Source of the DNA: an uncultured Acidiferrobacterales bacterium | Lineage (GTDB): Bacteria; Pseudomonadota; Gammaproteobacteria; Acidiferrobacterales; UBA6901 | Direction: 5' to 3' | DNA length: 49,065 nucleotides | Assembly: GCA_964368085.1 (NCBI GenBank) | Contig: CAYJBG010000003.1 | Coordinates: forward strand, 1 to 49,065 | Part shown: piece after piece, positions 1-49,065 of the stretch | Position numbering within the stretch: the first letter of the stretch is position 1 | How the letters are laid out: every line of letters starts with the position of its first letter | The notes under the pieces: generated by a model | What the model was told of the DNA's origin: nothing | What the model saw: only the letters and a program-made list of their open reading frames with translations | The model's database searches: none | Position numbers and translations under genes: made by a program

Positions 1-113
1 ACCTCCTCGGGTATTGTCTACCTTCAAAAGTGTCCGAGGAAGGCGGGTTAGCTCAGATGTTATTTAGTGGGGAAAAATCTGTCCCGGGTTTTGCGTGCGG
101 GCTAGTCAGCCCG

Positions 114-314
114 TTAGCCCTTAAACAGCTCCCCGATGGTGCAGCGCAGCGCCTTACAGATCTGCTGTAAGGTTTTGACGGTAGTGTTTTGAGCGCCGCT
201 TTCGAGACGCGCGAGGGTGGCCTGGCTGATGCCGAGTTTGCGGGCAAAAACGTCCTGCGTCTTGTCGCCGCGTAGCGCCCGGATGTTTCTTGCGAGGATA
301 TCCACCAAGTCCAT
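114..314 (-). CDS. XRE-family (Cro/CI-like) helix-turn-helix transcriptional regulator, 66 aa
   Basis: Complete ORF from the track. RGDKTQDVFARKLGISQATLARLESGAQNTTVKTLQQICKALRCTIGELF is a textbook HTH_XRE pattern. It is divergent from the 403..891 gene. Confidence 0.85.
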   Translation of the reverse strand: MDLVDILARNIRALRGDKTQDVFARKLGISQATLARLESGAQNTTVKTLQQICKALRCTIGELFKG

Positions 315-317
315 GTT

Positions 318-351
318 TCATATGTGAGCACAGAGGAATATTCACATGTGA
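318..351. promoter_or_regulatory. Two operator-like palindromes, TCATATGTGA (318-327) and TCACATGTGA (342-351), in a divergent promoter
   Basis: Read directly. The second copy is a perfect 10-bp palindrome and the first differs at one base. Their centres are 24 bp apart, inside the 88-bp spacer between two divergent HTH genes. Confidence 0.5.
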
Positions 352-402
352 ATAACGGCATGCTAGGATCGTGCCGGAATAACATGAACGGAGTCACGGA
401 CG

Positions 403-891
403 ATGCTCATCTTTACCCGCCACCCCAGTCAGTCGCTTTCCATCCACCCACACCCCACCCTCGATCCCGGGACCCCGGTCGAAGTGCTTTTTGGCGGTGG
501 GCCGATCCAGGTGCAGGTACTTAGGGTGCAGGGGCCGCAGGTACGCCTGGGGGTGGCGGCGCCTTTTGGGCTTTGTATTGCGCGCGAGGAGTTAAGGTCC
601 CAGGCGGTGGTAAATTCCCTGTCCGGGGAGTCGCGGCGCAGACTGGCCCGCAAACTTAAGGTACTGATGGTTCTTAACCTCCATTCCACGCATTCCCTTG
701 CGGTCGCGGCCGGGTTGGCGCCGGCCCGGGTGTTGGCGGCCGAAACTGGGGTGGGGGTAGTCGTCCTCGACGATCTGGAAAAGATCGCACGACTATTGGG
801 GGTGAGGGTGTTGGAACTGTTCTTCTCGCCGGGGCGGACGGCGACGGAGCGATTAATCTTGTGGTTGATGGAGGGAGGGGGGTATAAATAA
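403..891 (+). CDS. CsrA-like RNA-binding domain fused to a C-terminal XRE-type HTH domain, 162 aa
   Basis: The N-terminus MLIFTRHPSQSLSI...VQVLRVQGPQVRLGVAAPFGLCIAREEL follows the CsrA pattern (E. coli [48 protein letters not shown]) with a ~20-aa insertion. The C-terminal half (RRLARKLKVLM..HSLAVAAGLAPARVLAAETGVGVVVLDDLEKIARLLGVRVLELF) looks like HTH_XRE. The ATG at 403 is preceded by ACGGAG. Confidence 0.7.
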   Translation: MLIFTRHPSQSLSIHPHPTLDPGTPVEVLFGGGPIQVQVLRVQGPQVRLGVAAPFGLCIAREELRSQAVVNSLSGESRRRLARKLKVLMVLNLHSTHSLAVAAGLAPARVLAAETGVGVVVLDDLEKIARLLGVRVLELFFSPGRTATERLILWLMEGGGYK

Positions 892-988
892 AATGCTGCC
901 TTCCCGTTTCTCCTCGCTATCCACCGCTCCGTGCGAACAGCCGAGGGAAGCTAGCGTCTCCGAGGTTGGCTCGACGCGGATGTTGAAC

Positions 989-1393
989 TCAAGCTGTCTC
1001 AACACTTTCGATCTTTCTTTTTACATCCATAGGATCGGCGATGTTCTTGAACAGAACATCGCTAAGTCCGCGCCCGGTGACTTTTACGGTACCAAAACCG
1101 AACATACGTCCAGTGATGCCCTGAATGATCTCGACTGTCTCGATAGACGAAATTTTCATTTCTTCTGATTTTCTGCTGATAATCCCCGTCTTTAGAATTA
1201 CGCGCTTGTTTGTGACTCCCTGTTCAATGTTTCGCAGTCTCAGCCATTCCCATAAGGCGAGGAGCAGAGTAATTCCGAAAGTAGGTATTGCCAAAATGAT
1301 CCAGATGACTATTGGGGCTTTAGAGAACCAGTGAAGCTTAAAAAGGTTCCGCACCTCTTCATCTTTTGACAACGATTCTTGGATGTACCCCAT
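989..1393 (-). CDS. Bacterial PH-domain (bPH_2 / YdbT-like, DUF304) membrane protein, 134 aa
   Basis: A TM hairpin (APIVIWIILAIPTFGITLLLALWEWL) is followed by a beta-rich segment, KRVILKTGIISRKSEEMKISSIETVEIIQGITGRMFGFGTVKVTG, typical of bPH domains. The gene is visibly AT-richer than its neighbours. Confidence 0.7.
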   Translation of the reverse strand: MGYIQESLSKDEEVRNLFKLHWFSKAPIVIWIILAIPTFGITLLLALWEWLRLRNIEQGVTNKRVILKTGIISRKSEEMKISSIETVEIIQGITGRMFGFGTVKVTGRGLSDVLFKNIADPMDVKRKIESVETA

Positions 1394-1519
1394 TTGCTAC
1401 TCCTTTTTTGAGTTCTAACGTATGGGCATATATTAAGGGGGTACGCCTAAAAAAACGCTGGGGAGGTGGTTTGTCTCCTAATTAGGGCCGAAAACAATCA
1501 TTTCCAATTCCACACCCGA

Positions 1520-2317
1520 CTACCGCACCAACCCCCACAACATCCGCAACCCAAGCAGCGCCACAAACAGCGCAAAGATGCGCCGCAACGTCGCTTCCGA
1601 CAGGCGGTGGGCGAGGCGCGCACCGAGCGGCGCGGCGGCGGTGCTGGCGACGACGATGCCGGCGAACGCCGGCAGCGCCACGTAGCCGAAACTCCACGGC
1701 GGCAGGCTGGGCTCGTTCCAGCCGGCGACGATGTAGCCGATGGCGCCGCCCACGGCGATGGGCAGGCCGATGGCCGCCGAGGTGCCGATGGCGCGTTTCA
1801 CCGACACGCTGCACCAAGTCATGAACGGCACCGAGAGCGAACCGCCGCCGATGCCGAACAGCGCCGAGGCGATGCCGATGATGGTGCCGGCGAGATTCAT
1901 GCCCAAGACGCCCGGCAGGCGCGCGTGCGCGCGGGTGACGGTGGTGCCGCGCGCGAACTGCGCCGCGACCGCGAACATGAACACCACGAACATCCATTGC
2001 AGGGTGCGGCTCCCGAGATGATCGGCAATCGCCGCGCCGATCAGGGCGCCGACGACTATCGCCGGCGCAATGCGGCGGAAGATCGCCCAGTCGAGCGCGC
2101 CGCGGCGGTGATAGGCGCCGGCCGAAGAAATGGAAGTGAAGACGATGGTCGCGAGCGACGTGCCAAGCGCCAACTGCATGATGATCTGCGGATTGACGCC
2201 ATGGTCCTCGAACACGATCACCAGCACCGGCACGATGAGCGCGCCGCCGCCGATGCCGAGCAGGCCGGCCATCACGCCGGCCAGCCCGCCCATGAGCAGT
2301 AAAGTAACGATCTCCAT
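1520..2317 (-). CDS. TauE/SafE (TSUP) family anion-exporter membrane protein
   Basis: 265-aa polytopic protein with a Gly-rich duplicated 4-TM pattern (GLLGIGGGALIVP ... LFGIGGGSLSVP) characteristic of TSUP/TauE. Confidence 0.8.
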   Translation of the reverse strand: MEIVTLLLMGGLAGVMAGLLGIGGGALIVPVLVIVFEDHGVNPQIIMQLALGTSLATIVFTSISSAGAYHRRGALDWAIFRRIAPAIVVGALIGAAIADHLGSRTLQWMFVVFMFAVAAQFARGTTVTRAHARLPGVLGMNLAGTIIGIASALFGIGGGSLSVPFMTWCSVSVKRAIGTSAAIGLPIAVGGAIGYIVAGWNEPSLPPWSFGYVALPAFAGIVVASTAAAPLGARLAHRLSEATLRRIFALFVALLGLRMLWGLVR

Positions 2318-2388
2318 ATCCGGGCTAGCTCCGTTGGGTGGCGGGTGCGGGCAACAAAAAACAAGACCCGGGATGCGCCGCCTTGAGG

Positions 2389-3789
2389 CTACGCGGGCGT
2401 CGCGACGGCATTCCAGATCGTCGCGAGCTTCTTTTGCTCGCGTTGCAGGGAACGCGACATGGCGACATGGCCGTTGCCGACAAAACCCTCGTGGTTGGCG
2501 ATGACATCGTCGGGATCGTAAAGGTAGTTCACCATGACGCTGAAGGATTCCTCCAGACGCGCGGCGGATTCGTCCGCAAAGACGTTGATGCGCTCCAGGC
2601 GCGCGCCGTTCGCAAGATGGAAACGCGCGACCGGATCGAAGACATCGGGTTCGCGCGGCAGCAGCGAAAGATAGGCAAGCGCCAGCCGCTCCAGCGGCGC
2701 CGCCAGCACGGCGCGTGGCGCCTCGGCACGCGCCAGCAGCGTCATTAACGCCTCCACCGGAGGTTCGCCGCCGCTTGCCTGGCGGAGCGGTTCGGCGTGT
2801 TCCTGCAGCAAGGCCTCCAGCCGCGCCCGGCTGAAATCGCGGTGCTCATTGCGCACCGCCGCCCGCAGCGTCGCCGCGAACCCGGGCAGCGGCGAGAGCG
2901 TCGCAAAGAGCTTGAGATGAGGCAACTCTTGCTGCAGGTCTTCGGCCACCTGTTTGATCAGCAGGTTGCCGAACGACAGACCACGCAAACCGGGTTGGGT
3001 GCTGTTGATCGAAATGAACATGGCGGTGTTCGCGTCCCTCGCTTGCAGCAGCGGCGCCTGGTCATCGAGCAGCGGCGTTACCTTGTCGGCCATGCCGTGC
3101 ACCAGCGCCACCTCCAGAAAAATAAGCGGCTCCTCCGGCAGCGCCGGATGAAAGAAGGCGAAGCAGCGGCGGTCGGCCGCCAAGCGGCGGCGCAGGTCGT
3201 CCCAGCTTTTGATGGTCTGCACCATGTCGTAACGAATCAGTTTTTCCAGCAGGTTCGCGGGGCTGTGCCAGTCGATGCGTTCAAGCCGCAAGAAGCCGCG
3301 ATTAAACCAGGAGGCGAGCAGATGCTTCATGTCCGCGTCCACGACCTTGAGCGGCGGGTGCCGCGCCAGCAACCCGAGAAGCTCGGCGCGCATGGCTACG
3401 AGCGCCGCCGTACCATTCGGCGCCATGTTGATGCGCCGGAAAAGTTCCTGACGCGGCGGCTCCACCGCGGCAATGAGCCGGAGCAAGGCGTTGGTGTCGT
3501 TCGAGCGCTGGTATTCTTCGGCGGCCGCGCGGATGGCGGAGGCGTCTGGACCGAAATCGACGGCGAGCATCTCGAAAAACGCCCTGCGTCCCTCGCGGTC
3601 CATGTGTTCGTAAGCGCGCAACACCTCGCGCGAAAGCGCCGTGCCGGTGGCCTCACCCACCCCGGACAGCAGCGCACGGCACAGCGAGCCGAGGCGCGGG
3701 TCGGCGGCCTCCTCGGTGCGCAAGTGCAAAAACTCGCGGCCGCGGTCGGCGATTCGTTCCAGGAATTTTTCCAGCCAATAGCGTTTCAT
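2389..3789 (-). CDS. matA: Malonyl-CoA decarboxylase
   Basis: 466 aa. MCD-type motifs are present (FFHPALPEEPLIFLEVAL, FATLSPLPGF, VMVNYLY). It lies in an operon with a TRAP system and opposite a MatB-like ligase. Confidence 0.8.
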   Translation of the reverse strand: MKRYWLEKFLERIADRGREFLHLRTEEAADPRLGSLCRALLSGVGEATGTALSREVLRAYEHMDREGRRAFFEMLAVDFGPDASAIRAAAEEYQRSNDTNALLRLIAAVEPPRQELFRRINMAPNGTAALVAMRAELLGLLARHPPLKVVDADMKHLLASWFNRGFLRLERIDWHSPANLLEKLIRYDMVQTIKSWDDLRRRLAADRRCFAFFHPALPEEPLIFLEVALVHGMADKVTPLLDDQAPLLQARDANTAMFISINSTQPGLRGLSFGNLLIKQVAEDLQQELPHLKLFATLSPLPGFAATLRAAVRNEHRDFSRARLEALLQEHAEPLRQASGGEPPVEALMTLLARAEAPRAVLAAPLERLALAYLSLLPREPDVFDPVARFHLANGARLERINVFADESAARLEESFSVMVNYLYDPDDVIANHEGFVGNGHVAMSRSLQREQKKLATIWNAVATPA

Positions 3790-3986
3790 CGAACTGCCTA
3801 ACCCGCGCTTCCATCCAGTGTACAGCCAGAAAGGGCGTCGACCGTGAATACACCCGGCGGCTTACCGGCCGGTTCGCGCCTCCCATCGGAACCAGGCCCG
3901 GGATTTCCATCGGGATCCTTGCATGGCGGACAATCGCGGTCGAGATCGACTACCGGATACTTCTCACCGTTTCACCGGCCGTGTCG

Positions 3987-5303
3987 TCATTTTGCGATCC
4001 CCATCAGCCTATCGGGCAGCCAGGTGGCGATCTCCGGGAAGAAGCACAGGATCAGAATCGCGAGGAACATGCAGAGCACGTAGGGAATCGTGCCCCACAT
4101 GACCGTGGTCAACGGAACGTCGGGGGCGATCGCGTTCACGATATAGATGTTCAGCCCCACGGGCGGATGGATAAGGCCGATTTCCATGTTGATGGTCATG
4201 ATAACGCCGAACCAGATCGGATCGAAACCCGCCGCGGTGATGATGGGAAGAAGAATGGGGCTGGTCATGAGGATAATCGCCGCCGGCGGGATGAAAAAGC
4301 CGCAAACCAGCAGGAACAGGTTGATGAGCCCCATCAGCACCCATTTGTTTACCTGCATGTCCGCGATCGCCTGCGCCAGCGTCTGGGTCAAATAAAGCGA
4401 GGTCAGCATGTAACCGAACAGCACGGCCGCCGCGATGATCGTCAGGATCATCACCGATTCGCGCGTGGTATCGCGCAGGATCGCCCACCATTTCTGCGGG
4501 CTCCACATGCGATAGATCACGACGGCAAAGACCACGCACAGCGCCGCGCCGACGCCCGCGGCCTCGGACGGGGTCGCCACACCCCCGTAGAGCGCGTACA
4601 TCACGCCGACGATGATGGCGACGAACGGGGTGATCTTCGGGATCGACTGGAATTTCTCTTTCCAGCTGTAGCGGAAATCCGGGGCGTGCGCGTGAATACC
4701 GCGCTTCCACATGATGAACAGCGTCCACAGCATGAACAGGCCGGTAAGCATGATGCCGGGCAGCACGCCGGCGAGAAACAGCCTCCCGATCGAGCTCTCG
4801 GTGGCGATGCCATACAGGATGAAGGTGAGCGACGGCGGGATGAGAATGCCGAGCGTGCCGCCGGCGCAGATGGAGCCGGTGGCGACGTCGTCGGGTACGC
4901 CGCGCCGGCGCATCTCGGGAATGCCCATTTTTCCGATCGCGGCGCAGCACGCGGGCGACGAGCCCGTGAGCGCGGCGAATATGCTGCAAGCGCCGATGTT
5001 CGAAATAACCAGCCCGCCGGGCACCCGGTAGAGCCAACGGTCGAGCGCCTCGTACAAGTCCTTGCCGGCGGGCGAAGCGCCGATCGCGGCGCCCATCATC
5101 ACAAACATCGGGATCGACACGAGCGTGAAATCATGCAGCCCGGCGTACAACATCTCGGCCACGACGTGCAGCGAGTCGAAGCCCTGGAAAATGACAAGGA
5201 ACACAATTGACATGATACCCAGCCCGAATGCCACCGGCACGCCCGAGAGCAGCATCATGAGCGTGAGGATGAGCACGAGCGTGCCTTGCACCGTCGGGCT
5301 CAT
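3987..5303 (-). CDS. TRAP transporter large permease (DctM family)
   Basis: 438-aa, ~12-TM protein with typical DctM sequence. A 4-nt overlap with the upstream DctQ gene is the canonical TRAP arrangement. Confidence 0.9.
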   Translation of the reverse strand: MSPTVQGTLVLILTLMMLLSGVPVAFGLGIMSIVFLVIFQGFDSLHVVAEMLYAGLHDFTLVSIPMFVMMGAAIGASPAGKDLYEALDRWLYRVPGGLVISNIGACSIFAALTGSSPACCAAIGKMGIPEMRRRGVPDDVATGSICAGGTLGILIPPSLTFILYGIATESSIGRLFLAGVLPGIMLTGLFMLWTLFIMWKRGIHAHAPDFRYSWKEKFQSIPKITPFVAIIVGVMYALYGGVATPSEAAGVGAALCVVFAVVIYRMWSPQKWWAILRDTTRESVMILTIIAAAVLFGYMLTSLYLTQTLAQAIADMQVNKWVLMGLINLFLLVCGFFIPPAAIILMTSPILLPIITAAGFDPIWFGVIMTINMEIGLIHPPVGLNIYIVNAIAPDVPLTTVMWGTIPYVLCMFLAILILCFFPEIATWLPDRLMGIAK

Positions 5304-5818
5304 GGCTTGCGCTCCTTGGTGATGCCGAATGGCGCTTCGCGCCCGGAAATCAGACCGATCAGCTCAACGACGCACTGAAGCGTGAGCATCCCAAAGCCGA
5401 TCGGCATCGAGGCGTAGGGAATCCACAGGCGCGTGCGCCACATCGTGTCCGAGACCCACTTGTTGTCGAAGGCTTCCTTCCATAGTTGGAAGGTGAGCAC
5501 CGTGACCACGAGCGCGAACACGAGCGTCAGGACGCCGGCGGAGACGGCGAGCCACCAGCGCGCGCGCGGTCCGGCGTAGTGGGGGAGCACGTCGACGTTG
5601 ACGTGCCCGCGCGTCATCAGTACGTACGAACTGCCGATGAAGGTCGCGCCGACGAGGCAATAGGTCGTGAAATCGGTCTGCCAGATGGTGTGCCCGTTAA
5701 GCACATAGCGTACGAACACCATGTGGCAGACGACGAGCACGGCCGCCGCGATCATGCCGGCGGCGGCGTAGCCGCCGAGCTGGGAAATAAATCGGATGAC
5801 GCGGACGTAAGTTTGCAT
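5300..5818 (-). CDS. TRAP transporter small permease (DctQ family)
   Basis: 172-aa 4-TM protein located between the DctP and DctM genes. Confidence 0.85.
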   Translation of the reverse strand: MQTYVRVIRFISQLGGYAAAGMIAAAVLVVCHMVFVRYVLNGHTIWQTDFTTYCLVGATFIGSSYVLMTRGHVNVDVLPHYAGPRARWWLAVSAGVLTLVFALVVTVLTFQLWKEAFDNKWVSDTMWRTRLWIPYASMPIGFGMLTLQCVVELIGLISGREAPFGITKERKP

Positions 5819-5894
5819 CGCTACCCCGGGCCGTGCACGCCGGACAAAAATCAGGGGCGGCTCACGCCGCCCCTGGTTCCGTGCAACGGCGCTG

Positions 5895-6905
5895 TTATTT
5901 CACGCTCAGCGCTTTGTCAATCAGCTTCTGGCCGGCCGGCACTTCATTGGCGAACACGGCGTAGGAACTCTTGCGCGCAACTGCAATCCATTGATCATAT
6001 TCGGCTGCAGTCAGTGTCACGACTTCGACGTTGTTGTCCTTGAACACCTTGACCATTTTGTCGTCGAGGCCCTTGGCCTCCTTGGCGAAGTAGGCCTCGG
6101 ACTTTTTACCGGCCGCGAGCAGTACTTCCTGCTGCTGCTTGTTCAGGCGGTTGAAGCTCTTCTTCGACATGAGCACGGGCTCGTACATGAACCACAGCGC
6201 GTTTTCGCCCGGCGCGGTGATGCATTTCACCTGTTCGTAAACCCGGAACGAGACGAAGCTGCCCGAGCTGGTGTCGGTCGCGTCGGCGACGCCGGTCTGA
6301 AGGGCGTTATAGACCTCGTTCGACGGCACTGAGACGATCGAAGCGCCGGCCTCCTGCCACATCGCGGCGAAGGTCGGGCCGGCGGAACGTATCTTGAGCC
6401 CTTTCATGTCGGCCGGGACGCGGATGCAGCCGCCCTTGGACGCCACGGCGCCCGCGAGCCAGGCGTCGGCCAGCACCATCGCGCCGGCCTTGTCGATCTC
6501 CGCCTTGATCTCCTTCATGAACGACGAATCGTTCATGCGCGCCGCGCGCTCGTGGTTGCGCACCAGCCCCGGCATGAGCGTGGCGCTGAACGCGCGCACC
6601 TTGCCACTCGCGTAGTCGAGCGGCAGGGCGGTGATGTCGAGCTGGCCGCCGACGAGCGCGTTCCATTGTTCTTGCGCCTTGAACAGCGACGCGCCGGGAT
6701 AGACCTGGATTTCCAGACCGACATTCGCCGCTTTGGCTTCGCGCGCGATAATCTGCACCATCTCGTCGCGTACGTCGCCCTTGCCGCCCGGGAACTGGTG
6801 CGAGGCTTTGAGTACGAGGTCCGCGGCAGTCACGGGAACGGAAACGGAAACGAAACCCGCGCCGGCCAGCAGGGCCAACGCGGTGAACTTGGCAAATAGA
6901 GACAT
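5895..6905 (-). CDS. TRAP transporter substrate-binding protein (DctP family), candidate malonate receptor
   Basis: 336 aa. It has a signal peptide (LLAGAGFVSVSVPVTA/AD) and a DctP-type body. It is the first gene of the dctPQM-matA string. Confidence 0.9.
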   Translation of the reverse strand: MSLFAKFTALALLAGAGFVSVSVPVTAADLVLKASHQFPGGKGDVRDEMVQIIAREAKAANVGLEIQVYPGASLFKAQEQWNALVGGQLDITALPLDYASGKVRAFSATLMPGLVRNHERAARMNDSSFMKEIKAEIDKAGAMVLADAWLAGAVASKGGCIRVPADMKGLKIRSAGPTFAAMWQEAGASIVSVPSNEVYNALQTGVADATDTSSGSFVSFRVYEQVKCITAPGENALWFMYEPVLMSKKSFNRLNKQQQEVLLAAGKKSEAYFAKEAKGLDDKMVKVFKDNNVEVVTLTAAEYDQWIAVARKSSYAVFANEVPAGQKLIDKALSVK

Positions 6906-7140
6906 GAATTCCTCCTACCTAAATATAGGGTGTGCGTTTGACGACGGATCGTTCGAGCGTTGTTATTATCGCCTTGTCGGGCCCGGGAACAGACAACTCC
7001 CCACGACCGCGGTATCCCTTACCGCAGGCCCAACACGGTACCCGATCTTTAACGATGCTTGATTATTCGTGGCCAGCCTCTGTCCTGTCAAGACAAATGC
7101 ACCGTGCCCGGAAACCCCTATACCCTCCACCGCACAAAAC

Positions 7141-7335
7141 TCACCCGGAAGTGGCATTTTCCCGGCAGATCAGGGTGCGTCCGACGGTGGTTTTACCGCA
7201 GCCGGACTCGCCTGCCAGACCCAGGGTCTCGCCCGGATAAATGTCGAAGGAGACGCCGTTAACCGCGCGTACCACGCCTTTGGTGCCGCCAAGCGGTTTT
7301 TTGACCCATCGCCTATGCCGAAAAACGTAGTGAAC
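7141..7335 (-). pseudogene. Remnant of an Opp/Dpp-type ABC transporter ATP-binding gene (N-terminal ~60 codons including Walker A)
   Basis: The minus-strand translation reads ..[64 protein letters not shown]. It has no start codon. It begins immediately after, and in frame with, the stop codon of the 7342..8097 gene, and it terminates just after Walker A. Confidence 0.7.
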
Positions 7336-7341
7336 ACGCTG

Positions 7342-8097
7342 TCAATACTTTCCGGAAAGCAACGAGCCGGCCTTCGGCACCATAGTCTTCAGGCCCAGTT
7401 TTTTAAGCATCTGATAAGTCGTGCAAACGGAGGCTGAGACCACCGGCAATCCGTAGCGGTCCTCTACTGCCTGAATTGCCGCAAGCGATGGCATCTGTAC
7501 GCAGGCGGATAAAATGATCGCGTCGACATCCTTGGTATTGAGTTTCTTGACGATCTCGGCCGGAGCCATGGGGTCGAGCGCACCGACTTTCAGGTTATTG
7601 GCGATTTCCAGCGAGATGCTATCCTGCACTTCGATACCTTCGTTTTCGATGTAATCGATTACCAGATGGGTCAGCGGTTTCATGTACGGGGCGATAAGGG
7701 CAATCTTCTTCGCTCGGAGGACGTGCAAGCCGTCGATCAAGGCGCCCGCGCTGGTGACCACGGGGGTTGGTGCGCCGTTGTCGGCCGTCACTTTGTGCAG
7801 GCGGGATTCGGAAACCCGATGATAACCATGCCCCATGCTCATGATCGCCACCAGGCAGGCGTAGCCCATCACGTCCACGCGCGCGTCCGAGAGTTCGACG
7901 GCGCAGCGGTTGGAATCGCCATCCATGGCCGCCAACTCTTCCTTGGTGACTTCCCGCATGCGCATCCGGCTCGAATGGAAAGTGAAGCGCTCCGGCTCGA
8001 CGCCTTCGCGCGCCCGCAACATGGCGGGGATCTCCGTTTCCATAGTAGTGTTGGAACTCGGCACGATTTGGCCGATACGGTAACTTGTCTTGCTCAT
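7342..8097 (-). CDS. Asp/Glu/hydantoin-racemase superfamily enzyme, maleate cis-trans isomerase / arylmalonate decarboxylase-like, 251 aa
   Basis: MSKTSYRIGQIVPSSNTTMETEIP is the family N-terminal motif. Two candidate catalytic Cys are present (YACLVAIM and LSACVQMPS). The start was trimmed to the ATG at 8097 (track ORF 7342..8154). Confidence 0.75.
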   Translation of the reverse strand: MSKTSYRIGQIVPSSNTTMETEIPAMLRAREGVEPERFTFHSSRMRMREVTKEELAAMDGDSNRCAVELSDARVDVMGYACLVAIMSMGHGYHRVSESRLHKVTADNGAPTPVVTSAGALIDGLHVLRAKKIALIAPYMKPLTHLVIDYIENEGIEVQDSISLEIANNLKVGALDPMAPAEIVKKLNTKDVDAIILSACVQMPSLAAIQAVEDRYGLPVVSASVCTTYQMLKKLGLKTMVPKAGSLLSGKY

Positions 8098-8107
8098 TGC
8101 TTGCCCC

Positions 8108-8262
8108 TCAAACTCTGACCGCGGCCAGGCCCTTGAAGCCGGACGGCGGCGCAATGAGGCTGTTGAGCCGCGCCGCGCGCTCGTGTCTGCGCGTCAGCCC
8201 CGGCATGAGCGAGGCGCTGAACGCACGCGCCTCGCCGCTGCTGTACGGCGGAGTGGACAGTG
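8108..8262 (-). pseudogene. Remnant (~50 codons) of a TRAP DctP-type solute-binding gene
   Basis: The minus-strand translation ..PPYSSGEARAFSASLMPGLTRRHERAARLNSLIAPPSGFKGLAAVRV* matches ..LDYASGKVRAFSATLMPGLVRNHERAARMN.. of the intact DctP at 5895..6905. The DNA is also visibly similar over ~75 nt (compare 6541-6615). The upstream limit is approximate. Confidence 0.7.
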
Positions 8263-8392
8263 ATACTTGTTCCGGGGCTCACAATCGTTGTTTCATACGC
8301 CGGTGGGTCGCGGCACGAATTTTCGTTACGATGGTGCAAGCGCCGGACTCCTCGGAGTATTCGCCGCCGAGCTGGCGCCTGTCAAGAAACAG

Positions 8393-9916
8393 ATGACTGA
8401 TAACTTCTACGCCCTGCTGGCCACCCGCTTCCGGACGCAGTCCGCCACCGTGGCGCTCGAAACCCCGGGCGGGGAGCACTTCACCTATGCCGATCTCGAC
8501 CGGGAAACCGCGCGCTACGCGCGGCTGCTTGGCGCGCTCGGCCTCAAGCGCGGCGAGCGCGTGGTCGTACAAATCGAGAAGTCGCCGGCGGCGCTGTTCT
8601 TTTACCTCGGCTGCCTGCGCGCCGGGCTGATCTACGTCCCGCTCAACACCGCTTACCGCGACCTCGAACTGGAGCACTTTCTCGACGACGCCGAGCCGGC
8701 GCTGGTGGTGTGCGCGCCGGAACGCCTCGCCGCCCTGCGAGTGCTGACCGCCGCGCGCGATATTACCGCTGTGCACAGTCTCGATGCCGCGGGTCGCGGC
8801 AGCCTCTACGAGGCGGCGCGCGGCTGCGATCCGCGCGCGCAGGTGGAAGCGGTTGGCGCCGAAGACATCGCAGTGATTCTCTACACCTCCGGCACCACCG
8901 GCCGTCCCAAGGGCGCAATGATCACGCATGGCAATCTGGCGTCGAATGCGACGACGCTGCACCAGGCCTGGGGGTTCCGCGACGGTGACGTGCTATTGCA
9001 CGCCCTGCCGATTTTTCACATTCACGGCTTGTTCGTTGCCTGTCACACGGCGCTGCTCAATGCCAGCACCATGCTGTTCCCGCCGAAATTCGACGCGGGC
9101 AGCGTGATCGCGCAACTGCCGCGCGCCAGCGTGTTCATGGGCGTGCCCACCTATTACACGCGCCTGCTCGCGGAACCCGCGTTCGGCCGGGAGGCGTGCC
9201 GGAACATGCGGCTGTTCACCTGCGGCTCGGCACCGCTGCTGCCGCAGACCTTCCACGAATTCGAGCAGCGCACCGGCCACACCATTCTCGAACGCTACGG
9301 CATGACCGAGACCGGCATGAACACCTCCAATCCGCTCGACGGCGCACGCCGGCCCGGCACGGTCGGACCGCCGCTGCCGGGCGTGCAGGTGCGCATCGCG
9401 GACAGCCGGGATAACGACCTGCCGGCCGGCGAAACCGGCCAGCTGCTGGTGAAGGGCGCGAACGTCTTCAAGGGCTACTGGCGCCTGCCGGAAAAATCCA
9501 CCGAGGAATTCACCGCCGACGGCTTTTTCCGCAGCGGCGACCTGGCGCGCATGGGTACCGACGGTTATGTCGCGATCGTCGGCCGCGCCAAGGATCTGAT
9601 CATCTCCGGCGGCTTCAACATCTACCCGAAGGAGATCGAGGGCTATCTCGACAATCTCGACGGCGTGCTCGAATCCGCTGTGATCGGCGCGCCACACCCG
9701 GACTTCGGCGAGACAGTGATTGCGGTGATCGTGCGCAAACCCGAAGGCGCGACACTGACCGAAGCGGGCGTGATCGCCACGCTCAAGTCGCAGATTGCCG
9801 GCTTCAAGGTACCGAAGCGGGCGCTCTTCACCGACATCCTGCCGCGCAACGCCATGGGCAAGGTGCAGAAGAACCAGCTGCGCGAGCAGTACGCCAAACT
9901 GTTTGCCAAATCCTAG
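8393..9916 (+). CDS. matB: Malonyl-CoA synthetase (AMP-dependent acyl-CoA ligase)
   Basis: 507 aa from the ATG at 8393 (the track ORF starts at 8267, inside the DctP remnant). It closely follows the MatB pattern (VVVQIEKSPAALFFYLGCLRAGLIYVPLNTAYRDLELEHFLDDAEPALVVC, YTSGTTGRPKGAM). Confidence 0.85.
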   Translation: MTDNFYALLATRFRTQSATVALETPGGEHFTYADLDRETARYARLLGALGLKRGERVVVQIEKSPAALFFYLGCLRAGLIYVPLNTAYRDLELEHFLDDAEPALVVCAPERLAALRVLTAARDITAVHSLDAAGRGSLYEAARGCDPRAQVEAVGAEDIAVILYTSGTTGRPKGAMITHGNLASNATTLHQAWGFRDGDVLLHALPIFHIHGLFVACHTALLNASTMLFPPKFDAGSVIAQLPRASVFMGVPTYYTRLLAEPAFGREACRNMRLFTCGSAPLLPQTFHEFEQRTGHTILERYGMTETGMNTSNPLDGARRPGTVGPPLPGVQVRIADSRDNDLPAGETGQLLVKGANVFKGYWRLPEKSTEEFTADGFFRSGDLARMGTDGYVAIVGRAKDLIISGGFNIYPKEIEGYLDNLDGVLESAVIGAPHPDFGETVIAVIVRKPEGATLTEAGVIATLKSQIAGFKVPKRALFTDILPRNAMGKVQKNQLREQYAKLFAKS

Positions 9917-10599
9917 GCGGGGTTCCGGAAGTAGTCGTCGAACACGTGCACCGTGTAGGCGTGCGTGAGCGCACGCCGCAGCACCGGGTCGCGCAGCTCG
10001 AGCGTGATCGTCGCTCCACCTTTCGGCGGCGCGCCCAGCGTCGGCGCCGTGCCGCCAAAAAACAGGCGTCCGTCCGATCGCACGCCGTCGTGGCGCGCGA
10101 CGAACTCGGCAAGCGTCGCGATCGGCAGGAGATTGGCCACGCCACCCTCCTGCAAGACTGTCTCGCCACAGCTCGCGCGCAGTTGCAGCGCGTCCCAGTG
10201 CTCCCGCACCTCGGCCAGCGGCCACGCCGTCGCGCCGACCACCTTGGGGCAGGAGTTCTTGCCTTGCAGCGAAGACGCCGCCTCGATGCGCCGGTCGGTG
10301 TGGTCGCTGCCCACGGTCACGTAATCCACGCCCTGGCACGTGAACAGGACCGCCTCCACTTCAGGCGTCGAGTCTGTTCCGATCACGCCGATGTCGGTGG
10401 CATTGGTCACGAGTGTTGGCATCAATGGATAGAGCATCGGCACATGCGGTGGGGGCTTGACGCCCATCTCCGCCATGCGTGCGATATGGCGCTGCACCTT
10501 CTCGGCGTCCCGCCCGGTCGCACCCAGGGCCAGCGCGCGCCTGACCTCCAGCGTGATGCGTTGACCTTCCGGCAGCTCGAAGGTGAGTACCGGGAACAC
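9913..10599 (-). CDS. DUF2848-like protein, 228 aa
   Basis: The pattern ..GATGRD...V..HI..M...GV..P...P.LY......T......VIG..S..EVE.VL......YVTVGSDHTDR..E......K..CPK.. matches my recollection of DUF2848. A GTG start lies 1 nt after the upstream gene's stop. Confidence 0.6.
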   Translation of the reverse strand: MFPVLTFELPEGQRITLEVRRALALGATGRDAEKVQRHIARMAEMGVKPPPHVPMLYPLMPTLVTNATDIGVIGTDSTPEVEAVLFTCQGVDYVTVGSDHTDRRIEAASSLQGKNSCPKVVGATAWPLAEVREHWDALQLRASCGETVLQEGGVANLLPIATLAEFVARHDGVRSDGRLFFGGTAPTLGAPPKGGATITLELRDPVLRRALTHAYTVHVFDDYFRNPA

Positions 10600-10600
10600 G

Positions 10601-13510
10601 TCAGGTCACCAGCGCCGCCGCCAATACCCGCGCAACATGCAACGCGTCGCGGTTCGCGCCGTCGCGAATCTGGCTGCGGCAGCTGGCGCCATCCGCCACT
10701 ACCCAGGTCTGCGCCGGGGCAGCGCGTACCGCCGGCAGCAGGTCCAACTCGCCCATGCGCATGGAAATATCGCGGTGCTCGGCCTCGTAGCCGAAGGCCC
10801 CGGCCATTCCGCAACAGCCCGATTCGATCGTCTGCACTTCCAGCCCGGGCACGAGCTGGAGCGTCTGTTGTACCGCCGACATCACTCCGAACGCCTTCTG
10901 GTGGCAATGCCCGTGCAGCAGTACCCGCTGCCCGGCAAGTCCCCGCAATGTCAGCTTTAAACGACCGGCTGTGTGCTCGCGGGCCAGGAATTCCTCGAAC
11001 AGCAAGGCCTGGCTGGCGATCGCGCGCGTCGCCTCGCCGGCAATCAGGGCCGGTATTTCGTCGCGCAGCGACAGCAGGCAGGACGGTTCGAGGCCGACAA
11101 TCGGCACGCCGCGCGCCGCGAACGGCGCGAGCACATCGATCAGCCGTTGCGCCTCTTCCCGGGCTTGTCCCGCGAAGCCCGCAGTCAGGAACGTACGCCC
11201 GCAGCACAACGGGCGCCCGCCATCCCGCGGCTGCGCCAGGTGCACGCGGTAGCCCGCGGCCTGCAACACGGCAAGCGCCGCACGCGCGTTCTCCGGTTCG
11301 AACCAGGTGTTGAATGTGTCGATCCACAACACCACTTCTCCCGCAGCGCCGTCGGCGCGCGGCACGTCGTGCGCCTGCGCCCCAAAGAAATCCCGCCGCC
11401 ATAGCGGCAGCCCGCGCTTTGCGCTCAAGCCCAATAGCCGTTCGCTCAGCCAGGCGACACCCGGAATGCGATCGCGCAAGTTGAACAACCACGCCAGCCG
11501 CGCCGCCACCGGCGCATAGCGCGGCAGCCAGGCGATCAGGCGCTCGCGCAGGCGCGGCGCATGCCGCTTGCGGTATTGGTGCATGAACTCGATCTTCATG
11601 CGCGCCATGTCGACACCGGTCGGACACTCGCGCTTGCAGCCTTTGCAGCTGATGCACAGCGCCATGGTCTCGTGCATCTCCGCGGACACCAGCGCGTCGC
11701 GCCCGAGCTGCCCGCTGATCGCCAGCCGCAGGGTGTTGGCGCGTCCGCGCGTGACATGCTGCTCGTCGCGCGTCACGCGGTAGGACGGGCACATGACGCC
11801 CGGCTCGGCCTTGCGGCAGGCGCCATTGTTGTTGCACATCTCGACGGCGCCGGCAAAGCCACCCCACGCCGACCAGTCGAGCACGGTCTCGAAAGATTGC
11901 GACTGGTATTCGGGCTTGTAACGGAACAGCCGCCGGTCGTCCATGCGCTCCGGACGCACGATCTTGCCGGGATTGAACAGCCCGGTCGGGTCGAAGACGT
12001 CCTTCACTTCCTCGAAGGCGCGCACAATCTGCGCGCCGAACATGCTTTCGTGAAACTCCGAGCGCGCGATCCCGTCGCCATGTTCGCCCGAGTGCGAGCC
12101 CTTGTACTCGCGCACCATGGCGAACGCCTCCTCGGCGATGGCACGCATCTTTTTCGCGCCCTGCTCGTCCTTCATGTTCAGTATCGGACGCACGTGCAGG
12201 CAGCCGACCGAGGCATGTGCGTACCAGGTGCCGGTGGTGCCGTGCTTGTGAAAGACCTGGGTGAGCCGGTCGGTGTACTCGGCCAGATCCTCAAGCGGCA
12301 CCGCGCAATCCTCGATAAACGATACCGGTTTCCCGTCGCCTTTCATCGACATCATGATGTTGAGCCCGGCCTTGCGTACTTCCCACACCGCGCTCTGGAA
12401 TTTTGGATCGATCGCCTCCACCACCGCATCCGGAAATCCGAGCTCGCCCATGAGCTCATCGAGCCGGCGCAACTGTTGTAACTGCGCGTCGTGATCCTCG
12501 CCGGCGAACTCGACCAGCAGCAGCGCGTCCGGCTGGCCGCGCACGCAGCGCTCGATGGTGGAACGATACATAGCGATGTCGCGCGACAGATCGATCATGG
12601 TGCGGTCGACGAGCTCGACCGCGCTTGGGTCGAGTTTGACGATGTGCTGCGTGGCGTCCATCGCCTGGTAGAAGCCCGGGAAATGGCAGATGCCGAGCAC
12701 CCTGTGCGGCGGTATCGGCTGCAGGTTAAGTTCCAAACGCGTGAAGAGCGCGAGCGTACCCTCGGAACCGACCAGCAATTGCGCCATGTTGTGGCCAGCG
12801 CCCTTGAGCGTGTCGATGTTATAGCCGCCGACGCGCCGCAACAGCTTCGGGAAACGCCGCGCGATCTCGCCGGCCTCGCGCTCACCGAGCGCGCGCAGGC
12901 GCCGCACGATCTGCGCGTAACGCGGATCGGCATCGAGCCCGGATAAATCGGCGGCGACCTCGGCAAACCGGTGTTCGCTGCCATCGGCCAGAAGGGCATC
13001 GATCGTACGCACGTTGTGCACCATGTTGCCGTAACGGATGGAGTGCGAACCGCAGGAATTGTTGCCGGCCATGCCGCCGAGCGTGGCGCGGTCCCCGGTG
13101 GACACCTCCACCGGGTAGAACAGTCCGTGCGGCTTGAGGAATTTGTTGAGCGGTTCGAGCACCAGCCCCGGGTCGACCGTGACTGTGCGCGCCGGCGCAT
13201 CGAACGCGAGCACACGATTGAGGTGCTTGCTGACGTCCACCACCAGCGACGCGCCGGTGGTCTGGCCGATCTGCGACGTGCCGCCGCCACGCGGCAGGAC
13301 CGTCACGCCCTCTTCGGCAGCGAGTTGCAAGGCCGCAACAATGTCGGCGCTGTGGCGCGGCACGACCACGCCGATCGGTTCGATCTGATAGATCGACGCG
13401 TCCGTGCTGTAACGCCCGCGCGCATAGGCGTCGAATAGGACTTCGCCTTCAAGCGCGCGCCGCAGGCGCGCGGCCAGGCGGTGGTGGCCATGCGCGGCCG
13501 CCGGCCTCAC
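10601..13510 (-). CDS. FAD-linked oxidase (GlcD-like) fused to an Fe-S/CCG-domain module (GlcF-like); YdiJ-type D-2-hydroxyacid dehydrogenase, 969 aa
   Basis: The N-terminal half has an FAD_binding_4 pattern (VVVPRHSADIVAALQLAAEEGVTVLPRGGGTS). The middle has two 4Fe-4S Cys clusters (CNNNGACRK..., CISCKGCKRECP). The C-terminal part carries Cys-rich CCG-like repeats. Confidence 0.85.
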   Translation of the reverse strand: MRPAAAHGHHRLAARLRRALEGEVLFDAYARGRYSTDASIYQIEPIGVVVPRHSADIVAALQLAAEEGVTVLPRGGGTSQIGQTTGASLVVDVSKHLNRVLAFDAPARTVTVDPGLVLEPLNKFLKPHGLFYPVEVSTGDRATLGGMAGNNSCGSHSIRYGNMVHNVRTIDALLADGSEHRFAEVAADLSGLDADPRYAQIVRRLRALGEREAGEIARRFPKLLRRVGGYNIDTLKGAGHNMAQLLVGSEGTLALFTRLELNLQPIPPHRVLGICHFPGFYQAMDATQHIVKLDPSAVELVDRTMIDLSRDIAMYRSTIERCVRGQPDALLLVEFAGEDHDAQLQQLRRLDELMGELGFPDAVVEAIDPKFQSAVWEVRKAGLNIMMSMKGDGKPVSFIEDCAVPLEDLAEYTDRLTQVFHKHGTTGTWYAHASVGCLHVRPILNMKDEQGAKKMRAIAEEAFAMVREYKGSHSGEHGDGIARSEFHESMFGAQIVRAFEEVKDVFDPTGLFNPGKIVRPERMDDRRLFRYKPEYQSQSFETVLDWSAWGGFAGAVEMCNNNGACRKAEPGVMCPSYRVTRDEQHVTRGRANTLRLAISGQLGRDALVSAEMHETMALCISCKGCKRECPTGVDMARMKIEFMHQYRKRHAPRLRERLIAWLPRYAPVAARLAWLFNLRDRIPGVAWLSERLLGLSAKRGLPLWRRDFFGAQAHDVPRADGAAGEVVLWIDTFNTWFEPENARAALAVLQAAGYRVHLAQPRDGGRPLCCGRTFLTAGFAGQAREEAQRLIDVLAPFAARGVPIVGLEPSCLLSLRDEIPALIAGEATRAIASQALLFEEFLAREHTAGRLKLTLRGLAGQRVLLHGHCHQKAFGVMSAVQQTLQLVPGLEVQTIESGCCGMAGAFGYEAEHRDISMRMGELDLLPAVRAAPAQTWVVADGASCRSQIRDGANRDALHVARVLAAALVT

Positions 13511-13650
13511 GCCGACCGGCCCCTGCGGGCGGGCAGACCGGCCGCCTGCAATCCCAAAAATACCGGATGGTGAAACACGGCTGCGACCTCTTTAAGATCA
13601 GGAGAAAAGGAGTCCGCTACGCCCGGGGATTATTAAAGATCGGAGCTCCC

Positions 13651-13660
13651 TTGTATACAA
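13651..13660. promoter_or_regulatory. Perfect 10-bp palindrome TTGTATACAA in the divergent promoter region (candidate GntR-type operator)
   Basis: Read directly. It lies in the AT-rich 277-bp spacer between the 13510(-) and 13788(+) starts. It fits the generic GT-Nx-AC operator logic. No cognate regulator gene is in the window. Confidence 0.3.
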
Positions 13661-13787
13661 AATACTTGCGTTATGTATTCAGTTCGCGATACTTCTACAC
13701 GCTGAAATGGACAGGTCCGCAGTGCGGCACTGGCATCCGGATGCAGCCCAGTTTGGGTCTCTGGCACGACGAATTAGAGAGGGAAAT

Positions 13788-14987
13788 ATGGCATTCCGAA
13801 GCGGGCGCCACTTTTTGCAGATTCCCGGTCCAACCAATGTCCCGGACCGAATCCTGCGGGCCATCCACCAGTCCACCATCGATCATCGCGGTCCCGGCTT
13901 CGCCCAGCTCGGGACCGAAGTCCTCGCCGGCCTGAAGCAGGTCTTCAAGACCAAAAGCGACGTCGTCATATACCCGGCTTCCGGAACCGGTGCCTGGGAA
14001 GCGGCGCTGGTGAACACACTCTCCCCCGGCGAGCGCGTGTTGATGTTCGAGACCGGCCAGTTCGCCGCTCTCTGGCAACGCATGGCCGGCGAACTCGGGC
14101 TCAACACCGAGTTCGTGCCCGGCGACTGGCGGCATGGCGCCGACCCGGACCTGGTCGAGTCAAAACTGCGCGCCGACCGCCAGCACGAGATCAAGGCGGT
14201 GTGCGTCGTACACAATGAAACCTCCACCGGCGTCACCAGCCGTATCGGCGAGATTCGCGCCGCCATGGACCGCGCCCGGCACCCGGCGCTGCTCATGGTC
14301 GATACCATCTCCTCGCTGGCCTCGATCGACTACCGGCACGATGAATGGGGTGTCGACGTGACCGTCGGCGGCTCGCAAAAGGGGCTCATGCTGCCACCGG
14401 GCCTGAGCTTCAACGCCGTCAGCGCCAAGGCGCGCGCGGCGGCCAAGCAGGCAAGGCTGCCGCGCGCGTACTGGCGCTGGGAGGACATGATCCGCGCCAA
14501 CCAGTCCGGCTACTTTCCCTACACGCCGGCCACCAACCTGCTTTACGGGTTGCGCGAGGCGCTGAACATGCTGCTGAAGGAAGAAGGTCTCGACCAGGTA
14601 TTCGCGCGCCACGCGCGCCTGGCCGAGGCCACGCGCCGCGCGGTGCGCGCCTGGGGACTTGAGATTCTCTGTCTCAATGAAGCGGAGTACAGCAACACGC
14701 TCACGGCGGTGCTCGTACCCAAAGGCCACGATGCCGACAATCTGCGCGCCACCATACTCGAACGCTTCGATATGTCGCTCGGCACCGGCCTGGGCAAGGT
14801 CCAGGGCCGGGTGTTCCGTATCGGTCACCTCGGCGACTTCAATGAACTGATGCTGGCCGGAACGCTGTGCGGTGTCGAAATGGGTCTCGCCGCCGCCGGC
14901 GTGCCGCACCGCGCCGGCGGCGTGCTCGCGGCGCTCGAATACCTCGCCGGCGCGCAGCCCGCGTCCCGGGCCGCTGCCCGGGCCTGA
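13788..14987 (+). CDS. Class-V aminotransferase, serine-glyoxylate / alanine-glyoxylate aminotransferase-like, 399 aa
   Basis: GRHFLQIPGPTNVPDRILRAI..., YPASGTGAWEAAL, HEIKAVCVVHNETSTGV and GGSQKGLMLPPGL (PLP lysine) follow the SgaA/AGXT pattern. The ATG at 13788 is preceded by GAGAGGGA. Confidence 0.85.
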   Translation: MAFRSGRHFLQIPGPTNVPDRILRAIHQSTIDHRGPGFAQLGTEVLAGLKQVFKTKSDVVIYPASGTGAWEAALVNTLSPGERVLMFETGQFAALWQRMAGELGLNTEFVPGDWRHGADPDLVESKLRADRQHEIKAVCVVHNETSTGVTSRIGEIRAAMDRARHPALLMVDTISSLASIDYRHDEWGVDVTVGGSQKGLMLPPGLSFNAVSAKARAAAKQARLPRAYWRWEDMIRANQSGYFPYTPATNLLYGLREALNMLLKEEGLDQVFARHARLAEATRRAVRAWGLEILCLNEAEYSNTLTAVLVPKGHDADNLRATILERFDMSLGTGLGKVQGRVFRIGHLGDFNELMLAGTLCGVEMGLAAAGVPHRAGGVLAALEYLAGAQPASRAAARA

Positions 14988-15061
14988 GCCGAGAAAAAAA
15001 TTCATCCCGATTCAAATTTACGAACCCCAGACATTTCGAACCACCCACCGGAGGAGCGACC

Positions 15062-16039
15062 ATGAAACGACTGTACCCGTTAGCGCTACTGGCCCTCGCG
15101 GCCCTCATCCCGCTGCCGTCCGCGGCCGATACCATTGAAATCAAGCTCGGTCATGTCGGCAGCCCGGGATCCCTGTTTGAACTCTCCTCGGAAGAGTTCG
15201 CCAAACGCGCCAATGCCAAGCTCGGCAACAAGGCCAAGGTCGTGGTGTTCGGATCGAGCCAGCTCGGCGGCGACAAGGAGATGGTGCAAAAAATGAAGCT
15301 CGGCACGATCGAAATGGCGCTCCCGTCCACGGTCATGTCCTCCGAGAGCGATCTGTACGGTGTATTCGAGATGCCGTACCTGGTCAAAGATCGCGCCCAC
15401 ATGGGCCGGATCGAGAAAGACTTTTTCTGGTCAACGCTGGCGCCCGCCGCCGAGTCCAAGGGACTGAAGGTCCTGGCGGTGTGGGAAAACGGCTACCGCC
15501 ACATCACCAACAACAAGCACCCGATCAAGGCGCCGGCCAACCTGCAAGGCATCAAGCTGCGCGTACCGGAGGGCAAGTGGCGGTTGAAGATGTTCCAGGC
15601 CTACGGCGCCAATCCGAGCCCGATGAAACTGTCCGAGGTGTTCACCGCGCTGCAAACCGGCGTGATGGACGGCCAGGAGAATCCGTTGACCCAGATTCAC
15701 AGCTCCAAATTCCAGGAGGTCCAGAAATACCTGTCGCTCACCGGCCATGTCTACACGCCGGCCTATCTGACGGCCAGCAAAAAGAAATGGGACACGCTGC
15801 CGGCGGACGTGCGCAAGATTCTCGAGGACACCGCCAGGGGAACACAGTCCTTCGTGTATGCCACGGCCCAGAAACTCGATGACGACCTACTGGGGAAAAT
15901 GAAGGCCGCCGGCGTGAAGGTCAACGAGGTGGACAAGGATGCCTTCGTCAAGGCCAGCAAACCCGTATACGAAGAGTATGGCGCCGAGGTCAAGGGCGCC
16001 AAGGAACTGATCGACAAGGCGCTGGCGCTCGGCAAATAA
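15062..16039 (+). CDS. TRAP transporter substrate-binding protein (DctP family)
   Basis: 325 aa from the ATG at 15062. It has a signal peptide (LLALAALIPLPSAA/DT) and a DctP body (IKLGHVGSPGS...). Confidence 0.9.
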   Translation: MKRLYPLALLALAALIPLPSAADTIEIKLGHVGSPGSLFELSSEEFAKRANAKLGNKAKVVVFGSSQLGGDKEMVQKMKLGTIEMALPSTVMSSESDLYGVFEMPYLVKDRAHMGRIEKDFFWSTLAPAAESKGLKVLAVWENGYRHITNNKHPIKAPANLQGIKLRVPEGKWRLKMFQAYGANPSPMKLSEVFTALQTGVMDGQENPLTQIHSSKFQEVQKYLSLTGHVYTPAYLTASKKKWDTLPADVRKILEDTARGTQSFVYATAQKLDDDLLGKMKAAGVKVNEVDKDAFVKASKPVYEEYGAEVKGAKELIDKALALGK

Positions 16040-16110
16040 TGCGTCGTTGCAACCGCCCCGCTCGAACAGCGGGGCGGGATTCTCATCCGGATGGGGGGAC
16101 AATCCAGCTT

Positions 16111-16626
16111 ATGTTGATGCGCCTGCGCACGTGGTTCGAGCGCCTGCTGGAGGTCATCGTGATGGTCTTGATGATCGCCCTGGCCGCGGAGGTCACGATT
16201 GGTGTGATCTACCGCACAATGGGTATCTCGCTCGCCTGGTATGACGAGATCGCCTCAATCCTGCTGGCCTGGCTGACCTACTACGGCGCGGCGCTGGCCG
16301 CGCTGAAACGCGCCCACATCGGCGTGCCGGGCCTGGTGCAGGCGCTGCCGCGGCGCTTGCGCCTGCCGCTGGTGCTGGTGGCCGAAGGCCTGGTGTTCGG
16401 CTTCTTCCTGTTGCTGGCGTGGGTGGGCCTTGAGGTGATGGACATGCTCGCCACCGATTTCCTCATCAGCCTGCCGGATGTGTCCAGCAAGTACACCCAG
16501 TCGGTGATTCCGATCGGCGCCGTGCTGTTTATTATCGCCCAGGCGCTCAATCTGCCGGAGACGCTGCGCGCCGCCAAGGCCGGGCATATTAAACATCAGG
16601 CCGAAGCCGTGGAGGTCAGCCAGTGA
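16111..16626 (+). CDS. TRAP transporter small permease (DctQ family)
   Basis: 171-aa 4-TM protein between the DctP and DctM genes. The start was trimmed to the ATG at 16111. Confidence 0.8.
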   Translation: MLMRLRTWFERLLEVIVMVLMIALAAEVTIGVIYRTMGISLAWYDEIASILLAWLTYYGAALAALKRAHIGVPGLVQALPRRLRLPLVLVAEGLVFGFFLLLAWVGLEVMDMLATDFLISLPDVSSKYTQSVIPIGAVLFIIAQALNLPETLRAAKAGHIKHQAEAVEVSQ

Positions 16627-17906
16627 CCATCCTGTTGCTGTTCGGCTGCGTCCTCGCCCTGGTGCTGATCAACGTACCCATCGCGGTCGCGCTCGGCGTC
16701 GTCGCCGTGGTGGCGATCGTCGTGAGCCATGGCGTCGATTCGCTGCCGAACGTGGCGCTGACCATGTTCAACGGCGCCACCAATTTTCCACTGCTCGCCA
16801 TCCCGCTGTTCATCCTGGCCGGCGCCATCATGAACGCCTCCGGCATTTCGCGCCGCCTGATCGCCTTCGCCTCGGCGGTCCTGGGTTTCATCCGCGGCGG
16901 CCTGGCCATGGTCAGCATCGGTTCCTCGATGTTCTTCGCCGAGATCTCCGGCTCGGCCGTGGCCGACGTGGCGGCCCTGGGTTCGATTCTGATCCCGGCC
17001 ATGAAGAAAAAGGGCTACCCGAAAGCCTTCGCCGCCGCGGTCATGTCGTCGGCGGCGACGCTCGCGGTCATCATCCCGCCGTCGATCCCGATGATTCTGT
17101 ATGCGGTGATGGCGGATGTTTCGGTGGTGCAGATGTTCGTGGCCGGCATCGTTCCCGGCATCCTCGGCGGCCTCGGGCTGATGGGCATGGCCTACTGGTT
17201 CGCGCGGCGCCATCACTATCCGATCGAGGAAGTCTTCCGGCTGGCGCGCGTGTGGGCCACGTTCAAGGATGCGTCCTGGGCGTTCATGCTGCCGCTCATC
17301 ATTCTCGGCAGCATCTTCACCGGCATCGTCACCGCCACCGAAGGCGCCGCGCTGGCGGTGGTCGCGGCGCTGTTCATCGGCCTCGTGGTGTACCGCGAAC
17401 TTGACTGGAAACACCTGAAAGAAGCCATGATCGAGGGTGGCGTGCAGACCGCCGTGGTGATGCTGCTGGTCGCGACTTCCTCGCTCCTGGGCGTCTATCT
17501 CACCGAGGTTCAATTACCGCAACAACTGGCCGCTTCGGTGAGCGACTACACCAGCAATAAATACGTGGTGTTGCTGTTGCTCAATATCTTGTTTCTGATG
17601 CTCGGCATGTTTCTGCATTCAGCCGCCGCCATCATCCTGGTGGTGCCGGTGGTGCTGCCCCTGGCGCTGTCGGTCGGCATCGACCCGGTGCACTTCGGCC
17701 TGATCGTCACCATCAACCTCGGCATCGGCCAGCAGACCCCGCCGGTGGCGAGCGTGTTGATGGTCGCCTGCACCATCGCCAAGGCCGACATCTGGGAAGT
17801 CACCAAGACCAACATCTACTTCATCGGCGTACTGCTCGCGGTGCTGCTGATGGTGACCTACGTCCCGATCACAGGAATGGGTCTCGTTGAGTACTTCTAC
17901 CGCTGA
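16623..17906 (+). CDS. TRAP transporter large permease (DctM family)
   Basis: 427-aa polytopic protein with typical DctM sequence. Its GTG start overlaps the DctQ stop by 4 nt. Confidence 0.9.
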   Translation: MTILLLFGCVLALVLINVPIAVALGVVAVVAIVVSHGVDSLPNVALTMFNGATNFPLLAIPLFILAGAIMNASGISRRLIAFASAVLGFIRGGLAMVSIGSSMFFAEISGSAVADVAALGSILIPAMKKKGYPKAFAAAVMSSAATLAVIIPPSIPMILYAVMADVSVVQMFVAGIVPGILGGLGLMGMAYWFARRHHYPIEEVFRLARVWATFKDASWAFMLPLIILGSIFTGIVTATEGAALAVVAALFIGLVVYRELDWKHLKEAMIEGGVQTAVVMLLVATSSLLGVYLTEVQLPQQLAASVSDYTSNKYVVLLLLNILFLMLGMFLHSAAAIILVVPVVLPLALSVGIDPVHFGLIVTINLGIGQQTPPVASVLMVACTIAKADIWEVTKTNIYFIGVLLAVLLMVTYVPITGMGLVEYFYR

Positions 17907-17916
17907 CGAAGTGCCC

Positions 17917-18705
17917 ATGAGCAACGACCTGATCCTGACCCGGCGTGAAGGCGATGGCGATATTGTCACGGTCGTATTGAACCGCCCGCAAAAGCTCAAC
18001 GCCCTCACCCGGCCGATGTGGCGGCAGTTGGGAGAAACCGTGCGCGCACTGTCGGCCGATGACAGCGTTCGCTGTATCGTAATTCGCGGCGCCGGTGAAA
18101 AGGCCTTCTCGCCCGGCAACGACATTTCCGAATTCGAGAACGAACGCTCGACCTCGGCCCAGGCCAGGGACTATGCGACCACGCACCTGCCGGCGCTCGC
18201 CGCGTTGCATGACTGCCGGCATCCGTTGGTCGCGATGATCCACGGTATCTGCGTCGGCGGCGGGCTTGAGATCGCGGCGCTCTGCGACCTGCGCATCGGT
18301 GGCACGTCGAGCCGCTACGGCATCCCCATCAACCGTCTCGGACTGGCCGCCGGCCACGAGGAGATTAAAGGGTTGCTGGCACTCGTCGGACCGGCAGTCA
18401 CACGCGAGTTGCTGCTCGAGGGCCAGGTGGTCGTTGCTGACGACGCGCTGCGCAAGGGGATCGTCAACCGCATTGTCGCTGACGACCAGGTTGAAACCGA
18501 GGCTTACGCGACCGCGCGGCGCATCGCCGACGGCGCGCCGCTGGCGGCGCGCTGGCACAAGAAATTCCTGCGCCGTCTGGAGAACCCGGCACCGCTCACC
18601 GGACCGGAAACCGACGAGACCTATGCCAGCTATGATACTTCCGACTTTCGCGCTGGCTATCGGGCGTTCCTTGCCAAGCAGAAACCGAAGTTCACCGGGA
18701 ACTGA
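17917..18705 (+). CDS. Enoyl-CoA hydratase/isomerase (crotonase) family protein
   Basis: 262 aa. VTVVLNRPQKLNAL, RCIVIRGAGEKAFSPGNDI and IHGICVGGGLEIAALCDLRI are crotonase-fold signatures. Confidence 0.85.
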   Translation: MSNDLILTRREGDGDIVTVVLNRPQKLNALTRPMWRQLGETVRALSADDSVRCIVIRGAGEKAFSPGNDISEFENERSTSAQARDYATTHLPALAALHDCRHPLVAMIHGICVGGGLEIAALCDLRIGGTSSRYGIPINRLGLAAGHEEIKGLLALVGPAVTRELLLEGQVVVADDALRKGIVNRIVADDQVETEAYATARRIADGAPLAARWHKKFLRRLENPAPLTGPETDETYASYDTSDFRAGYRAFLAKQKPKFTGN

Positions 18706-18708
18706 GGC

Positions 18709-19929
18709 ATGACCCAGCCGCAACACGGTCCACTCGCCGGACTCAAGATCATTGATCTCTCGCACATCATGGCCGGCCCGGCCTGCGGGATGCTGCTGGC
18801 CGACCTCGGCGCCGATGTCATCAAGGTCGAGAAGTATCCGGACGGTGACGATTCCCGGCGCATGGTGCCGCCGACGGTCGATGGCGAATCGGCGGCCTAC
18901 ATGATCCTCAATCGCAACAAGCGCGGCACCGCCATCAACCTGAAGAGCGAGGCCGGCTGCGCGATACTGCGGCGCATGCTGGCCACGGCCGACGTGGTGC
19001 TCGAGAACTTTCGTCCCGGCACCATGGAGAAACTCGGTCTCGGCTACGACACGCTGCGCGCGGCCAATCCGGGGCTTATTTACTGTCAGATCACCGGCTT
19101 CGGGTCCACCGGTCCGTATGCCGATCGCGCCGGTTTCGATCTCATCGGCCAGGGCATGAGCGGACTCATGAGCCTCACCGGCGAAGGGCCGGACCGCCCG
19201 CCGGTGAAGGTCGGCGTGCCGATCACCGACATGACCGCAGGCATCCTGGGCGCGGTCGCAATCCTGGCGGCACACGTGCATCGTCTCAAGACAGGTCAGG
19301 GACAGAAGGTCGAGGCGTCGCTGCTCGAGGCCGGCATTATGCATACCGCCTGGCAAAGCGCGATCTTCTTCGCCACCGGCGCATCGCCCGGACCGCTCGG
19401 CACGGCGCACCCCCTGGCCGCCCCTTACCAGGCGATCCAGACCGCGGACGGCTGGATCAACGTCGGCGCCGCCAACCAGGCGAACTGGCTGCGCCTGATC
19501 GAGGTCATCGGCGTCGCCGAACTGAACAGCGACCCGCGCTTTGCCGACAATGCCGGCCGCATGAAGCACCTGCCGGCACTCATCGAAATCCTGACGACCC
19601 ACCTGCGCCAGCACAGTACCGCCGAGTGGCTTGCGCGGTTCGAGGCGACCGGCGTGCCGGCCGGACCCGTGTTCAGCATCGGCGAGATGCTGAATGACCC
19701 GCACGTCCGCGCCCGCAATATGGTCGTCGAGGTCGAGCACGCCAGGCTCGGCAAGATGCGCGCACTCGGCACGCCGATCAAGTTCTCCGCCACACCGACC
19801 GCCGTGACGCGCGCCGCGCCGGTGCTGGGCCAGCACACGCGCGAGTTGCTGCGCGAATACGGCTACAGCGATGCCGAGATTGACCAGTTCGCGGCCGGCG
19901 GCGATATCGTCATCGGCCCAGGTGCCTGA
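18709..19929 (+). CDS. Family III CoA-transferase (CaiB/BaiF type)
   Basis: 406 aa. GPLAGLKIIDLSHIMAGPACGMLLADLGADVIKVE and GFDLIGQGMSGLMSLTG are typical of family III CoA-transferases. Confidence 0.9.
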   Translation: MTQPQHGPLAGLKIIDLSHIMAGPACGMLLADLGADVIKVEKYPDGDDSRRMVPPTVDGESAAYMILNRNKRGTAINLKSEAGCAILRRMLATADVVLENFRPGTMEKLGLGYDTLRAANPGLIYCQITGFGSTGPYADRAGFDLIGQGMSGLMSLTGEGPDRPPVKVGVPITDMTAGILGAVAILAAHVHRLKTGQGQKVEASLLEAGIMHTAWQSAIFFATGASPGPLGTAHPLAAPYQAIQTADGWINVGAANQANWLRLIEVIGVAELNSDPRFADNAGRMKHLPALIEILTTHLRQHSTAEWLARFEATGVPAGPVFSIGEMLNDPHVRARNMVVEVEHARLGKMRALGTPIKFSATPTAVTRAAPVLGQHTRELLREYGYSDAEIDQFAAGGDIVIGPGA

Positions 19930-20322
19930 CCCGCGCCGACGACCCTATTGAGTTTGAATCTTTTTCAATTCCTGTAAACTGAATTAGTCTGCAGCCTTAG
20001 AGTTACTTCTCAGTCGGTCGTACAGGCTACACTCGGCACACGAAAAAGGAACGCACGGGCATGCCGGTAATGCCGTAAACGGTGCACAGCGTCACTTGTC
20101 GAGCCAACCCTCCCCCGGCTTGAGATCATGACTGTAGAGGTGCCGGCGGATCGGAAATCTTCGTGGCACCGTTGAGAAAATATATATCCTCAGCTGGATT
20201 AGTAAGTTACAGCAGTTTGCTAATACAGTTTCTCTCATAAGAATAAATCTGGTGCAATTCTTGCTCTATTGCCAGTACGTATAAATGTGAGTTCCATACC
20301 GACGACAACTAGGAAACCTGCC

Positions 20323-21426
20323 ATGACCGTCAATCTTGCTTCGCTGTTTAAATTCGGCATCTTCCAGAAGATGCTGGTCGCCATGTTGCTGGTGGCTCTC
20401 GTGCCCCTGAGCATTATCTGGTACATCGACTATCGCAGCACGATTACCCAGACCGCCGCCGCCGTCGACCAGCAGCTGGCCAGCGTCTCCGACAAGCTTA
20501 CCGCCCAGGTGAACGACTGGGTGAGCATGCATTTGAGGGCGCTGAACCAGAATGCCGCCTTGGCGGACATGAAGTCGATGGACGCCAAGCGCCAGAACCC
20601 CATCCTGCGCACCATGACCGGCGAGTACCCGTGGAGCTATCTGGCGTTCAGCACTGGCCCCGACGGCATGAACATCGGCCGCAGCGACGACAAGCCGCTG
20701 GTCGACTACAGCGATCGCATTTATTACAAGCAGGTCATGGACGGCAAACCCATGGGCCAGCAGGTCGTCATCAGCAAGACCAACAACAAACCGGCCCTGA
20801 TTCTGTCCGCACCCATCAGCTCGACCGACGCCGCGAGCGGCGTAAAAAAGGTGAACGGAGTACTGGCGATGGGCATGTCGATCACCGACATCTCCGAACG
20901 CATTACCAATCTGCGCATCGGCACCAGCGGTTACGCCTTCCTGCTGGATGAAAGCGGCAAGGTCGTGGCGCACCAGAAGCAGCAATACGCCGATACCAGC
21001 GCCGACTTCAGCAAGCACCCGGCGTTCGCCGGTCGCCCGGCCGAGGGTAAGCAACAGTTCGTCTACGACGAGGCGGGCAAGAAGATTATCGCCATTGTCC
21101 AGATCACGCAGCCCGGCTGGGCGCTGATCACCCAACAGGATTATGACGAGGCGTATGCACCCATCGAGGAATCGAAATCGCGTGCGCTGCTGCTCCTCGG
21201 TGCGACCCTGGTGGTGGTCACCATGTTTGCCTACCTGATGTCGCGGGGTCTGACCGGCCCGATCCGCAACCTGACGCGTATCGCCGAAGACTTGAGCCGC
21301 GGTGGCGTGGTCATGAAGATTAACGAGGTCAACCGCAACGACGAGATCGGTGCGCTGGCCGCCGCGATCGACCGCATGGGTGTCAGCATCCGCCTCGCCA
21401 TGGATCGGTTGAAGGCCAAAACCTGA
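20323..21426 (+). CDS. Membrane sensor with a periplasmic dCache-like domain and a cytoplasmic HAMP domain, but no output domain, 367 aa
   Basis: TM1 is FQKMLVAMLLVALVPLSIIWYI, followed by a ~270-aa periplasmic Cache-like region, then TM2 (LLLLGATLVVVTMFAYLM). The HAMP domain is GPIRNLTRIAEDL...NDEIGALAAAIDRMGVSI, and the protein ends 11 aa later. The ATG at 20323 has AGGAA 8 nt upstream. Confidence 0.75.
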   Translation: MTVNLASLFKFGIFQKMLVAMLLVALVPLSIIWYIDYRSTITQTAAAVDQQLASVSDKLTAQVNDWVSMHLRALNQNAALADMKSMDAKRQNPILRTMTGEYPWSYLAFSTGPDGMNIGRSDDKPLVDYSDRIYYKQVMDGKPMGQQVVISKTNNKPALILSAPISSTDAASGVKKVNGVLAMGMSITDISERITNLRIGTSGYAFLLDESGKVVAHQKQQYADTSADFSKHPAFAGRPAEGKQQFVYDEAGKKIIAIVQITQPGWALITQQDYDEAYAPIEESKSRALLLLGATLVVVTMFAYLMSRGLTGPIRNLTRIAEDLSRGGVVMKINEVNRNDEIGALAAAIDRMGVSIRLAMDRLKAKT

Positions 21427-21440
21427 TTGAAACAGACAGC

Positions 21441-21480
21441 GGCCGGCGCTTCTGCATGAACCGCAGCGCGCCGGCCTTTG
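21441..21480 (+). terminator. GC-rich hairpin, candidate intrinsic terminator after the Cache-HAMP gene
   Basis: GGCCGGCGC (21441-49) pairs with GCGCCGGCC (21468-76), with an inner CTGC/GCAG extension. It is followed by a weak T tract (TTTGGTG). Confidence 0.45.
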
Positions 21481-21548
21481 GTGCCGAAGCTACTGTGCTA
21501 TCGATTATTTAATGGAAGCATGCCAGCGCAAAATCAGCCATTTTATCG

Positions 21549-22124
21549 ATGCAGTTTCAGGAGGACGATTCCGGAATGAGCGCAGACCACTCACCACTGA
21601 ACTATGGCCAGCTGGTCGACACCCTCCGTAATTTTTGTCAGGAGAAGAAATCCGGCACCATGCTGGTCGCCACGCACGACAACAACCTGGCGCGCATCCT
21701 GCTGGATGACGGCAAGATTGTTTCCGTCGTCTTCGGTCAGAAGCGGGACAGCGACGCCATCGCCATGGTCCGGGAAATCACGAGCTGCAGGGTGAAGTTC
21801 TCCGACAGCGTGGTGGGATCGCACAAAAGCGCAAACCTGCCGGCCACCGGCACCATCCTGCGCATGCTTGGCGGCGGTGCCAATGCCCCGGGCGGAGTCG
21901 GAACGACCGCGATCGAAGCATCGCTCGAAATCATCGAACAGGAGCTCGTCGATGTTCTCGGCCCGATGGCGAGCCTGATCTGGGACGAGCTCCTGGCAAA
22001 GGCCGGCAAACCGCTGACCCCCGACGCCATCACCCGACTGCTGCAGACGGCGGCGAACGAGATCAGCGACCCGGGCAAGCGCCAGCACTTCAAGGAACAG
22101 GTGGCGGTGAAACTCCGCAGTTAG
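21549..22124 (+). CDS. DUF4388 (PATAN-like) domain protein, 191 aa
   Basis: GQLVDTLRNFCQEKKSGTMLVATHDNNLARILLDDGKIVSVVFGQKRDSDAIAMVREITSCRVKFSD fits my recollection of the DUF4388 pattern (G.L....l..l....ktG.L.v......a.i.f.dG.iv.a....k.G.dAl..l.......F.f). The C-terminal ~70 aa are helical and unassigned. The start is uncertain (21549 or the ATG at 21576). Confidence 0.55.
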   Translation: MQFQEDDSGMSADHSPLNYGQLVDTLRNFCQEKKSGTMLVATHDNNLARILLDDGKIVSVVFGQKRDSDAIAMVREITSCRVKFSDSVVGSHKSANLPATGTILRMLGGGANAPGGVGTTAIEASLEIIEQELVDVLGPMASLIWDELLAKAGKPLTPDAITRLLQTAANEISDPGKRQHFKEQVAVKLRS

Positions 22125-22207
22125 CCACTTCCGGTTCCCGGCCAGCAACATCTACAGTAACGCCGACGTCAAGAGTATTGCCGGGGGTCACGGCCATGCA
22201 GCCGCTC

Positions 22208-22990
22208 CTACGTGTACTCCTTTCTGTAGCCCCAGAGCATCAACCCGACGCCAAACAGGATCATCGGCACACTCAACACCTGCCCCATGGTCAGCCAGCC
22301 GAACGCGAGATAGCCGAGCTGCGGATCCGGTTCGCGCACAAACTCCACCAGTATGCGGAACAGGCCATAACAGGTGAGGAACAGACCGGAGACACTCGCG
22401 GTCGGGCGCGGCTTGCGCGCAAACAGCCACAGGATGACGAACAGCGCCACGCCCTCGAGCGCCGCTTGATAGAGTTGTGACGGGTGGCGTGGCAACGGGC
22501 CGGCCTCGCGGAACACCATGCCCCACGGACCATCGGTGGTGCGGCCCCAGAGTTCGTGGTTGATGAAATTGCCGAGACGGCCCAAGCCCAGGCCGATCGG
22601 CACCCACGGCGCAATGAAATCCGCCACCGTGAAGAAGGTTTTGCCGGTCTTGCGCGCGAAGAACAGCATCGCGAGGAGCACGCCGAGCAAGCCACCGTGG
22701 AACGACATGCCGCCCTGCCAAACCTTGAACGCATCGAGCGGGTGCGTGAAGTAGTGCGGCAGGTTGTAGAACAGCATGTAGCCGAGCCGCCCGCCGAGTA
22801 TCACGCCGAGCGCGCCGTAGAACACAAAATCGCTGACCTGTTCCGCCGTCCACCCTGAATTCGTCTGCTTCGCGCGACGCGACGCGAAGAACCAGAGCGC
22901 CAGGAAACCGATGACATACATCAGCCCGTACCAGTGAATCTTGACGGGACCGAGGGAAATCGCAACGGGGTCGATATCGGGGGCAAGCAT
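22208..22990 (-). CDS. lgt: Prolipoprotein diacylglyceryl transferase
   Basis: 260 aa from the ATG at 22990. [38 protein letters not shown] and [14 protein letters not shown] are canonical Lgt motifs. Confidence 0.9.
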
Positions 22991-23025
22991 CGGTGAACTC
23001 CTCTTAATGGCGATAACAGCAAAAC

Positions 23026-23116
23026 CTGCCGCAAAGACGCGAAGGACGCAAAGAATAATTCTGCACTGCAATTACAACCTTATCGTCCCTTTGCGGTCTT
23101 TGCGTCTTTGCGGCGG
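23026..23116. repeat. REP-like inverted repeat built from TTTGCG(T/G)C units
   Basis: The left arm CTGCCGCAAAGACGCGAAGGACGCAAAGAATAATT (23026-60) is roughly complementary to the right arm TCCCTTTGCGGTCTTTGCGTCTTTGCGGCGG (23086-116). The left arm recurs almost identically, inverted, at 47375-47410. It lies between rlmI and lgt. Confidence 0.6.
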
Positions 23117-23132
23117 ATTTTCATAAAAACGA

Positions 23133-24326
23133 CTAGTTCGGCAGCACCCGCAGGAAGAACGCCTTGAGATAAGCAGTCTCGGGAATCGCCGGATGCACCG
23201 GATGGTCCGGGCCCTGGTGGCCTTCCTCGACGATCTGCATAAAGCGGTCGAGGTGGCGGCTGTTCTTGAGCAGCAGCTCGCGCAGGGTGTCGCGCTCCAG
23301 ATGATAGGAGCACGAGCAGGATACAAGAATGCCATCCTTCGCTAATACCTGCATGGCCATCTGGTTGAGGCGCTGGTATGCCAGGGTGCCTTCCTTGATG
23401 TCCTTGCGGCGCTTGATGAGCGCCGGAGGGTCGAGGATCACGACGTCAAACTTCTCGCGCGCGGCGCGCAGTTCCTTGAGCAGTTCGAAGGCGTCGGCCT
23501 GGCGGGTCTGCACCGTTGCCTCGACATTGTTGAGACGCGCGTTGCGGACCACGCCTTCGAGCGCGAGCACCGAACTGTCCACACACAGCACCGATTCGGC
23601 GCCGGCGGCCGCGGCCTGCACGCCCCAGGCGCCGAGATAACTGAACACGTCCAGCACGCGCTTGCCCTTCACGTAGCGCGCGAGGCGCGCGCGATTCATG
23701 CGGTGATCGTAGAACCAGCCGGTCTTCTGGCCGCGCGCGAGCGGCGCCTCGAAGTGCAGGCCATTCTCTTCCAGCGCCAGCCACTCCGGCAGTTCACCGT
23801 GCACGGTCTCGATGTAGCTCGGCAGATTTTCCATGGCGCGCATGGAGGAATCGTTGCGCAGCAGAATGGCGCCCGGTTTCACCACCTTGTCGAGCGCCGC
23901 CAGCACTTCCGCTTTCAGGCGCTCCATGCCGGCGGTGGTGATCTGCACCACCAGCACGTCGGCGAAGCGATCCACCACCAGGCCCGGCAGGCCGTCGCTG
24001 TCGCCGAACACCAGACGGTAATACGGTTTGTCGAACAGGCGTTCGCGCAGACTCAGCGCGATATTGAGACGATGGGTGATCAGCGACTGATCGAGCAGCA
24101 TCGCCGGATCGCGGCTCACCAGGCGCGCGCTGATGAGCGTGGCCGGATTCACATAGCCGCTGCCGATCGCGCGACCCGAGGCCTCTTCGATGACGCAGGC
24201 CTCGCCCGGCTCGAAGGCATCGAGGGGCGTAATCTTGGTGTCCACCTCGTTGCTGAACACCCAGGCGTGGCCGCTGTGCAGGCGACGATCCTCGTGCTTC
24301 TTGAGTCGCAGTGGTTTGGGGAACAT
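23133..24326 (-). CDS. rlmI: Class I SAM-dependent rRNA (cytosine-C5) methyltransferase, RlmI-like (PUA + MTase)
   Basis: 397 aa. The N-terminus LKKHEDRRLHSGHAWVFSNEV is RlmI-like. The MTase core is RVLDVFSYLGAWG ... DVVILDPPA. Confidence 0.8.
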   Translation of the reverse strand: MFPKPLRLKKHEDRRLHSGHAWVFSNEVDTKITPLDAFEPGEACVIEEASGRAIGSGYVNPATLISARLVSRDPAMLLDQSLITHRLNIALSLRERLFDKPYYRLVFGDSDGLPGLVVDRFADVLVVQITTAGMERLKAEVLAALDKVVKPGAILLRNDSSMRAMENLPSYIETVHGELPEWLALEENGLHFEAPLARGQKTGWFYDHRMNRARLARYVKGKRVLDVFSYLGAWGVQAAAAGAESVLCVDSSVLALEGVVRNARLNNVEATVQTRQADAFELLKELRAAREKFDVVILDPPALIKRRKDIKEGTLAYQRLNQMAMQVLAKDGILVSCSCSYHLERDTLRELLLKNSRHLDRFMQIVEEGHQGPDHPVHPAIPETAYLKAFFLRVLPN

Positions 24327-24378
24327 GTGCGAGACCAGACGAAATAACGTCTGCGCATTATATAGGAATCAGTAAGCA

Positions 24379-26160
24379 CTAACCGCCCTTCAAGGCCGCC
24401 GCCGGCCAGATACGCAACTGCGTGTCGCCGTACGGCTGCTCGTAGAACGGCGCCATGCCGGGCGCCGCGCGCGGCTGCCAGGCATTCGTGTAGGTGACGA
24501 CCAGACCCTCCGGGTGCCCGGCAACCCACAGTTCCAGTTGCTCGGGGGAGACAATCGCGAGCGGCTTAGTCAAGCGCCCGGCGAAATGATACTGCCCGCG
24601 GTAGGCGCCGACGTGCGCGACGGCGACGCCCTGTTGCTGAGCCGTGGCCAACACACGTGCCGCGCCGCTCAACTCGTAGTGGACACTGAACTGCCAGCCG
24701 CTGACCAGCAGCGCGAGCGCGGTAAGCACCACCACCGTGACCGCCATGTTGGCGATGCGCGCCTCGATGCTGGGCAGCGGCAACCAGCCGACCGCGACAC
24801 CGACACCGATGATGCCCACGCCCACGAACGGCGACAACTGCCACAGAAACTCCGGCAGGTAAGGAACGCGTGGCAGACCCGGCAGCACGGCAAGCAGGCC
24901 GCCCAGCAGAATGAGCGGAAAGATCATGGTCGAGATCAGGCGGCTGTGGTCGTGCGTCGTATGCTCCTCATCCAACAACAGCCAGGCCGCGACCAGGATA
25001 AACGCCGGCACCACCGGCAGCAGAAACTGCGGTTGCTTCACCTCGAACAGCGAAAACAACGCGATCCCCGACACCGCCCAGACCATGCAAAACGCCAGGC
25101 CGTTGCTGATCGGCTCGCGCCGGATGTGCCAGAAGCGCAACCACGGCAACGGCCACAGCGCCCACGGAAACGTGAGCCACGGCAGCAAGAACAGATACCA
25201 CCACCACGGGCGCGCGCCGGCAAACAGATCAAGTGAATTTGCCTGCAAAGGCGAGAGCAGCGGGTCCAGCACGCCGACCCAACCGGCGCCGGACGCCGCC
25301 GGTACTGCCCAGGCAGCGTAAATGGCAAGTCCTACGAACGCGGCCTTGAAGATATCGACATACCAATACTGCCACGGCATGGTCGGCGTGCCGCGCGCCC
25401 AGAGCGGCGCAAGCAACGCCACCGGCAGGACGTACAGGAAGATCAGGCTGCCGGAAGCGAGCGTTCCCATTCCGAGCACCGGCCCGAGCAGCAGCCACAC
25501 GCGCATATCGCGCGCGCGCCACATCCACAACACCGCGCTGAGCGCGAACAGCGTGAAGAACACCGTGAGCAAATCGGCGCTGAGCAAGGTCGCCGCAGAC
25601 ACCCAGTAGAATCCGCCGAGCAACGCGAGCGGCGCGTAGCGCGCGTGCTGGCCCGCCCCGGGCCAGAGAAAACGCGCCATGCGCGCGGCGAGGAACAGGC
25701 TACCGAGCATGAACAGCGCCGGCACCAGCCGCGCCCACCATTCGACTACGCCGAAAATTCGCCAGCCGAGATGCACGATCCAGAAGAACAGCGGCGGCGC
25801 GCCGGCGGGCGCGCCGTTCAGGCGCGGCACAAGCAGCTCACCGCGCGTCCACATCTCCCAGGCCATCGCCAGCCAGCGGGTTTCGTCGGTCGGCCAGGCG
25901 CTGCGCGTGGCCAGTGCTGCCGCGACAACGATCAGCAGCAAACCGATGGAACCGGCCGCGACCCGGAACGCAGGCCACCAGCGCGACGGTGTTTCGTAAC
26001 GCCGCTGCGAAGACGACACCGAGGTGTCGGACAACTCGATTTCCTCCACCACGAAGTTCTTGAGGTTGCGCAGCATCGGGTCGGTCTTGCCGGCCGCGGT
26101 GTTAGACGCCGGCCGTACGGACCTGTGCTTTTTCTTGTCGTCGTTGTGGCGATTGAACAT
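24379..26160 (-). CDS. ArnT-like (GT39/GT83) glycosyltransferase, polytopic membrane protein
   Basis: DETRWLAMAWEMWTRGELLVPRLNGAPAGAPPLFFW matches the ArnT/PMT N-terminal loop motif. More than 10 TM segments follow. The start was set at the ATG at 26160, because GC3 collapses upstream of it (track ORF runs to 26238). Confidence 0.75.
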   Translation of the reverse strand: MFNRHNDDKKKHRSVRPASNTAAGKTDPMLRNLKNFVVEEIELSDTSVSSSQRRYETPSRWWPAFRVAAGSIGLLLIVVAAALATRSAWPTDETRWLAMAWEMWTRGELLVPRLNGAPAGAPPLFFWIVHLGWRIFGVVEWWARLVPALFMLGSLFLAARMARFLWPGAGQHARYAPLALLGGFYWVSAATLLSADLLTVFFTLFALSAVLWMWRARDMRVWLLLGPVLGMGTLASGSLIFLYVLPVALLAPLWARGTPTMPWQYWYVDIFKAAFVGLAIYAAWAVPAASGAGWVGVLDPLLSPLQANSLDLFAGARPWWWYLFLLPWLTFPWALWPLPWLRFWHIRREPISNGLAFCMVWAVSGIALFSLFEVKQPQFLLPVVPAFILVAAWLLLDEEHTTHDHSRLISTMIFPLILLGGLLAVLPGLPRVPYLPEFLWQLSPFVGVGIIGVGVAVGWLPLPSIEARIANMAVTVVVLTALALLVSGWQFSVHYELSGAARVLATAQQQGVAVAHVGAYRGQYHFAGRLTKPLAIVSPEQLELWVAGHPEGLVVTYTNAWQPRAAPGMAPFYEQPYGDTQLRIWPAAALKGG

Positions 26161-26273
26161 GGGGAAATCCGGAAAGCCGGCTATCCGTGAAAACACTTCA
26201 TACCTTCTACTATTATCATTTAGAAAATAGCATTCCACACGATGCGAACGCCAACACAGACACCGTCATCGGC

Positions 26274-27014
26274 TCAACGCCGGACCGATGGTGCAAACCG
26301 CCAGACCGCGGCACCGAGCAGGGCCAGCAGGCAAACAATCACCGGCGCGGCCGGCAGGTCGGCAATGAGCGACAACGTCAGGCCCGCAGCATAAGCCAGC
26401 GCCCCCAGTGCATAGGCGAACGGCAGGCGCGGCGCGGCCAGCACCGGGATGATGAGGCTGGCGAACACCAGATACACGCCGACCAGCTGCACCGAGGCGG
26501 TGACCGTGAGCGCAAACAGAAAATAGAAGCCGGCGCGTCCGAGGCGCCGGCGCGCGCCGAACCAGAGCGCGAGCACGGCGGCATACAGCAGCGCGACCGG
26601 CAACAGGGTTCTGATCTCGGTCCAGAGAATCTGGCCTTCGAGCACGTCCTTGAGGTGCTCGGCGCCGTGCGCATGACCGTGCAACAGGAGCAACGCCGCA
26701 CTCGCGGCCAGAACGAACAGCGCACCGATCAGCGCCTCCTGCTGGGCGGCGAACCGCCGTTCGGCATACGACAGCAGCGCGGCACCGGCAAGCGCGGCCG
26801 TGGCGGCAATCGCCTGCACCGCCCAGCCATGCGCCTCGAAGCCGAGCACCTCGGCGGCGATCACACCCAGCACCGCGACCTGCGCGATGGCGAGATCGAT
26901 GAACACAATGCCGCGCTTCAGCACTTCCTGGCCGAGTGGCACGTGCGTCGCGAGTACCAGCAACCCGGCAAGCAGCGCCGGCAGCAGCACATTCAGTTCC
27001 AGAGCCAGATTCAT
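26274..27014 (-). CDS. ABC-3 family metal (Zn/Mn-type) transporter permease, ZnuB-like
   Basis: 246 aa from the ATG at 27014 (ATGA overlap with the upstream gene). The sequence is GIVFIDLAIAQVAVLG... and it is polytopic. Confidence 0.85.
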   Translation of the reverse strand: MNLALELNVLLPALLAGLLVLATHVPLGQEVLKRGIVFIDLAIAQVAVLGVIAAEVLGFEAHGWAVQAIAATAALAGAALLSYAERRFAAQQEALIGALFVLAASAALLLLHGHAHGAEHLKDVLEGQILWTEIRTLLPVALLYAAVLALWFGARRRLGRAGFYFLFALTVTASVQLVGVYLVFASLIIPVLAAPRLPFAYALGALAYAAGLTLSLIADLPAAPVIVCLLALLGAAVWRFAPSVRR

Positions 27015-27907
27015 CGCTCCGCCTCCTTGAGCCGTGCAATAGTGATATCGAACAGCTTGAACAGATCGTCCGCACCCTCGGTGCCCACGGTATACGGCAG
27101 CACTAGCGCCGGAATCTGCGCGCGTTCGGAAAGCCACGCGTCGGCGCGTCCGTCTTCGTAGGCTGAACGCAGGATCGCGCGCGCTGGTTGTACCTTGAGT
27201 TGCGCGAGCAATTGCGTCAGATGTGCCGCCGTCGGCGGCAACCCCGGCTTGGGTTCGAGCACACCGACCTCTTTCAACCTCAACCACTGCGCGAGGTACA
27301 CCCAGTTGCGGTGGTGATAAACCACCGGCATTCCCCGCAGCCCTGCCGCCTCGCGCTCCCAGCGCGCCAACGCCGCCCGCCAGCGGCGTGCGAAATCGGC
27401 GTGGCGCGCGGCATAGTGCGCGGCATTGGCCGGATCGAGTTGCTTAAGTCGCATGCTGAGTTGCTCGGCGACCGGCAGGATATTGCGCGCATCCAGATGC
27501 AGGTGTGGATTGCCCTCCGGGTGCACATCGCCTTCGGCGCGATCGGCACGCTCGCGGGTTTCGAGACGCACAACGGCGCTTGCCGCCTCGAAGTAACCGG
27601 GCTGGCCCGGCTGAGCCTTGGAGTTACCGGCGGTACGTAGCAGCGGCGGCAGCCAGCCGGCTTCAAGTCCGGCACCGGTGCAGACTAATAGGTCTGCCTG
27701 ACGGGTTTTGGCAATCAGGCTGGGACGCGCCTCGATGTGATGCGGGTCCTGAAGCGCGGTGGTGGCGCTCGCGACACTGACCTGTGCGCCGCCCAACTCC
27801 TGCACCAGCGCCGCCCACTCCGGTTCGCAGGTAAACACCTTGAGTGCCGCCTGCGCCGGCGTTGTGGATAACGCGGCGAGTAAAACCAGAAAAATAATTC
27901 TGTGCAT
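27011..27907 (-). CDS. Metal ABC transporter substrate-binding protein (ZnuA/TroA family)
   Basis: 298 aa. It has a signal peptide (IIFLVLLAALSTTPAQA/A). DPHHIEARPS, GNPHLHLD and YHHRNWVYLAQW are cluster-9 SBP-like motifs. Confidence 0.85.
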   Translation of the reverse strand: MHRIIFLVLLAALSTTPAQAALKVFTCEPEWAALVQELGGAQVSVASATTALQDPHHIEARPSLIAKTRQADLLVCTGAGLEAGWLPPLLRTAGNSKAQPGQPGYFEAASAVVRLETRERADRAEGDVHPEGNPHLHLDARNILPVAEQLSMRLKQLDPANAAHYAARHADFARRWRAALARWEREAAGLRGMPVVYHHRNWVYLAQWLRLKEVGVLEPKPGLPPTAAHLTQLLAQLKVQPARAILRSAYEDGRADAWLSERAQIPALVLPYTVGTEGADDLFKLFDITIARLKEAER

Positions 27908-27917
27908 ATTTGTTTCC

Positions 27918-29117
27918 CTAAAATGAATGCGCACCGTGCGCGCCGAGGCTCATGATGTACTGCACAAACACCTGACTGTCGGCGTCCGGCTGCGAACGGT
28001 CGCGGCTTAGCTGAAGACGCACACGACTGAACTCACTGTGCGACCAGTCGAACATGAGGCTTGCGCGTCGTGGTGTGTGGCCGAGGGTATCGAACAACGC
28101 GGCGTTCACGCCCGCCGCGCTGTCGTGCGTGCGCAACTGGTCGTAGCGCAGGCCCACTCGCCACTGCGGGATGAACTGATAAACCGTCTGCACATACCAG
28201 CCGGACTGCGTGGCCCGGTACGTGTCACTCACCGCCGGACCGAGTATCGCGTTCACGTCGGCGGTGAATCGACCGTCTTCATTGCGCCACAGATGCTCGG
28301 CCTGAATCTTGAGGTTGGTGTACGTCGCGTTGCCGCGCGGCGACCACTTCCACACGACGTCGGCGATGGCCACGCGGCTGTCACCGCTGAAGGCGTCCGG
28401 CGCGGTGTCAATGGCCCCGGACCGACGACCCAGCGCCTGCGCGCGCAGAAACGAGAGTCCGCCGCGCCAGGCGTGGCTGTCGCCGACATCGCCGCCGACA
28501 TGCGCGAAGGCGCTGGCCGCGCCCTGCCCGTTGTTGGCGGCGCCACCGGCCGGATAGTTCTGCCCGCGGAACCACTCGGCGCCGAATTCGACAAACAGAT
28601 CGGCCGGCGCCACCCAGCGCAGCTGCACGCCATCGTCGGCGTAGCGGGTGGCGAGGAATGCGCGATAGGCGAGCGGCGCGTCCGCAAAGTCCCAGGCGTG
28701 TGGATGCTGGGTATTGAGATAGCCAATACCGGAGAAGAAACGCCCAGCGCGCAGCGTGACACCCGGCGCCAAGCCGCGCGTCTCGACCGCGGCCTCCTCG
28801 ACCGAGACGCTGTCGTCCGGCGCGATCGACGCCATGAAATAACCGTAGAACAGGTCATCCACATTGGCGCTCATCACCAGTTCGGATTCAGCCAGCGACA
28901 GACCGCGCGTGCCTGGCCCGGTCTCGGCGCCGAGCATGAAGCCGGGGAGCGCATAGCGGTCCGGATCGTTGGCGAGGCGGGTATGACTTCCGGAAAGAAT
29001 CAGAGAAATATCCGGGTTGAAACTCGCGGCGCGCGTCTTGGCGAGCGCAGACTCTTCAGCCTGCGCCACCGACAGCGATGCCGCGCAACAGAACAGACAG
29101 AACCAGAAACGCATCAT
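27918..29117 (-). CDS. Putative outer-membrane beta-barrel (porin-like) protein
   Basis: 399 aa. It has a signal peptide (FCLFCCAASLSVAQA/EE), an alternating amphipathic beta pattern with many aromatic girdle residues, and a C-terminal ...GAHSF typical of OMP C-termini. I did not recognise a specific family. Confidence 0.6.
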   Translation of the reverse strand: MMRFWFCLFCCAASLSVAQAEESALAKTRAASFNPDISLILSGSHTRLANDPDRYALPGFMLGAETGPGTRGLSLAESELVMSANVDDLFYGYFMASIAPDDSVSVEEAAVETRGLAPGVTLRAGRFFSGIGYLNTQHPHAWDFADAPLAYRAFLATRYADDGVQLRWVAPADLFVEFGAEWFRGQNYPAGGAANNGQGAASAFAHVGGDVGDSHAWRGGLSFLRAQALGRRSGAIDTAPDAFSGDSRVAIADVVWKWSPRGNATYTNLKIQAEHLWRNEDGRFTADVNAILGPAVSDTYRATQSGWYVQTVYQFIPQWRVGLRYDQLRTHDSAAGVNAALFDTLGHTPRRASLMFDWSHSEFSRVRLQLSRDRSQPDADSQVFVQYIMSLGAHGAHSF

Positions 29118-29207
29118 GCACCTCCACGTGTTTCGCTCCGGCGCGCGGAGTGAATGAGTCTTCATTCACTAACGGAAACCAGCGTGCCACGACGGCACGC
29201 ACCGACT

Positions 29208-29507
29208 TCACACGGGGAAGGAACGCGGCGGGGCGCGCGAGAAGTAGGCCGACGGTGGATCGCCGGCGATACAGGTATGGCGGAGAGAAATCGGAAGCAG
29301 CGGCGCCGGTAGCGGTGCCATGACAGCAGCGGTTACCGGCAAGGCGCCGGTCAGCGGCGTATGGGCAAGACACCATTCACAGGCGTGGCTGGACGCATGT
29401 GGCTCGAGGTTCGCGCCATGCTGCACCAGCAACCACTGTGCGAACAGCAGCACACCCGCGAGTGACAGCGCAAGCAGCGGACGTGACAGAAGGCGATGCC
29501 GCAGCAT
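29208..29507 (-). CDS. Small membrane-anchored CxxC protein, DUF2946-like (tentative), 99 aa
   Basis: It has an N-terminal TM/signal anchor (LLSRPLLALSLAGVLLFAQWLL) and then HASSHACEWCLAH. The start was trimmed to the ATG at 29507. The family assignment is from memory only. Confidence 0.4.
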   Translation of the reverse strand: MLRHRLLSRPLLALSLAGVLLFAQWLLVQHGANLEPHASSHACEWCLAHTPLTGALPVTAAVMAPLPAPLLPISLRHTCIAGDPPSAYFSRAPPRSFPV

Positions 29508-29544
29508 GCGGCCGTTATACCCGCTCGCGTTGCGCGCGGCAAGC

Positions 29545-30252
29545 TCAGCGGCGCGGCGCACCCGACCACCAGCGCACACTCGCGCCGAGCGGGGCGCGCC
29601 CGAGGCGCGGCTGCAACCAATAACGCAGCACCACCAGACTGATCGCCACCGCGATGAGCGCGGCGACCAACGCATCGCTTGGGTAGTGTTTGGCAAGCGC
29701 CAGTCGGCTCAGGGCGAGTGCGCCGGCCCAGAGCAGGCACAGGCCAGCGGCCCACGGGTTGCGAAACAGGAGCGCGGCGAACAGCGTGCTGATCACAATG
29801 TCGGCGCTGTGGCCGGAGGGAAACGAGTGATGCGCCGCGTCCCAGCTGAAACCGGCCCACTCGCTGCCGAAGTCCGGCAACGGCGTGGCATCCGGGCGGG
29901 CGCGACCAAACGTCATCTTCAATATGCGCACAATCAACACGCTGCCCAGGAATTGCGCGAGCAGATAACCCTGCGCGAGAAGTTTCAGACCGGGTTCGCG
30001 GCGATACCAGCCCCAGGCGAACAGCGCGAGGAACAGGATATAGAAAGGGTACAGGCCGTAGTTGGTAAACGCGCGCAGGAACGCGTAATGCTCTTGCGTC
30101 CAGGCCGCGCGGTGCACGAGTGCGACACTGCCGCTGTCGCCGTACACCAGCGCGAGCAGCAGACCGAGCACAGCGAGTGTGGCAAATGCGGCCGTCACGA
30201 ACTGCAGGCGGCGGGTGAGCGGTGCGAACTTCGGTTTCGCGCGGCGCGGCAT
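29545..30252 (-). CDS. PAP2-family lipid phosphatase
   Basis: All three acid-phosphatase motifs are present: KMTFGRARP, FPSGHS and SRLALAKHYPSD. The protein is multi-TM. Confidence 0.85.
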   Translation of the reverse strand: MPRRAKPKFAPLTRRLQFVTAAFATLAVLGLLLALVYGDSGSVALVHRAAWTQEHYAFLRAFTNYGLYPFYILFLALFAWGWYRREPGLKLLAQGYLLAQFLGSVLIVRILKMTFGRARPDATPLPDFGSEWAGFSWDAAHHSFPSGHSADIVISTLFAALLFRNPWAAGLCLLWAGALALSRLALAKHYPSDALVAALIAVAISLVVLRYWLQPRLGRAPLGASVRWWSGAPRR

Positions 30253-30312
30253 GGGCGGAAACTATACCACAGGCACTCTTTCCGAATGATGCACTCAGTG
30301 GCAGGCACGGCA

Positions 30313-30545
30313 GCGAAACCGCAAACGGGCCGTCCCTCGGCAACTGCTCCCGGCGTTGCTCTCGACCGCTTGTTCCCGACGCGGTCTACCGCCTCCATCC
30401 CTGGAGGCGTACCTCCTGCATCCATGCAGTCGTGGCCCGCGGCCCTCGAACACGTGCCCCTGACGTCCCGCCTAAAACATCTCCCATCGGCGAAACCGCA
30501 AACGGGCCTTCCCTGGCCCGCGGCCCTCGCCTCGATCCCATCGGC
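30313..30545. repeat. Composite REP/MITE-like repeat region between divergent PAP2 genes
   Basis: Direct repeats: GCGAAACCGCAAACGGGCC at 30313-331 and 30490-508; TGGCCCGCGGCCCTCG at 30433-448 and 30514-529. Hairpins: CCTCCA-tccc-TGGAGG (30392-407) and CTGCAT-cc-ATGCAG (30416-429). Confidence 0.65.
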
Positions 30546-30552
30546 GAATGCT

Positions 30553-31266
30553 ATGATGCCGTTCACGAACACCATCACGGCGCCTTTCATGTCTGCCCTG
30601 CTCCGCCGCCATCTCGATCTGTTGCTGCTTTTCGCTATCGGCGTGCTGCTGGTGGCCTTCCCCCGGATCGATATTGCCTTCGCCGGTCTGTTCTATGACC
30701 CCTTCGACGGCTTTTACTTGCGCGAGAATCCGTTCGTGCGTCTTGTCTTCAATGGCGTGTCGTGGATTACGCGCACCGTGGTCGTGAGTCTCGTGCTGTT
30801 CCTGCTCGCCGCCTGGACGATCCGGAGGCGGCACAGGTTTTTTTCGCGTCAACGGCGCGCCGCGCTTTATCTGTTGCTGGTCATGATCATCGGACCGGGC
30901 CTGCTGGTGAACACGGTATTCAAGGATCAGTGGGGGCGCGCGCGCCCGTCGCAGATCGAGGAATTCGGCGGCACCAAACAATTCACGCGCGCCGCCATCC
31001 CCGCCGACCAGTGCGAAAAAAACTGCTCATTCGTGAGCGGCCATGCCTCGGTGGGCTTCTTCTTTCTGTCATTCTCTTTCGTCTGGCCGCGCCGCCGGGT
31101 TCTCTGGTTTGCCGCAGGCGCCGGCCTTGGGCTCGGCATCGGCCTGGTGCGCATGATGCAGGGCGGGCATTTCATCAGTGACGTGATCTTTTGTGGCATC
31201 GTCGTCTATCTCAGCGCGCGTGGCCTGTACGCGCTGATGTTCGCGCCGGCTGAACCCCGCTCCTGA
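30553..31266 (+). CDS. PAP2-family lipid phosphatase (second copy, divergent)
   Basis: 237 aa from the ATG at 30553, which is only the C-terminal part of the 648-aa track ORF. Motifs are KDQWGRARP, VSGHAS and VRMMQGGHFISD. Confidence 0.85.
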   Translation: MMPFTNTITAPFMSALLRRHLDLLLLFAIGVLLVAFPRIDIAFAGLFYDPFDGFYLRENPFVRLVFNGVSWITRTVVVSLVLFLLAAWTIRRRHRFFSRQRRAALYLLLVMIIGPGLLVNTVFKDQWGRARPSQIEEFGGTKQFTRAAIPADQCEKNCSFVSGHASVGFFFLSFSFVWPRRRVLWFAAGAGLGLGIGLVRMMQGGHFISDVIFCGIVVYLSARGLYALMFAPAEPRS

Positions 31267-31418
31267 TTCGCGTCCATAGACGATTTTATCGGGCGCAAAC
31301 CTCCCACGGTGAAACCCAGCGAAGGGGCTGAACCTCCCCGTTGGAAGCGCAACAGGCATCGCCTGTTATCCCTTGCCCCGGCTTGGCCCACCTTGTTTTC
31401 CCGCTATCATTAGGATGG

Positions 31419-34400
31419 ATGCCCACGCGTCGAACACCCAAACCACGGGCCACGGCCCGGCCCGCGAAACTCTCCCCGCCCCGGCTTGGGGCGATCCAGC
31501 CGCGCCCGCGACTCTTCAAGCTCCTCGACCGGGAACGAAAACACCCCATCGTGTGGATCGAAGCCCCGGCCGGGGCCGGCAAGACCACGCTTGCCGCAAG
31601 TTACCTCATCGCGCGCCGGTTGCGAACACTCTGGTATCAGATCGACACCCGCGACGCCGACCCGGCGGCATTCTTCTATTATCTTCGGCTGGCGGTCCAA
31701 AAGATTTCACCGCGCAAGACCGAGATACTCCCGCTGCTCACGCCGGAGCACTACGCCGGACTTGCGGTGTTTACGCGAAATTTCTTCGAGGAAATCGCGC
31801 GGCGCCTACCGTCGTCCACCGCGATCGTGTTCGACAACTATCAGGACGTTCCAGAGAACGCGCCGCTGCACGCGCTCCTCGCCGAGGCGGTCACAGCACT
31901 CCCACGCGGCATCTCCCTGATCGTGCTGAGCCGCGCCGAGCCACCGCCCGCCTTTGCCCGGCTTCGCGCTCACGGCGAAATCGCGCGGCTCGGCTGGGAC
32001 GAGGTCCGGCTGACGCGCGCCGAACTCGCCGGCTTCGTGCGCGCACACCGTACCCGGCTCTCGAGCGGTGCGCTCAACCGGCTGTACGAGCGCACCGACG
32101 GCTGGGCCGCCGGCGTGCGCGTGGTGCTTGAGAGCGGCAGTGACGCGGAAGCGCGCGCCAGTGAGTCGCTGTTCGACTACTTCGCCGCCGAGATTCTGCG
32201 ACACGCCGAACCGGCGTTGCGTGAATTTCTGTTCTCAACCGCGCTGCTGCCACAGATCACGGTGTCCGCCGCCGAGGCGTTGACCGACAACCACGGCTCC
32301 GCGCGCATCCTCGCCGACCTTACGCGCCGCAATTTCTTCACCGTGCGCCGCACCGGGCCGGAGACGGCGTACGAGTACCACCCGCTGTTTCGAGAATACC
32401 TGCTGCACGCCGCGGCGGCGCACCACGGGCACGAGGCCTGGGTCACACTCAAGCGCCGGACCGCAACGCTCCTCATCGCCGACAATCAGTTCGAGCACGC
32501 CGCGCGACTCATGCACGAGGCGGGTGATACTCCGGGCCTCGCCGAGATCATCGCCGCCCAGGCCACCACGTTCGCCGCCCAGGGGCGGCTTCAGACCCTC
32601 GAATACTGGCTGCGGGCACTGCCGGCCGAAACACTCGAACACTCCGGCTGGCTCAGCTACTGGTTCGGCATCTGTAGGCTGCCGTTCGACTTGATCGAGG
32701 CGCGCGCGCACCTGGAGCGCGCCTACGCCGGGTTCCAGCAGACCGATGATTCGCCCGGGTTATACCTCGCTTGGGCGGGGGTCGTGGAGACGTTCTTCTA
32801 TCAATGGGACGATTACGCGCCGCTCGATCGCTGGCTCGACGAACTTGAGAGACTGCGGCAGACGCATCCGCTGGATCGCTGCGCGCAGGTGCAACCGCGC
32901 GTGGTCTATGCGGCGTTGAGCGCGCTTGGCTTTATTGGCACCGGCCGCCCCGAGCTAAGTGTTTGGGTGCAGGCGGGCGAGACGCTGCTCACGACCTTGC
33001 ACGACCCGAACCTGCGCGTGCTGCTCGCCGCGGCGCTGTGCCTGCACTGCGTGTGGATCGGCGACCTCGAAAAGCTCGACGTAATCGCGACGCAGTTGCG
33101 CACGCAGTTGAAGGGCGCGGAACTCGCACCGGTGGCGCATTTTCACGGCTATTTCGCACTCGCCGAGCACGGCTGGATCACCGGCGACGTCGTGCAAGGC
33201 GAACGCTGGCTGCGCGCGGGCTTCGCCTACGGTGAGCGCCTTGGCATCCGCATGTTCGAGCCGCTGTTGTGCGGGCAGGCGCTGTATCTCTACGAAGTCA
33301 ACGGCGACGAAGATGCCGTGGCCCGCACACTCGAACGCATGCGCCGGGCGCTCGACCCGCGCCGCCGTCTCGATCTCGCACATTACCGTTACCACGCGAC
33401 CTGGCTCGCGCTCGCGCGGGGCGAGGCGCGCCGGGCACGCGACCTCGCCGAGCAATCACTCGCGCTCGCCGAGTTGTTGTTCGCCCGCTTTCCGATCGCG
33501 CTCAACCGCATTCGATTGGCCGAGACGTTGGTGGAGCTCGCGGAATTCGCGGACGCCCACCGGCACCTCGACGCGGCCGGGACAATCGCCGCACGCATGG
33601 GCAGCGAATTGCTTCGATTCATGACTGGACTGGTGCGCGCCTGGGCGTGGCATCGGGCCGGATGTACGGAGGAGGCCGGCCGAACGCTCGCGGCGACCTT
33701 CGCTCTCGGACAACGCCTGGGCTATCGCGCCTACCCGGGCTGGAACGGCAAGATCGTCGCGGCGCTGTGCGCGCAGGCGCTCGCGCGCGGCATCGAACCC
33801 GACTACGCCCGCCGCCTGATTCGCGAACGCGGGCTGGTGCCGCCGGACAATGCCGGCGATATCGACACCTGGCCCTGGCCGGTCAAGGTCTACGCCCTCG
33901 GATGCTTCGACGTGCGCGTTGACGAACGCCCGCTGCCTGCGCGCGGCAAGCAGCAGCGCAAACCGCTCGATCTGGCGAAACTCCTGGTGAGCGCCGGACC
34001 GCGCGGCCTGTCCACGGAACAGGCGATCGAAACGCTGTGGCCGGAGCAGAACCAGGAACGCTCTTATCAATCGTACTCCATGGCGCTGCACCGGCTCCGC
34101 AAGCGGCTGGGTACGGACGAGTGTATCCTCGCCCAGGATGGCCGCGTGCTCCTGAACCCGCGCCGTGTCTGGGTCGATGCCTGGGCCTTTGAGCAGACGT
34201 TCGCGCCGCGCGCCGACACCAGCGCCACCGCGCGGCTCGAGCGCGCAGTAGCGCTCTACAAAGGAGCGTTTCTGGGCGAAGCCACAGCCGAACCCTGGGG
34301 CCTGGCTTATGCCGAGCGGCTTTATAGTAAGTATCTGCGCGCGGTGCTGGAGCTGGGTCAGCACCGGCAGAAGGAAGGCGCCTTCGAGCGCGCCATCGAG

Positions 34401-34601
34401 CTCTACCAGAACGCTCTCGAACACGACGACTTGCAGGAATCCCTCTACCAGCGCCTGCTCGTCTGTTACGGCGAAACCGGTCGCCGCGCCGACGGGCAGC
34501 GCGCCTACGAACGCTGCCGCAAGTGCCTGCAAGAGGCGCTCGGCGTCAGCCCCTCGGCGCAGACCGAAACACTAAGGGCGCGGTTGCTCAAGACGCAGTA
34601 A
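31419..34601 (+). CDS. STAND-type ATPase with helical/TPR-like middle and a C-terminal SARP module (OmpR-type winged helix + BTAD), 1060 aa
   Basis: The N-terminus is MalT-like (LSPPRLGAIQPRPRLFKLL...WIEAPAGAGKTTLAASYL is Walker A, about 31563-31589; AIVFDNYQDV is Walker B-like). A long helical repeat region follows. The C-terminus from about 33880 reads VKVYALGCFDVRVDERPL...KPLDLAKLLV...LSTEQAIETLWP...LHRLRKRLG (wHTH) and then ALYKGAFLGE...YLRAVLELGQ...AIELYQNALEHDDLQESLYQRLLVCY...GRRADGQRAYERCRKCLQEALGVSPSAQTETL (BTAD). Confidence 0.8.
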   Translation: MPTRRTPKPRATARPAKLSPPRLGAIQPRPRLFKLLDRERKHPIVWIEAPAGAGKTTLAASYLIARRLRTLWYQIDTRDADPAAFFYYLRLAVQKISPRKTEILPLLTPEHYAGLAVFTRNFFEEIARRLPSSTAIVFDNYQDVPENAPLHALLAEAVTALPRGISLIVLSRAEPPPAFARLRAHGEIARLGWDEVRLTRAELAGFVRAHRTRLSSGALNRLYERTDGWAAGVRVVLESGSDAEARASESLFDYFAAEILRHAEPALREFLFSTALLPQITVSAAEALTDNHGSARILADLTRRNFFTVRRTGPETAYEYHPLFREYLLHAAAAHHGHEAWVTLKRRTATLLIADNQFEHAARLMHEAGDTPGLAEIIAAQATTFAAQGRLQTLEYWLRALPAETLEHSGWLSYWFGICRLPFDLIEARAHLERAYAGFQQTDDSPGLYLAWAGVVETFFYQWDDYAPLDRWLDELERLRQTHPLDRCAQVQPRVVYAALSALGFIGTGRPELSVWVQAGETLLTTLHDPNLRVLLAAALCLHCVWIGDLEKLDVIATQLRTQLKGAELAPVAHFHGYFALAEHGWITGDVVQGERWLRAGFAYGERLGIRMFEPLLCGQALYLYEVNGDEDAVARTLERMRRALDPRRRLDLAHYRYHATWLALARGEARRARDLAEQSLALAELLFARFPIALNRIRLAETLVELAEFADAHRHLDAAGTIAARMGSELLRFMTGLVRAWAWHRAGCTEEAGRTLAATFALGQRLGYRAYPGWNGKIVAALCAQALARGIEPDYARRLIRERGLVPPDNAGDIDTWPWPVKVYALGCFDVRVDERPLPARGKQQRKPLDLAKLLVSAGPRGLSTEQAIETLWPEQNQERSYQSYSMALHRLRKRLGTDECILAQDGRVLLNPRRVWVDAWAFEQTFAPRADTSATARLERAVALYKGAFLGEATAEPWGLAYAERLYSKYLRAVLELGQHRQKEGAFERAIELYQNALEHDDLQESLYQRLLVCYGETGRRADGQRAYERCRKCLQEALGVSPSAQTETLRARLLKTQ

Positions 34602-34734
34602 TCCGGTTTTTCTTCTTCGATACCCATTGCACCGTTGTTCGCGATAGAACCGGTATTACCCTGGTAAAACACTCCCGGGCGCCTGCCAAAACCGTACTGC
34701 CTTGCCCTCATCCACCGATCCTGCTGCTTGAAAA

Positions 34735-34818
34735 CCCCTCTCCCTGTGGGAGAGGGGCAAGGAGTGACGACTGCATGGATGCAGGAGGTGGAACAACGCA
34801 TGGAGCAGTTGCCGAGGG
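34735..34818. repeat. REP-like element; a shorter, inverted copy of the 30334-30433 element, plus a perfect 10-bp hairpin
   Basis: The hairpin is CCCCTCTCCC-tgt-GGGAGAGGGG (34735-757). ACGACTGCATGGATGCAGGAGGT (34767-789) is the exact reverse complement of 30411-30433. GGAGCAGTTGCCGAGGG (34802-818) is the exact reverse complement of 30334-30350. Confidence 0.7.
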
Positions 34819-34935
34819 CTGGGTTTCGGGTCGTGGTCGGTCATTTTCCAGACCCTCTTTAAAGTCTTTCCCGGCGCAAGCAGCCCTCCCCGAATCGGTG
34901 AGTCATCTGTTAACCCACCACTCTACGCTTGGCGC

Positions 34936-35112
34936 ATGGAGAGTTACGTGCTGCGCATCTACCGCCGCGACGGCGAGGGCCGCCTCACCGGGCTCGTGGA
35001 ACGGGTCGAGACCCAGGAACGCCTTGCCTTTCACAGTGCGCGCGAGTTGTGGTCGATCCTGCACAACCACGCGCTGGCGCGCAAAAAGAGCAGGCGCCGG
35101 AAATCCGCCTGA
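34936..35112 (+). CDS. Small ORF (58 aa) absent from the track: MESYVLRIYRRDGEGRLTGLVERVETQERLAFHSARELWSILHNHALARKKSRRRKSA
   Basis: Hand-translated. Third-codon-position G+C is very high (about 85% by my count), like the real genes here. It falls below the 60-aa track cut-off. No obvious SD. Confidence 0.55.
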   Translation: MESYVLRIYRRDGEGRLTGLVERVETQERLAFHSARELWSILHNHALARKKSRRRKSA

Positions 35113-35347
35113 GCGCATGCCGTGAATCTGGGTGGCGGCGTTGGCTGTAAGCCGCAAGTAAACCCGCGTTGCCCGGGATGCGTCTTGCGACAGGGACACG
35201 CGATGGACGCCATGAATCTTGAATACGACAGTGAAACCGGACCAACAACGAAAACGAACAGGAGACGACTATGCATTGCAGGACTTTGGCGGGACAAAAC
35301 GCGCACGCTGTAGCAGCACGTAAGCGCCGGGACAAGACCGCACCGCA

Positions 35348-36025
35348 ATGAACGCGATACCTGCGACTCCGGTTGCCATGTTCTTCAAGGGCATCCCCCT
35401 CTTTGCGGACTTAAGCGATGCCGACCACGGTCTGTTGCTGAAGGTGGCAATGCGTCGCCGTTATCCGCGCCACACGCTGCTCGTCCAGGAAGGCGATGCG
35501 GGCGAGCGCTTCCATCTCCTGCGCCAAGGCCGGGCCAAGGTCTATCTCGGCAATCCCGGGGGTCGCGAGGTGATCCTCGCGATCCTCGGGCCCGGCGACT
35601 TCCTCGGGGAAATGGCGCTGCTCGATGCCGAACCCTGTTCGGCCAATGTCATGACCCTCGAGGAAAGCGAGTTCGTCTCGATCGGCAAGGGCGAATTCCA
35701 GCAGGTGTTGGCCTCGTCCCCGAGCATGGCGGTGAACCTGCTCAAGGCCTTGTCCCAAAGGCTGCGCGAGGCCAACCAGCAGATCGAATCGCTGGCGCTG
35801 AAGGATGTGCAGGCGCGGGTCGAGCAAGCCCTGCGCGGACTCGCCGAACCCGAGGGCGGGGATCTCGTGATCCCGGCACGCCTCACCCACCGCGAGATCG
35901 CCGCCATGGTCGGCGCCTCGCGCGAGATGGTGACTCGGATATTTCGCAGTCTCGAAGAGAGCGGGGTGGTGCGGGTTGAGGGACGGCGCATCACGCTGAC
36001 GCCCCGTGGCCCGGCACAGGCCTGA
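35348..36025 (+). CDS. Crp/Fnr-family transcriptional regulator (cNMP-binding domain + C-terminal HTH)
   Basis: 225 aa. GDFLGEMALLD is a cNMP-binding signature. THREIAAMVGASREMVTRIFRSLEESG is the HTH. There is no N-terminal Cys cluster, so it is not an O2-sensing FNR type. Confidence 0.9.
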   Translation: MNAIPATPVAMFFKGIPLFADLSDADHGLLLKVAMRRRYPRHTLLVQEGDAGERFHLLRQGRAKVYLGNPGGREVILAILGPGDFLGEMALLDAEPCSANVMTLEESEFVSIGKGEFQQVLASSPSMAVNLLKALSQRLREANQQIESLALKDVQARVEQALRGLAEPEGGDLVIPARLTHREIAAMVGASREMVTRIFRSLEESGVVRVEGRRITLTPRGPAQA

Positions 36026-36079
36026 AAAAAGTTACCGCATTGGTGATGCAGATCACCGAACACCGGGATTTTCTCCGGC

Positions 36080-36110
36080 TTCGGTGATTCTCGTCACCGA
36101 ACGGATTTTT
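36080..36110 (+). terminator. Rho-independent terminator after the Crp/Fnr gene
   Basis: TTCGGTGA-ttctcg-TCACCGAA is followed by cggaTTTTT. A second hairpin, GGTGAT-gcag-ATCACC, lies just upstream at 36042-57. Confidence 0.7.
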
Positions 36111-36273
36111 GCCTTTCCCTATTCTCTGGGTTCGTTTCAGGGCACACGAAACGCGGAGGATATGACGAAACCGAAAAGGCGCCGGCCCTGAAACACGCAT
36201 GCCGGGATGAATTTCAAATTTGTCGGTAAAGCAGTTTCCCTAAACTTTGAAAGCGACCAAAAGGTGAATCACG

Positions 36274-36729
36274 ATGAAAACGAACCTGAAACAGAAATTC
36301 CTGCGTACCGTCTTGGGCGGCATGGGGGCCCTGCTGTTGTTGTCCGCCCCGAGTGCCTTTGCCTTTCCCACCACCGGAACCTGCGCGATGTTGGTGACCC
36401 AGCCCGTGCCGTATGGGGCGAGTCTTCCACATTCAACCGGCTATAACATTCTCGCGACGCTGACTTTCACAAGCGCTACGGCCGGCACAGTTGAATATGT
36501 CGGTGCGAGAGCGACTTACGCCACGACCGGAGTCACTGTCGGTACCCCTGAAACCGGAAGCTGGCCATTCACCATCGCGGCAGGCCCCATTGCCGGTTCG
36601 AAGACATTCTCGTTTACCGATACAACCTATGGCTCAACCGTAACCGCCAACATGTACGCCGTGAACGGGGACAGAACCATCCTGGTGCAAGGGGCCAATG
36701 ATCTGTTCAGCGGTGTCTGCCAGTTCTGA
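36274..36729 (+). CDS. Secreted protein of unknown family, 151 aa (mature ~121 aa, predicted all-beta)
   Basis: It has a Sec signal peptide (GGMGALLLLSAPSAFA/FP). Cys residues near both mature termini (TGTCAML ... SGVCQF) could form a disulfide. AAGGTGA is upstream. Its GC3 is lower than that of the surrounding core genes. Confidence 0.7.
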   Translation: MKTNLKQKFLRTVLGGMGALLLLSAPSAFAFPTTGTCAMLVTQPVPYGASLPHSTGYNILATLTFTSATAGTVEYVGARATYATTGVTVGTPETGSWPFTIAAGPIAGSKTFSFTDTTYGSTVTANMYAVNGDRTILVQGANDLFSGVCQF

Positions 36730-36740
36730 GGAGAATCGCC

Positions 36741-36896
36741 ATGAAACCAGTCACCCATTTTGGAATGGCCTTGGCGGTAGCAGCGCTGCTGATCCTGGCC
36801 GGCTGCGGCGGAGGCGGGGGTTCCTCGGCGGCAGCGGCCGACACAACGTCTACCACTTCTTCGGTGGCCGTTACAACTGTTCTAACGACGCAGTAG
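36741..36896 (+). CDS. Small lipoprotein (51 aa) absent from the track: MKPVTHFGMALAVAALLILAGCGGGGGSSAAAADTTSTTSSVAVTTVLTTQ
   Basis: Hand-translated. It has a lipobox (LILAGC). GAGGAG lies 7 nt upstream of the ATG, and the gene starts 11 nt after the previous gene. Confidence 0.55.
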   Translation: MKPVTHFGMALAVAALLILAGCGGGGGSSAAAADTTSTTSSVAVTTVLTTQ

Positions 36897-36945
36897 CCAG
36901 AACGGAATGAGGACAACGCTTGCAACTTTAATGAGGAGAAACGTC

Positions 36946-38664
36946 ATGCAAGAATTCATCTCAACGTATCGGAGATTCTTCACCGCATTGATCGCGTCGT
37001 TGCTCGCGTCGCTCGCCGCCTGCGGTGGCGGTGGTGCGTCGACGCCTCCACCGCCTGCGGCGCCACCCACAGCGTCCTCGGTGATGGCGCTTTATACCAG
37101 TGCCGCGAACTGGAACGACTACTTGCGCAACGACGGCGCGAGCCTATTCCAGGCGAGTAATACTGCTTGCACCGGTACCGAAACCGGCGACCACAACGTC
37201 TGCCTGCACGGCGGTGAGTTGCGCGCCGTGGTTGTGGCCGGACGCAGCAGTTGCGCGGGACTCTCTGCCGCCGACGCGCTCGGCGCCTTCGACTGGACCT
37301 GCGACGCTTCCGTAAACCCGGTACGCGTGGTCTCGGCGGGTTTGAAGCGCAACAAGAATCTTTCGGACCTGATCGACTTTTCCGCGGCGGCCTGGCGCGC
37401 CAACAGCGTGACGGTGAGCGACGGCGCGACGGCGCTGTTTGCCACCCCGTCATCCGCGTGGTGGAGCAACCCCGTGACACTCGCGAACGGCGGCGGCACG
37501 CTCGCCGCCGCCGGCACGACCTATCTCGCCACGGCCAACCCGGATGCCGTCTACACCTTCGGCGCCGACCGCGTGGCGTTCGTGGTGCAACCCGGGATCG
37601 AGATTACCGCGCCCGCGGCCATGCCGCGGGTCGTGTACGGCAGCGCGAAAAACTTTCTCTGGCTCGAAGGCGCAATCCATATTCAGGGCACGAACAGCGG
37701 GATCTCGCTCTTCACGGTCAAGTTCTCGCGCCTGCGCAACGTCGCGATTCGCGGCAGCGGCGGAACTTCCGGTACCGCCGCCCTGGACACCGACGCGTTG
37801 TCCGCGAGCCGGTTACTGCGTGTCACGATCATCAAGTCGGCTCTTTTCGGCGCCTATTTCACCAACGCCGGCGGTAACCTCATCGAGGAGATTGCGGTCG
37901 CGGACAACGCCGATACAGGACTGCGCCTCACCGGAAATCACAACGTGGTTTCTGGAGTGAAGGCCCAGGGCAACGGCGGTTTCGCCGGTATTCTGTACGG
38001 CGGCCCGCAAACCCTCCAGCAGGTCTACGCGGGCGGCAACGCGGGCAGCGGCATCGTCTCCTTTTCCGGCCAGAACAGCCGGGTCAATAACACCACGACC
38101 GTCAATAATGCCAGCGGCGGCCTGAGGCTCGCCAATGACGGCGCCACGGTCTCCGACGCGAGCCTGGTGATCAATCTCGCGAGCGCCAACGACGGCGCCG
38201 GGCTTACGCTCGTCAATACCGCCGGCGCTCCCAGTCCGGCACCGGCGGGCGGCACGTTCGAAAACCTGGCGATCGGCCACGCGGGGGCGATCGGGGTGAC
38301 GCTGCAAAATTCCTCGAACAATCGTTTCACCGGGCTGCTCAAGGTCGGCAACAATCTGACCGATTGCACCGTTACTGGCACCAACCCCGGGCTCGTGACG
38401 ACCACCTGCGCCAACCAGGGCGCCTCGGACGCCGTGCTCACGACGGGCATCGGCCTGGCGGCGAGCATTCCGGGAAAGGTAACGGGCGACGACGCCGTGA
38501 ACACCAGCGACGCCAGCGGGCTCGCCGCCTACGACACGCTCACCGACTGGCTCGGCTTCGCCAACGAGGCGCGCGGCTGGGGGCGCGACGGCAGCGCCTT
38601 CCCCACAACGCCGACCACCGTGGGCGCTGCGCCACCGGCGCGAACTGCCGCATCTGGGACATGA
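36946..38664 (+). CDS. Lipoprotein with a Cys-rich N-terminal region and a right-handed parallel beta-helix-like repeat region (N-terminal 572 aa as annotated)
   Basis: The ATG at 36946 follows GAGGAG. The lipobox is LASLAAC, followed by GGGG. Repeated ~22-25-aa G/N/T/S-rich segments occur (NVAIRGSGG..., NLIEEIAVADNADTGLRLTGNHNVVSGV..., GNAGSGIVSFSGQNSRVNN...NASGGLRLANDGATV...). GC3 collapses for the last ~20 codons, and the coding signal moves to the -1 frame at 38601-38604. Confidence 0.7.
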   Translation: MQEFISTYRRFFTALIASLLASLAACGGGGASTPPPPAAPPTASSVMALYTSAANWNDYLRNDGASLFQASNTACTGTETGDHNVCLHGGELRAVVVAGRSSCAGLSAADALGAFDWTCDASVNPVRVVSAGLKRNKNLSDLIDFSAAAWRANSVTVSDGATALFATPSSAWWSNPVTLANGGGTLAAAGTTYLATANPDAVYTFGADRVAFVVQPGIEITAPAAMPRVVYGSAKNFLWLEGAIHIQGTNSGISLFTVKFSRLRNVAIRGSGGTSGTAALDTDALSASRLLRVTIIKSALFGAYFTNAGGNLIEEIAVADNADTGLRLTGNHNVVSGVKAQGNGGFAGILYGGPQTLQQVYAGGNAGSGIVSFSGQNSRVNNTTTVNNASGGLRLANDGATVSDASLVINLASANDGAGLTLVNTAGAPSPAPAGGTFENLAIGHAGAIGVTLQNSSNNRFTGLLKVGNNLTDCTVTGTNPGLVTTTCANQGASDAVLTTGIGLAASIPGKVTGDDAVNTSDASGLAAYDTLTDWLGFANEARGWGRDGSAFPTTPTTVGAAPPARTAASGT

Positions 38665-39035
38665 GCCTCGCGAGCGCCGATACCGTGGTACGCGGCGTGC
38701 TCCCCAAGTACCTGAACGGCAACGCCGCGAGCACCATTATGCACGTCTGGTCGGTCACGGCGCCGACCAACCAGGCCGACTGTACCGCGGCCGTACCCGG
38801 CTCGGTGTTCTCGGGTGGCGAGTGCCGCAACACCTTCCTGCGCAATGCCGTGGAGATTTTGGGTGACGGGTTCGGCAACGACAACGGCCTGTGCGAGTCG
38901 AACGAGCGCTGCCTGCACACGCCCAACATCGGTGCCTACCAGGGCCACGGCGCGCTGATCTCGGCCGGCGGCTTCACGAACGGCGACACGTTGAGCAGCA
39001 TCGAGCTGCTCGAATACTCGACCAATGGCCGATGA
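38604..39035 (+). CDS. C-terminal continuation of the beta-helix lipoprotein in the -1 frame (alternatively a separate ATGA-coupled 124-aa ORF from 38661)
   Basis: The frame-0 translation is HNADHRGRCATGANCRIWDMSLASADTVVRGVLPKYLNG...CESNERCLHTPNIGAYQGHGALISAGGFTNGDTLSSIELLEYSTNGR*. It has high GC3 from 38604 onward, is Cys-rich like an extracytoplasmic domain, and has no signal peptide of its own. Confidence 0.55.
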   Translation, partial: HNADHRGRCATGANCRIWDMSLASADTVVRGVLPKYLNGNAASTIMHVWSVTAPTNQADCTAAVPGSVFSGGECRNTFLRNAVEILGDGFGNDNGLCESNERCLHTPNIGAYQGHGALISAGGFTNGDTLSSIELLEYSTNGR

Positions 39036-39096
39036 GCGGCCGTGTCGATATTTGCGAACAATACGGTGTTGAAACCGGTGTAAGAGGAGAAACCAA

Positions 39097-40854
39097 ATGC
39101 TGAAGATACCGGCGGTCATCAAAGTCTTGTCCCTGGCCACGCTACTCGCCCTCGCCGCCTGTGGAGGCGGCGGGGGCGGAGGCGGTGGTGGCGCCACGCC
39201 GCCGGTCACCGGCTTTACTAAAAACGTGTCCTTGCCCGTCGCGCCTGCGGGCGACTGGAATCTTTTCTCCTCGGGCGCAGGCTCCAAGCGCTACCAGGCC
39301 CTGGTCCGGGCGCAGGACATTCGAGGCTCCGGCCCGCTGCGGTCGTTGGCGTTCCGGCGCGGCGCGGACTCGATTGGCAACAGTTGTCCGAACGTCACCA
39401 TTAAGCTCGTGCACCGGCCCGTTAGCGCCACACTCGACACCACCTTCGCCAACAACGTCACGCCGGGGCGGGGCGCGGTAACAACCGTGTTCGGCCCAGC
39501 CACGCTCACGATTCCCGCCGAATTTGCTGGCGAGTATTTCACTATCCCCTTGAACGGCGCGTTCAACTACAACGGCGTGGATAACCTGATCGTGGACATC
39601 GAGACCGACGGTTGCAGCGCGAACACCGTGATCGACGCCCGCGATGCGAACCCGGTGTACACCGCGCTGATCTACCACTTTACCGACCGCACGGCGCCCA
39701 CGGGTTCAACCTGGAACAGCCTCGCCGACATGAAGTTCACCTTCGCCGGTGGCGACAACCGGGTGCAGTCTCCCGGCGCCTTGGGTCTCAGCTCCTTTCC
39801 ATTCACTGCGGCAGCCGGGGGAGCCAAAGTCCAACTGCTCTACTACAGCTCCGCATTCACCAGCGATGAAATCGACGGCAGCGGTCCGATTACGGGCATT
39901 GCCTTCCCGATCGCGGGCGGCGCTGGTTTCCCACCCGGCCCAGTGACCGCGCAAACCCATACGGTCACCGTGAAGCTCGGCCACTCGACCCTCACCGCCC
40001 TTACCGACACGTTCGCGAACAATTTCAACAGCGGTGCCCCGGTGACCGTGGCCAATGCCGTGACGTTCGAGATTCCGGCGGGTGTGCCGGCCGGACGATA
40101 CCTTTGGGCGCCGCTGCCGGACGGAACATTCAACTACAACGGTACGGACAATCTCATCGTCGAGATCGAGGCGAGCGCCGCACCGGCATTCACCTGGACG
40201 ACCACGCATGAAGATACGCTGAGCCAGCGACGGCTCTCGGCCTCTTCGGGTGCGACGACCGGGATGCTGGACAGAATCGTGAACGACATCCAACTGCGCT
40301 TCGCCGGCGGCGGCATGGACGCGATCACTCCAGACGCGATGTCGGGCGGCCTCTCGGATTCTTTCCCGTTTGCCAACATCAACGGGAAGCGCCAATTCCT
40401 GTATCGCGCCGCAGAACTCGGCACCCGGGGAACGATCTCGAAAATCGCGTGCCGCACCAACACGGGCGGTCCGAGCACGACTGGCTTCAACTACTCAGTG
40501 GTACTGAGCCACAGCACGGCGTCCACTCTGGACACCAGCTTCGCTACTAACTTGGTGAGCCCGGTAACGGTGTTCAGCGGTACATTCAACCTGCCGGCGA
40601 TGGTCGCCGGCGATTGGATCGAGATCCCCTTGACGACGCCATTCGCCTACAACGGTCGACACAACTTGGTGCTGGAAATCGGCGGTACCGGTGGAGAATC
40701 GGGTGGCGGGATTTTTTCGGACAGGTTTGCGTGCGCACGCGATGACGCAAGCACCGCGCTTTACGCCGGACGCCGGTTGTTCGGTGCAACATCGACTGAC
40801 GCCACGGGCTCCGTAAGCAACTCGATGATCGACACGCGCTTCACGTTGCAATGA
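39097..40854 (+). CDS. Lipoprotein composed of three tandem copies of a ~180-aa module of unknown family, 585 aa
   Basis: The lipobox is LLALAAC, followed by poly-Gly. Conserved blocks recur three times: TFANN / TFANN / SFATN at aa 116, 305 and 481; F(N/A)YNG..NL(I/V)(V/L)(D/E)I at aa 156, 345 and 516; and a module end of (K/R)F(T)(F/L) at aa 213, 401 and 581. Confidence 0.8.
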   Translation: MLKIPAVIKVLSLATLLALAACGGGGGGGGGGATPPVTGFTKNVSLPVAPAGDWNLFSSGAGSKRYQALVRAQDIRGSGPLRSLAFRRGADSIGNSCPNVTIKLVHRPVSATLDTTFANNVTPGRGAVTTVFGPATLTIPAEFAGEYFTIPLNGAFNYNGVDNLIVDIETDGCSANTVIDARDANPVYTALIYHFTDRTAPTGSTWNSLADMKFTFAGGDNRVQSPGALGLSSFPFTAAAGGAKVQLLYYSSAFTSDEIDGSGPITGIAFPIAGGAGFPPGPVTAQTHTVTVKLGHSTLTALTDTFANNFNSGAPVTVANAVTFEIPAGVPAGRYLWAPLPDGTFNYNGTDNLIVEIEASAAPAFTWTTTHEDTLSQRRLSASSGATTGMLDRIVNDIQLRFAGGGMDAITPDAMSGGLSDSFPFANINGKRQFLYRAAELGTRGTISKIACRTNTGGPSTTGFNYSVVLSHSTASTLDTSFATNLVSPVTVFSGTFNLPAMVAGDWIEIPLTTPFAYNGRHNLVLEIGGTGGESGGGIFSDRFACARDDASTALYAGRRLFGATSTDATGSVSNSMIDTRFTLQ

Positions 40855-41199
40855 CGGTGTTCGTCAATCGCGGCGAAACAATGCAGACTGGCCGAGGTCC
40901 GGTGCCAAAAGCACGGAAGGCTGCATCGCCCGGCGCTATCCGCACGCCGATCGTGGCAAGGTTGGAATCGTGCAAAACTGTATATGCGCCGCGGCTTCTA
41001 TAGCATCGACTCGCGGCGGGCGGGTCTGTTGCAACGACCCAGGTACACCATGGAGGGGCATGAGTGAGGTGCATTTACTGCAGTCGTTCTTTACAACAGT
41101 GGAGCGGTTCAGGCAATCGGCATAGACCCACCATTTTCATGGACGACGGCAAGGGTGCGTTTCTAATATAGTGGTGCGGAAATCCGCTCCCATCACACC

Positions 41200-43278
41200 A
41201 TGACCGCCTCCACAAAATTCACCAACGCGCTGGCGCAAGAAACCAGTCCGTATCTTCTTCAACACGCGCACAACCCGGTGGACTGGCAACCGTGGAATGC
41301 CGAAGCGCTGCAACGCGCGCGCCGCGAGGACAAACCGATTCTGCTGTCGATCGGTTACTCGGCCTGCCACTGGTGTCACGTGATGGCGCACGAATCGTTC
41401 GAGGACGAAGCCACCGCGCAGGTGATGAACGAGTTGTTCGTCAATATTAAAGTCGACCGCGAGGAGCGTCCCGACCTCGACCGCATTTACCAGACCGCGC
41501 ATCAAATGCTCGCGCAGCGCGCGGGCGGCTGGCCGCTCACCATGTTTCTCATGCCCGACGATCACACGCCGTTCTTCGGTGGCACCTATTTTCCGAAGGA
41601 GCCGCGTTTTGGGCTGCCGGCGTTTACCGATTTGTGCCGGCGCATCGCCACTTACTACCGCGAGAGCCGCGTTGAAATCACGCAACAGAATGCCGCAGTG
41701 CGTGAGAACTTCCGGCGCTTGGCGGCCGGCGGTTCGCCTGCGGGCGTGCAGATCACCGATGGCGTGCTGACACGGGCACGCAAAGAGATCGCCGACCAGT
41801 TTGAGCCTAAACACGGCGGCTTCGGTCAGGCGCCCAAGTTTCCGCACCCGACCACCATCGAGCGATTGCTGCGCCACTGGGCGGCGCATCCGGACGACAA
41901 CGAGGCCCTGCACATGGCGCGCTTCAGCCTGCACGCTATGGCCGCGGGCGGCGTCTACGACCAGCTGGGCGGCGGCTTCTGCCGCTACTCGGTGGACGAT
42001 TACTGGATGATCCCGCACTTCGAAAAAATGTTGTACGACAACGGCCAGTTGATGGCACTGTATGCCGATGCCGCGCTCGCCACCGGCGATGCCGCCTTCA
42101 AGCGAGTGGCGCTCGAAACCGCCGAGTGGGTGATGCGCGAAATGCAGTCGCCTGAAGGTGGTTACTATTCGGCGCTCGACGCTGATTCAGAAGGCGAAGA
42201 AGGAAAATTCTACGTTTGGACACCGGACGCGGTGCGGGCGCTGCTCAGTGCCGACGAATACAAACTGTTCGCACCGGTGTACGGCCTCGACCGCCCGCCC
42301 AACTTCGAGAACCATGCCTGGAATCCGTACATTTTTCAGGCTCCCGAAGACGTGGCGCGCAAGCTTGTTATGGATGCCGCTACCGTCACGCCACTGCTGG
42401 CGAGCGCGCGCCGCAAACTCTTCGTCGCGCGCGAACAACGCGTGCGCCCCGGCCGCGACGACAAGGTGCTCGCCTCTTGGAACGGACTCATGATCAAGGG
42501 CATGGCGCGCACCGGCCGGCTGCTCGGGCGTGCCGACTTTATCGCCTCGGCCGAGCGCGCCTTCGATTTTCTGCGTGCACAAATGTGGAAGAACGACCGG
42601 TTGCTCGCTTCCTATAAGGATGGGCGCGCGCACCTTAACGCCTACCTGGATGACTATGCGTTCCTGATCGACGGCGGACTGGAACTTCTGCAGGCGCGCT
42701 GGCGCGACGGCGATCTCGCGTTTCTCATCGAGCTGGCCGAAGCCCTGCTCGACCGCTTCGAGGACAAGACCGGCGGCGGCTTCTTCTTCACCTCTGACGA
42801 TCATGAGCAACTCATCCATCGGCCGAAGCCAGCGGGCGACGAGGCCATCCCCTCCGGTAACGGCATCGCCGCACAAACGCTGCTGCGCCTCGGCCACCTG
42901 CTCGGTACGGCCCATTATCTGGATGCCGCGCACAACGCGCTGGCCGTGCTGTACCGCGATATTCAACATTACCCGTCGGGACACAACGCATTGCTGGCGG
43001 CAGTTGAGGAATATCTTTATCCCACTCAAACTATCGTGCTGCGCGGCGATATTCAGGCCATGCAGCCGTGGTTGGCGCGTTGCACGCGGCATTACGCGCC
43101 GCGCCGCCTGACGCTCGCGATTCCAAACGATGCGAAGGAACTACCGGGGATCTTGGTGCAGCGCGCCGGTAAAGATGCCGTGACTGCCTATGTGTGCACC
43201 GGCTACGCCTGCCAGGCGCCGGTAACGGAATTCATGCAACTGGAAACGGTGCTCGCCGCGACCGAGGCATCCCGCTAG
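41200..43278 (+). CDS. Thioredoxin-domain protein of the YyaL/DUF255 family (Trx-like N-domain + six-hairpin (alpha/alpha)6 domain)
   Basis: 692 aa. [54 protein letters not shown] is the hallmark DUF255 N-terminus. Confidence 0.85.
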
Positions 43279-43321
43279 GCTGCGCGTTTAGGGAAAGCAC
43301 GCTTGCACAAAAATAGCTGTT

Positions 43322-44257
43322 TTACTGAAAGCTGGACCCGAAGCTGTCCTTGAAACGCTGGGCGAAGGTGGCGTGGTCGAACTCGTGGTTCTGCGTGCCG
43401 TGCCGCTCGATCTTGATCGCGCCGAGCAGCGCGGCAACGCGTCCGGCGGTTTCCCAGTCCATGTTGCGCGCTATACCGTACAGCAGCCCGGCGCGGTAGG
43501 CATCGCCACAGCCGGTGGGGTCGGCGATCTGGGCGATCTTGGCCGCCGGAATCTTGTGCAGTTTGCCGTTCACGCGGATCTCCGAGCCCTCGCCGCCGCG
43601 CGTCACGATCATCGCCTGTACGCGCGCCGCCAGATCTTTCTGAGACTTGCCGGTCTTGTCCATGAGCAACTTGCACTCGTAGTCATTGACAGTCAGGTAA
43701 GTGGCCTGTTCGAGAAACGCGAGCAGTTCTTCGCCGCCGAACATCGGCATGCCCTGGCCGGGGTCGAAGATGAACGGTATGCCGGCCTGCGCGAATTGCT
43801 GGGCGTGGGTAATCATGCCGTCGCGTCCATCCGGTGAGACGATGCCGAGCTTCACGCCGTTCGCCTGACTGACCGTGTTCAAATGCGCATGGCCCATGGC
43901 GCCGGGATGAAACGCGGTGATCTGATTGTCGTCCATGTCGGTGGTGATGAACGCCTGGGCGGTGTAGGTGCCGGGCACCACGGTCACGTGGTCGCGCTGG
44001 ATGCCGCACCGATCCATCCATTTCGCGTACGACTCGAAATCCTCGCCCACTGTCCCCATCGGCAACACGTCGCCGCCCAGGCAGTGCAGGTTGTAGGCAA
44101 TGTTACCGGCACAACCGCCGAACTCGCGGCGCATTTTCGGCACCATGAACGACACGTTCAGAATGTGCACCTGATCGGGCAGGATGTGATTCTTGAACCG
44201 GTCGTTGAAGACCATAATCGTGTCGTAGGCGAAGGAACCGCAAACCAGAACTGTCAT
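43322..44257 (-). CDS. PfkB-family carbohydrate/nucleoside kinase (adenosine-kinase-like)
   Basis: 311 aa. The N-terminus GSFAYDTIMVFNDRFKNHILPDQVHILNVSFMVPKMRREFGGCAGNIAYNLHCLGG resembles mycobacterial-type adenosine kinase. The C-terminal DPTGCGDAYRAG is the PfkB signature. Confidence 0.8.
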   Translation of the reverse strand: MTVLVCGSFAYDTIMVFNDRFKNHILPDQVHILNVSFMVPKMRREFGGCAGNIAYNLHCLGGDVLPMGTVGEDFESYAKWMDRCGIQRDHVTVVPGTYTAQAFITTDMDDNQITAFHPGAMGHAHLNTVSQANGVKLGIVSPDGRDGMITHAQQFAQAGIPFIFDPGQGMPMFGGEELLAFLEQATYLTVNDYECKLLMDKTGKSQKDLAARVQAMIVTRGGEGSEIRVNGKLHKIPAAKIAQIADPTGCGDAYRAGLLYGIARNMDWETAGRVAALLGAIKIERHGTQNHEFDHATFAQRFKDSFGSSFQ

Positions 44258-44394
44258 GGACGCTTTCCGTTATTGTGGGGGCAGACCGGCGCGGTGTGTC
44301 CGGGGCATTCAGGCACTGCGATCATAACCGGTTTTCCAGGCCGAAACGCGTGCCGGCCTCCTTGTATTTTCCGGTCGGCACAAGGAGCAGAATC

Positions 44395-44733
44395 TCATAG
44401 TGAAATGATCTGGTCAGGCATGTTTCCGGAAAGTGCCGCATAGAGATTCGGGAAACAACCGATGACCGCGCCCTCAACCAGTTTTTTGTCGATCTCGCGC
44501 TCGTAACAGCACTGGTCGCAGCCCATCAACAGCATCCCTTTCTTCCTGGCGACCTTGGCCAGCCGCTCACCGATCGGGTCGCCCTTCACGAGCACGTAAT
44601 TGTTATCCTCGAAGAAAAACATGCCTACAACCTCGACACCGTGTTTATCGGCCTCCAATTGCGGCAGGATCATCTTGCCCAATTTGTACGAGACGGTGTG
44701 GCCCTGGGTGGTAAAAATATACGCTACTTTCAC
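44395..44733 (-). CDS. DsrE/DsrF/TusD-like sulfur-relay family protein, 112 aa
   Basis: Its size and layout resemble TusD/DsrE: MKVAYIFT..., VVGMFFFEDNNYV, a Cys-bearing central segment (LLMGCDQCCYEREI) and a C-terminal ..DQIISL. Confidence 0.55.
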   Translation of the reverse strand: MKVAYIFTTQGHTVSYKLGKMILPQLEADKHGVEVVGMFFFEDNNYVLVKGDPIGERLAKVARKKGMLLMGCDQCCYEREIDKKLVEGAVIGCFPNLYAALSGNMPDQIISL

Positions 44734-44832
44734 GGGATATCCTTTGGTTGAGTTAGGGTGCCTTTCAATAATTCGATGTAGGATGAGACGGAGTTTTCGC
44801 CTCGTCTGTTGCGTAGCGCACAGGAAGGCATT

Positions 44833-45780
44833 TCAACGTGCGATCTGGATCACAATCTTGCCGACGGTCCTGCCCTGTTGGCTGTAGGCATGGGCCGCCG
44901 CCAGCTCATTGAGATCAAAGGTACGATCGATCATCGGACGCAGCTTGCTGGCTTCGCACAACCGGGACAGCTCCTCAAGATCGGCACCGCGTGGCTTCAC
45001 CCCCGCGATGCGCACCCGCCGCCGCGATACAAACGGCAACAGAAATGCGGCCGCGATACGACTGGCGGAGGGCAGGCTGGTCACATAGATACCATCTGCA
45101 GCGAGCAGCGCGAGGTGCGGTCGCAGCGGTGAATGTGCAATAAAATCGAGCACCAGATCATACGGCTGCGGACCGCGCAGGTCTGACGTTTGGGTGTAAT
45201 CGATGGTGCGGCCGGCGCCGAGGCGGCGCACAAGCTCCGCATTACGGCCGCTGCACACCGCCGTGACCTCGGCTCCGTAACTCTTGGCGATTTGCACGGC
45301 GAGGTGGCCGACGCCGCCGGAGGCGCCGATGATCAGCACCCGCTTGCCGGACGCGATCCGGCCGAGATCGCGCAGACACTGCAACGCGGTGAGACCGGCG
45401 AGCGGCATCGCCGCCGCCTCTTGCGGCGTCAGGTTCGCGGGCATGCGCGCCGCGGCCTGTTCACCGACCGCTGCGTATTCGGCACTGGTTCCGCCGGGAC
45501 GGCGGTCGAGCATCGCGAAGATGCGATCGCCTGGCTTGAAGCGCGTAACGTGCCCGCCGGTCCCGGTCACCTCGCCGGCAAGATCGAAACCGGGGATCGA
45601 TGGAAAGCGCACCGGCATGATGCGGCGGTACTGGCCGTTGTGCAGCTTCCAGTCCACCGGGTTCACCGATGTCGACAGCACCCGCACCAGCAACTGCGTC
45701 GGCCCCGGGCGCGGCGTCGGCACTTCGGCCGGTTGCAACTGGTCCGGCGTACCGTAATCGCGGTATTGCATCGCCTTCAT
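44833..45780 (-). CDS. NAD(P)H-dependent quinone oxidoreductase / medium-chain dehydrogenase-reductase family protein
   Basis: 315 aa. LLVRVLSTSVNPVDWK and VLIIGASGGVGHLAVQIAK (Rossmann) are Qor-like, zinc-free MDR motifs. Confidence 0.85.
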   Translation of the reverse strand: MKAMQYRDYGTPDQLQPAEVPTPRPGPTQLLVRVLSTSVNPVDWKLHNGQYRRIMPVRFPSIPGFDLAGEVTGTGGHVTRFKPGDRIFAMLDRRPGGTSAEYAAVGEQAAARMPANLTPQEAAAMPLAGLTALQCLRDLGRIASGKRVLIIGASGGVGHLAVQIAKSYGAEVTAVCSGRNAELVRRLGAGRTIDYTQTSDLRGPQPYDLVLDFIAHSPLRPHLALLAADGIYVTSLPSASRIAAAFLLPFVSRRRVRIAGVKPRGADLEELSRLCEASKLRPMIDRTFDLNELAAAHAYSQQGRTVGKIVIQIAR

Positions 45781-45808
45781 GAACAGCGTCCTCTCTGGAT
45801 GGCAGTCA

Positions 45809-45835
45809 GTAGGGTGGGGCCCTGCCCCACCCTAC
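45809..45835. other. Perfect 12-bp GC-rich hairpin, GTAGGGTGGGGC-cct-GCCCCACCCTAC
   Basis: Read directly. It lies 3 nt downstream of the gcvPB stop and 28 nt upstream of the qor-like start. There is no U tract on the minus-strand transcript. Confidence 0.5.
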
Positions 45836-45838
45836 ACT

Positions 45839-47296
45839 TTAAGAAGAAGCGCGCTTCCAGGTGAGGTCCAGTTCGCGCGCCGCCTTGACGTCGTCGAGAC
45901 GCTTGACCGGCAGGGTGTGCGGCGCGCCCTTCACCATGTCCGGCATGGTGCGCGCCTCGTGGGCGATCTCTTCCATGGCCTTGATGAAGCCGTCCAGTTC
46001 TTCCCTGGTTTCAGTCTCGGTCGGTTCGATCAGGAAGCATTCCGGAACGAGCAGCGGGAAGTAGGTGGTCGGGGCGTGGTAGCCCTTGTCGAGCAGGCGC
46101 TTGGCGAAGTCCATGGCGCTGATGCCGGTTTCATCCTTCAGCTTCTTGAGCGTGACGATGAATTCGTGCGTGGCGCGGCGTTTCGGGAACGCAAGATCGA
46201 AACCGCGTTTCTTCAGTTCCGCCAGCATGTAATTGGCGTTGAGCGTGGAGAATTCGGCAACGCGTTGCATGCCTTCACGCCCAAGCAGGCGTGCATAAAT
46301 ATAGGCGCGCAACAGCACCCCGGCATTGCCGAGATGTGCGGACAGGCGGCCGATGGTCTGCGGCTTGTCCTTCTCGGTGAGCAGGTAATAACTGCCGTCC
46401 TTGTTGCGCTCGACAATCGGCACCGGCAGGAACGGCAGCAGTCGTTCGTTCACGCCCACCGGGCCGGCGCCCGGACCGCCGCCGCCGTGCGGCGTGGAGA
46501 AGGTCTTGTGCAGGTTCATGTGGATGACATCGAAACCCATATCGCCCGGTTTCACCTTGCCGAGAATTGCATTCAGGTTCGCGCCGTCGTAATACAGCAA
46601 TCCGCCGGCATCGTGCACCGCCTTCTGCACCTGCTGGATGTCCTTCTCGAACACACCGAGCGTGGACGGGTTGGTAAGCATGAGGCCGGCGGTGTGCGGG
46701 CCGACCGCGGCCTTGAGCAACTCGAGATCGATATCGCCGTTGGCGTCGGTCGGAATCTCGTGCACCGTGTAACCGCACATCACCGCGGTCGCCGGGTTGG
46801 TGCCGTGCGCCGCATCCGGCACCAGAATCTCGGTGCGCGCCGCGTCGCCGCGCGCGTCGTGGTAGGCGCGGATCATGGCGACGCCGGCGAACTCGCCCTG
46901 CGCGCCGGCCATGGGCGTGAGCGACACGGCCTTCATGCCGGTGACTTCCTTGAGCATCTCCTGCAGTTCGTACATGCAGGCGAGAAAGCCCTGGCCTGTG
47001 GATGCGGGCGCGGCCGGATGCCGGCCGAGGAATTGCGGCAGCATGGCGAGCGAGTTGCAGGCGCGCGGGTTGTACTTCATGGTGCACGAGCCGAGCGGAT
47101 AGAACTGGGTGTCAATCGAGAAGTTCTTCTGCGACAGACGCGTGTAGTGACGCACCGCCTGCATCTCCGACACCTCCGGCAGCAACGGGCGTTTGCTGCG
47201 CCGCAGGTTGGCCGGGATGTCCTGCACCTCGGTCTTGACGAGCGGCGCTTGCGAATAGTTGCGGCGGCCGGGTTGAGAGTGTTCAAAAATCAGCAT
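45839..47296 (-). CDS. gcvPB: Glycine dehydrogenase (aminomethyl-transferring) subunit 2
   Basis: 485 aa. [18 protein letters not shown]..., the PLP-Lys region [16 protein letters not shown] and the overall sequence are typical of GcvPB. Confidence 0.92.
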
Positions 47297-47336
47297 GTTG
47301 CCTTACCTGTTCGAGTCGTTGAACCTGGTTTGCTGC

Positions 47337-47410
47337 CGGAGCGATTCCGCCACTACGCGGCGGAATCACTCCGCAATTATTTCTTTGCGTCCTTTGCGTC
47401 TTTGCGGCAG
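47337..47410. repeat. 15-bp-stem hairpin plus a REP-like TTTGCGTC-unit element
   Basis: CGGAGCGATTCCGCC (47337-51) pairs with GGCGGAATCACTCCG (47359-73), with one mismatch. AATTATTTCTTTGCGTCCTTTGCGTCTTTGCGGCAG (47375-410) is a near-identical inverted copy of 23026-23060. Confidence 0.6.
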
Positions 47411-47425
47411 AAACGCATACAAGTC

Positions 47426-47926
47426 TCACTTCAACGCCGCCAACGCCTTGTCGTAATTCGGCTCCTGCCGGATCTCCGGCACCAGCTCGGTGTACACAAC
47501 CTTGTCGTTCTCATCGATGACCACGATGGCGCGCGCCGTGATGCCCTGATACAGGCCGTCGAGCAGCAGAACGCCGTAGTCTTTGGCAAAATTACGGTCG
47601 CGCATCATCGATAGCGTCTTCACGTTGTGCGTGTTTTCGACGCTGCAGAAGTGCTGTTGCGCGAACGGCAGGTCCGCCGACACCATGATGATCACGGCAT
47701 TCGGGTGCTTGGCCGCGTACTCATTGAACTTGCGGGTCGACAGGGCGCAGGTCGGAGTGTCGATGCTCGGGAAAATATTGAGCAGCTTCTTTTTGCCCCG
47801 GAAATCGGCGAGCGACACGTCGTGCAGGTTCGCATCGGTGAGCCGGAAATCCGGCGCCCGGCTGCCGACCGCGGGCAGCTCGCCGATAGTGTGAACCGGG
47901 TTTCCGCGATGCGTGATATTGGTCAT
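47426..47926 (-). CDS. tpx: Thiol peroxidase (atypical 2-Cys peroxiredoxin)
   Basis: 166 aa. The peroxidatic motif is NIFPSIDTPTCALS, the resolving Cys is in QHFCSVEN, and the conserved Arg is in ITARAIVVIDEND. Confidence 0.9.
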   Translation of the reverse strand: MTNITHRGNPVHTIGELPAVGSRAPDFRLTDANLHDVSLADFRGKKKLLNIFPSIDTPTCALSTRKFNEYAAKHPNAVIIMVSADLPFAQQHFCSVENTHNVKTLSMMRDRNFAKDYGVLLLDGLYQGITARAIVVIDENDKVVYTELVPEIRQEPNYDKALAALK

Positions 47927-47949
47927 GGCAAACCTCGTTGCAGAGTTGG

Positions 47950-48450
47950 CTATTTCAGCGCGGCAAGGGCCCGGTCGTAGTCCGGCTCGACGGTGATCTC
48001 GGGCCCGAGCTGCATGTACAGCACCTTGTCGTTCTCGTCGAGCACCAGAGTCGCGCGTGCGGTGAGGCCCGCGAGCGGGCTGTCGGTCAGCAGCACGCCG
48101 TAGTCCTTGGCGAAGTGTCGGTCGCGCATCATGGACAGCGTCACGACGTTTTTGACGCCTTCTGCCCCGCAGAAACGGGCCTGTGCGAACGGCAGATCAC
48201 ACGATACCACCAGCACCACGACATCGGCGCGGTTCTTGGCGATATCGTTGAAGCGCTTGGTACTGGCGGCGCACACGCCGGTATCGAGCGAGTGCACAAT
48301 GCTGAGCAGTTTCTTCTTGCCCTTGAAATTTGCCAGCGATACTTCCGACAGATCGCCTGCGGTGAGCTTGAAATCGGGCGCTTTACTTCCGACTTTGGGT
48401 AGCTCGCCACTGGTGTGAGCGGGGGTTCCTTTGAACAGGACATCGGCCAT
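47950..48450 (-). CDS. Thiol peroxidase paralogue with His in place of the conserved Pro of the PxxxTxxC motif
   Basis: 166 aa. LSIVHSLDTGVCAAS compares with canonical NIFPSIDTGVCAAS. The resolving Cys (ARFCGAEG) and the Arg (LTARATLVLDEND) are retained. Confidence 0.85.
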   Translation of the reverse strand: MADVLFKGTPAHTSGELPKVGSKAPDFKLTAGDLSEVSLANFKGKKKLLSIVHSLDTGVCAASTKRFNDIAKNRADVVVLVVSCDLPFAQARFCGAEGVKNVVTLSMMRDRHFAKDYGVLLTDSPLAGLTARATLVLDENDKVLYMQLGPEITVEPDYDRALAALK

Positions 48451-48469
48451 GGCATTGTCTCCTTGTGCG

Positions 48470-49065
48470 TCAGGCGCTGGGGGTAACCTTCACGGCGCAC
48501 GGCGGATCGAGCCGGCGTTTGCTGAGAATGCGTTCGAGCTGCAACACATACTTCTCGAAATCGGCGCGGGTGCGGGTTTCGGTGGCGCACACCAGCATGC
48601 ATTCGCCGAGTTCCGGGTAGTCGTGCGCGAGATTGTAACCGGCCAGAATGCCCTGTGCCTCCAGGGCGCGCAGCAGATCGGCAACCGGCTGGTTGACGCG
48701 CACCGCCGCCTCGTGGAACAACGGGCGGTCGAACAGGCGTTCCACGCCATCGACGGCCGTGATGCGTTTCACCAGGTCGTTGGTGTTGGCGTGACACTGC
48801 GCGGCCACGCGCTCCAGTCCCTCCGGTCCAAGCAGCGACATATATATGGTCGCGGCCGTGACCAACAGGCCCTGGTTGGTACAGATGTTGGAAGTCGCCT
48901 TGGAGCGGCGGATGTGTTGCTCACGTGCCTGCAGGGTGAGCGTGAAGCCGGGTTTGCCATCCTTGTCCACGGTGCGGCCGATGATGCGGCCCGGCATCTG
49001 GCGCACGAACTCCTGCTTGCAGGCCATGAAACCGAAGTACGGCCCGCCCGAGGACAGCGGCACGC
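48470..49065 (-). CDS. gcvPA: Glycine dehydrogenase (aminomethyl-transferring) subunit 1, C-terminal part (gene runs off the window)
   Basis: ..[61 protein letters not shown].. is canonical GcvPA. The ORF is open to the window edge. Confidence 0.9.

Follow-up and report, generated by a model that had tools for sequence, protein, structure and literature searches.

The regulator gene in the 49,065-nucleotide stretch of DNA analyzed here (the window, Table 1) encodes a MalT-type STAND ATPase with a helical sensor and a SARP module at its C-terminus. It is paired with a small ORF of a widespread family, and a conserved predicted operator of two 11-nt direct repeats precedes that ORF. The regulator is probably a one-component, signal-gated, ATP-dependent activator of the small ORF and of the genes that follow it. 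Comparison with relatives suggests that the small ORF is its direct target through the paired 11-base repeats.

Table 1. Coordinates of the features discussed in the text
Feature	Position	Strand	Remarks
PAP2 gene	29320-31266		flanks regulator
Promoter-like site TTGGCC-16-TATCAT	31383..31410	+	consensus scan, 9/12 matches; ~1 expected by chance there
Regulator gene	31419..34601	+	1060 aa: MalT-type STAND ATPase, helical sensor, C-terminal SARP module
NOD (nucleotide-binding, helical and winged-helix domains, MalT type)	31500..32423	+	residues about 28-335
Walker A	31566-31589	+	residues 50-57 of regulator
Walker B, AIVFDN	31821-31838	+	residues 135-140 of regulator
Arm and helical (TPR-like) sensor solenoid	32430..33830	+	residues 338-804, about 24 helices
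OmpR-type winged helix-turn-helix	33882..34175	+	residues 822-919
BTAD (bacterial transcriptional activation domain)	34176..34592	+	residues 920-1058
Perfect 10-bp hairpin CCCCTCTCCC-TGT-GGGAGAGGGG	34735..34757	+	read from sequence; unique in window
Predicted operator, two 11-nt direct repeats AATCGGTGAGT and CATCTGTTAAC	34893..34914	+	covers -35 region
-10-like hexamer TACGCT	34924..34929	+	9 nt after box, 6 nt before ATG; weak
Small ORF, 58 aa (MESYVLRIYRRDGEGRLTGLVERVETQERLAFHSARELWSIL...)	34936..35112	+	large unannotated family; predicted direct target of regulator
Crp/Fnr-family regulator gene	35348..36025	+	Pfam cNMP_binding and HTH_Crp_2
Exported-protein genes	36274..40854	+	151-aa secreted protein, 585-aa beta-helix/NosD lipoprotein, second 585-aa lipoprotein

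Read from its TTG codon, the regulator ORF spans 31341-34601 (+). Translation likely begins at the ATG at 31419, since at least 90% of 40 homologues start in line with M1. A promoter-like site just 5′ of this ATG would leave a very short leader or none, but chance alone would give about one site of this quality in the region, which makes it weak evidence. The protein is predicted to be a large ATP-driven switch that carries its DNA-binding part C-terminally, and its AlphaFold model reached a pLDDT of 87 and a pTM of 0.80. Profiles, PDB sequence matches, and AlphaFold agree on the domain order put forward in an earlier note on this DNA, namely MalT-type NOD, helical sensor, and then winged helix with BTAD. 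The same note described the protein as a reversal of the AfsR-type order. The order is indeed reversed, but the ATPase is of the MalT clade, and the regulator is therefore not a permuted AfsR. It is best seen as a MalT-type STAND with a SARP module in place of the LuxR HTH; a Pfam profile search of the regulator gave no match to a LuxR/GerE HTH.

The ATPase assignment was consistent across sequence and structure. Residues 15-409 matched positions 4-408 of the NCBIfam MalT model (E=7e-54), phmmer matched the MalT structure 8bob (E=2.6e-25), and Foldseek aligned the regulator model with 8bob_C over 417 columns (E=8e-15, TM(target) 0.81). PF25873 WHD_MalT is precomputed on the regulator itself and on relatives. 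The P-loop signature of STAND NTPases (Walker A GxxGxGK[ST], Walker B hhhhD) is present. The Walker A and Walker B motifs proposed for a MalT-like N-terminus were upheld, with G52, G54, K55, T56, V137, and D139 invariant among 40 homologues. The residue after D139 is N140 in the regulator, where MalT has D, and with this acidic residue replaced, ATP hydrolysis may be impaired. Beyond the NOD, AlphaFold secondary structure placed helices throughout residues 338-804 with pLDDT mostly above 90. This helical region is about 470 aa long, shorter than the roughly 700 aa first estimated. Many homologues carry PF17874 TPR_MalT, and the sensor region matched the STAND-TPR structure 6mfv in Foldseek.

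The SARP module occupies residues 822-1058 of 1060 and is thus C-terminal. Its winged helix begins at residue 822, nt 33882, in agreement with the start at about 33880 given earlier. Pfam BTAD matched residues 920-1057 with E=5.8e-21, so the activation domain is well supported by profile, while Trans_reg_C matched residues 847-900 (E=1.4e-3) but stayed below the Pfam cut-off. EmbR (2fez) aligned across both winged helix and BTAD, over residues 827-1060 (E=8.5e-5). The AfsR SARP domain (8hvr, 8k60) matched the regulator model in Foldseek with a TM(target) of 0.64-0.69 over about 250 columns, and the AfsR and EmbR fold matches both cover the BTAD. R892 and R894 are invariant among the 40 homologues and among regulators sharing the operator box. 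Both lie in helix 879-897, which is presumed to be the recognition helix.

This architecture is not rare. The regulator had 1,403 matches, and the best 120 of these were all full-length and named just "BTAD domain-containing putative transcriptional regulator". These generic names bear out the expectation that such proteins are annotated but uncharacterized; the literature searched, which covered few subscription journals, contained no studied member and no characterized protein with a MalT-type NOD and a C-terminal SARP. The architecture is abundant in uncultured bacteria of groundwater, sediment, and soil, and the window DNA was matched in groundwater metagenome DNA runs only. To our knowledge, the characterized small, medium, and large SARPs all carry the module at the N-terminus. 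In general, an N-terminal sensor with a C-terminal SARP is not unprecedented, GSU1771 being a precedent (PMC10599522).

The 58-aa protein belongs to a family of 3,271 relatives with no Pfam entry, sharing the motif SYxVRIYRR...GxVE...F...EL, in which third-codon-position variation dominates. Its predicted fold consists of three strands and a helix (pLDDT 79), and it has no signal peptide. Comparison with Pfam and NCBIfam up to E=10 returned nothing, Foldseek against the PDB gave no match below E=0.5, and PADLOC found nothing. A PilZ fusion of the small domain (L062) was considered as a clue to function; it is restricted to 8 close relatives and is therefore too narrow for an assignment. No publication on the family was found in the literature searched, in which few subscription journals were covered.

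Tests in both directions placed the small ORF next to the 3′ side of the regulator in about 55-65% of the loci that could be evaluated, mostly 70-350 bp downstream and on the same strand. With the regulator as starting point, the pair was found in the window, in the two closest relatives examined (58% and 45% identity), and in 13 of about 22 genome loci suited to evaluation. In the reverse direction, 40 of 53 metagenome loci had a regulator C-terminus directly upstream of the small ORF, as did 16 of 24 when only non-redundant loci were counted. These 53 loci were seeded on the small ORF only, and 6 closer small-protein sequences served as the scan query. About 35-45% of regulators had no small ORF in the available flanking sequence, and about one third of small ORFs had no regulator nearby. 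The two genes are thus strongly but not obligatorily paired. Their pairing is common among uncultured bacteria, and no description of it was found in the literature searched.

A shared DNA element accompanies the pair. Of 82 distinct loci, 59 have the box AATCnGT-n4-AATCnGT upstream of the small ORF, compared with 0.7% of shuffles, and the box shows position-specific conservation in 24 non-redundant loci. It occurred 11 times in 2.1 Mb of loci against 0.5 expected, and 8 of these 11 were directly before a small-ORF copy. Within the window, AATCNGTNNNNNATCNGT has a single exact match, at 34893-34914. There are no further copies with 0 or 1 mismatch, and the four matches with 2 mismatches are at chance level. 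The box is followed 9-10 nt on by a TAnnnT -10 element, whose T, A, and T at +32, +33, and +37 from the box start are kept in 15, 21, and 19 of 24 loci. SARPs recognize direct repeats with a spacing of 11 (or 22) bp; these repeats overlap the -35 region, and the 3′ one lies about 8 bp from the -10 element. As far as sequence can tell, the layout at 34893-34929 is that of a SARP operator, although the spacer from box to -10 is 9-10 nt here vs the 8 bp quoted for actinobacterial SARPs. With TACGCT only 6 nt before the ATG, the small-ORF mRNA of the window is predicted to be leaderless. A Shine-Dalgarno sequence is absent here but present in other clades, where the box is located further from the small ORF. 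In one locus (L100), box and small ORF accompany a stand-alone 323-aa SARP, which ties both to the SARP module and not to the ATPase.

Our preferred model is a switch controlled at this promoter. An inducer would bind the sensor and relieve autoinhibition between NOD and sensor, and ATP binding would cause a conformational change or oligomerization of the regulator. Two SARP modules would then sit side by side on the 34893-34914 repeats, replacing the -35 element, and RNA polymerase would be recruited to the TACGCT -10 element. Transcription would start at or beside the small-ORF ATG (34936), probably running on into the Crp/Fnr gene. The analysis establishes the domain architecture, the gene pairing, and the conservation and geometry of the operator, while we infer DNA binding, activation rather than repression, dependence on ATP or inducer, the transcription start, and what the small protein does. 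The switch would have the small protein as its first output, and by analogy with AfsR/AfsS this protein may feed back on the SARP module.

The tight adjacency of the two genes would also suit a different arrangement, in which the small protein is a ligand or co-factor sensed by the regulator, either as an RRNPP-style peptide pair or as a MalY/MalK-style inhibitor on the helical sensor. TPR-like sensors often bind peptides or proteins. AfsS, moreover, binds AfsR (PMC10832544). We nevertheless consider such a ligand role unlikely. The small protein lacks a signal peptide and has a predicted compact fold, and both pairing and operator persist in L100, where the stand-alone SARP has no sensor or ATPase. 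The operator before the small ORF marks this ORF as at least a predicted target. Feedback of the small protein on the SARP module would be compatible with the activator model, whereas a role as sensor ligand would not.

The genes around the pair were evaluated as further candidates for control. PAP2, the 58-aa ORF, Crp/Fnr, and the exported-protein genes are all located where the earlier note had placed them, and that note had proposed the regulator as a switch for one of them. This proposal is supported for the 58-aa ORF by conserved pairing and a SARP-type operator; PAP2 has neither. All-against-all ORF clustering of 66 genome loci revealed no neighbor shared with the window besides the small ORF, so that the suggested survey of conserved neighbors among relatives retained this ORF alone. 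PAP2 was accordingly dropped as a partner. It could still be argued that the real targets are PAP2 and/or the exported-protein operon, with the small ORF incidental, as these genes are close by and, in many other loci, the small ORF is directly followed by genes for secreted proteins or lipoproteins, beta-helix/NosD proteins among them. The exported genes of the window have signal peptides, lipoboxes, and Beta_helix/NosD Pfam matches, and their Pfam families recur directly after the small ORF in four loci (L077, L086, L120, and L131). Against this, no operator copy occurs near 29166-29319, 36026-36273, or 36730-36906, PAP2 is not a conserved neighbor in the 66 loci, and the Crp/Fnr gene and a hairpin at 36080-36101 separate the small ORF from the exported genes. 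Control of these flanking genes in place of the small ORF is thus quite improbable.

The activator model links the downstream genes to the switch to different degrees. The hairpin at 36080-36101 is the first terminator-like hairpin on the + strand past the small-ORF stop, not counting one within the first part of the crp/fnr gene. The hairpin scan showed no terminator-like site between the small ORF and the Crp/Fnr gene, and these two may therefore be co-transcribed. The exported genes are tied to the switch only indirectly in the window and may be controlled by read-through or through Crp/Fnr. On the upstream side, the perfect hairpin at 34735..34757 begins 134 nt past the regulator stop codon and lacks a T-run; between the regulator and the small-ORF promoter, it may act as a transcriptional insulator or terminator. 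Rfam returned nothing credible as structured RNA between regulator and small ORF. A 200-aa ORF at 34523-35125 was rejected as spurious, as it overlaps both regulator and small ORF and has no family match and no homologues.

Many bacterial STAND NTPases are defense proteins, and Foldseek lists Avs3 (8dgc) for the regulator with E=2.7e-8. An antiphage STAND (Avs-like) or another conflict system with the SARP module as effector is nonetheless very hard to reconcile with the data. The TM of the Avs3 match is 0.16 or less, and PADLOC gave no defense-family match for regulator or small protein. The output module is of the classical promoter-binding kind, and its predicted operator is conserved. The cargo consists of secreted proteins, and the downstream genes checked include neither nucleases nor toxic effectors of other types.

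The findings extend beyond this window. SARP module, predicted 22-bp tandem-repeat operator, and a ~60-aa protein of a new family with a predicted three-strand-plus-helix fold are found together in Pseudomonadota, Nitrospirota, and deltaproteobacterial lineages, with the SARP usually fused behind a MalT-type STAND sensor. Tentatively, and with somewhat less than even confidence, we suggest that the window holds one copy of a widespread cassette in which the small protein is an AfsS-like SARP partner and which exerts switch-like control of operons for secreted, lipoprotein, or exosortase-type envelope proteins. The literature searched contained no description of such a cassette. If true, AfsR-AfsS-style logic would be a general bacterial design and not a Streptomyces speciality, and the variable secreted cargo would indicate a shared means by which a cytoplasmic signal switches envelope or extracellular functions. 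A small protein acting as partner of the SARP module would suggest that this circuit type is ancient as well as general. SARPs are regarded as regulators of antibiotic production in actinobacteria, and MalT-type STANDs as catabolic regulators with a LuxR HTH. The two are united in this family, in an order for which no characterized example was found. The comparative data yield a precise hypothesis that names the operator and the target gene and predicts where transcription starts, and they bring to light more than 3,000 small proteins without any annotation. Even if the regulator is merely one more one-component regulator, a large orphan family gains an annotation and a predicted operator motif.

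Comparison with known systems places the regulator between several groups. It has in common with MalT and the LAL regulators a NOD of the MalT clade and the order of sensor before DNA-binding domain, and it is presumably gated by inducer and ATP, as in MalT. MalT/LAL proteins end in a LuxR HTH, whereas the regulator ends in a SARP (winged helix and BTAD). It scored 183 bits against the MalT equivalog model, whose cut-off is 537, and covered only model positions 4-408 of 903. The Walker B motif carries DD in MalT vs D-N here, and tandem 11-nt repeats are predicted as its operator, compared with MalT boxes for MalT.

AfsR and the regulator both combine a SARP module with a STAND ATPase and a helical sensor. 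The order in AfsR is SARP, NOD, and TPR; here it is reversed, with the SARP at the C-terminus. The AfsR NOD is usually assigned to the NB-ARC type, whereas the NOD of the regulator is MalT-like by profiles and PDB matches. AfsS has repeated motifs, and the 58-aa protein is not known to resemble it. AfsR-type large SARPs are regulated by Ser/Thr kinase phosphorylation. By contrast, the regulator loci have no secondary-metabolite context and no sign of a linked kinase, none being seen beside the regulator in the window or in two further loci (L067 and L068). The hosts also differ, being Gram-negative lineages and Nitrospirota here and Streptomyces for AfsR. The target side is more alike. The AfsR operator consists of two 11-bp direct repeats over the -35 region, a layout like the predicted one here (PMC10936776, PMC10832544). 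AfsR directly activates the adjacent small gene afsS, whose product binds AfsR (PMC10832544). A small target ORF of about 60 aa lies immediately downstream of AfsR, as predicted here (PMC10936776, PMC10832544).

SARP-LAL regulators of the PimR type likewise combine a SARP and a MalT/LAL-like ATPase without LuxR HTH in one polypeptide, and they bind heptameric direct repeats (PMC5930380). In these actinobacterial proteins from polyene antibiotic clusters, the SARP is N-terminal, opposite to the order in the regulator, and their target is a PAS-LuxR regulator gene, whereas the predicted target here is a small ORF. In GSU1771 of Geobacter sulfurreducens, a receiver domain comes first, and a winged helix and an activator domain come after it (PMC10599522). 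Its input is thus a receiver domain vs a STAND ATPase, and judged by its description, neither a small-ORF partner nor an AATCnGT operator is reported. It resembles the regulator in being a SARP from outside the actinobacteria whose input domain is N-terminal, and it controls envelope and extracellular functions (PMC10599522).

By sequence and predicted structure, the N-terminal third of the regulator is a MalT-type STAND ATPase. Residues 15-409 matched the NCBIfam MalT model (model positions 4-408, E=7e-54), and the solved MalT fragment 8bob matched both the sequence (E=2.6e-25) and the AlphaFold model (8bob_C, E=8e-15, TM(target) 0.81; model pLDDT 87.2, pTM 0.80). The MalT equivalog cut-off was far from reached because the C-terminal half of the regulator has no match. 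Walker A residues G52, G54, K55, and T56 and Walker B residues V137 and D139 are invariant in the family. The next residue is N140 in at least 90% of the family, whereas E. coli MalT has a second aspartate there (DD). In STAND ATPases, the second acidic Walker B residue is usually the catalytic base. The asparagine suggests slow ATP hydrolysis and a long-lived ON state in this family, whose members may bind ATP yet hydrolyze it slowly. Residues 338-804 form ~24 helices in the model, an arm and a TPR-like sensor, and Pfam TPR_MalT is present in many relatives. This stretch of ~470 aa replaces the ~700 aa of helical repeats described in the earlier note, the only correction to its observation. 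The likely start of the gene is the ATG, giving 1060 aa, because, of 40 full-length homologues, 90% or more begin at the residue aligned with M1.

At the C-terminus, BTAD matched residues 920-1057 (E=5.8e-21) and Trans_reg_C matched residues 847-900 at a sub-threshold score. M. tuberculosis EmbR matched residues 827-1060 by sequence and was also among the fold matches, and the AfsR SARP domain (8hvr, 8k60) matched by fold over ~250 columns (TM(target) 0.64-0.69). Judged from these matches, the C-terminus is a SARP module. The reversed order read earlier from the sequence, a SARP module behind a MalT-like ATPase with its winged helix starting near 33880, was thus borne out. R892 and R894 are invariant across the family and lie in helix 879-897, which we take as the recognition helix; they fit a DNA sequence predicted to be shared among the regulators.

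A search over 5.8 billion proteins, with 8,000 candidates scored, returned at least 1,403 relatives. The best 120 of these were all full-length (1,001-1,123 aa, 33-58% identity) with BTAD and WHD_MalT, and were named only "BTAD domain-containing putative transcriptional regulator" or "MalT/DNA-binding SARP". The MalT-SARP architecture is widespread. A survey of its phylogenetic distribution, proposed in the earlier note, found the family in species-representative genomes, nearly all MAGs, of Burkholderiales and other Betaproteobacteria, deltaproteobacterial lineages, Nitrospirota, and the gammaproteobacterial Acidiferrobacterales, Competibacter, and Aquisalimonas. The window DNA was detected in groundwater metagenomes only. 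A literature search for any studied member of the family found none; the architecture alone is an annotated, unstudied variant, as had been supposed. Acidobacteriota carry longer, more distant versions. At L027, L028, L029, L033, L034, L036, and L039, tblastn matches spanned ~4.2-4.6 kb, compared with ~3.2 kb elsewhere, at 25-29% identity, and the small ORF was absent nearby. In at least L027 and L028, a common large gene (~990-1,150 aa; cluster of 8 loci) directly follows the regulator.

A survey of conserved neighbors, also proposed earlier, clustered all ORFs of 66 genome loci. No large conserved neighbor of the regulator was found among them, and the PAP2 phosphatase, a suspected partner, was not conserved beside it. 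The conserved neighbor was the small ORF, which adjoins the regulator in 13 of ~22 genome loci with sufficient flank (regex, then HMM), in most cases on its strand and directly after it. In both closest relatives (58% and 45% identity), the regulator is followed after ~100 bp by an unannotated 68-69-aa gene homologous to the 58-aa ORF of the window. In the reverse test, 80 metagenome loci were seeded on the small ORF alone. Of the 53 loci whose upstream sequence reached 800 bp or more, 40 had the regulator C-terminus directly upstream on the same strand, with a modal gap of ~200 bp. After near-identical loci were collapsed, 16 of 24 had a regulator; one of these was found by HMM only, another is a remnant, and a third lies 3 kb downstream of the small ORF. 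At L100, a stand-alone 323-aa SARP without ATPase precedes the small ORF, and the upstream genes of L105 and L148 are apparently similar. The small ORF and the SARP module therefore make up the conserved core, to which the MalT-type sensor is an N-terminal addition. At L136, a 147-aa ORF upstream of the small ORF has three pieces matching regulator profile positions 107-145, 190-237, and 1024-1068, and looks like a decayed regulator.

Several lines of evidence indicate that the small ORF truly encodes a protein. At E<=1e-3 its family comprises 3,271 proteins, every one labeled "hypothetical", and no Pfam or NCBIfam model was found for them. The window ORF and its homologues beside the regulators of the two closest relatives share the motif SY[IV][VL]RIYRR, a short loop, [IV]AGxVE, and then F-x4-EL. 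Good Shine-Dalgarno sequences precede most family members. In one clade, variable sites fell 11/11/32 by codon position 1/2/3, a bias showing purifying selection on the protein. AlphaFold predicted three strands and a helix (residues 4-42, pLDDT 79) with a disordered tail, and no PDB structure resembling this model was found. At L062, the small-protein domain continues into a PilZ c-di-GMP receptor domain at its C-terminus (Pfam E=1.1e-5), a fusion confined to 8 close relatives. A 200-aa ORF in another frame over the regulator 3' end and the small ORF had no family match and no homologues in the loci, and is most likely a spurious high-GC ORF.

Coordinates of features in the window and in loci of relatives
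Sequence	Position	Strand	Feature
Window	31341-34601	+	Longest regulator ORF, TTG start
Window	31383-31410		Sigma-70-like match, TTGGCC-16-TATCAT
Window	31419-34601	+	Regulator gene, likely ATG start
Window	31821-31838		Walker B, AIVFDN, residues 135-140
Window	33882		Winged helix start, residue 822
Window	34523-35125		200-aa ORF, GTG start
Window	34735-34757		GC-rich hairpin
Window	34893-34910		Strict box (predicted operator)
Window	34924-34929		-10-like TACGCT
Window	34936-35112	+	Small ORF
Window	35348-36025		Crp/Fnr gene
Window	36080-36101		Terminator-like hairpin
Window			Secreted 151-aa protein gene
Window	36907-38664		Beta-helix/NosD lipoprotein, 585 aa
Window	39097-40854		Second lipoprotein, 585 aa
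L013	~5450 onward		Gene overlapping small-ORF stop codon
L016 (Burkholderiales genome)	9911-9928		Exact box
L022 (Competibacter MAG)	12718-14299		Apparently disrupted cassette
L062 (Candidatus Sulfobium MAG)	13345-13770		Small-protein-PilZ fusion
L100	6246-6917		223-aa secreted protein
L136	606-1047		147-aa ORF

Aligning the intergenic regions of one clade first exposed a tandem repeat upstream of the small ORF. The box AATCnGT-n4-AATCnGT, at 10 or more of 12 matches, occurred in 59 of 82 distinct upstream regions versus 0.7% of shuffled controls. The repeat unit seen across 24 non-redundant loci reads AATC-n-GT-[A/G]-A-[G/C]-[C/T], with a period of 11 nt. Relative to the start of the box, these loci have a conserved T, A, and T at +32, +33, and +37, which we read as a TAnnnT -10 element 9-10 nt past the 22-bp box. 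In 2.1 Mb of genome loci, the strict box turned up 11 times against 0.5 expected, and 8 of these boxes directly precede a small-ORF copy. The 49-kb window has a single one, 43 nt before the small-ORF ATG. Its -10-like sequence ends 6 nt before this ATG, and no Shine-Dalgarno sequence precedes the window small ORF. This closeness and the missing Shine-Dalgarno sequence predict a leaderless small-ORF mRNA. L002 and L070 also have the box at -43, and L023 has a similar one at -47; in other clades it lies 62-152 nt upstream, with a ribosome-binding site in most. The sole sigma-70-like promoter match in 31100-37000, where one is expected by chance, ends 8 nt before the regulator ATG, and the regulator mRNA may be almost leaderless too. 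Between the regulator stop codon and the operator lies a perfect 10-bp hairpin (CCCCTCTCCC-TGT-GGGAGAGGGG) without a T-run, unique in the window. At L016, the regulator gene itself has a box with a TAGAAT -10 element ~90 nt in front of it, and the small ORF is ~4 kb downstream of the regulator end; the regulator may be autoregulated in this lineage. At L022, a shorter regulator (920 aa) is followed by a box, then an opposite-strand 475-aa transposase-like ORF, and no small ORF.

At many loci, the next gene begins 3-22 nt past the small ORF and its product has a signal peptide or lipobox. These products include beta-helix/NosD proteins, BACON/Ig-like lipoproteins, 180-220-aa secreted proteins, and one PEP-CTERM-like tail. 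The last belongs to the secreted protein that immediately follows the small ORF of L100. The end of this protein (...VPVPAALWLFGSGVLFLGRLSTRRRI) resembles a PEP-CTERM/exosortase sorting signal, and its homologues lie behind the small ORF in 6 loci. The overlapping gene of L013 starts ...ALAELYRHMKRKIHAFALRYL..., which by eye resembles ECF sigma factor region 2, and a Pfam scan of its first 60 residues gave no match. In the window, the Crp/Fnr gene is next after the small ORF, with no terminator-like site between them. In both 585-aa lipoproteins, a lipobox leads into a run of glycines (LAACGGGG...), and BLASTP of the two against each other gave no match. Beta_helix/NosD matches were present in the first only; no Pfam family matched the second. 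No operator copy was found near the window exported-protein genes. The suggestion that these genes belong to the circuit holds in theme, given the secreted and lipoprotein cargo elsewhere, but not as a direct link. Because they lack an operator copy, they would be tied to the circuit indirectly, by read-through or via Crp/Fnr.

By analogy with MalT and AfsR, the resting regulator is probably autoinhibited via contacts between the ATPase core (NOD) and the sensor (PMC10936776). Binding of inducer and ATP would free or order the C-terminal SARP modules, which would then sit on both repeats, and RNA polymerase would be recruited to a promoter without a -35 element. The small protein could be a nucleic-acid-binding effector. 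Our preferred guess, a tentative one, is an AfsS-like partner or feedback on the SARP module, because the small ORF stays associated with stand-alone SARPs, its product would be the circuit's first output, and AfsS, which binds AfsR and raises its DNA binding, sets a precedent (PMC10832544).

Herein, the observation and interpretation of the earlier note were both upheld overall. What is new is a conserved three-part cassette of a SARP-type regulator, a predicted operator, and a new small protein, which yields precise, directly testable predictions. In the SARP-dependent promoters described so far, direct repeats cover the -35 region at a distance of one helical turn, and 8 bp separate the 3' repeat from the -10 element; the predicted operator shares this layout but has a spacer of 9-10 nt. 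Among the nearest characterized regulators, AfsR is ordered SARP-NOD-TPR, SARP-LAL regulators such as PimR have an N-terminal SARP followed by a LAL-type ATPase (PMC5930380), and Geobacter GSU1771 has a receiver domain ahead of its SARP (PMC10599522).

Follow-up and report, generated by a model that had tools for sequence, protein, structure and literature searches.

The closest described counterpart of the regulatory part of this locus is the AfsR-afsS system of Streptomyces. SARP-type regulators bind direct repeats that overlap the -35 element, and AfsR activates the small gene afsS (PMC11301090). The locus shares with this system a large STAND ATPase with a BTAD domain and, in all likelihood, an OmpR-type winged helix-turn-helix (wHTH), direct repeats that are spaced by one helical turn and overlap the -35 position, and a protein of about 60 aa as the predicted immediate target (PMC11301090). 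However, the domain order is inverted relative to AfsR, as the SARP part is C-terminal and follows a MalT-like winged helix and TPRs. Unlike in Streptomyces, exported proteins or a Crp regulator, and not antibiotic clusters, lie downstream, and the host bacteria are Gram-negative and live in groundwater and sediment. For the exported proteins, the comparison is with lipocalins and calycins, right-handed parallel beta-helix proteins and the T9SS-secreted multidomain proteins of Flavobacterium and Bacteroidales.

The window analysed here is a stretch of 49,065 nucleotides from an uncultured Acidiferrobacterales bacterium. At 36274-40854 (+ strand) it carries five co-directional open reading frames, g1-g5, with gaps of 11, 49, -4 and 61 nt. 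We suggest, with a probability of about 0.6, that this block is best explained as a mosaic of three exported-protein units downstream of a regulatory module, rather than as a single co-evolved system.

Exported proteins encoded by g1-g5

The features of the block are as follows.
36232-36905 (+): g1-g2 cassette, apparently a discrete transferable two-gene unit of ~675 nt, delimited by nucleotide identity to loci L020, L019 and L018
36274-36729 (+): g1, 151 aa, Sec-exported, predicted nine-strand meander beta-barrel with the invariant end ...GVCQF
36741-36896 (+): g2, lipoprotein of 51 aa with lipobox LAGC, Gly linker, Ser/Thr-rich part and the end ...VTTVLTTQ
36946-38664 (+): g3, 572 aa from an internal ATG, right-handed parallel beta-helix lipoprotein cut short by a frameshift
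38601-38604 (+): C4 run at the g3-to-g4 junction, one base missing relative to homologues (TTC CCC [C]AC AAC), -1 frame change
38661-39035 (+): g4, 124 aa, ATGA overlap with g3, C-terminal domain of the g3 family
39097-40854 (+): g5, lipoprotein of 585 aa with three homologous jelly-roll modules, motifs KLGHT and F-YNG-DNL

The five genes are called identically in six public assemblies; these are the cluster-bearing assemblies, all from one population. The first-pass annotation had described co-directional genes with gaps of 11, 49 and 61 nt, in agreement with the ORF coordinates, and had assigned all products to the envelope or the exterior. The latter is borne out by the Sec leader of g1 and by a bacterial lipobox, [LVI][ASTVI][GAS]C, that ends the signal peptide in g2, g3 and g5. 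The layout of lipobox plus CGGGG described for three genes is also seen: LAGC-GGGGG in g2, LAAC-GGGG in g3 and LAAC-GGGGGGGGGG in g5. Identical GAGGAG Shine-Dalgarno sequences, reported for two genes, do precede g2 and g3, but the count was too low, as g5 has GAGGAG too. The statement that no product falls in a recognisable family stands for g1, g2, g4 and g5, for which no Pfam or NCBIfam model scores above threshold, and fails for g3, a match to Pfam Beta_helix (PF13229). Neither g1 nor g5 has a PDB sequence match.

The description of g1 as Sec-secreted, all-beta-looking and with terminal Cys residues holds for the leader (MKTNLKQKFLRTVLGGMGALLLLSAPSAFA, followed by FP) and for Cys37 and Cys149, invariant across 33 aligned homologues, and AF2 predicts its beta character (pLDDT 86; above 88 in the mature part). 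In this model the barrel is predicted to be closed by a Cys37-Cys149 disulfide. None of the 67 homologues has a Pfam domain, and Foldseek gives no confident match to a characterised family, but weak matches at most to lipocalin/RBP/OmpA-type barrels (TM 0.38-0.46, E >= 0.02). Like lipocalins and calycins (e.g. bacterial Blc and retinol-binding protein), g1 is predicted to be a small up-and-down beta-barrel, exported and disulfide-stabilised. In contrast to them, its fold match stays at a TM of ~0.4 (best 0.38-0.43, E >= 0.02), the GxW signature is absent from the first strand, which reads TGTCAMLV, and g1 itself is no lipoprotein, being paired with a separate mini-lipoprotein.

Alternatively, g1 could be a very small outer-membrane beta-barrel instead of a soluble one, with g2 as its lipoprotein partner. 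The porin C-terminal signal with a terminal Phe is established for BAM substrates, and the invariant ...GVCQF end of g1 resembles it; the strands alternate hydrophobic residues with Thr/Ser/Gly and there are only ~9 charged residues; and one of the top Foldseek matches is the transmembrane domain of OmpA (TMq 0.46, TMt 0.50). However, the mature part has only 121 residues, four of the nine predicted strands are 4-8 residues long and too short to span a membrane, soluble lipocalin/RBP-type barrels match equally well, and a disulfide from first to last strand is unusual for outer-membrane barrels. We consider such an OMP-lipoprotein pair unlikely.

A g2-like ORF lies directly 3' of a g1 homologue in 6/6 independent contexts, and g2 appears to be the obligate partner of g1. 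The cassette is 86.7% identical in nucleotides to L020 9959-10637, 75% to L019 and 71% to L018, three loci that have no match to the window outside it. The lower GC3 noted at first for these two genes is seen (0.68 for g1 and 0.64 for g2 vs 0.82 +/- 0.06 in 12 other ORFs of the window), and they look acquired, as was proposed: a discrete cassette with 87% nucleotide identity to a copy in an unrelated neighbourhood. g1 and g2 form a self-contained cassette that moves horizontally between genomes.

With the homologues P0122, P0127 and P0131 as queries, tblastn places the frame switch of g3 between 38604 and 38625, in a region whose sequence is identical in the six assemblies. Over their last ~124 residues, P0127, P0131 and P0122 share 49-66% identity with the g4 product, and an independent gene was rejected because g4 aligns to the C-terminus of g3 homologues. 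Hence, g3 and g4 are a single beta-helix lipoprotein gene that a 1-nt deletion has inactivated or truncated. The size of ~570 or 696 aa that was left ambiguous at first is explained by this frameshift, which is real. The 105 other homologues range from 494 to 1001 aa, and almost all exceed 600 aa; the uninterrupted frame through the C-terminal domain that they have is missing from g3.

The parallel-beta-helix-like repeats initially seen in g3 are recognised by PF13229 (40.9 bits vs a cut-off of 25.9, E 2e-10), in line with the annotation of its homologues as 'right-handed parallel beta-helix repeat-containing protein'. PF13229 is a recognised family, functionally uninformative for g3. NosD (PF05048) was rejected at 22.4 bits, below the cut-off of 23.6, and no nos genes lie near g3. 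Unlike the PF13229 and NosD-like proteins, g3 has a Cys-rich N-terminal domain and a C-terminal (g4) domain that no model covers, no catalytic family can be assigned to it, and the gene is frameshifted.

The three copies of one module proposed for g5 find each other by pairwise BLASTP at E 7e-18 to 7e-12 (33-40% identity). The family is large: 246 homologues, with a Pfam domain missing in almost all of the 120 matches listed, and 338 genome matches; hundreds of homologues are spread over many phyla, usually alone or in other company, and at least 90% of homologues have the lipobox Cys. The AF2 model (pLDDT 90.3, pTM 0.87) gives jelly-roll matches in the PDB at domain level only, in keeping with the first impression of a protein outside characterised families. 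With respect to carbohydrate-binding jelly-rolls of defined CBM or discoidin families, these are weak domain-level matches (neuropilin b1b2, E 4e-3; carbohydrate esterase 7toh, probability 0.97; TM 0.16-0.23); in BFVD the matches are phage tail-fibre proteins (best E 7e-9). The module is also the N-terminal domain of Flavobacterium and Bacteroidales T9SS proteins, likewise extracellular, which share the motifs ...SQQIY..EI...G.I..I.F, LGHT and PF.YNG.DNL; no Pfam model covers this domain and it has no known ligand. In the T9SS proteins a single copy of it, or many tandem ones, accompany fn3, MAM, PKD and Por_Secre_tail domains, whereas g5 has exactly three copies behind a lipobox.

Co-occurrence and inheritance of the block

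Every locus with all five genes is 100% identical and belongs to the same aquifer population as the window; the same set in the same order was found in no unrelated genome, which speaks against the single undescribed operon-encoded system first proposed. None of ~26 full-length g5 loci in other organisms has g1-g4 nearby, g3 homologues are found without g1, g2 or g5, and g1-g2 is found without g3-g5, alone or with other genes, in five other contexts. Because the units occur without one another in other genomes, the set is not one conserved system. We suggest that it consists of three independently inherited units (g1+g2, g3+g4 and g5) placed side by side, and is not one conserved machine.

In a related Acidiferrobacterales genome (L022), the g3 signal peptide is fused straight to the g5 body, with g3/g4 deleted and g5 kept. 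The junction of this chimera lies within the lipobox/poly-Gly coding repeat; thus, recombination at such repeats would reshuffle the cluster.

The cluster could also be a decaying remnant, a group of accessory genes that have no current function and are heading for loss. The g3 frameshift is fixed in all six assemblies, the relative has lost g3/g4 entirely, and no sigma-70-like promoter was found in 34500-41300. However, g1, g2 and g5 are intact and are 64-95% (g1 and g5) and ~73-75% (g2) identical to their counterparts elsewhere, and the g3/g4 break is recent, because the GC3 of g4 (0.89) is host-like and its reading frame is open from 38364. Decay is in our view quite improbable.

Still harder to maintain is the earlier reading of g1-g5 as one envelope system for adhesion or polymer handling, whose members work and are inherited jointly. 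Tight co-directional spacing, similar ribosome-binding sites, lipobox-polyGly leaders and the export of every product speak for it, as does the fact that g1-g2 twice, in independent contexts, neighbours a beta-helix surface protein: once in the window, and once in L018/L019 (a DUF1565 protein). But the missing co-occurrence has already largely refuted it, many genomes carry single units without the others, one member is frameshifted, and the relative that deleted g3/g4 kept g5. We can practically dismiss an origin of g5, and perhaps g3, as prophage-derived receptor-binding or tail-fibre proteins: the best viral-library Foldseek matches of g5 are phage fibre or minor-tail proteins (E 7e-9 to 1e-4), but their TM-scores of <= 0.26 make them domain-level only, both proteins have lipoboxes, the window yielded no phage genes, tRNA genes or integrase, and the g5 homologues examined sit in ordinary chromosomal contexts, e.g. 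in Sulfurimonas.

The upstream regulatory region

The following features lie upstream of the three units.
31341-34601 (+): STAND NTPase regulator with C-terminal BTAD and probable OmpR-type wHTH (SARP-like output)
34893-34913 (+): two direct 11-bp repeats, AATCGGTGAGT CATCTGTTAA-, predicted STAND-BTAD binding site
34924-34929 (+): -10-like hexamer TACGCT, 6 nt 5' of the ATG of the small gene
34936-35112 (+): conserved cytoplasmic small protein of 58 aa, 3' of STAND-BTAD; MESYVLRIYRR...LTGLVERVE...FHSARELWSIL
35348-36025 (+): Crp-family regulator, cNMP-binding and HTH_Crp_2 domains, without an FNR-type Cys cluster
36042-36057 and 36083-36098 (+): exact CRP-type palindromes GGTGA-N6-TCACC, 41 bp apart

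Public assemblies start the STAND-BTAD gene at 31419 (1060 aa). Pfam recognises BTAD (E 6e-21, residues 946-1083) and, weakly, Trans_reg_C at 873-926 (18.9 bits vs a cut-off of 26.2) and an NPHP3_N P-loop at 62-198; WHD_MalT is precomputed for the gene. The probable wHTH together with BTAD occupies residues 873-1083 of 1086, C-terminal to the P-loop and MalT-like parts, and the N-terminal SARP domain that precedes the ATPase in SARP/AfsR-type regulators is not found.

The repeat motif ATYNGTRAGNNATYNGTRAG, with <=2 mismatches, is present upstream of the small-protein gene in 42/68 non-redundant loci, against ~0.08 in shuffles, and occurs once in the window. At ~11 nt past the second repeat a TAnnnT box follows (T 38/42, A 41/42, T 41/42). 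This is the arrangement of SARP-type sites, with direct repeats at 11-bp spacing that overlap the -35 and lie near a -10, and the window copy spans 34893-34929. With a -10-like box this close to the start codon (6 nt), the implied mRNA has no leader or almost none. The motif is absent upstream of g1, g3 and g5, so STAND could reach the cluster only through a putative cascade.

Homologues of the small protein hold the same position at five other loci (L008, L014, L016, L022 and L033). In metagenome contigs, 384 relatives were confirmed (135 clusters at 50% identity, nearly all of 55-90 aa), and the codon-position entropy of 0.45/0.04/1.46 is a protein-coding signature; no Pfam or NCBIfam model covers the protein. 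To our knowledge, it has no evident sequence resemblance to AfsS. A STAND C-terminus precedes the small gene at 42/58 testable loci, and ~42/59 of the ORFs downstream of it have signal-peptide or lipobox N-termini. The series of STAND-BTAD, repeats, -10-like box and small gene is found at dozens of metagenome loci, usually before variable exported proteins. This module is apparently widespread and undescribed, and more interesting than the g1-g5 block itself.

The Crp/Fnr-family assignment of the next gene rests on PF00027 (E 2.8e-24) and PF13545 (E 5.8e-13). Membership in the Fnr subgroup was rejected, as the N-terminal Cys cluster is missing and the translation has a single Cys. At L145 a copy with 76% identity follows STAND and the small gene, and at L047 a Crp homologue lies directly 5' of a g5 homologue. 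Exact CRP-like boxes occur three times in the window vs 0.03 expected, two of them before g1, where there is also a 25-nt direct repeat (D2). A similar box, GGTGATCCATGTCAC, lies 17 nt past the Crp homologue of L145; between the Crp and g5 homologues of L047 there is none.

The strong terminator placed at first 160 nt before the operon corresponds to a terminator-like hairpin at 36080-36101 with a T-run, ~160 nt 5' of g1; as RNA, 36042-36098 forms a long hairpin followed by U5, and the whole stretch 36027-36110 folds at -39 kcal/mol (z = -5.25). Because this hairpin contains one of the two exact palindromes, it may be an operator besides, or in place of, a terminator. Conversely, as they form a strong hairpin with a U-run, the boxes may be no more than the Crp gene's terminator. 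A link of the upstream regulators to g1-g5 is plausible.

Proposed mechanism and its meaning

Step 1: The STAND-BTAD protein would bind the pair of 11-bp repeats (34893-34913) across the -35 position of a promoter. That promoter would then drive the 58-aa protein and the Crp-type regulator.

Step 2: The Crp-type regulator would act on the two GGTGA-N6-TCACC boxes before g1-g5.

As for function, g2 would tether the g1 barrel to a membrane via its conserved C-terminal strand. We suggest that the g1-g5 products are outward-facing binding proteins because their folds, a beta-helix and jelly-rolls, resemble those in phage fibres and T9SS adhesins; this role is a guess from fold class, with weak structure matches (TM <= 0.46 for g1, domain-level for g5). 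Jointly, the products might serve attachment to polymers, particles or other cells, as a surface repertoire that varies and is induced under certain conditions.

A broader proposal, to which we give somewhat less than even odds, is that the MalT-like STAND ATPase with its SARP output, the repeats and the ~60-aa protein constitute a widespread, undescribed module that switches on interchangeable sets of surface proteins in bacteria of groundwater and sediment (Nitrospirota, Acidiferrobacterales and others), with g1-g2 as a new two-component surface unit, its barrel held by strand addition from the mini-lipoprotein, and the cargo shuffled by lipobox/poly-Gly recombination.

The block carries a cautionary lesson, as shared leaders and tight spacing gave independent genes the look of a system. 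No Pfam or NCBIfam model exists for three families described here (the g1-g2 pair, the g5 module and the small protein), and with dozens to hundreds of members each they are worth modelling. Two defined items of the regulatory module can be tested, its DNA motif and its small protein. In the AfsR-afsS logic, an NLR-like sensor and tandem repeats lead to activation of a small adjacent gene. If the module works as proposed, this logic would reach beyond actinomycete antibiotic control and govern the surface proteomes of several uncultured Gram-negative phyla.

The exported-protein block and its composition

The block at 36274-40854 consists of five co-directional ORFs, numbered g1 to g5 from 5' to 3':

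36274-36729, plus strand: g1, 151 aa
36741-36896, plus strand: g2, 51 aa
36946-38664, plus strand: g3, 572 aa
38661-39035, plus strand: g4, 124 aa, with an ATGA overlap with g3
39097-40854, plus strand: g5, 585 aa

The first-pass annotation described these ORFs as exported proteins and proposed that they form a single undescribed envelope system. The description is confirmed by our check of ORFs, leaders, ribosome-binding sites and GC3, which also reproduces its gaps of 11, 49 and 61 nt. g1 has a Sec leader; g2, g3 and g5 each have a lipobox followed by poly-Gly and are preceded by GAGGAG. GC3 is 0.68 in g1 and 0.64 in g2, versus 0.82 +/- 0.06 in the other ORFs of the window. The identical cluster with the same gene calls is present in six public assemblies: five derive from Hainich groundwater (well H51 and its sequencing runs), the sixth from a different run. 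Pfam and NCBIfam give nothing above threshold for g1, g2, g4, g5 and the small protein encoded upstream, and PDB sequence searches with the g1 profile, the g5 profile and one g3 homologue give no meaningful match.

The proposal of a single system does not hold, since its units occur apart in other genomes; it thereby falls to the conservation criterion that the first-pass annotation itself had set. g1-g5 is a mosaic of functionally uncharacterised exported proteins, one of them broken, in which g1-g2 form a conserved two-gene cassette and g5 belongs to a large domain family.

Several other parts of the window are noted here. The 648-aa ORF at 29320-31266 was probably called too long; public annotations have two PAP2 phosphatase genes there in divergent orientation (~29545-30252, minus strand, and 30553-31266, plus strand). 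A PMT_2/ArnT-like glycosyltransferase is encoded at 24379-26238 (minus strand). For the ORFs at 27918-29165 (minus strand, 415 aa) and 45779-47614 (plus strand, 611 aa), Pfam gives no match at E <= 1e-5. The window contains no tRNA genes.

Separate origins of g1-g2, g3-g4 and g5

g1 has 67 homologues of ~150 aa with 46-95% identity, all lacking Pfam domains; in an alignment of 33 homologues, Cys37, Cys149 and the C-terminal GVCQF do not vary. Its AF2 model is confident (pLDDT 86, mature part >88) and shows nine strands with short hairpins between them. Foldseek returns weak matches to up-and-down barrels (RBP, lipocalins, OmpA transmembrane domain; TM 0.38-0.46, E >= 0.02). g2 is a mini-lipoprotein whose conserved tail ends in ...TTSSVAVTTVLTTQ, and a g2-like ORF lies directly 3' of the g1 homologue in 6/6 independent contexts examined, while g3-g5 are absent from all five of these outside the window. 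Window 36232-36905 aligns at 86.7% nucleotide identity with part of another locus (L020), where the segment is flanked by mnmA and a DoxX gene; the remainder of that 18-kb locus has no match to the window. Hence, g1-g2 is a discrete, transferable cassette, which accounts for its low GC3. A search for mobile-element repeats around it gave no convincing terminal repeats and no attC-like site.

Judging only by fold class and gene pairing, we infer that the products may have a surface-binding role, with g2 tethering g1. In a Nitrospirota locus (L018, 4819-5742) and the closely similar L019 (99-1022) the g1-g2 pair is found 3' of a 307-aa DUF1565/Pel9A-like beta-helix lipoprotein, which resembles the Leptospira LIC10774 surface-protein family (NCBIfam E 3e-26, under the cut-off). 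A second 151-aa protein adjoining the pair there was considered as a g1 paralogue and rejected, as it is not one.

g3 scores above the Pfam Beta_helix threshold and has 105 other homologues, nearly all >600 aa, which are found in other gene contexts. g4 shares 49-66% identity with the last ~124 residues of these homologues, and tblastn places a frame change at the C4 run 38601-38604, where an extra fifth C would restore ...FPHNAD.... Thus, g3 and g4 are a single gene interrupted by a 1-nt deletion, and g4 is not a gene of its own. A programmed frameshift was rejected: the canonical slippery heptamer is absent, intact homologues are single-frame, and the 'start' Met of g4 is not conserved. We treat the break as a mutation.

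g5 consists of three modules that are homologous to one another (pairwise E 7e-18 to 7e-12). The protein search gives 246 homologues and the genome search 338 matches; the nearest genome representative is an Acidiferrobacterales MAG with 64% identity, which makes this order the probable source of the window. Its AF2 model (pLDDT 90.3, pTM 0.87) matches known structures at the level of jelly-roll domains only, namely neuropilin b1b2, CBM-like domains and phage fibre proteins. In T9SS-secreted proteins of Flavobacterium/Bacteroidales the module makes up the N-terminal domain, and no Pfam model covers it there either; g5 is a large domain family without a model. Full-length homologues occur in Sulfurimonas, Smithellaceae, Nitrospiria, Leptospirales, Holophaga and other Acidiferrobacterales, with none of g1-g4 within 10 kb of them.

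In one Acidiferrobacterales MAG (L022) the g5 orthologue opens with a g3-type upstream region and signal peptide and then continues as g5. Positions 776-1496 of this locus match window 36920-37036 (81% nucleotide identity) and 39153-39758, and the junction is the lipobox/poly-Gly coding repeat. This suggests that recombination at such repeats shuffles lipoprotein bodies behind common leaders. Recombination between them would have removed the g3 body, g4 and the g5 leader, or would have inserted them in the window lineage.

The STAND-BTAD regulator, a predicted repeat promoter and the small protein

Upstream of the block the following features are found, together with one distant palindrome:

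31341-34601: STAND NTPase with C-terminal wHTH-BTAD, 1086-aa ORF
34893-34913: window copy of the direct repeats
34924-34929: TACGCT hexamer, 6 nt before the small-gene ATG
34936-35112: small gene, 58-aa ORF between the STAND gene and the Crp gene
36042-36057 and 36083-36098: CRP-type palindromes between Crp and g1
6216-6231: third CRP-type palindrome

The small gene is protein-coding (codon-position entropy 0.45/0.04/1.46). A metagenome scan with an alignment of three sequences confirmed 384 relatives; clustering at 50% identity separates the proteins into at least 135 groups, almost all of 55-90 aa. The product is a cytoplasmic protein of ~60 aa with the conserved pattern SY[IV]VRIYRR...IVG.VE...F...ELW.IL. 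Its homologues lie directly 3' of STAND-BTAD genes in three loci (L008, L014, L016), downstream of a STAND gene in L022 and directly 5' of a g5 homologue in L033. Among the 58 small-gene loci whose upstream sequence is long enough, 42 have a STAND-BTAD C-terminus on the same strand that ends no more than 700 nt before the small gene.

Two direct 11-bp repeats (GAATCnGTrAG / AATCyGTrAG) precede the small gene in 42 of 68 non-redundant loci, with a TAnnnT hexamer ~11 nt past them; shuffled sequences give ~0.08 such loci. In the window the tandem motif occurs only at 34893-34913, and there are no STAND-type repeats upstream of g1, g3 and g5. Rfam has no match in 34500-41300, and the conserved upstream element therefore corresponds to none of the known RNAs. 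Repeats and hexamer have the layout of SARP-dependent promoters; AfsR, for instance, targets the small gene afsS (PMC11301090). Our literature search for a STAND-BTAD/exported-protein module returned AfsR work only.

Of 59 ORFs that come after the small gene, about 42 begin with a signal peptide or a lipobox, PEP-CTERM-like and Lcl_C/DUF1566-type proteins among them. This cargo is diverse. g1, g3 and g5 were rejected as typical members, profile searches of 80 small-gene loci (L101-L180) having found one g3-type protein and no g1 or g5. A recurrent cargo ORF of ~205-237 aa lies 3' of the small gene in L126, L134, L149 and L166, and its C-terminus carries VPVPAA-hydrophobic-RRR or PEP-type sorting signals; some modules thus appear to control exosortase-type substrates. 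In L008 and L016/L017 two to three STAND-BTAD paralogues per 20 kb alternate with small-gene runs and exported proteins (FG-GAP, 5'-nucleotidase C, phage-collar-like, no-Pfam), and these loci look like arrays of such modules.

A possible link from the regulators to g1-g5

The gene 3' of the small ORF encodes a Crp-type regulator without the FNR Cys cluster, and a copy with 76% identity occupies the same position in L145, where a similar box lies 17 nt past the Crp gene. The palindrome GGTGA-N6-TCACC occurs twice without mismatch between Crp and g1, the two copies being 41 bp apart; the window as a whole has 3 such exact sites versus 0.03 expected. The third is within or close to the DctP ORF 5895-6905.

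As RNA, the palindrome segment would fold into a long hairpin with U5 behind it (-39 kcal/mol, z = -5.25). It is the strong terminator of the first-pass annotation, and it may act as a terminator, as an operator or as both. In L047 a Crp homologue lies directly 5' of a g5 homologue, with no GGTGA-N6-TCACC-type box there. Adjoining this pair, at 7719-12570, are a two-module g5 paralogue and then GspC- and GspD-like type II secretion genes.

The position of Crp and the boxes point to a cascade, but L047 is boxless and the hairpin occupies the same segment; we therefore only infer that the STAND regulator would activate the small protein and Crp, and Crp would in turn act on g1-g5. The most novel element lies just outside 36274-40854: it is the module in which a STAND-SARP regulator gene is followed by a repeat promoter and the gene of a small protein.

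Follow-up and report, generated by a model that had tools for sequence, protein, structure and literature searches.

A Predicted Tethered Lipoprotein of an Uncultured Acidiferrobacterales Bacterium Contains Three Diverged Copies of an Unnamed Beta-Sandwich Module

Introduction

Multi-domain surface lipoproteins assembled from beta-sandwich domains are a familiar protein kind, and multiple paralogues are common in surface lipoprotein families. Among described beta-sandwiches, carbohydrate-binding modules (CBMs) are extracellular, non-catalytic and often repeated within one protein; domains of phage tail tips and baseplates serve host-surface recognition. Here we describe a gene of an uncultured Acidiferrobacterales bacterium, located in a window of 49,065 nt (the whole stretch of DNA analyzed; contig CAYJBG010000003.1), whose product, hereafter the target, contains three copies of a comparable module.

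CBM36 and the CBM of the acetyl-xylan esterases PbeAcXE and FjoAcXE resemble the module as all-beta sandwiches of similar size, and the module would share with CBMs the extracellular, non-catalytic and repeated character. The structures 7ay3, 7tog and 7tok_B were matched with a Foldseek probability of 0.85–0.93 and a target-side TM of at most 0.51. However, no sequence or profile similarity to any Pfam CBM family was found, the matches have E >1e-2 and rmsd >8 Å (for CBM36 7ay3, TMq 0.31, TMt 0.43, rmsd 8.2 Å, E 0.028; for 1w0n, TMt 0.39), and the module is larger than CBM36 by about 50 residues.

Structurally, the module is nearest to beta-sandwich domains that occur in tail-tip, baseplate and minor tail proteins of phages. 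They include the Bxb1 tail-tip protein 9d93_Pa (TMq 0.51, rmsd 5.1 Å), the phi812 baseplate protein 9eui_Q and the protein A0A6J5NL19 of an uncultured member of Caudovirales (TMq 0.72, rmsd 3.2 Å, E 1e-5, 19% identity). Compared as a whole, the chain matches the Douge central fibre protein gp20 (8zdp_v), itself a string of such domains, over 518 columns. Unlike phage tail proteins, the target is encoded chromosomally, possesses a lipoprotein signal, has no phage genes nearby and lacks a PHROG match. A phage origin of the module was rejected, as only 1 of 2.9 million viral contigs encodes it.

The PHR domain of PAM/Highwire/RPM-1 proteins (mouse MYCBP2, 3gbw) is also a beta-sandwich, of about 160 residues (probability 0.98, TM 0.40–0.45), but it is eukaryotic and intracellular, superposes with rmsd 8.1 Å and gives no profile match. 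TNF/C1q-type heads are comparable to the target in concept, as three jelly-roll units in one functional body; they differ in TM (<0.2) and in the absence of a profile match, and unlike their units the module is also found alone or in pairs. No Pfam C1q or TNF match to the target was obtained, and a full-text literature search returned nothing relevant on pseudo-trimeric jelly-roll lipoproteins.

Gene Structure and Lipoprotein Features

The target gene, its parts and two upstream genes are listed in Table 1.

Table 1. Coordinates of the target gene, its parts and two upstream genes within the window.
Feature	Position	Strand	Details
Target ORF	39097–40854	+	585 aa; no internal stop
Shine-Dalgarno-like GAGGAG	39084–39089	+	Ends 7 nt 5′ of ATG; read from sequence
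Predicted lipoprotein signal peptide, aa 1–22	39097–39162	+	Basic n-region, hydrophobic core, lipobox L-A-A-C
Lipobox Cys22 codon TGT	39160–39162	+	From translation
Flexible tether: ten Gly, then ATPPV	39163–39207	+	AlphaFold pLDDT <50, residues 22–28
Module 1, aa 38–219	39208–39753	+	HMM envelope; beta-sandwich, C97/C173 pair, conserved H106
Module 2, aa 220–405	39754–40311	+	Best-conserved copy; FPF, H296, invariant W337
Module 3, aa 406–585	40312–40851	+	Most diverged copy; FPF, H472, W507, C452/C546 pair
STAND-type regulator, winged helix and BTAD, ~1060–1086 aa	31341–34601	+	Pfam BTAD E 6e-21; WHD_MalT
54-aa ORF after the regulator, motif (I/V/L)R(I/V)YR	34948–35112	+	Called in three assemblies

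The translated protein begins with MLKIPAVIKVLSLATLLALAAC, followed by ten glycines, and contains the lipobox pattern [LVI][ASTVI][GAS]C of Lgt/signal peptidase II substrates. The tether is encoded by a 15-nt tandem repeat (39163–39193). Conservation was assessed, here and below, over 93 three-module homologues comprising 279 modules: Cys22 is conserved in 96% of these proteins, a lipobox was detected in 84 and a Gly/Ser-rich tether in 79, in agreement with the original prediction of a lipoprotein. Lipidation at Cys22 is thus predicted for the target. The residue at position +2 is Gly, which 67 of the 84 lipobox-containing homologues also have at this site, so in this Gram-negative host the membrane would most likely be the outer one, with the protein probably located at the outer membrane or cell surface.

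An extracytoplasmic location is also suggested by the two co-varying cysteine pairs, a pattern typical of structural disulfides. Of the 93 homologues, 88 have both C97 and C173; for C452 and C546, 58 have both residues, 25 have neither and 10 have a single one.

Origin and Age of the Threefold Repeat

The three modules were originally delimited by hand as consecutive units of about 180 residues, and within these boundaries they show significant similarity. BLASTP with the original boundaries aligned modules 1 and 2 at 39% identity (E 7e-18), 1 and 3 at 33% (E 3e-15), and 2 and 3 at 40% (E 7e-12). Smith-Waterman z scores were 23.8, 19.6 and 14.4 for the same pairs, and none of 500 shuffles reached the observed score. 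A module HMM produced hits at residues 38–219, 223–405 and 407–585; the strand pattern of the AlphaFold model repeats with the same period. Over all columns of the module alignment the identities are 36.5% (1–2), 29.2% (1–3) and 31.1% (2–3), close to the quarter to a third estimated by eye.

At the DNA level the similarity between modules is limited to remnants of 50, 32 and 14 nt spaced by 558–585 nt, so the duplication is old. The nearest relative of each module is the same-position module of another protein in all 279 cases from the 93 proteins, and mean identity is 39–44% between orthologous modules vs. 26–31% between paralogous ones. The short remnants and this grouping by position rule out a recent duplication, as anticipated from the divergence of the copies. 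The three-module architecture was found in at least ten bacterial phyla; judged from these comparisons, one ancestral module was already triplicated before the family dispersed among them.

The motif blocks noticed initially are those that the family conserves: FPF, G.I..IAF, KLGH(S/T)..L..TFA.N, IPAG..G.W..PL..F.YNG.DNL(I/V)VE and (K/R)F.F. A core signature is common to all modules (Q.LY, GSG.I..I.F, GH(S/T), FA.N, PAG, W..PL and F.YNG.DNL), and an equivalent histidine occurs in each of them (H106 in 96%, H296 in 98% and H472 in 86% of homologues). The GG linkers between modules, G218/G219 and G404/G405, are invariant. Residues conserved in all three modules and kept in distant relatives may define the fold rather than a site.

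Predicted Structure and Database Comparisons

In the AlphaFold model the whole chain forms a single all-beta body with high confidence (pLDDT 91.5, pTM 0.88), and its pTM suggests that the three-module body is rigid. Module 2 modelled alone also yields a confident beta structure (pLDDT 93, pTM 0.90). Foldseek searches against the PDB returned no module match with E <1e-3, TM being at most 0.51. The remote matches comprise phage tail and baseplate domains, CBM36 and the CBM of acetyl-xylan esterases, the PHR domain and viral jelly rolls; giant-virus collagen-like proteins and BclB C-terminal-domain proteins align with TMq 0.27–0.34.

The module had not been recognized as any named domain, and the searches give the same answer. 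No family was detected in Pfam, NCBIfam or PHROGs at E up to 1, either for the whole protein or for separate modules. Weak Pfam matches pooled over 34 modules contained none that recurred, PDB sequences were not matched by phmmer or by profile, and in 18 further multidomain relatives the module region is not covered by Pfam.

Distribution of the Module

Searching with a profile of the module retrieves about 9,300 clusters of proteins, formed at 50% identity, from bacteria and archaea and from at least one phage. Among the carriers are giant surface proteins of archaea and bacteria, each with one to five copies. The partner domains are CBM96/disaggregatase repeats, PKD, Big_5 (Ig-like), cadherin-like, fn3 and CHB_HEX_C domains and a T9SS sorting tail, all of extracellular adhesion or glycan-binding type. 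Copy numbers of 1, 2, 3, 2+2 and 5 rule out an obligate triplet, and by its profile matches the module is a free-standing domain not confined to triplets, with one to five copies in other proteins.

Several Spirochaetota and Leptospirales genomes carry two or three paralogues. Hosts include sulfur oxidizers (Acidiferrobacterales, Sulfurimonadaceae) and sulfate-reducer lineages; Sulfurimonas sp. HSL1-2 (locus WCX18_01750) is a carrier available in culture. The domain family is large and unnamed, with no solved structure or studied member; defining it would annotate thousands of "hypothetical" surface proteins. Within it, the three-module lipoprotein represents one sharply conserved architecture, found in lineages of groundwater and sediments that drive the cycling of sulfur and nitrogen and syntrophic carbon turnover.

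Single-Module Relatives as Candidate Selenoproteins

A group of small secreted single-module relatives (loci L060–L085) possesses a conserved in-frame TGA within a CxxU or GCU motif. They are homologous to the target module (hhalign probability 99.4%). The motif lies in the loop that immediately precedes the first core strand; in addition, these proteins carry a Cys adjoining the conserved His (CHT). Folding and covariation indicate a SECIS-like hairpin 3′ of the TGA; Rfam SECIS families gave no match at gathering thresholds in these loci. The genes form arrays in Coatesbacteria-, Zixibacteria- and Fermentibacteria-like lineages; CP070633 and OY970370 are examples of the genomes concerned. In L084 and L085 the array is followed, at a distance of about 1 kb, by SecDF-, CcsA- and ResB-like genes; a single short ORF intervenes.

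By their sequences, these relatives look like an undescribed family of secreted selenoproteins. None of the NCBIfam selenoprotein models matches them, and in a 2026 review of the prokaryotic selenoproteome a text search located neither Zixibacteria, Fermentibacteria, Coatesbacteria nor the word "secreted". Databases hold only fragments of the candidates, because gene callers truncate them at UGA. If the selenoprotein link is true, the prokaryotic selenoproteome would gain a new family, and there would be a handle on the role of the domain. The target itself is not a selenoprotein candidate, having neither an internal stop nor a Cys in the homologous loop.

Possible Functions

We tentatively favor, with slightly less than even confidence, the view that the target is an extracytoplasmic, tethered, non-catalytic lipoprotein that uses three beta-sandwich modules for multivalent binding or adhesion. 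Lipidated Cys22 would anchor it to a membrane, most likely the outer one, and the flexible Gly tether would hold the rigid body off the membrane. This body would consist of three tandem, independently folding, jelly-roll-like beta-sandwiches. As every module keeps the same core signature, they would present three equivalent but diverged faces, allowing multivalent binding of an extracellular ligand, most likely a glycan or another polymer surface. Both the binding function and the type of ligand are suggested by the fold neighbors, all of which are binding-type beta-sandwiches, and by the extracellular adhesion or glycan-binding partners of the module in other proteins; the multiple paralogues in some genomes also fit a surface lipoprotein family. 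Against this reading, the fold matches are too remote for transfer of a binding site, and the gene neighborhood provides no functional support: no neighbor recurs in more than 6 of 38 loci.

A further argument against binding is that the His of each module and the Cys/Sec motifs of the relatives point towards metal or redox chemistry. The module could carry a metal-, chalcogen- or redox-active site instead of a lectin-like one, its conserved His and neighboring polar residues binding a metal or cofactor for periplasmic or extracellular metal or S/Se handling. The same-position His in all three modules, the homologous single-module proteins with CHT and CxxU or GCU motifs, the location of the L084 and L085 arrays upstream of SecDF-, CcsA- and ResB-like genes, the DsbH-type thioredoxin gene adjoining the target gene, and the sulfur oxidizers and sulfate-reducer lineages among hosts are all consistent with such a role. 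However, at the position of the CxxU loop the target has FPFTAAAGG or FPFANING, with no Cys or Sec, and its cysteines form co-varying pairs resembling structural disulfides. At the Sec position, paralogues of the Sec family with readthrough carry Ser, Ala or Gly instead of Cys, so the Sec motif seems to have been added in one branch. The His is missing from Fermentibacteria members, and matches to the copper monooxygenases DBH and PHM are weak (probability <0.3, TM <0.2). We consider this role unlikely.

The fixed copy number suggests a different, structural explanation, in which the modules close into a pseudo-threefold ring. The target would be a single-chain "trimer" derived from a homotrimeric one-module ancestor, comparable to single-chain TNF/C1q-type heads, serving on the cell surface as a structural coat or receptor-like unit. 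The number of modules is fixed at exactly three in at least ten phyla, a pTM of 0.88 implies a fixed mutual arrangement of modules, and the one-module relatives, encoded in multi-gene arrays, could form hetero-oligomers. The single-chain APRIL-BAFF-BAFF trimer 4zch_B appears among the whole-chain fold matches (E 7e-3), and the module matches include collagen-like proteins of giant viruses, one of which is annotated as having a BclB C-terminal domain. However, the TNF-type match is poor (TM 0.15–0.19, probability 0.30), and since this sole match stays below TM 0.2, a TNF-like single-chain trimer was rejected. Moreover, module 2 folds confidently alone, and the dispersed copies elsewhere (1, 2, 2+2 or 5) mean that the module does not need two partners. 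A closed ring thus seems quite improbable.

Elements of both alternatives can be combined in a widespread extracellular domain of a new type with a loop-and-His metal/S/Se site, which would have been fitted with Sec in one branch, giving the selenoprotein arrays, and tripled into a closed pseudo-trimeric lipoprotein in another. In this scenario, which we regard as rather doubtful, the target would represent a tethered form without Sec within a new class of extracytoplasmic proteins for redox chemistry or metal handling.

Finally, an enzymatic activity, for instance degradation or modification of polysaccharides on a new beta-sandwich scaffold, is very improbable: some beta-sandwich folds do carry catalytic sites, the module co-occurs in large proteins with disaggregatase-related repeats and a chitobiase C-terminal domain, and the whole-chain matches include accessory domains of rhamnosidase and glucosyltransferase, but the matching parts of these hits are non-catalytic domains, the module is repeated in giant proteins as binding modules are, and no catalytic domain, family or motif was detected in the target using Pfam, NCBIfam and weak Pfam matches pooled over 34 modules.

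Gene Neighborhood

The neighbors of the target gene in the window encode regulators, lipoproteins and a thioredoxin. Clustering of neighbors over 38 non-redundant loci does not support a conserved operon, as none recurs in more than six. Genes for the beta-helix protein and the 124-, 151- and 51-aa proteins have no homologues at any other locus examined. Homologues of the STAND/BTAD regulator were found near target homologues in 5 of the 38 loci, and in L007, L009, L010 and L034 regulators with 36–39% identity adjoin family members. The 54-aa ORF is homologous to ORFs located 3′ of both L007 regulators (E 2e-8), and in L010 a similar ORF is placed between the regulator and the target homologue.

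In three separate assemblies, all of samples taken at one site, the upstream beta-helix gene appears as the same pair of ORFs with an ATGA overlap. This recurrence rules out a read error or frameshift.

Repeat and Architecture of the Target Lipoprotein

Three contigs, each assembled separately from Hainich groundwater, encode an identical target protein, so its sequence is no assembly accident. The original prediction had described a lipoprotein built from three diverged copies of one module matching no named domain, and we compared the modules after cutting the protein at the boundaries given there. The threefold repeat was confirmed at these boundaries by BLASTP (modules 1–2, E 7e-18; modules 1–3, E 3e-15; modules 2–3, E 7e-12; 33–40% local identity), by Smith-Waterman scores 14–24 standard deviations above shuffles (n = 500) and by a module HMM. 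The copies are indeed diverged, with 36.5%, 29.2% and 31.1% identity over all aligned columns, and their likeness at the DNA level is reduced to three short remnants, located where the motifs are best conserved and spaced 558–585 nt apart. The sole tandem DNA repeat, at 39163–39193, is a 15-nt unit (2.1 copies) encoding the glycine run of the tether.

The assignment as a lipoprotein also holds, the lipobox Cys being kept in 96% of the 93 homologues aligned. It is followed by a Gly/Ser-rich tether in 79/93. A lipobox was detected in 84 homologues, of which 67 have Gly and 11 have Ser at residue +2. Both C97 and C173 of module 1 are present in 88/93 homologues, while C452 and C546 of module 3 are both present in 58/93 and both absent in 25/93. 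The two cysteine pairs co-vary, a hallmark of disulfide-bonded proteins outside the cytoplasm, and we predict both features for the target. The inter-module linkers are invariant GG turns (G218/G219 and G404/G405), and a Trp is kept in modules 2 and 3 (W337 invariant, W507 in 96%).

Features of the target, its neighbours in the window and the loci encoding TGA-containing relatives (L numbers denote fetched loci)
Feature	Position	Strand	Details
Target ORF	39097–40854	+	encodes 585 aa
GAGGAG	7 nt before target ATG	+	read in the sequence
Lipoprotein signal	residues 1–22		ends L-A-A-C
Tether	directly after Cys		ten glycines, then ATPPV
Module copies in target	aa 38–219, 223–405, 407–585		module HMM
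PAP2-family phosphatase genes	29320–31266		upstream of regulator
STAND-type regulator	31341–34601	+	winged helix + BTAD
DsbH/DUF255 thioredoxin-domain gene	41200–43278	target's strand	692 aa; 345 nt downstream of target
TGA gene arrays/sets	L085 4600–10600; L084 5600–10800; L077 1800–8400; L070; L071		L085: Cand. Coatesbacteria CP070633
TGA single genes	L060, L072, L074, L075, L078–L083
SecD/F-like membrane protein, CcsA-like (Cytochrom_C_asm) protein, then ResB-like protein (L085) or 398-aa protein (L084)	L085 11527–14893; L084 11867–15303		same order in both

Three-Module Family and Extent of the Domain

A search of 5.8 billion proteins yielded 246 scored relatives. Among the 120 listed, nearly all are 550–600 aa long, annotations are few and read 'hypothetical', bar one JGI entry named NCAIR mutase, and the named organisms belong to Nitrospirota, Smithellaceae, Spirochaetota, Gammaproteobacteria and Sulfurimonas. 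Scanning species-representative genomes added Acidiferrobacterales, Nitrospiria, Holophaga, Leptospirales, Burkholderiales, Sulfurimonadaceae, Thermodesulfobacteriota and Oligoflexia as hosts, with the best match (64%, L009) in Acidiferrobacterales. This match and a G+C content of 58–68% point to an Acidiferrobacterales-like gammaproteobacterium as the most likely source of the window. When 93 relatives were split into 279 modules, the nearest relative of every module (279/279) occupied the same position in a different protein, mean identity being 39–44% between orthologous versus 26–31% between paralogous modules. Modules thus cluster by position; the family must have acquired its three-module architecture before it spread, which bears out the proposal that the triplication is old.

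Neither the target protein nor its modules matched Pfam, NCBIfam or PHROGs, and PDB sequences gave no match by phmmer or profile. Scanned singly against Pfam at E up to 10, 34 modules produced no family matched by more than one of them, and in 18 multidomain relatives Pfam recognised the domains beside the module while leaving the module itself unannotated in every case. Scored against 1.84 billion representative proteins, a profile of the 34 modules matched 9,301 clusters when E up to 1e-3 was allowed, and 408 when the limit was set at 1e-30. The top matches are three-module proteins of about 570 aa. The module also occurs in 1,400–2,700-aa proteins with CBM96/disaggregatase repeats, PKD, Big_5, cadherin-like, TSP3, fn3 and Ig_7 domains and the T9SS sorting tail. 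Among fetched loci, giant archaeal proteins (Thermoplasmatota, Methanobacteriota) carry 2, 3 or 2+2 copies, and proteins of Planctomycetota, Bacteroidota and others carry one; a 4,580-aa protein of Verrucomicrobia has five dispersed copies. Only one contig among 2.9 million viral contigs encodes the module. Given these varied partners and copy numbers, the module is a general extracellular building block, of which the triplet lipoprotein is one stable use.

Within the familiar class of beta-sandwich surface lipoproteins, the target stands for a domain family that is new and has no name; we infer its function below. Its significance grows with the large number of unannotated members, the lack of a close structure and the link to probable selenoproteins.

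Predicted Structure

AlphaFold, supplied with the 93-sequence alignment, modelled the whole target with a mean pLDDT of 91.5 and pTM of 0.88, almost wholly as strands, disorder being limited to the signal peptide and tether. Module 2 alone was predicted equally confidently (pLDDT 93, pTM 0.90) with an unchanged strand pattern, and each module thus forms a domain of its own. The high pTM for 585 residues implies that the modules keep set positions towards each other, in what may be a closed three-lobed body or a rod.

For the module, Foldseek returned no PDB match below E 1e-3 and no close solved relative. The best module matches were the Bxb1 tail-tip protein (TMq 0.51, rmsd 5.1 Å), the phi812 baseplate protein, the PHR domain, CBM36, the CBM of acetyl-xylan esterases and viral jelly-roll capsid proteins. 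The predicted viral structures include one good match to the module, a protein of an uncultured Caudovirales phage (TMq 0.72, rmsd 3.2 Å, 19% identity, E 1e-5); minor tail and collagen-like proteins make up the rest. The whole chain gave only weak multi-domain PDB matches, the best to the Douge phage central fibre gp20 (E 2e-4, TM 0.2). These neighbours place the predicted module fold in the jelly-roll-like beta-sandwich class, a kind used for binding.

In-Frame TGA in Single-Module Relatives

Furthest removed among the relatives are small single-module genes, whose homology spans the entire module (hhalign probability 99.4%, E 3e-21). They occur as lone copies in Fermentibacteria/Sabulitectum and Hyd24-12 genomes and as tandem arrays of 5–9 paralogues in genomes labelled Coatesbacteria, Zixibacteria or 'uncultured bacterium'. 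An in-frame TGA, never TAA or TAG, with the frame open on both sides is present in 43 of the 49 small ORFs listed. It lies at one fixed position, about 25 codons past the signal peptide and ~9 codons before the first core strand of the module, following PF.GC (giving G-C-U) or PFC.. (giving C-x-x-U). TGA also serves as the stop codon of an ordinary gene at the same locus. In full-length readthrough paralogues the position of the in-frame TGA is occupied by Ser, Ala or Gly, and public databases hold the TGA-family proteins mostly as 124–176-aa fragments starting after the TGA.

A hairpin begins 16 nt past the TGA. In one group (28 sequences) 98% of stem cells pair, with five pair types at one stem position, and in the other (11 sequences) 94% pair, with two compensatory positions; sliding the 3′ partner by 1–3 columns left 18–50% of cells paired, with one exception at 74%. 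Shuffled sequences fold less stably than the hairpin segment, whose mean z is -1.4 (41 sites) versus -0.05 for control segments. NCBIfam selenoprotein models, Pfam families and Rfam SECIS models did not match these genes, and in the text of a 2026 review of prokaryotic selenoproteins none of the words 'Zixibacteria', 'Fermentibacter', 'Coatesbacteria' and 'secreted' appears. On these sequence features, the TGA genes are candidate secreted selenoproteins of an undescribed family.

In the syntenic loci L084 and L085, the TGA gene array lies ~1 kb upstream of SecDF-like and CcsA-like genes, with one short ORF between. A ResB-like protein follows the CcsA-like one in L085; the equivalent L084 gene (398 aa) has no Pfam match. 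These downstream genes may constitute a dedicated export or maturation system.

Possible Functions of the Target

The target would be a tethered, disulfide-bonded, extracytoplasmic protein presenting three equivalent beta-sandwich modules. We tentatively favour a multivalent binding or adhesion role, most likely towards a glycan or other polymer surface, because binding and adhesion modules make up both its fold neighbours and the domain partners found elsewhere, and the target shows no catalytic signature. A metal or redox role, suggested by a His conserved at the equivalent place in every module (H106, H296, H472) and by the single-module relatives carrying in-frame TGA, seems unlikely. In the target, the homologous loop contains no Sec and no Cys. 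The TGA family bears on the possible chemistry of the domain and not directly on the window gene. Slightly less probable still is a closed pseudo-trimer serving as a coat or receptor-like unit, which would be compatible with the binding role. That the target is an enzyme is improbable.

Genomic Context

The window genes run in the order of two PAP2 phosphatase genes, a STAND-type regulator, a 54-aa ORF, a Crp-family regulator, a secreted 151-aa protein, a 51-aa lipoprotein, a beta-helix lipoprotein, a 124-aa ORF, the target and a DsbH-type thioredoxin. No terminator-like site was found on the + strand between the last two. Neighbours are not conserved among 38 non-redundant loci, where the commonest is present in 6, and context therefore says little on the function of the target. 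A STAND/BTAD regulator lies near family members in 5/38 loci, all from Acidiferrobacterales, Gammaproteobacteria or Nitrospiria MAGs; the other window neighbours have no homologues at other loci, and in Sulfurimonas and Smithellaceae no same-strand neighbour was called within about 200 nt of the target homologue. At most, this hints that the gene is part of a regulator-linked lipoprotein gene set in one environmental guild.

STAND-type regulators of ~1,060–1,095 aa are each time followed by a 54–64-aa ORF (window 31341–35112; L007 552–4225 and 12206–15814; L010 5–1180), which shares the motif (I/V/L)R(I/V)YR...G..E....F....EL and has no Pfam match. Lipoprotein genes come after the regulator and small ORF, and in the Nitrospiria locus L010 nothing but the small ORF separates the regulator from the target homologue. 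The groundwater contig L007 (ERZ978390 k127_817516) encodes at 4521–17286 five consecutive lipoproteins with signal peptides 73–96% identical (M.I.STIRCALTVLIILGLAACGGSGGGG) and unlike mature parts: an FG-GAP protein, a 473-aa repeat protein, two target-family paralogues (76% identical to each other) and a 5′-nucleotidase_C protein. A sixth, of 58 aa (17110–17286), has a signal peptide similar by eye.

In the window, C-GGGG also follows the lipobox of the 51-aa lipoprotein (36741–36896) and of the beta-helix lipoprotein. The gene of the latter (Pfam Beta_helix, E 2e-10) overlaps the Cys-containing 124-aa ORF by ATGA in another frame (together 36907–39035), and the frame of this ORF is open for ~100 codons upstream of its ATG. 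Since the overlap is identical in three assemblies, it is no read error, and the pair may reflect translational coupling of two genes or a frameshift that arose long ago.
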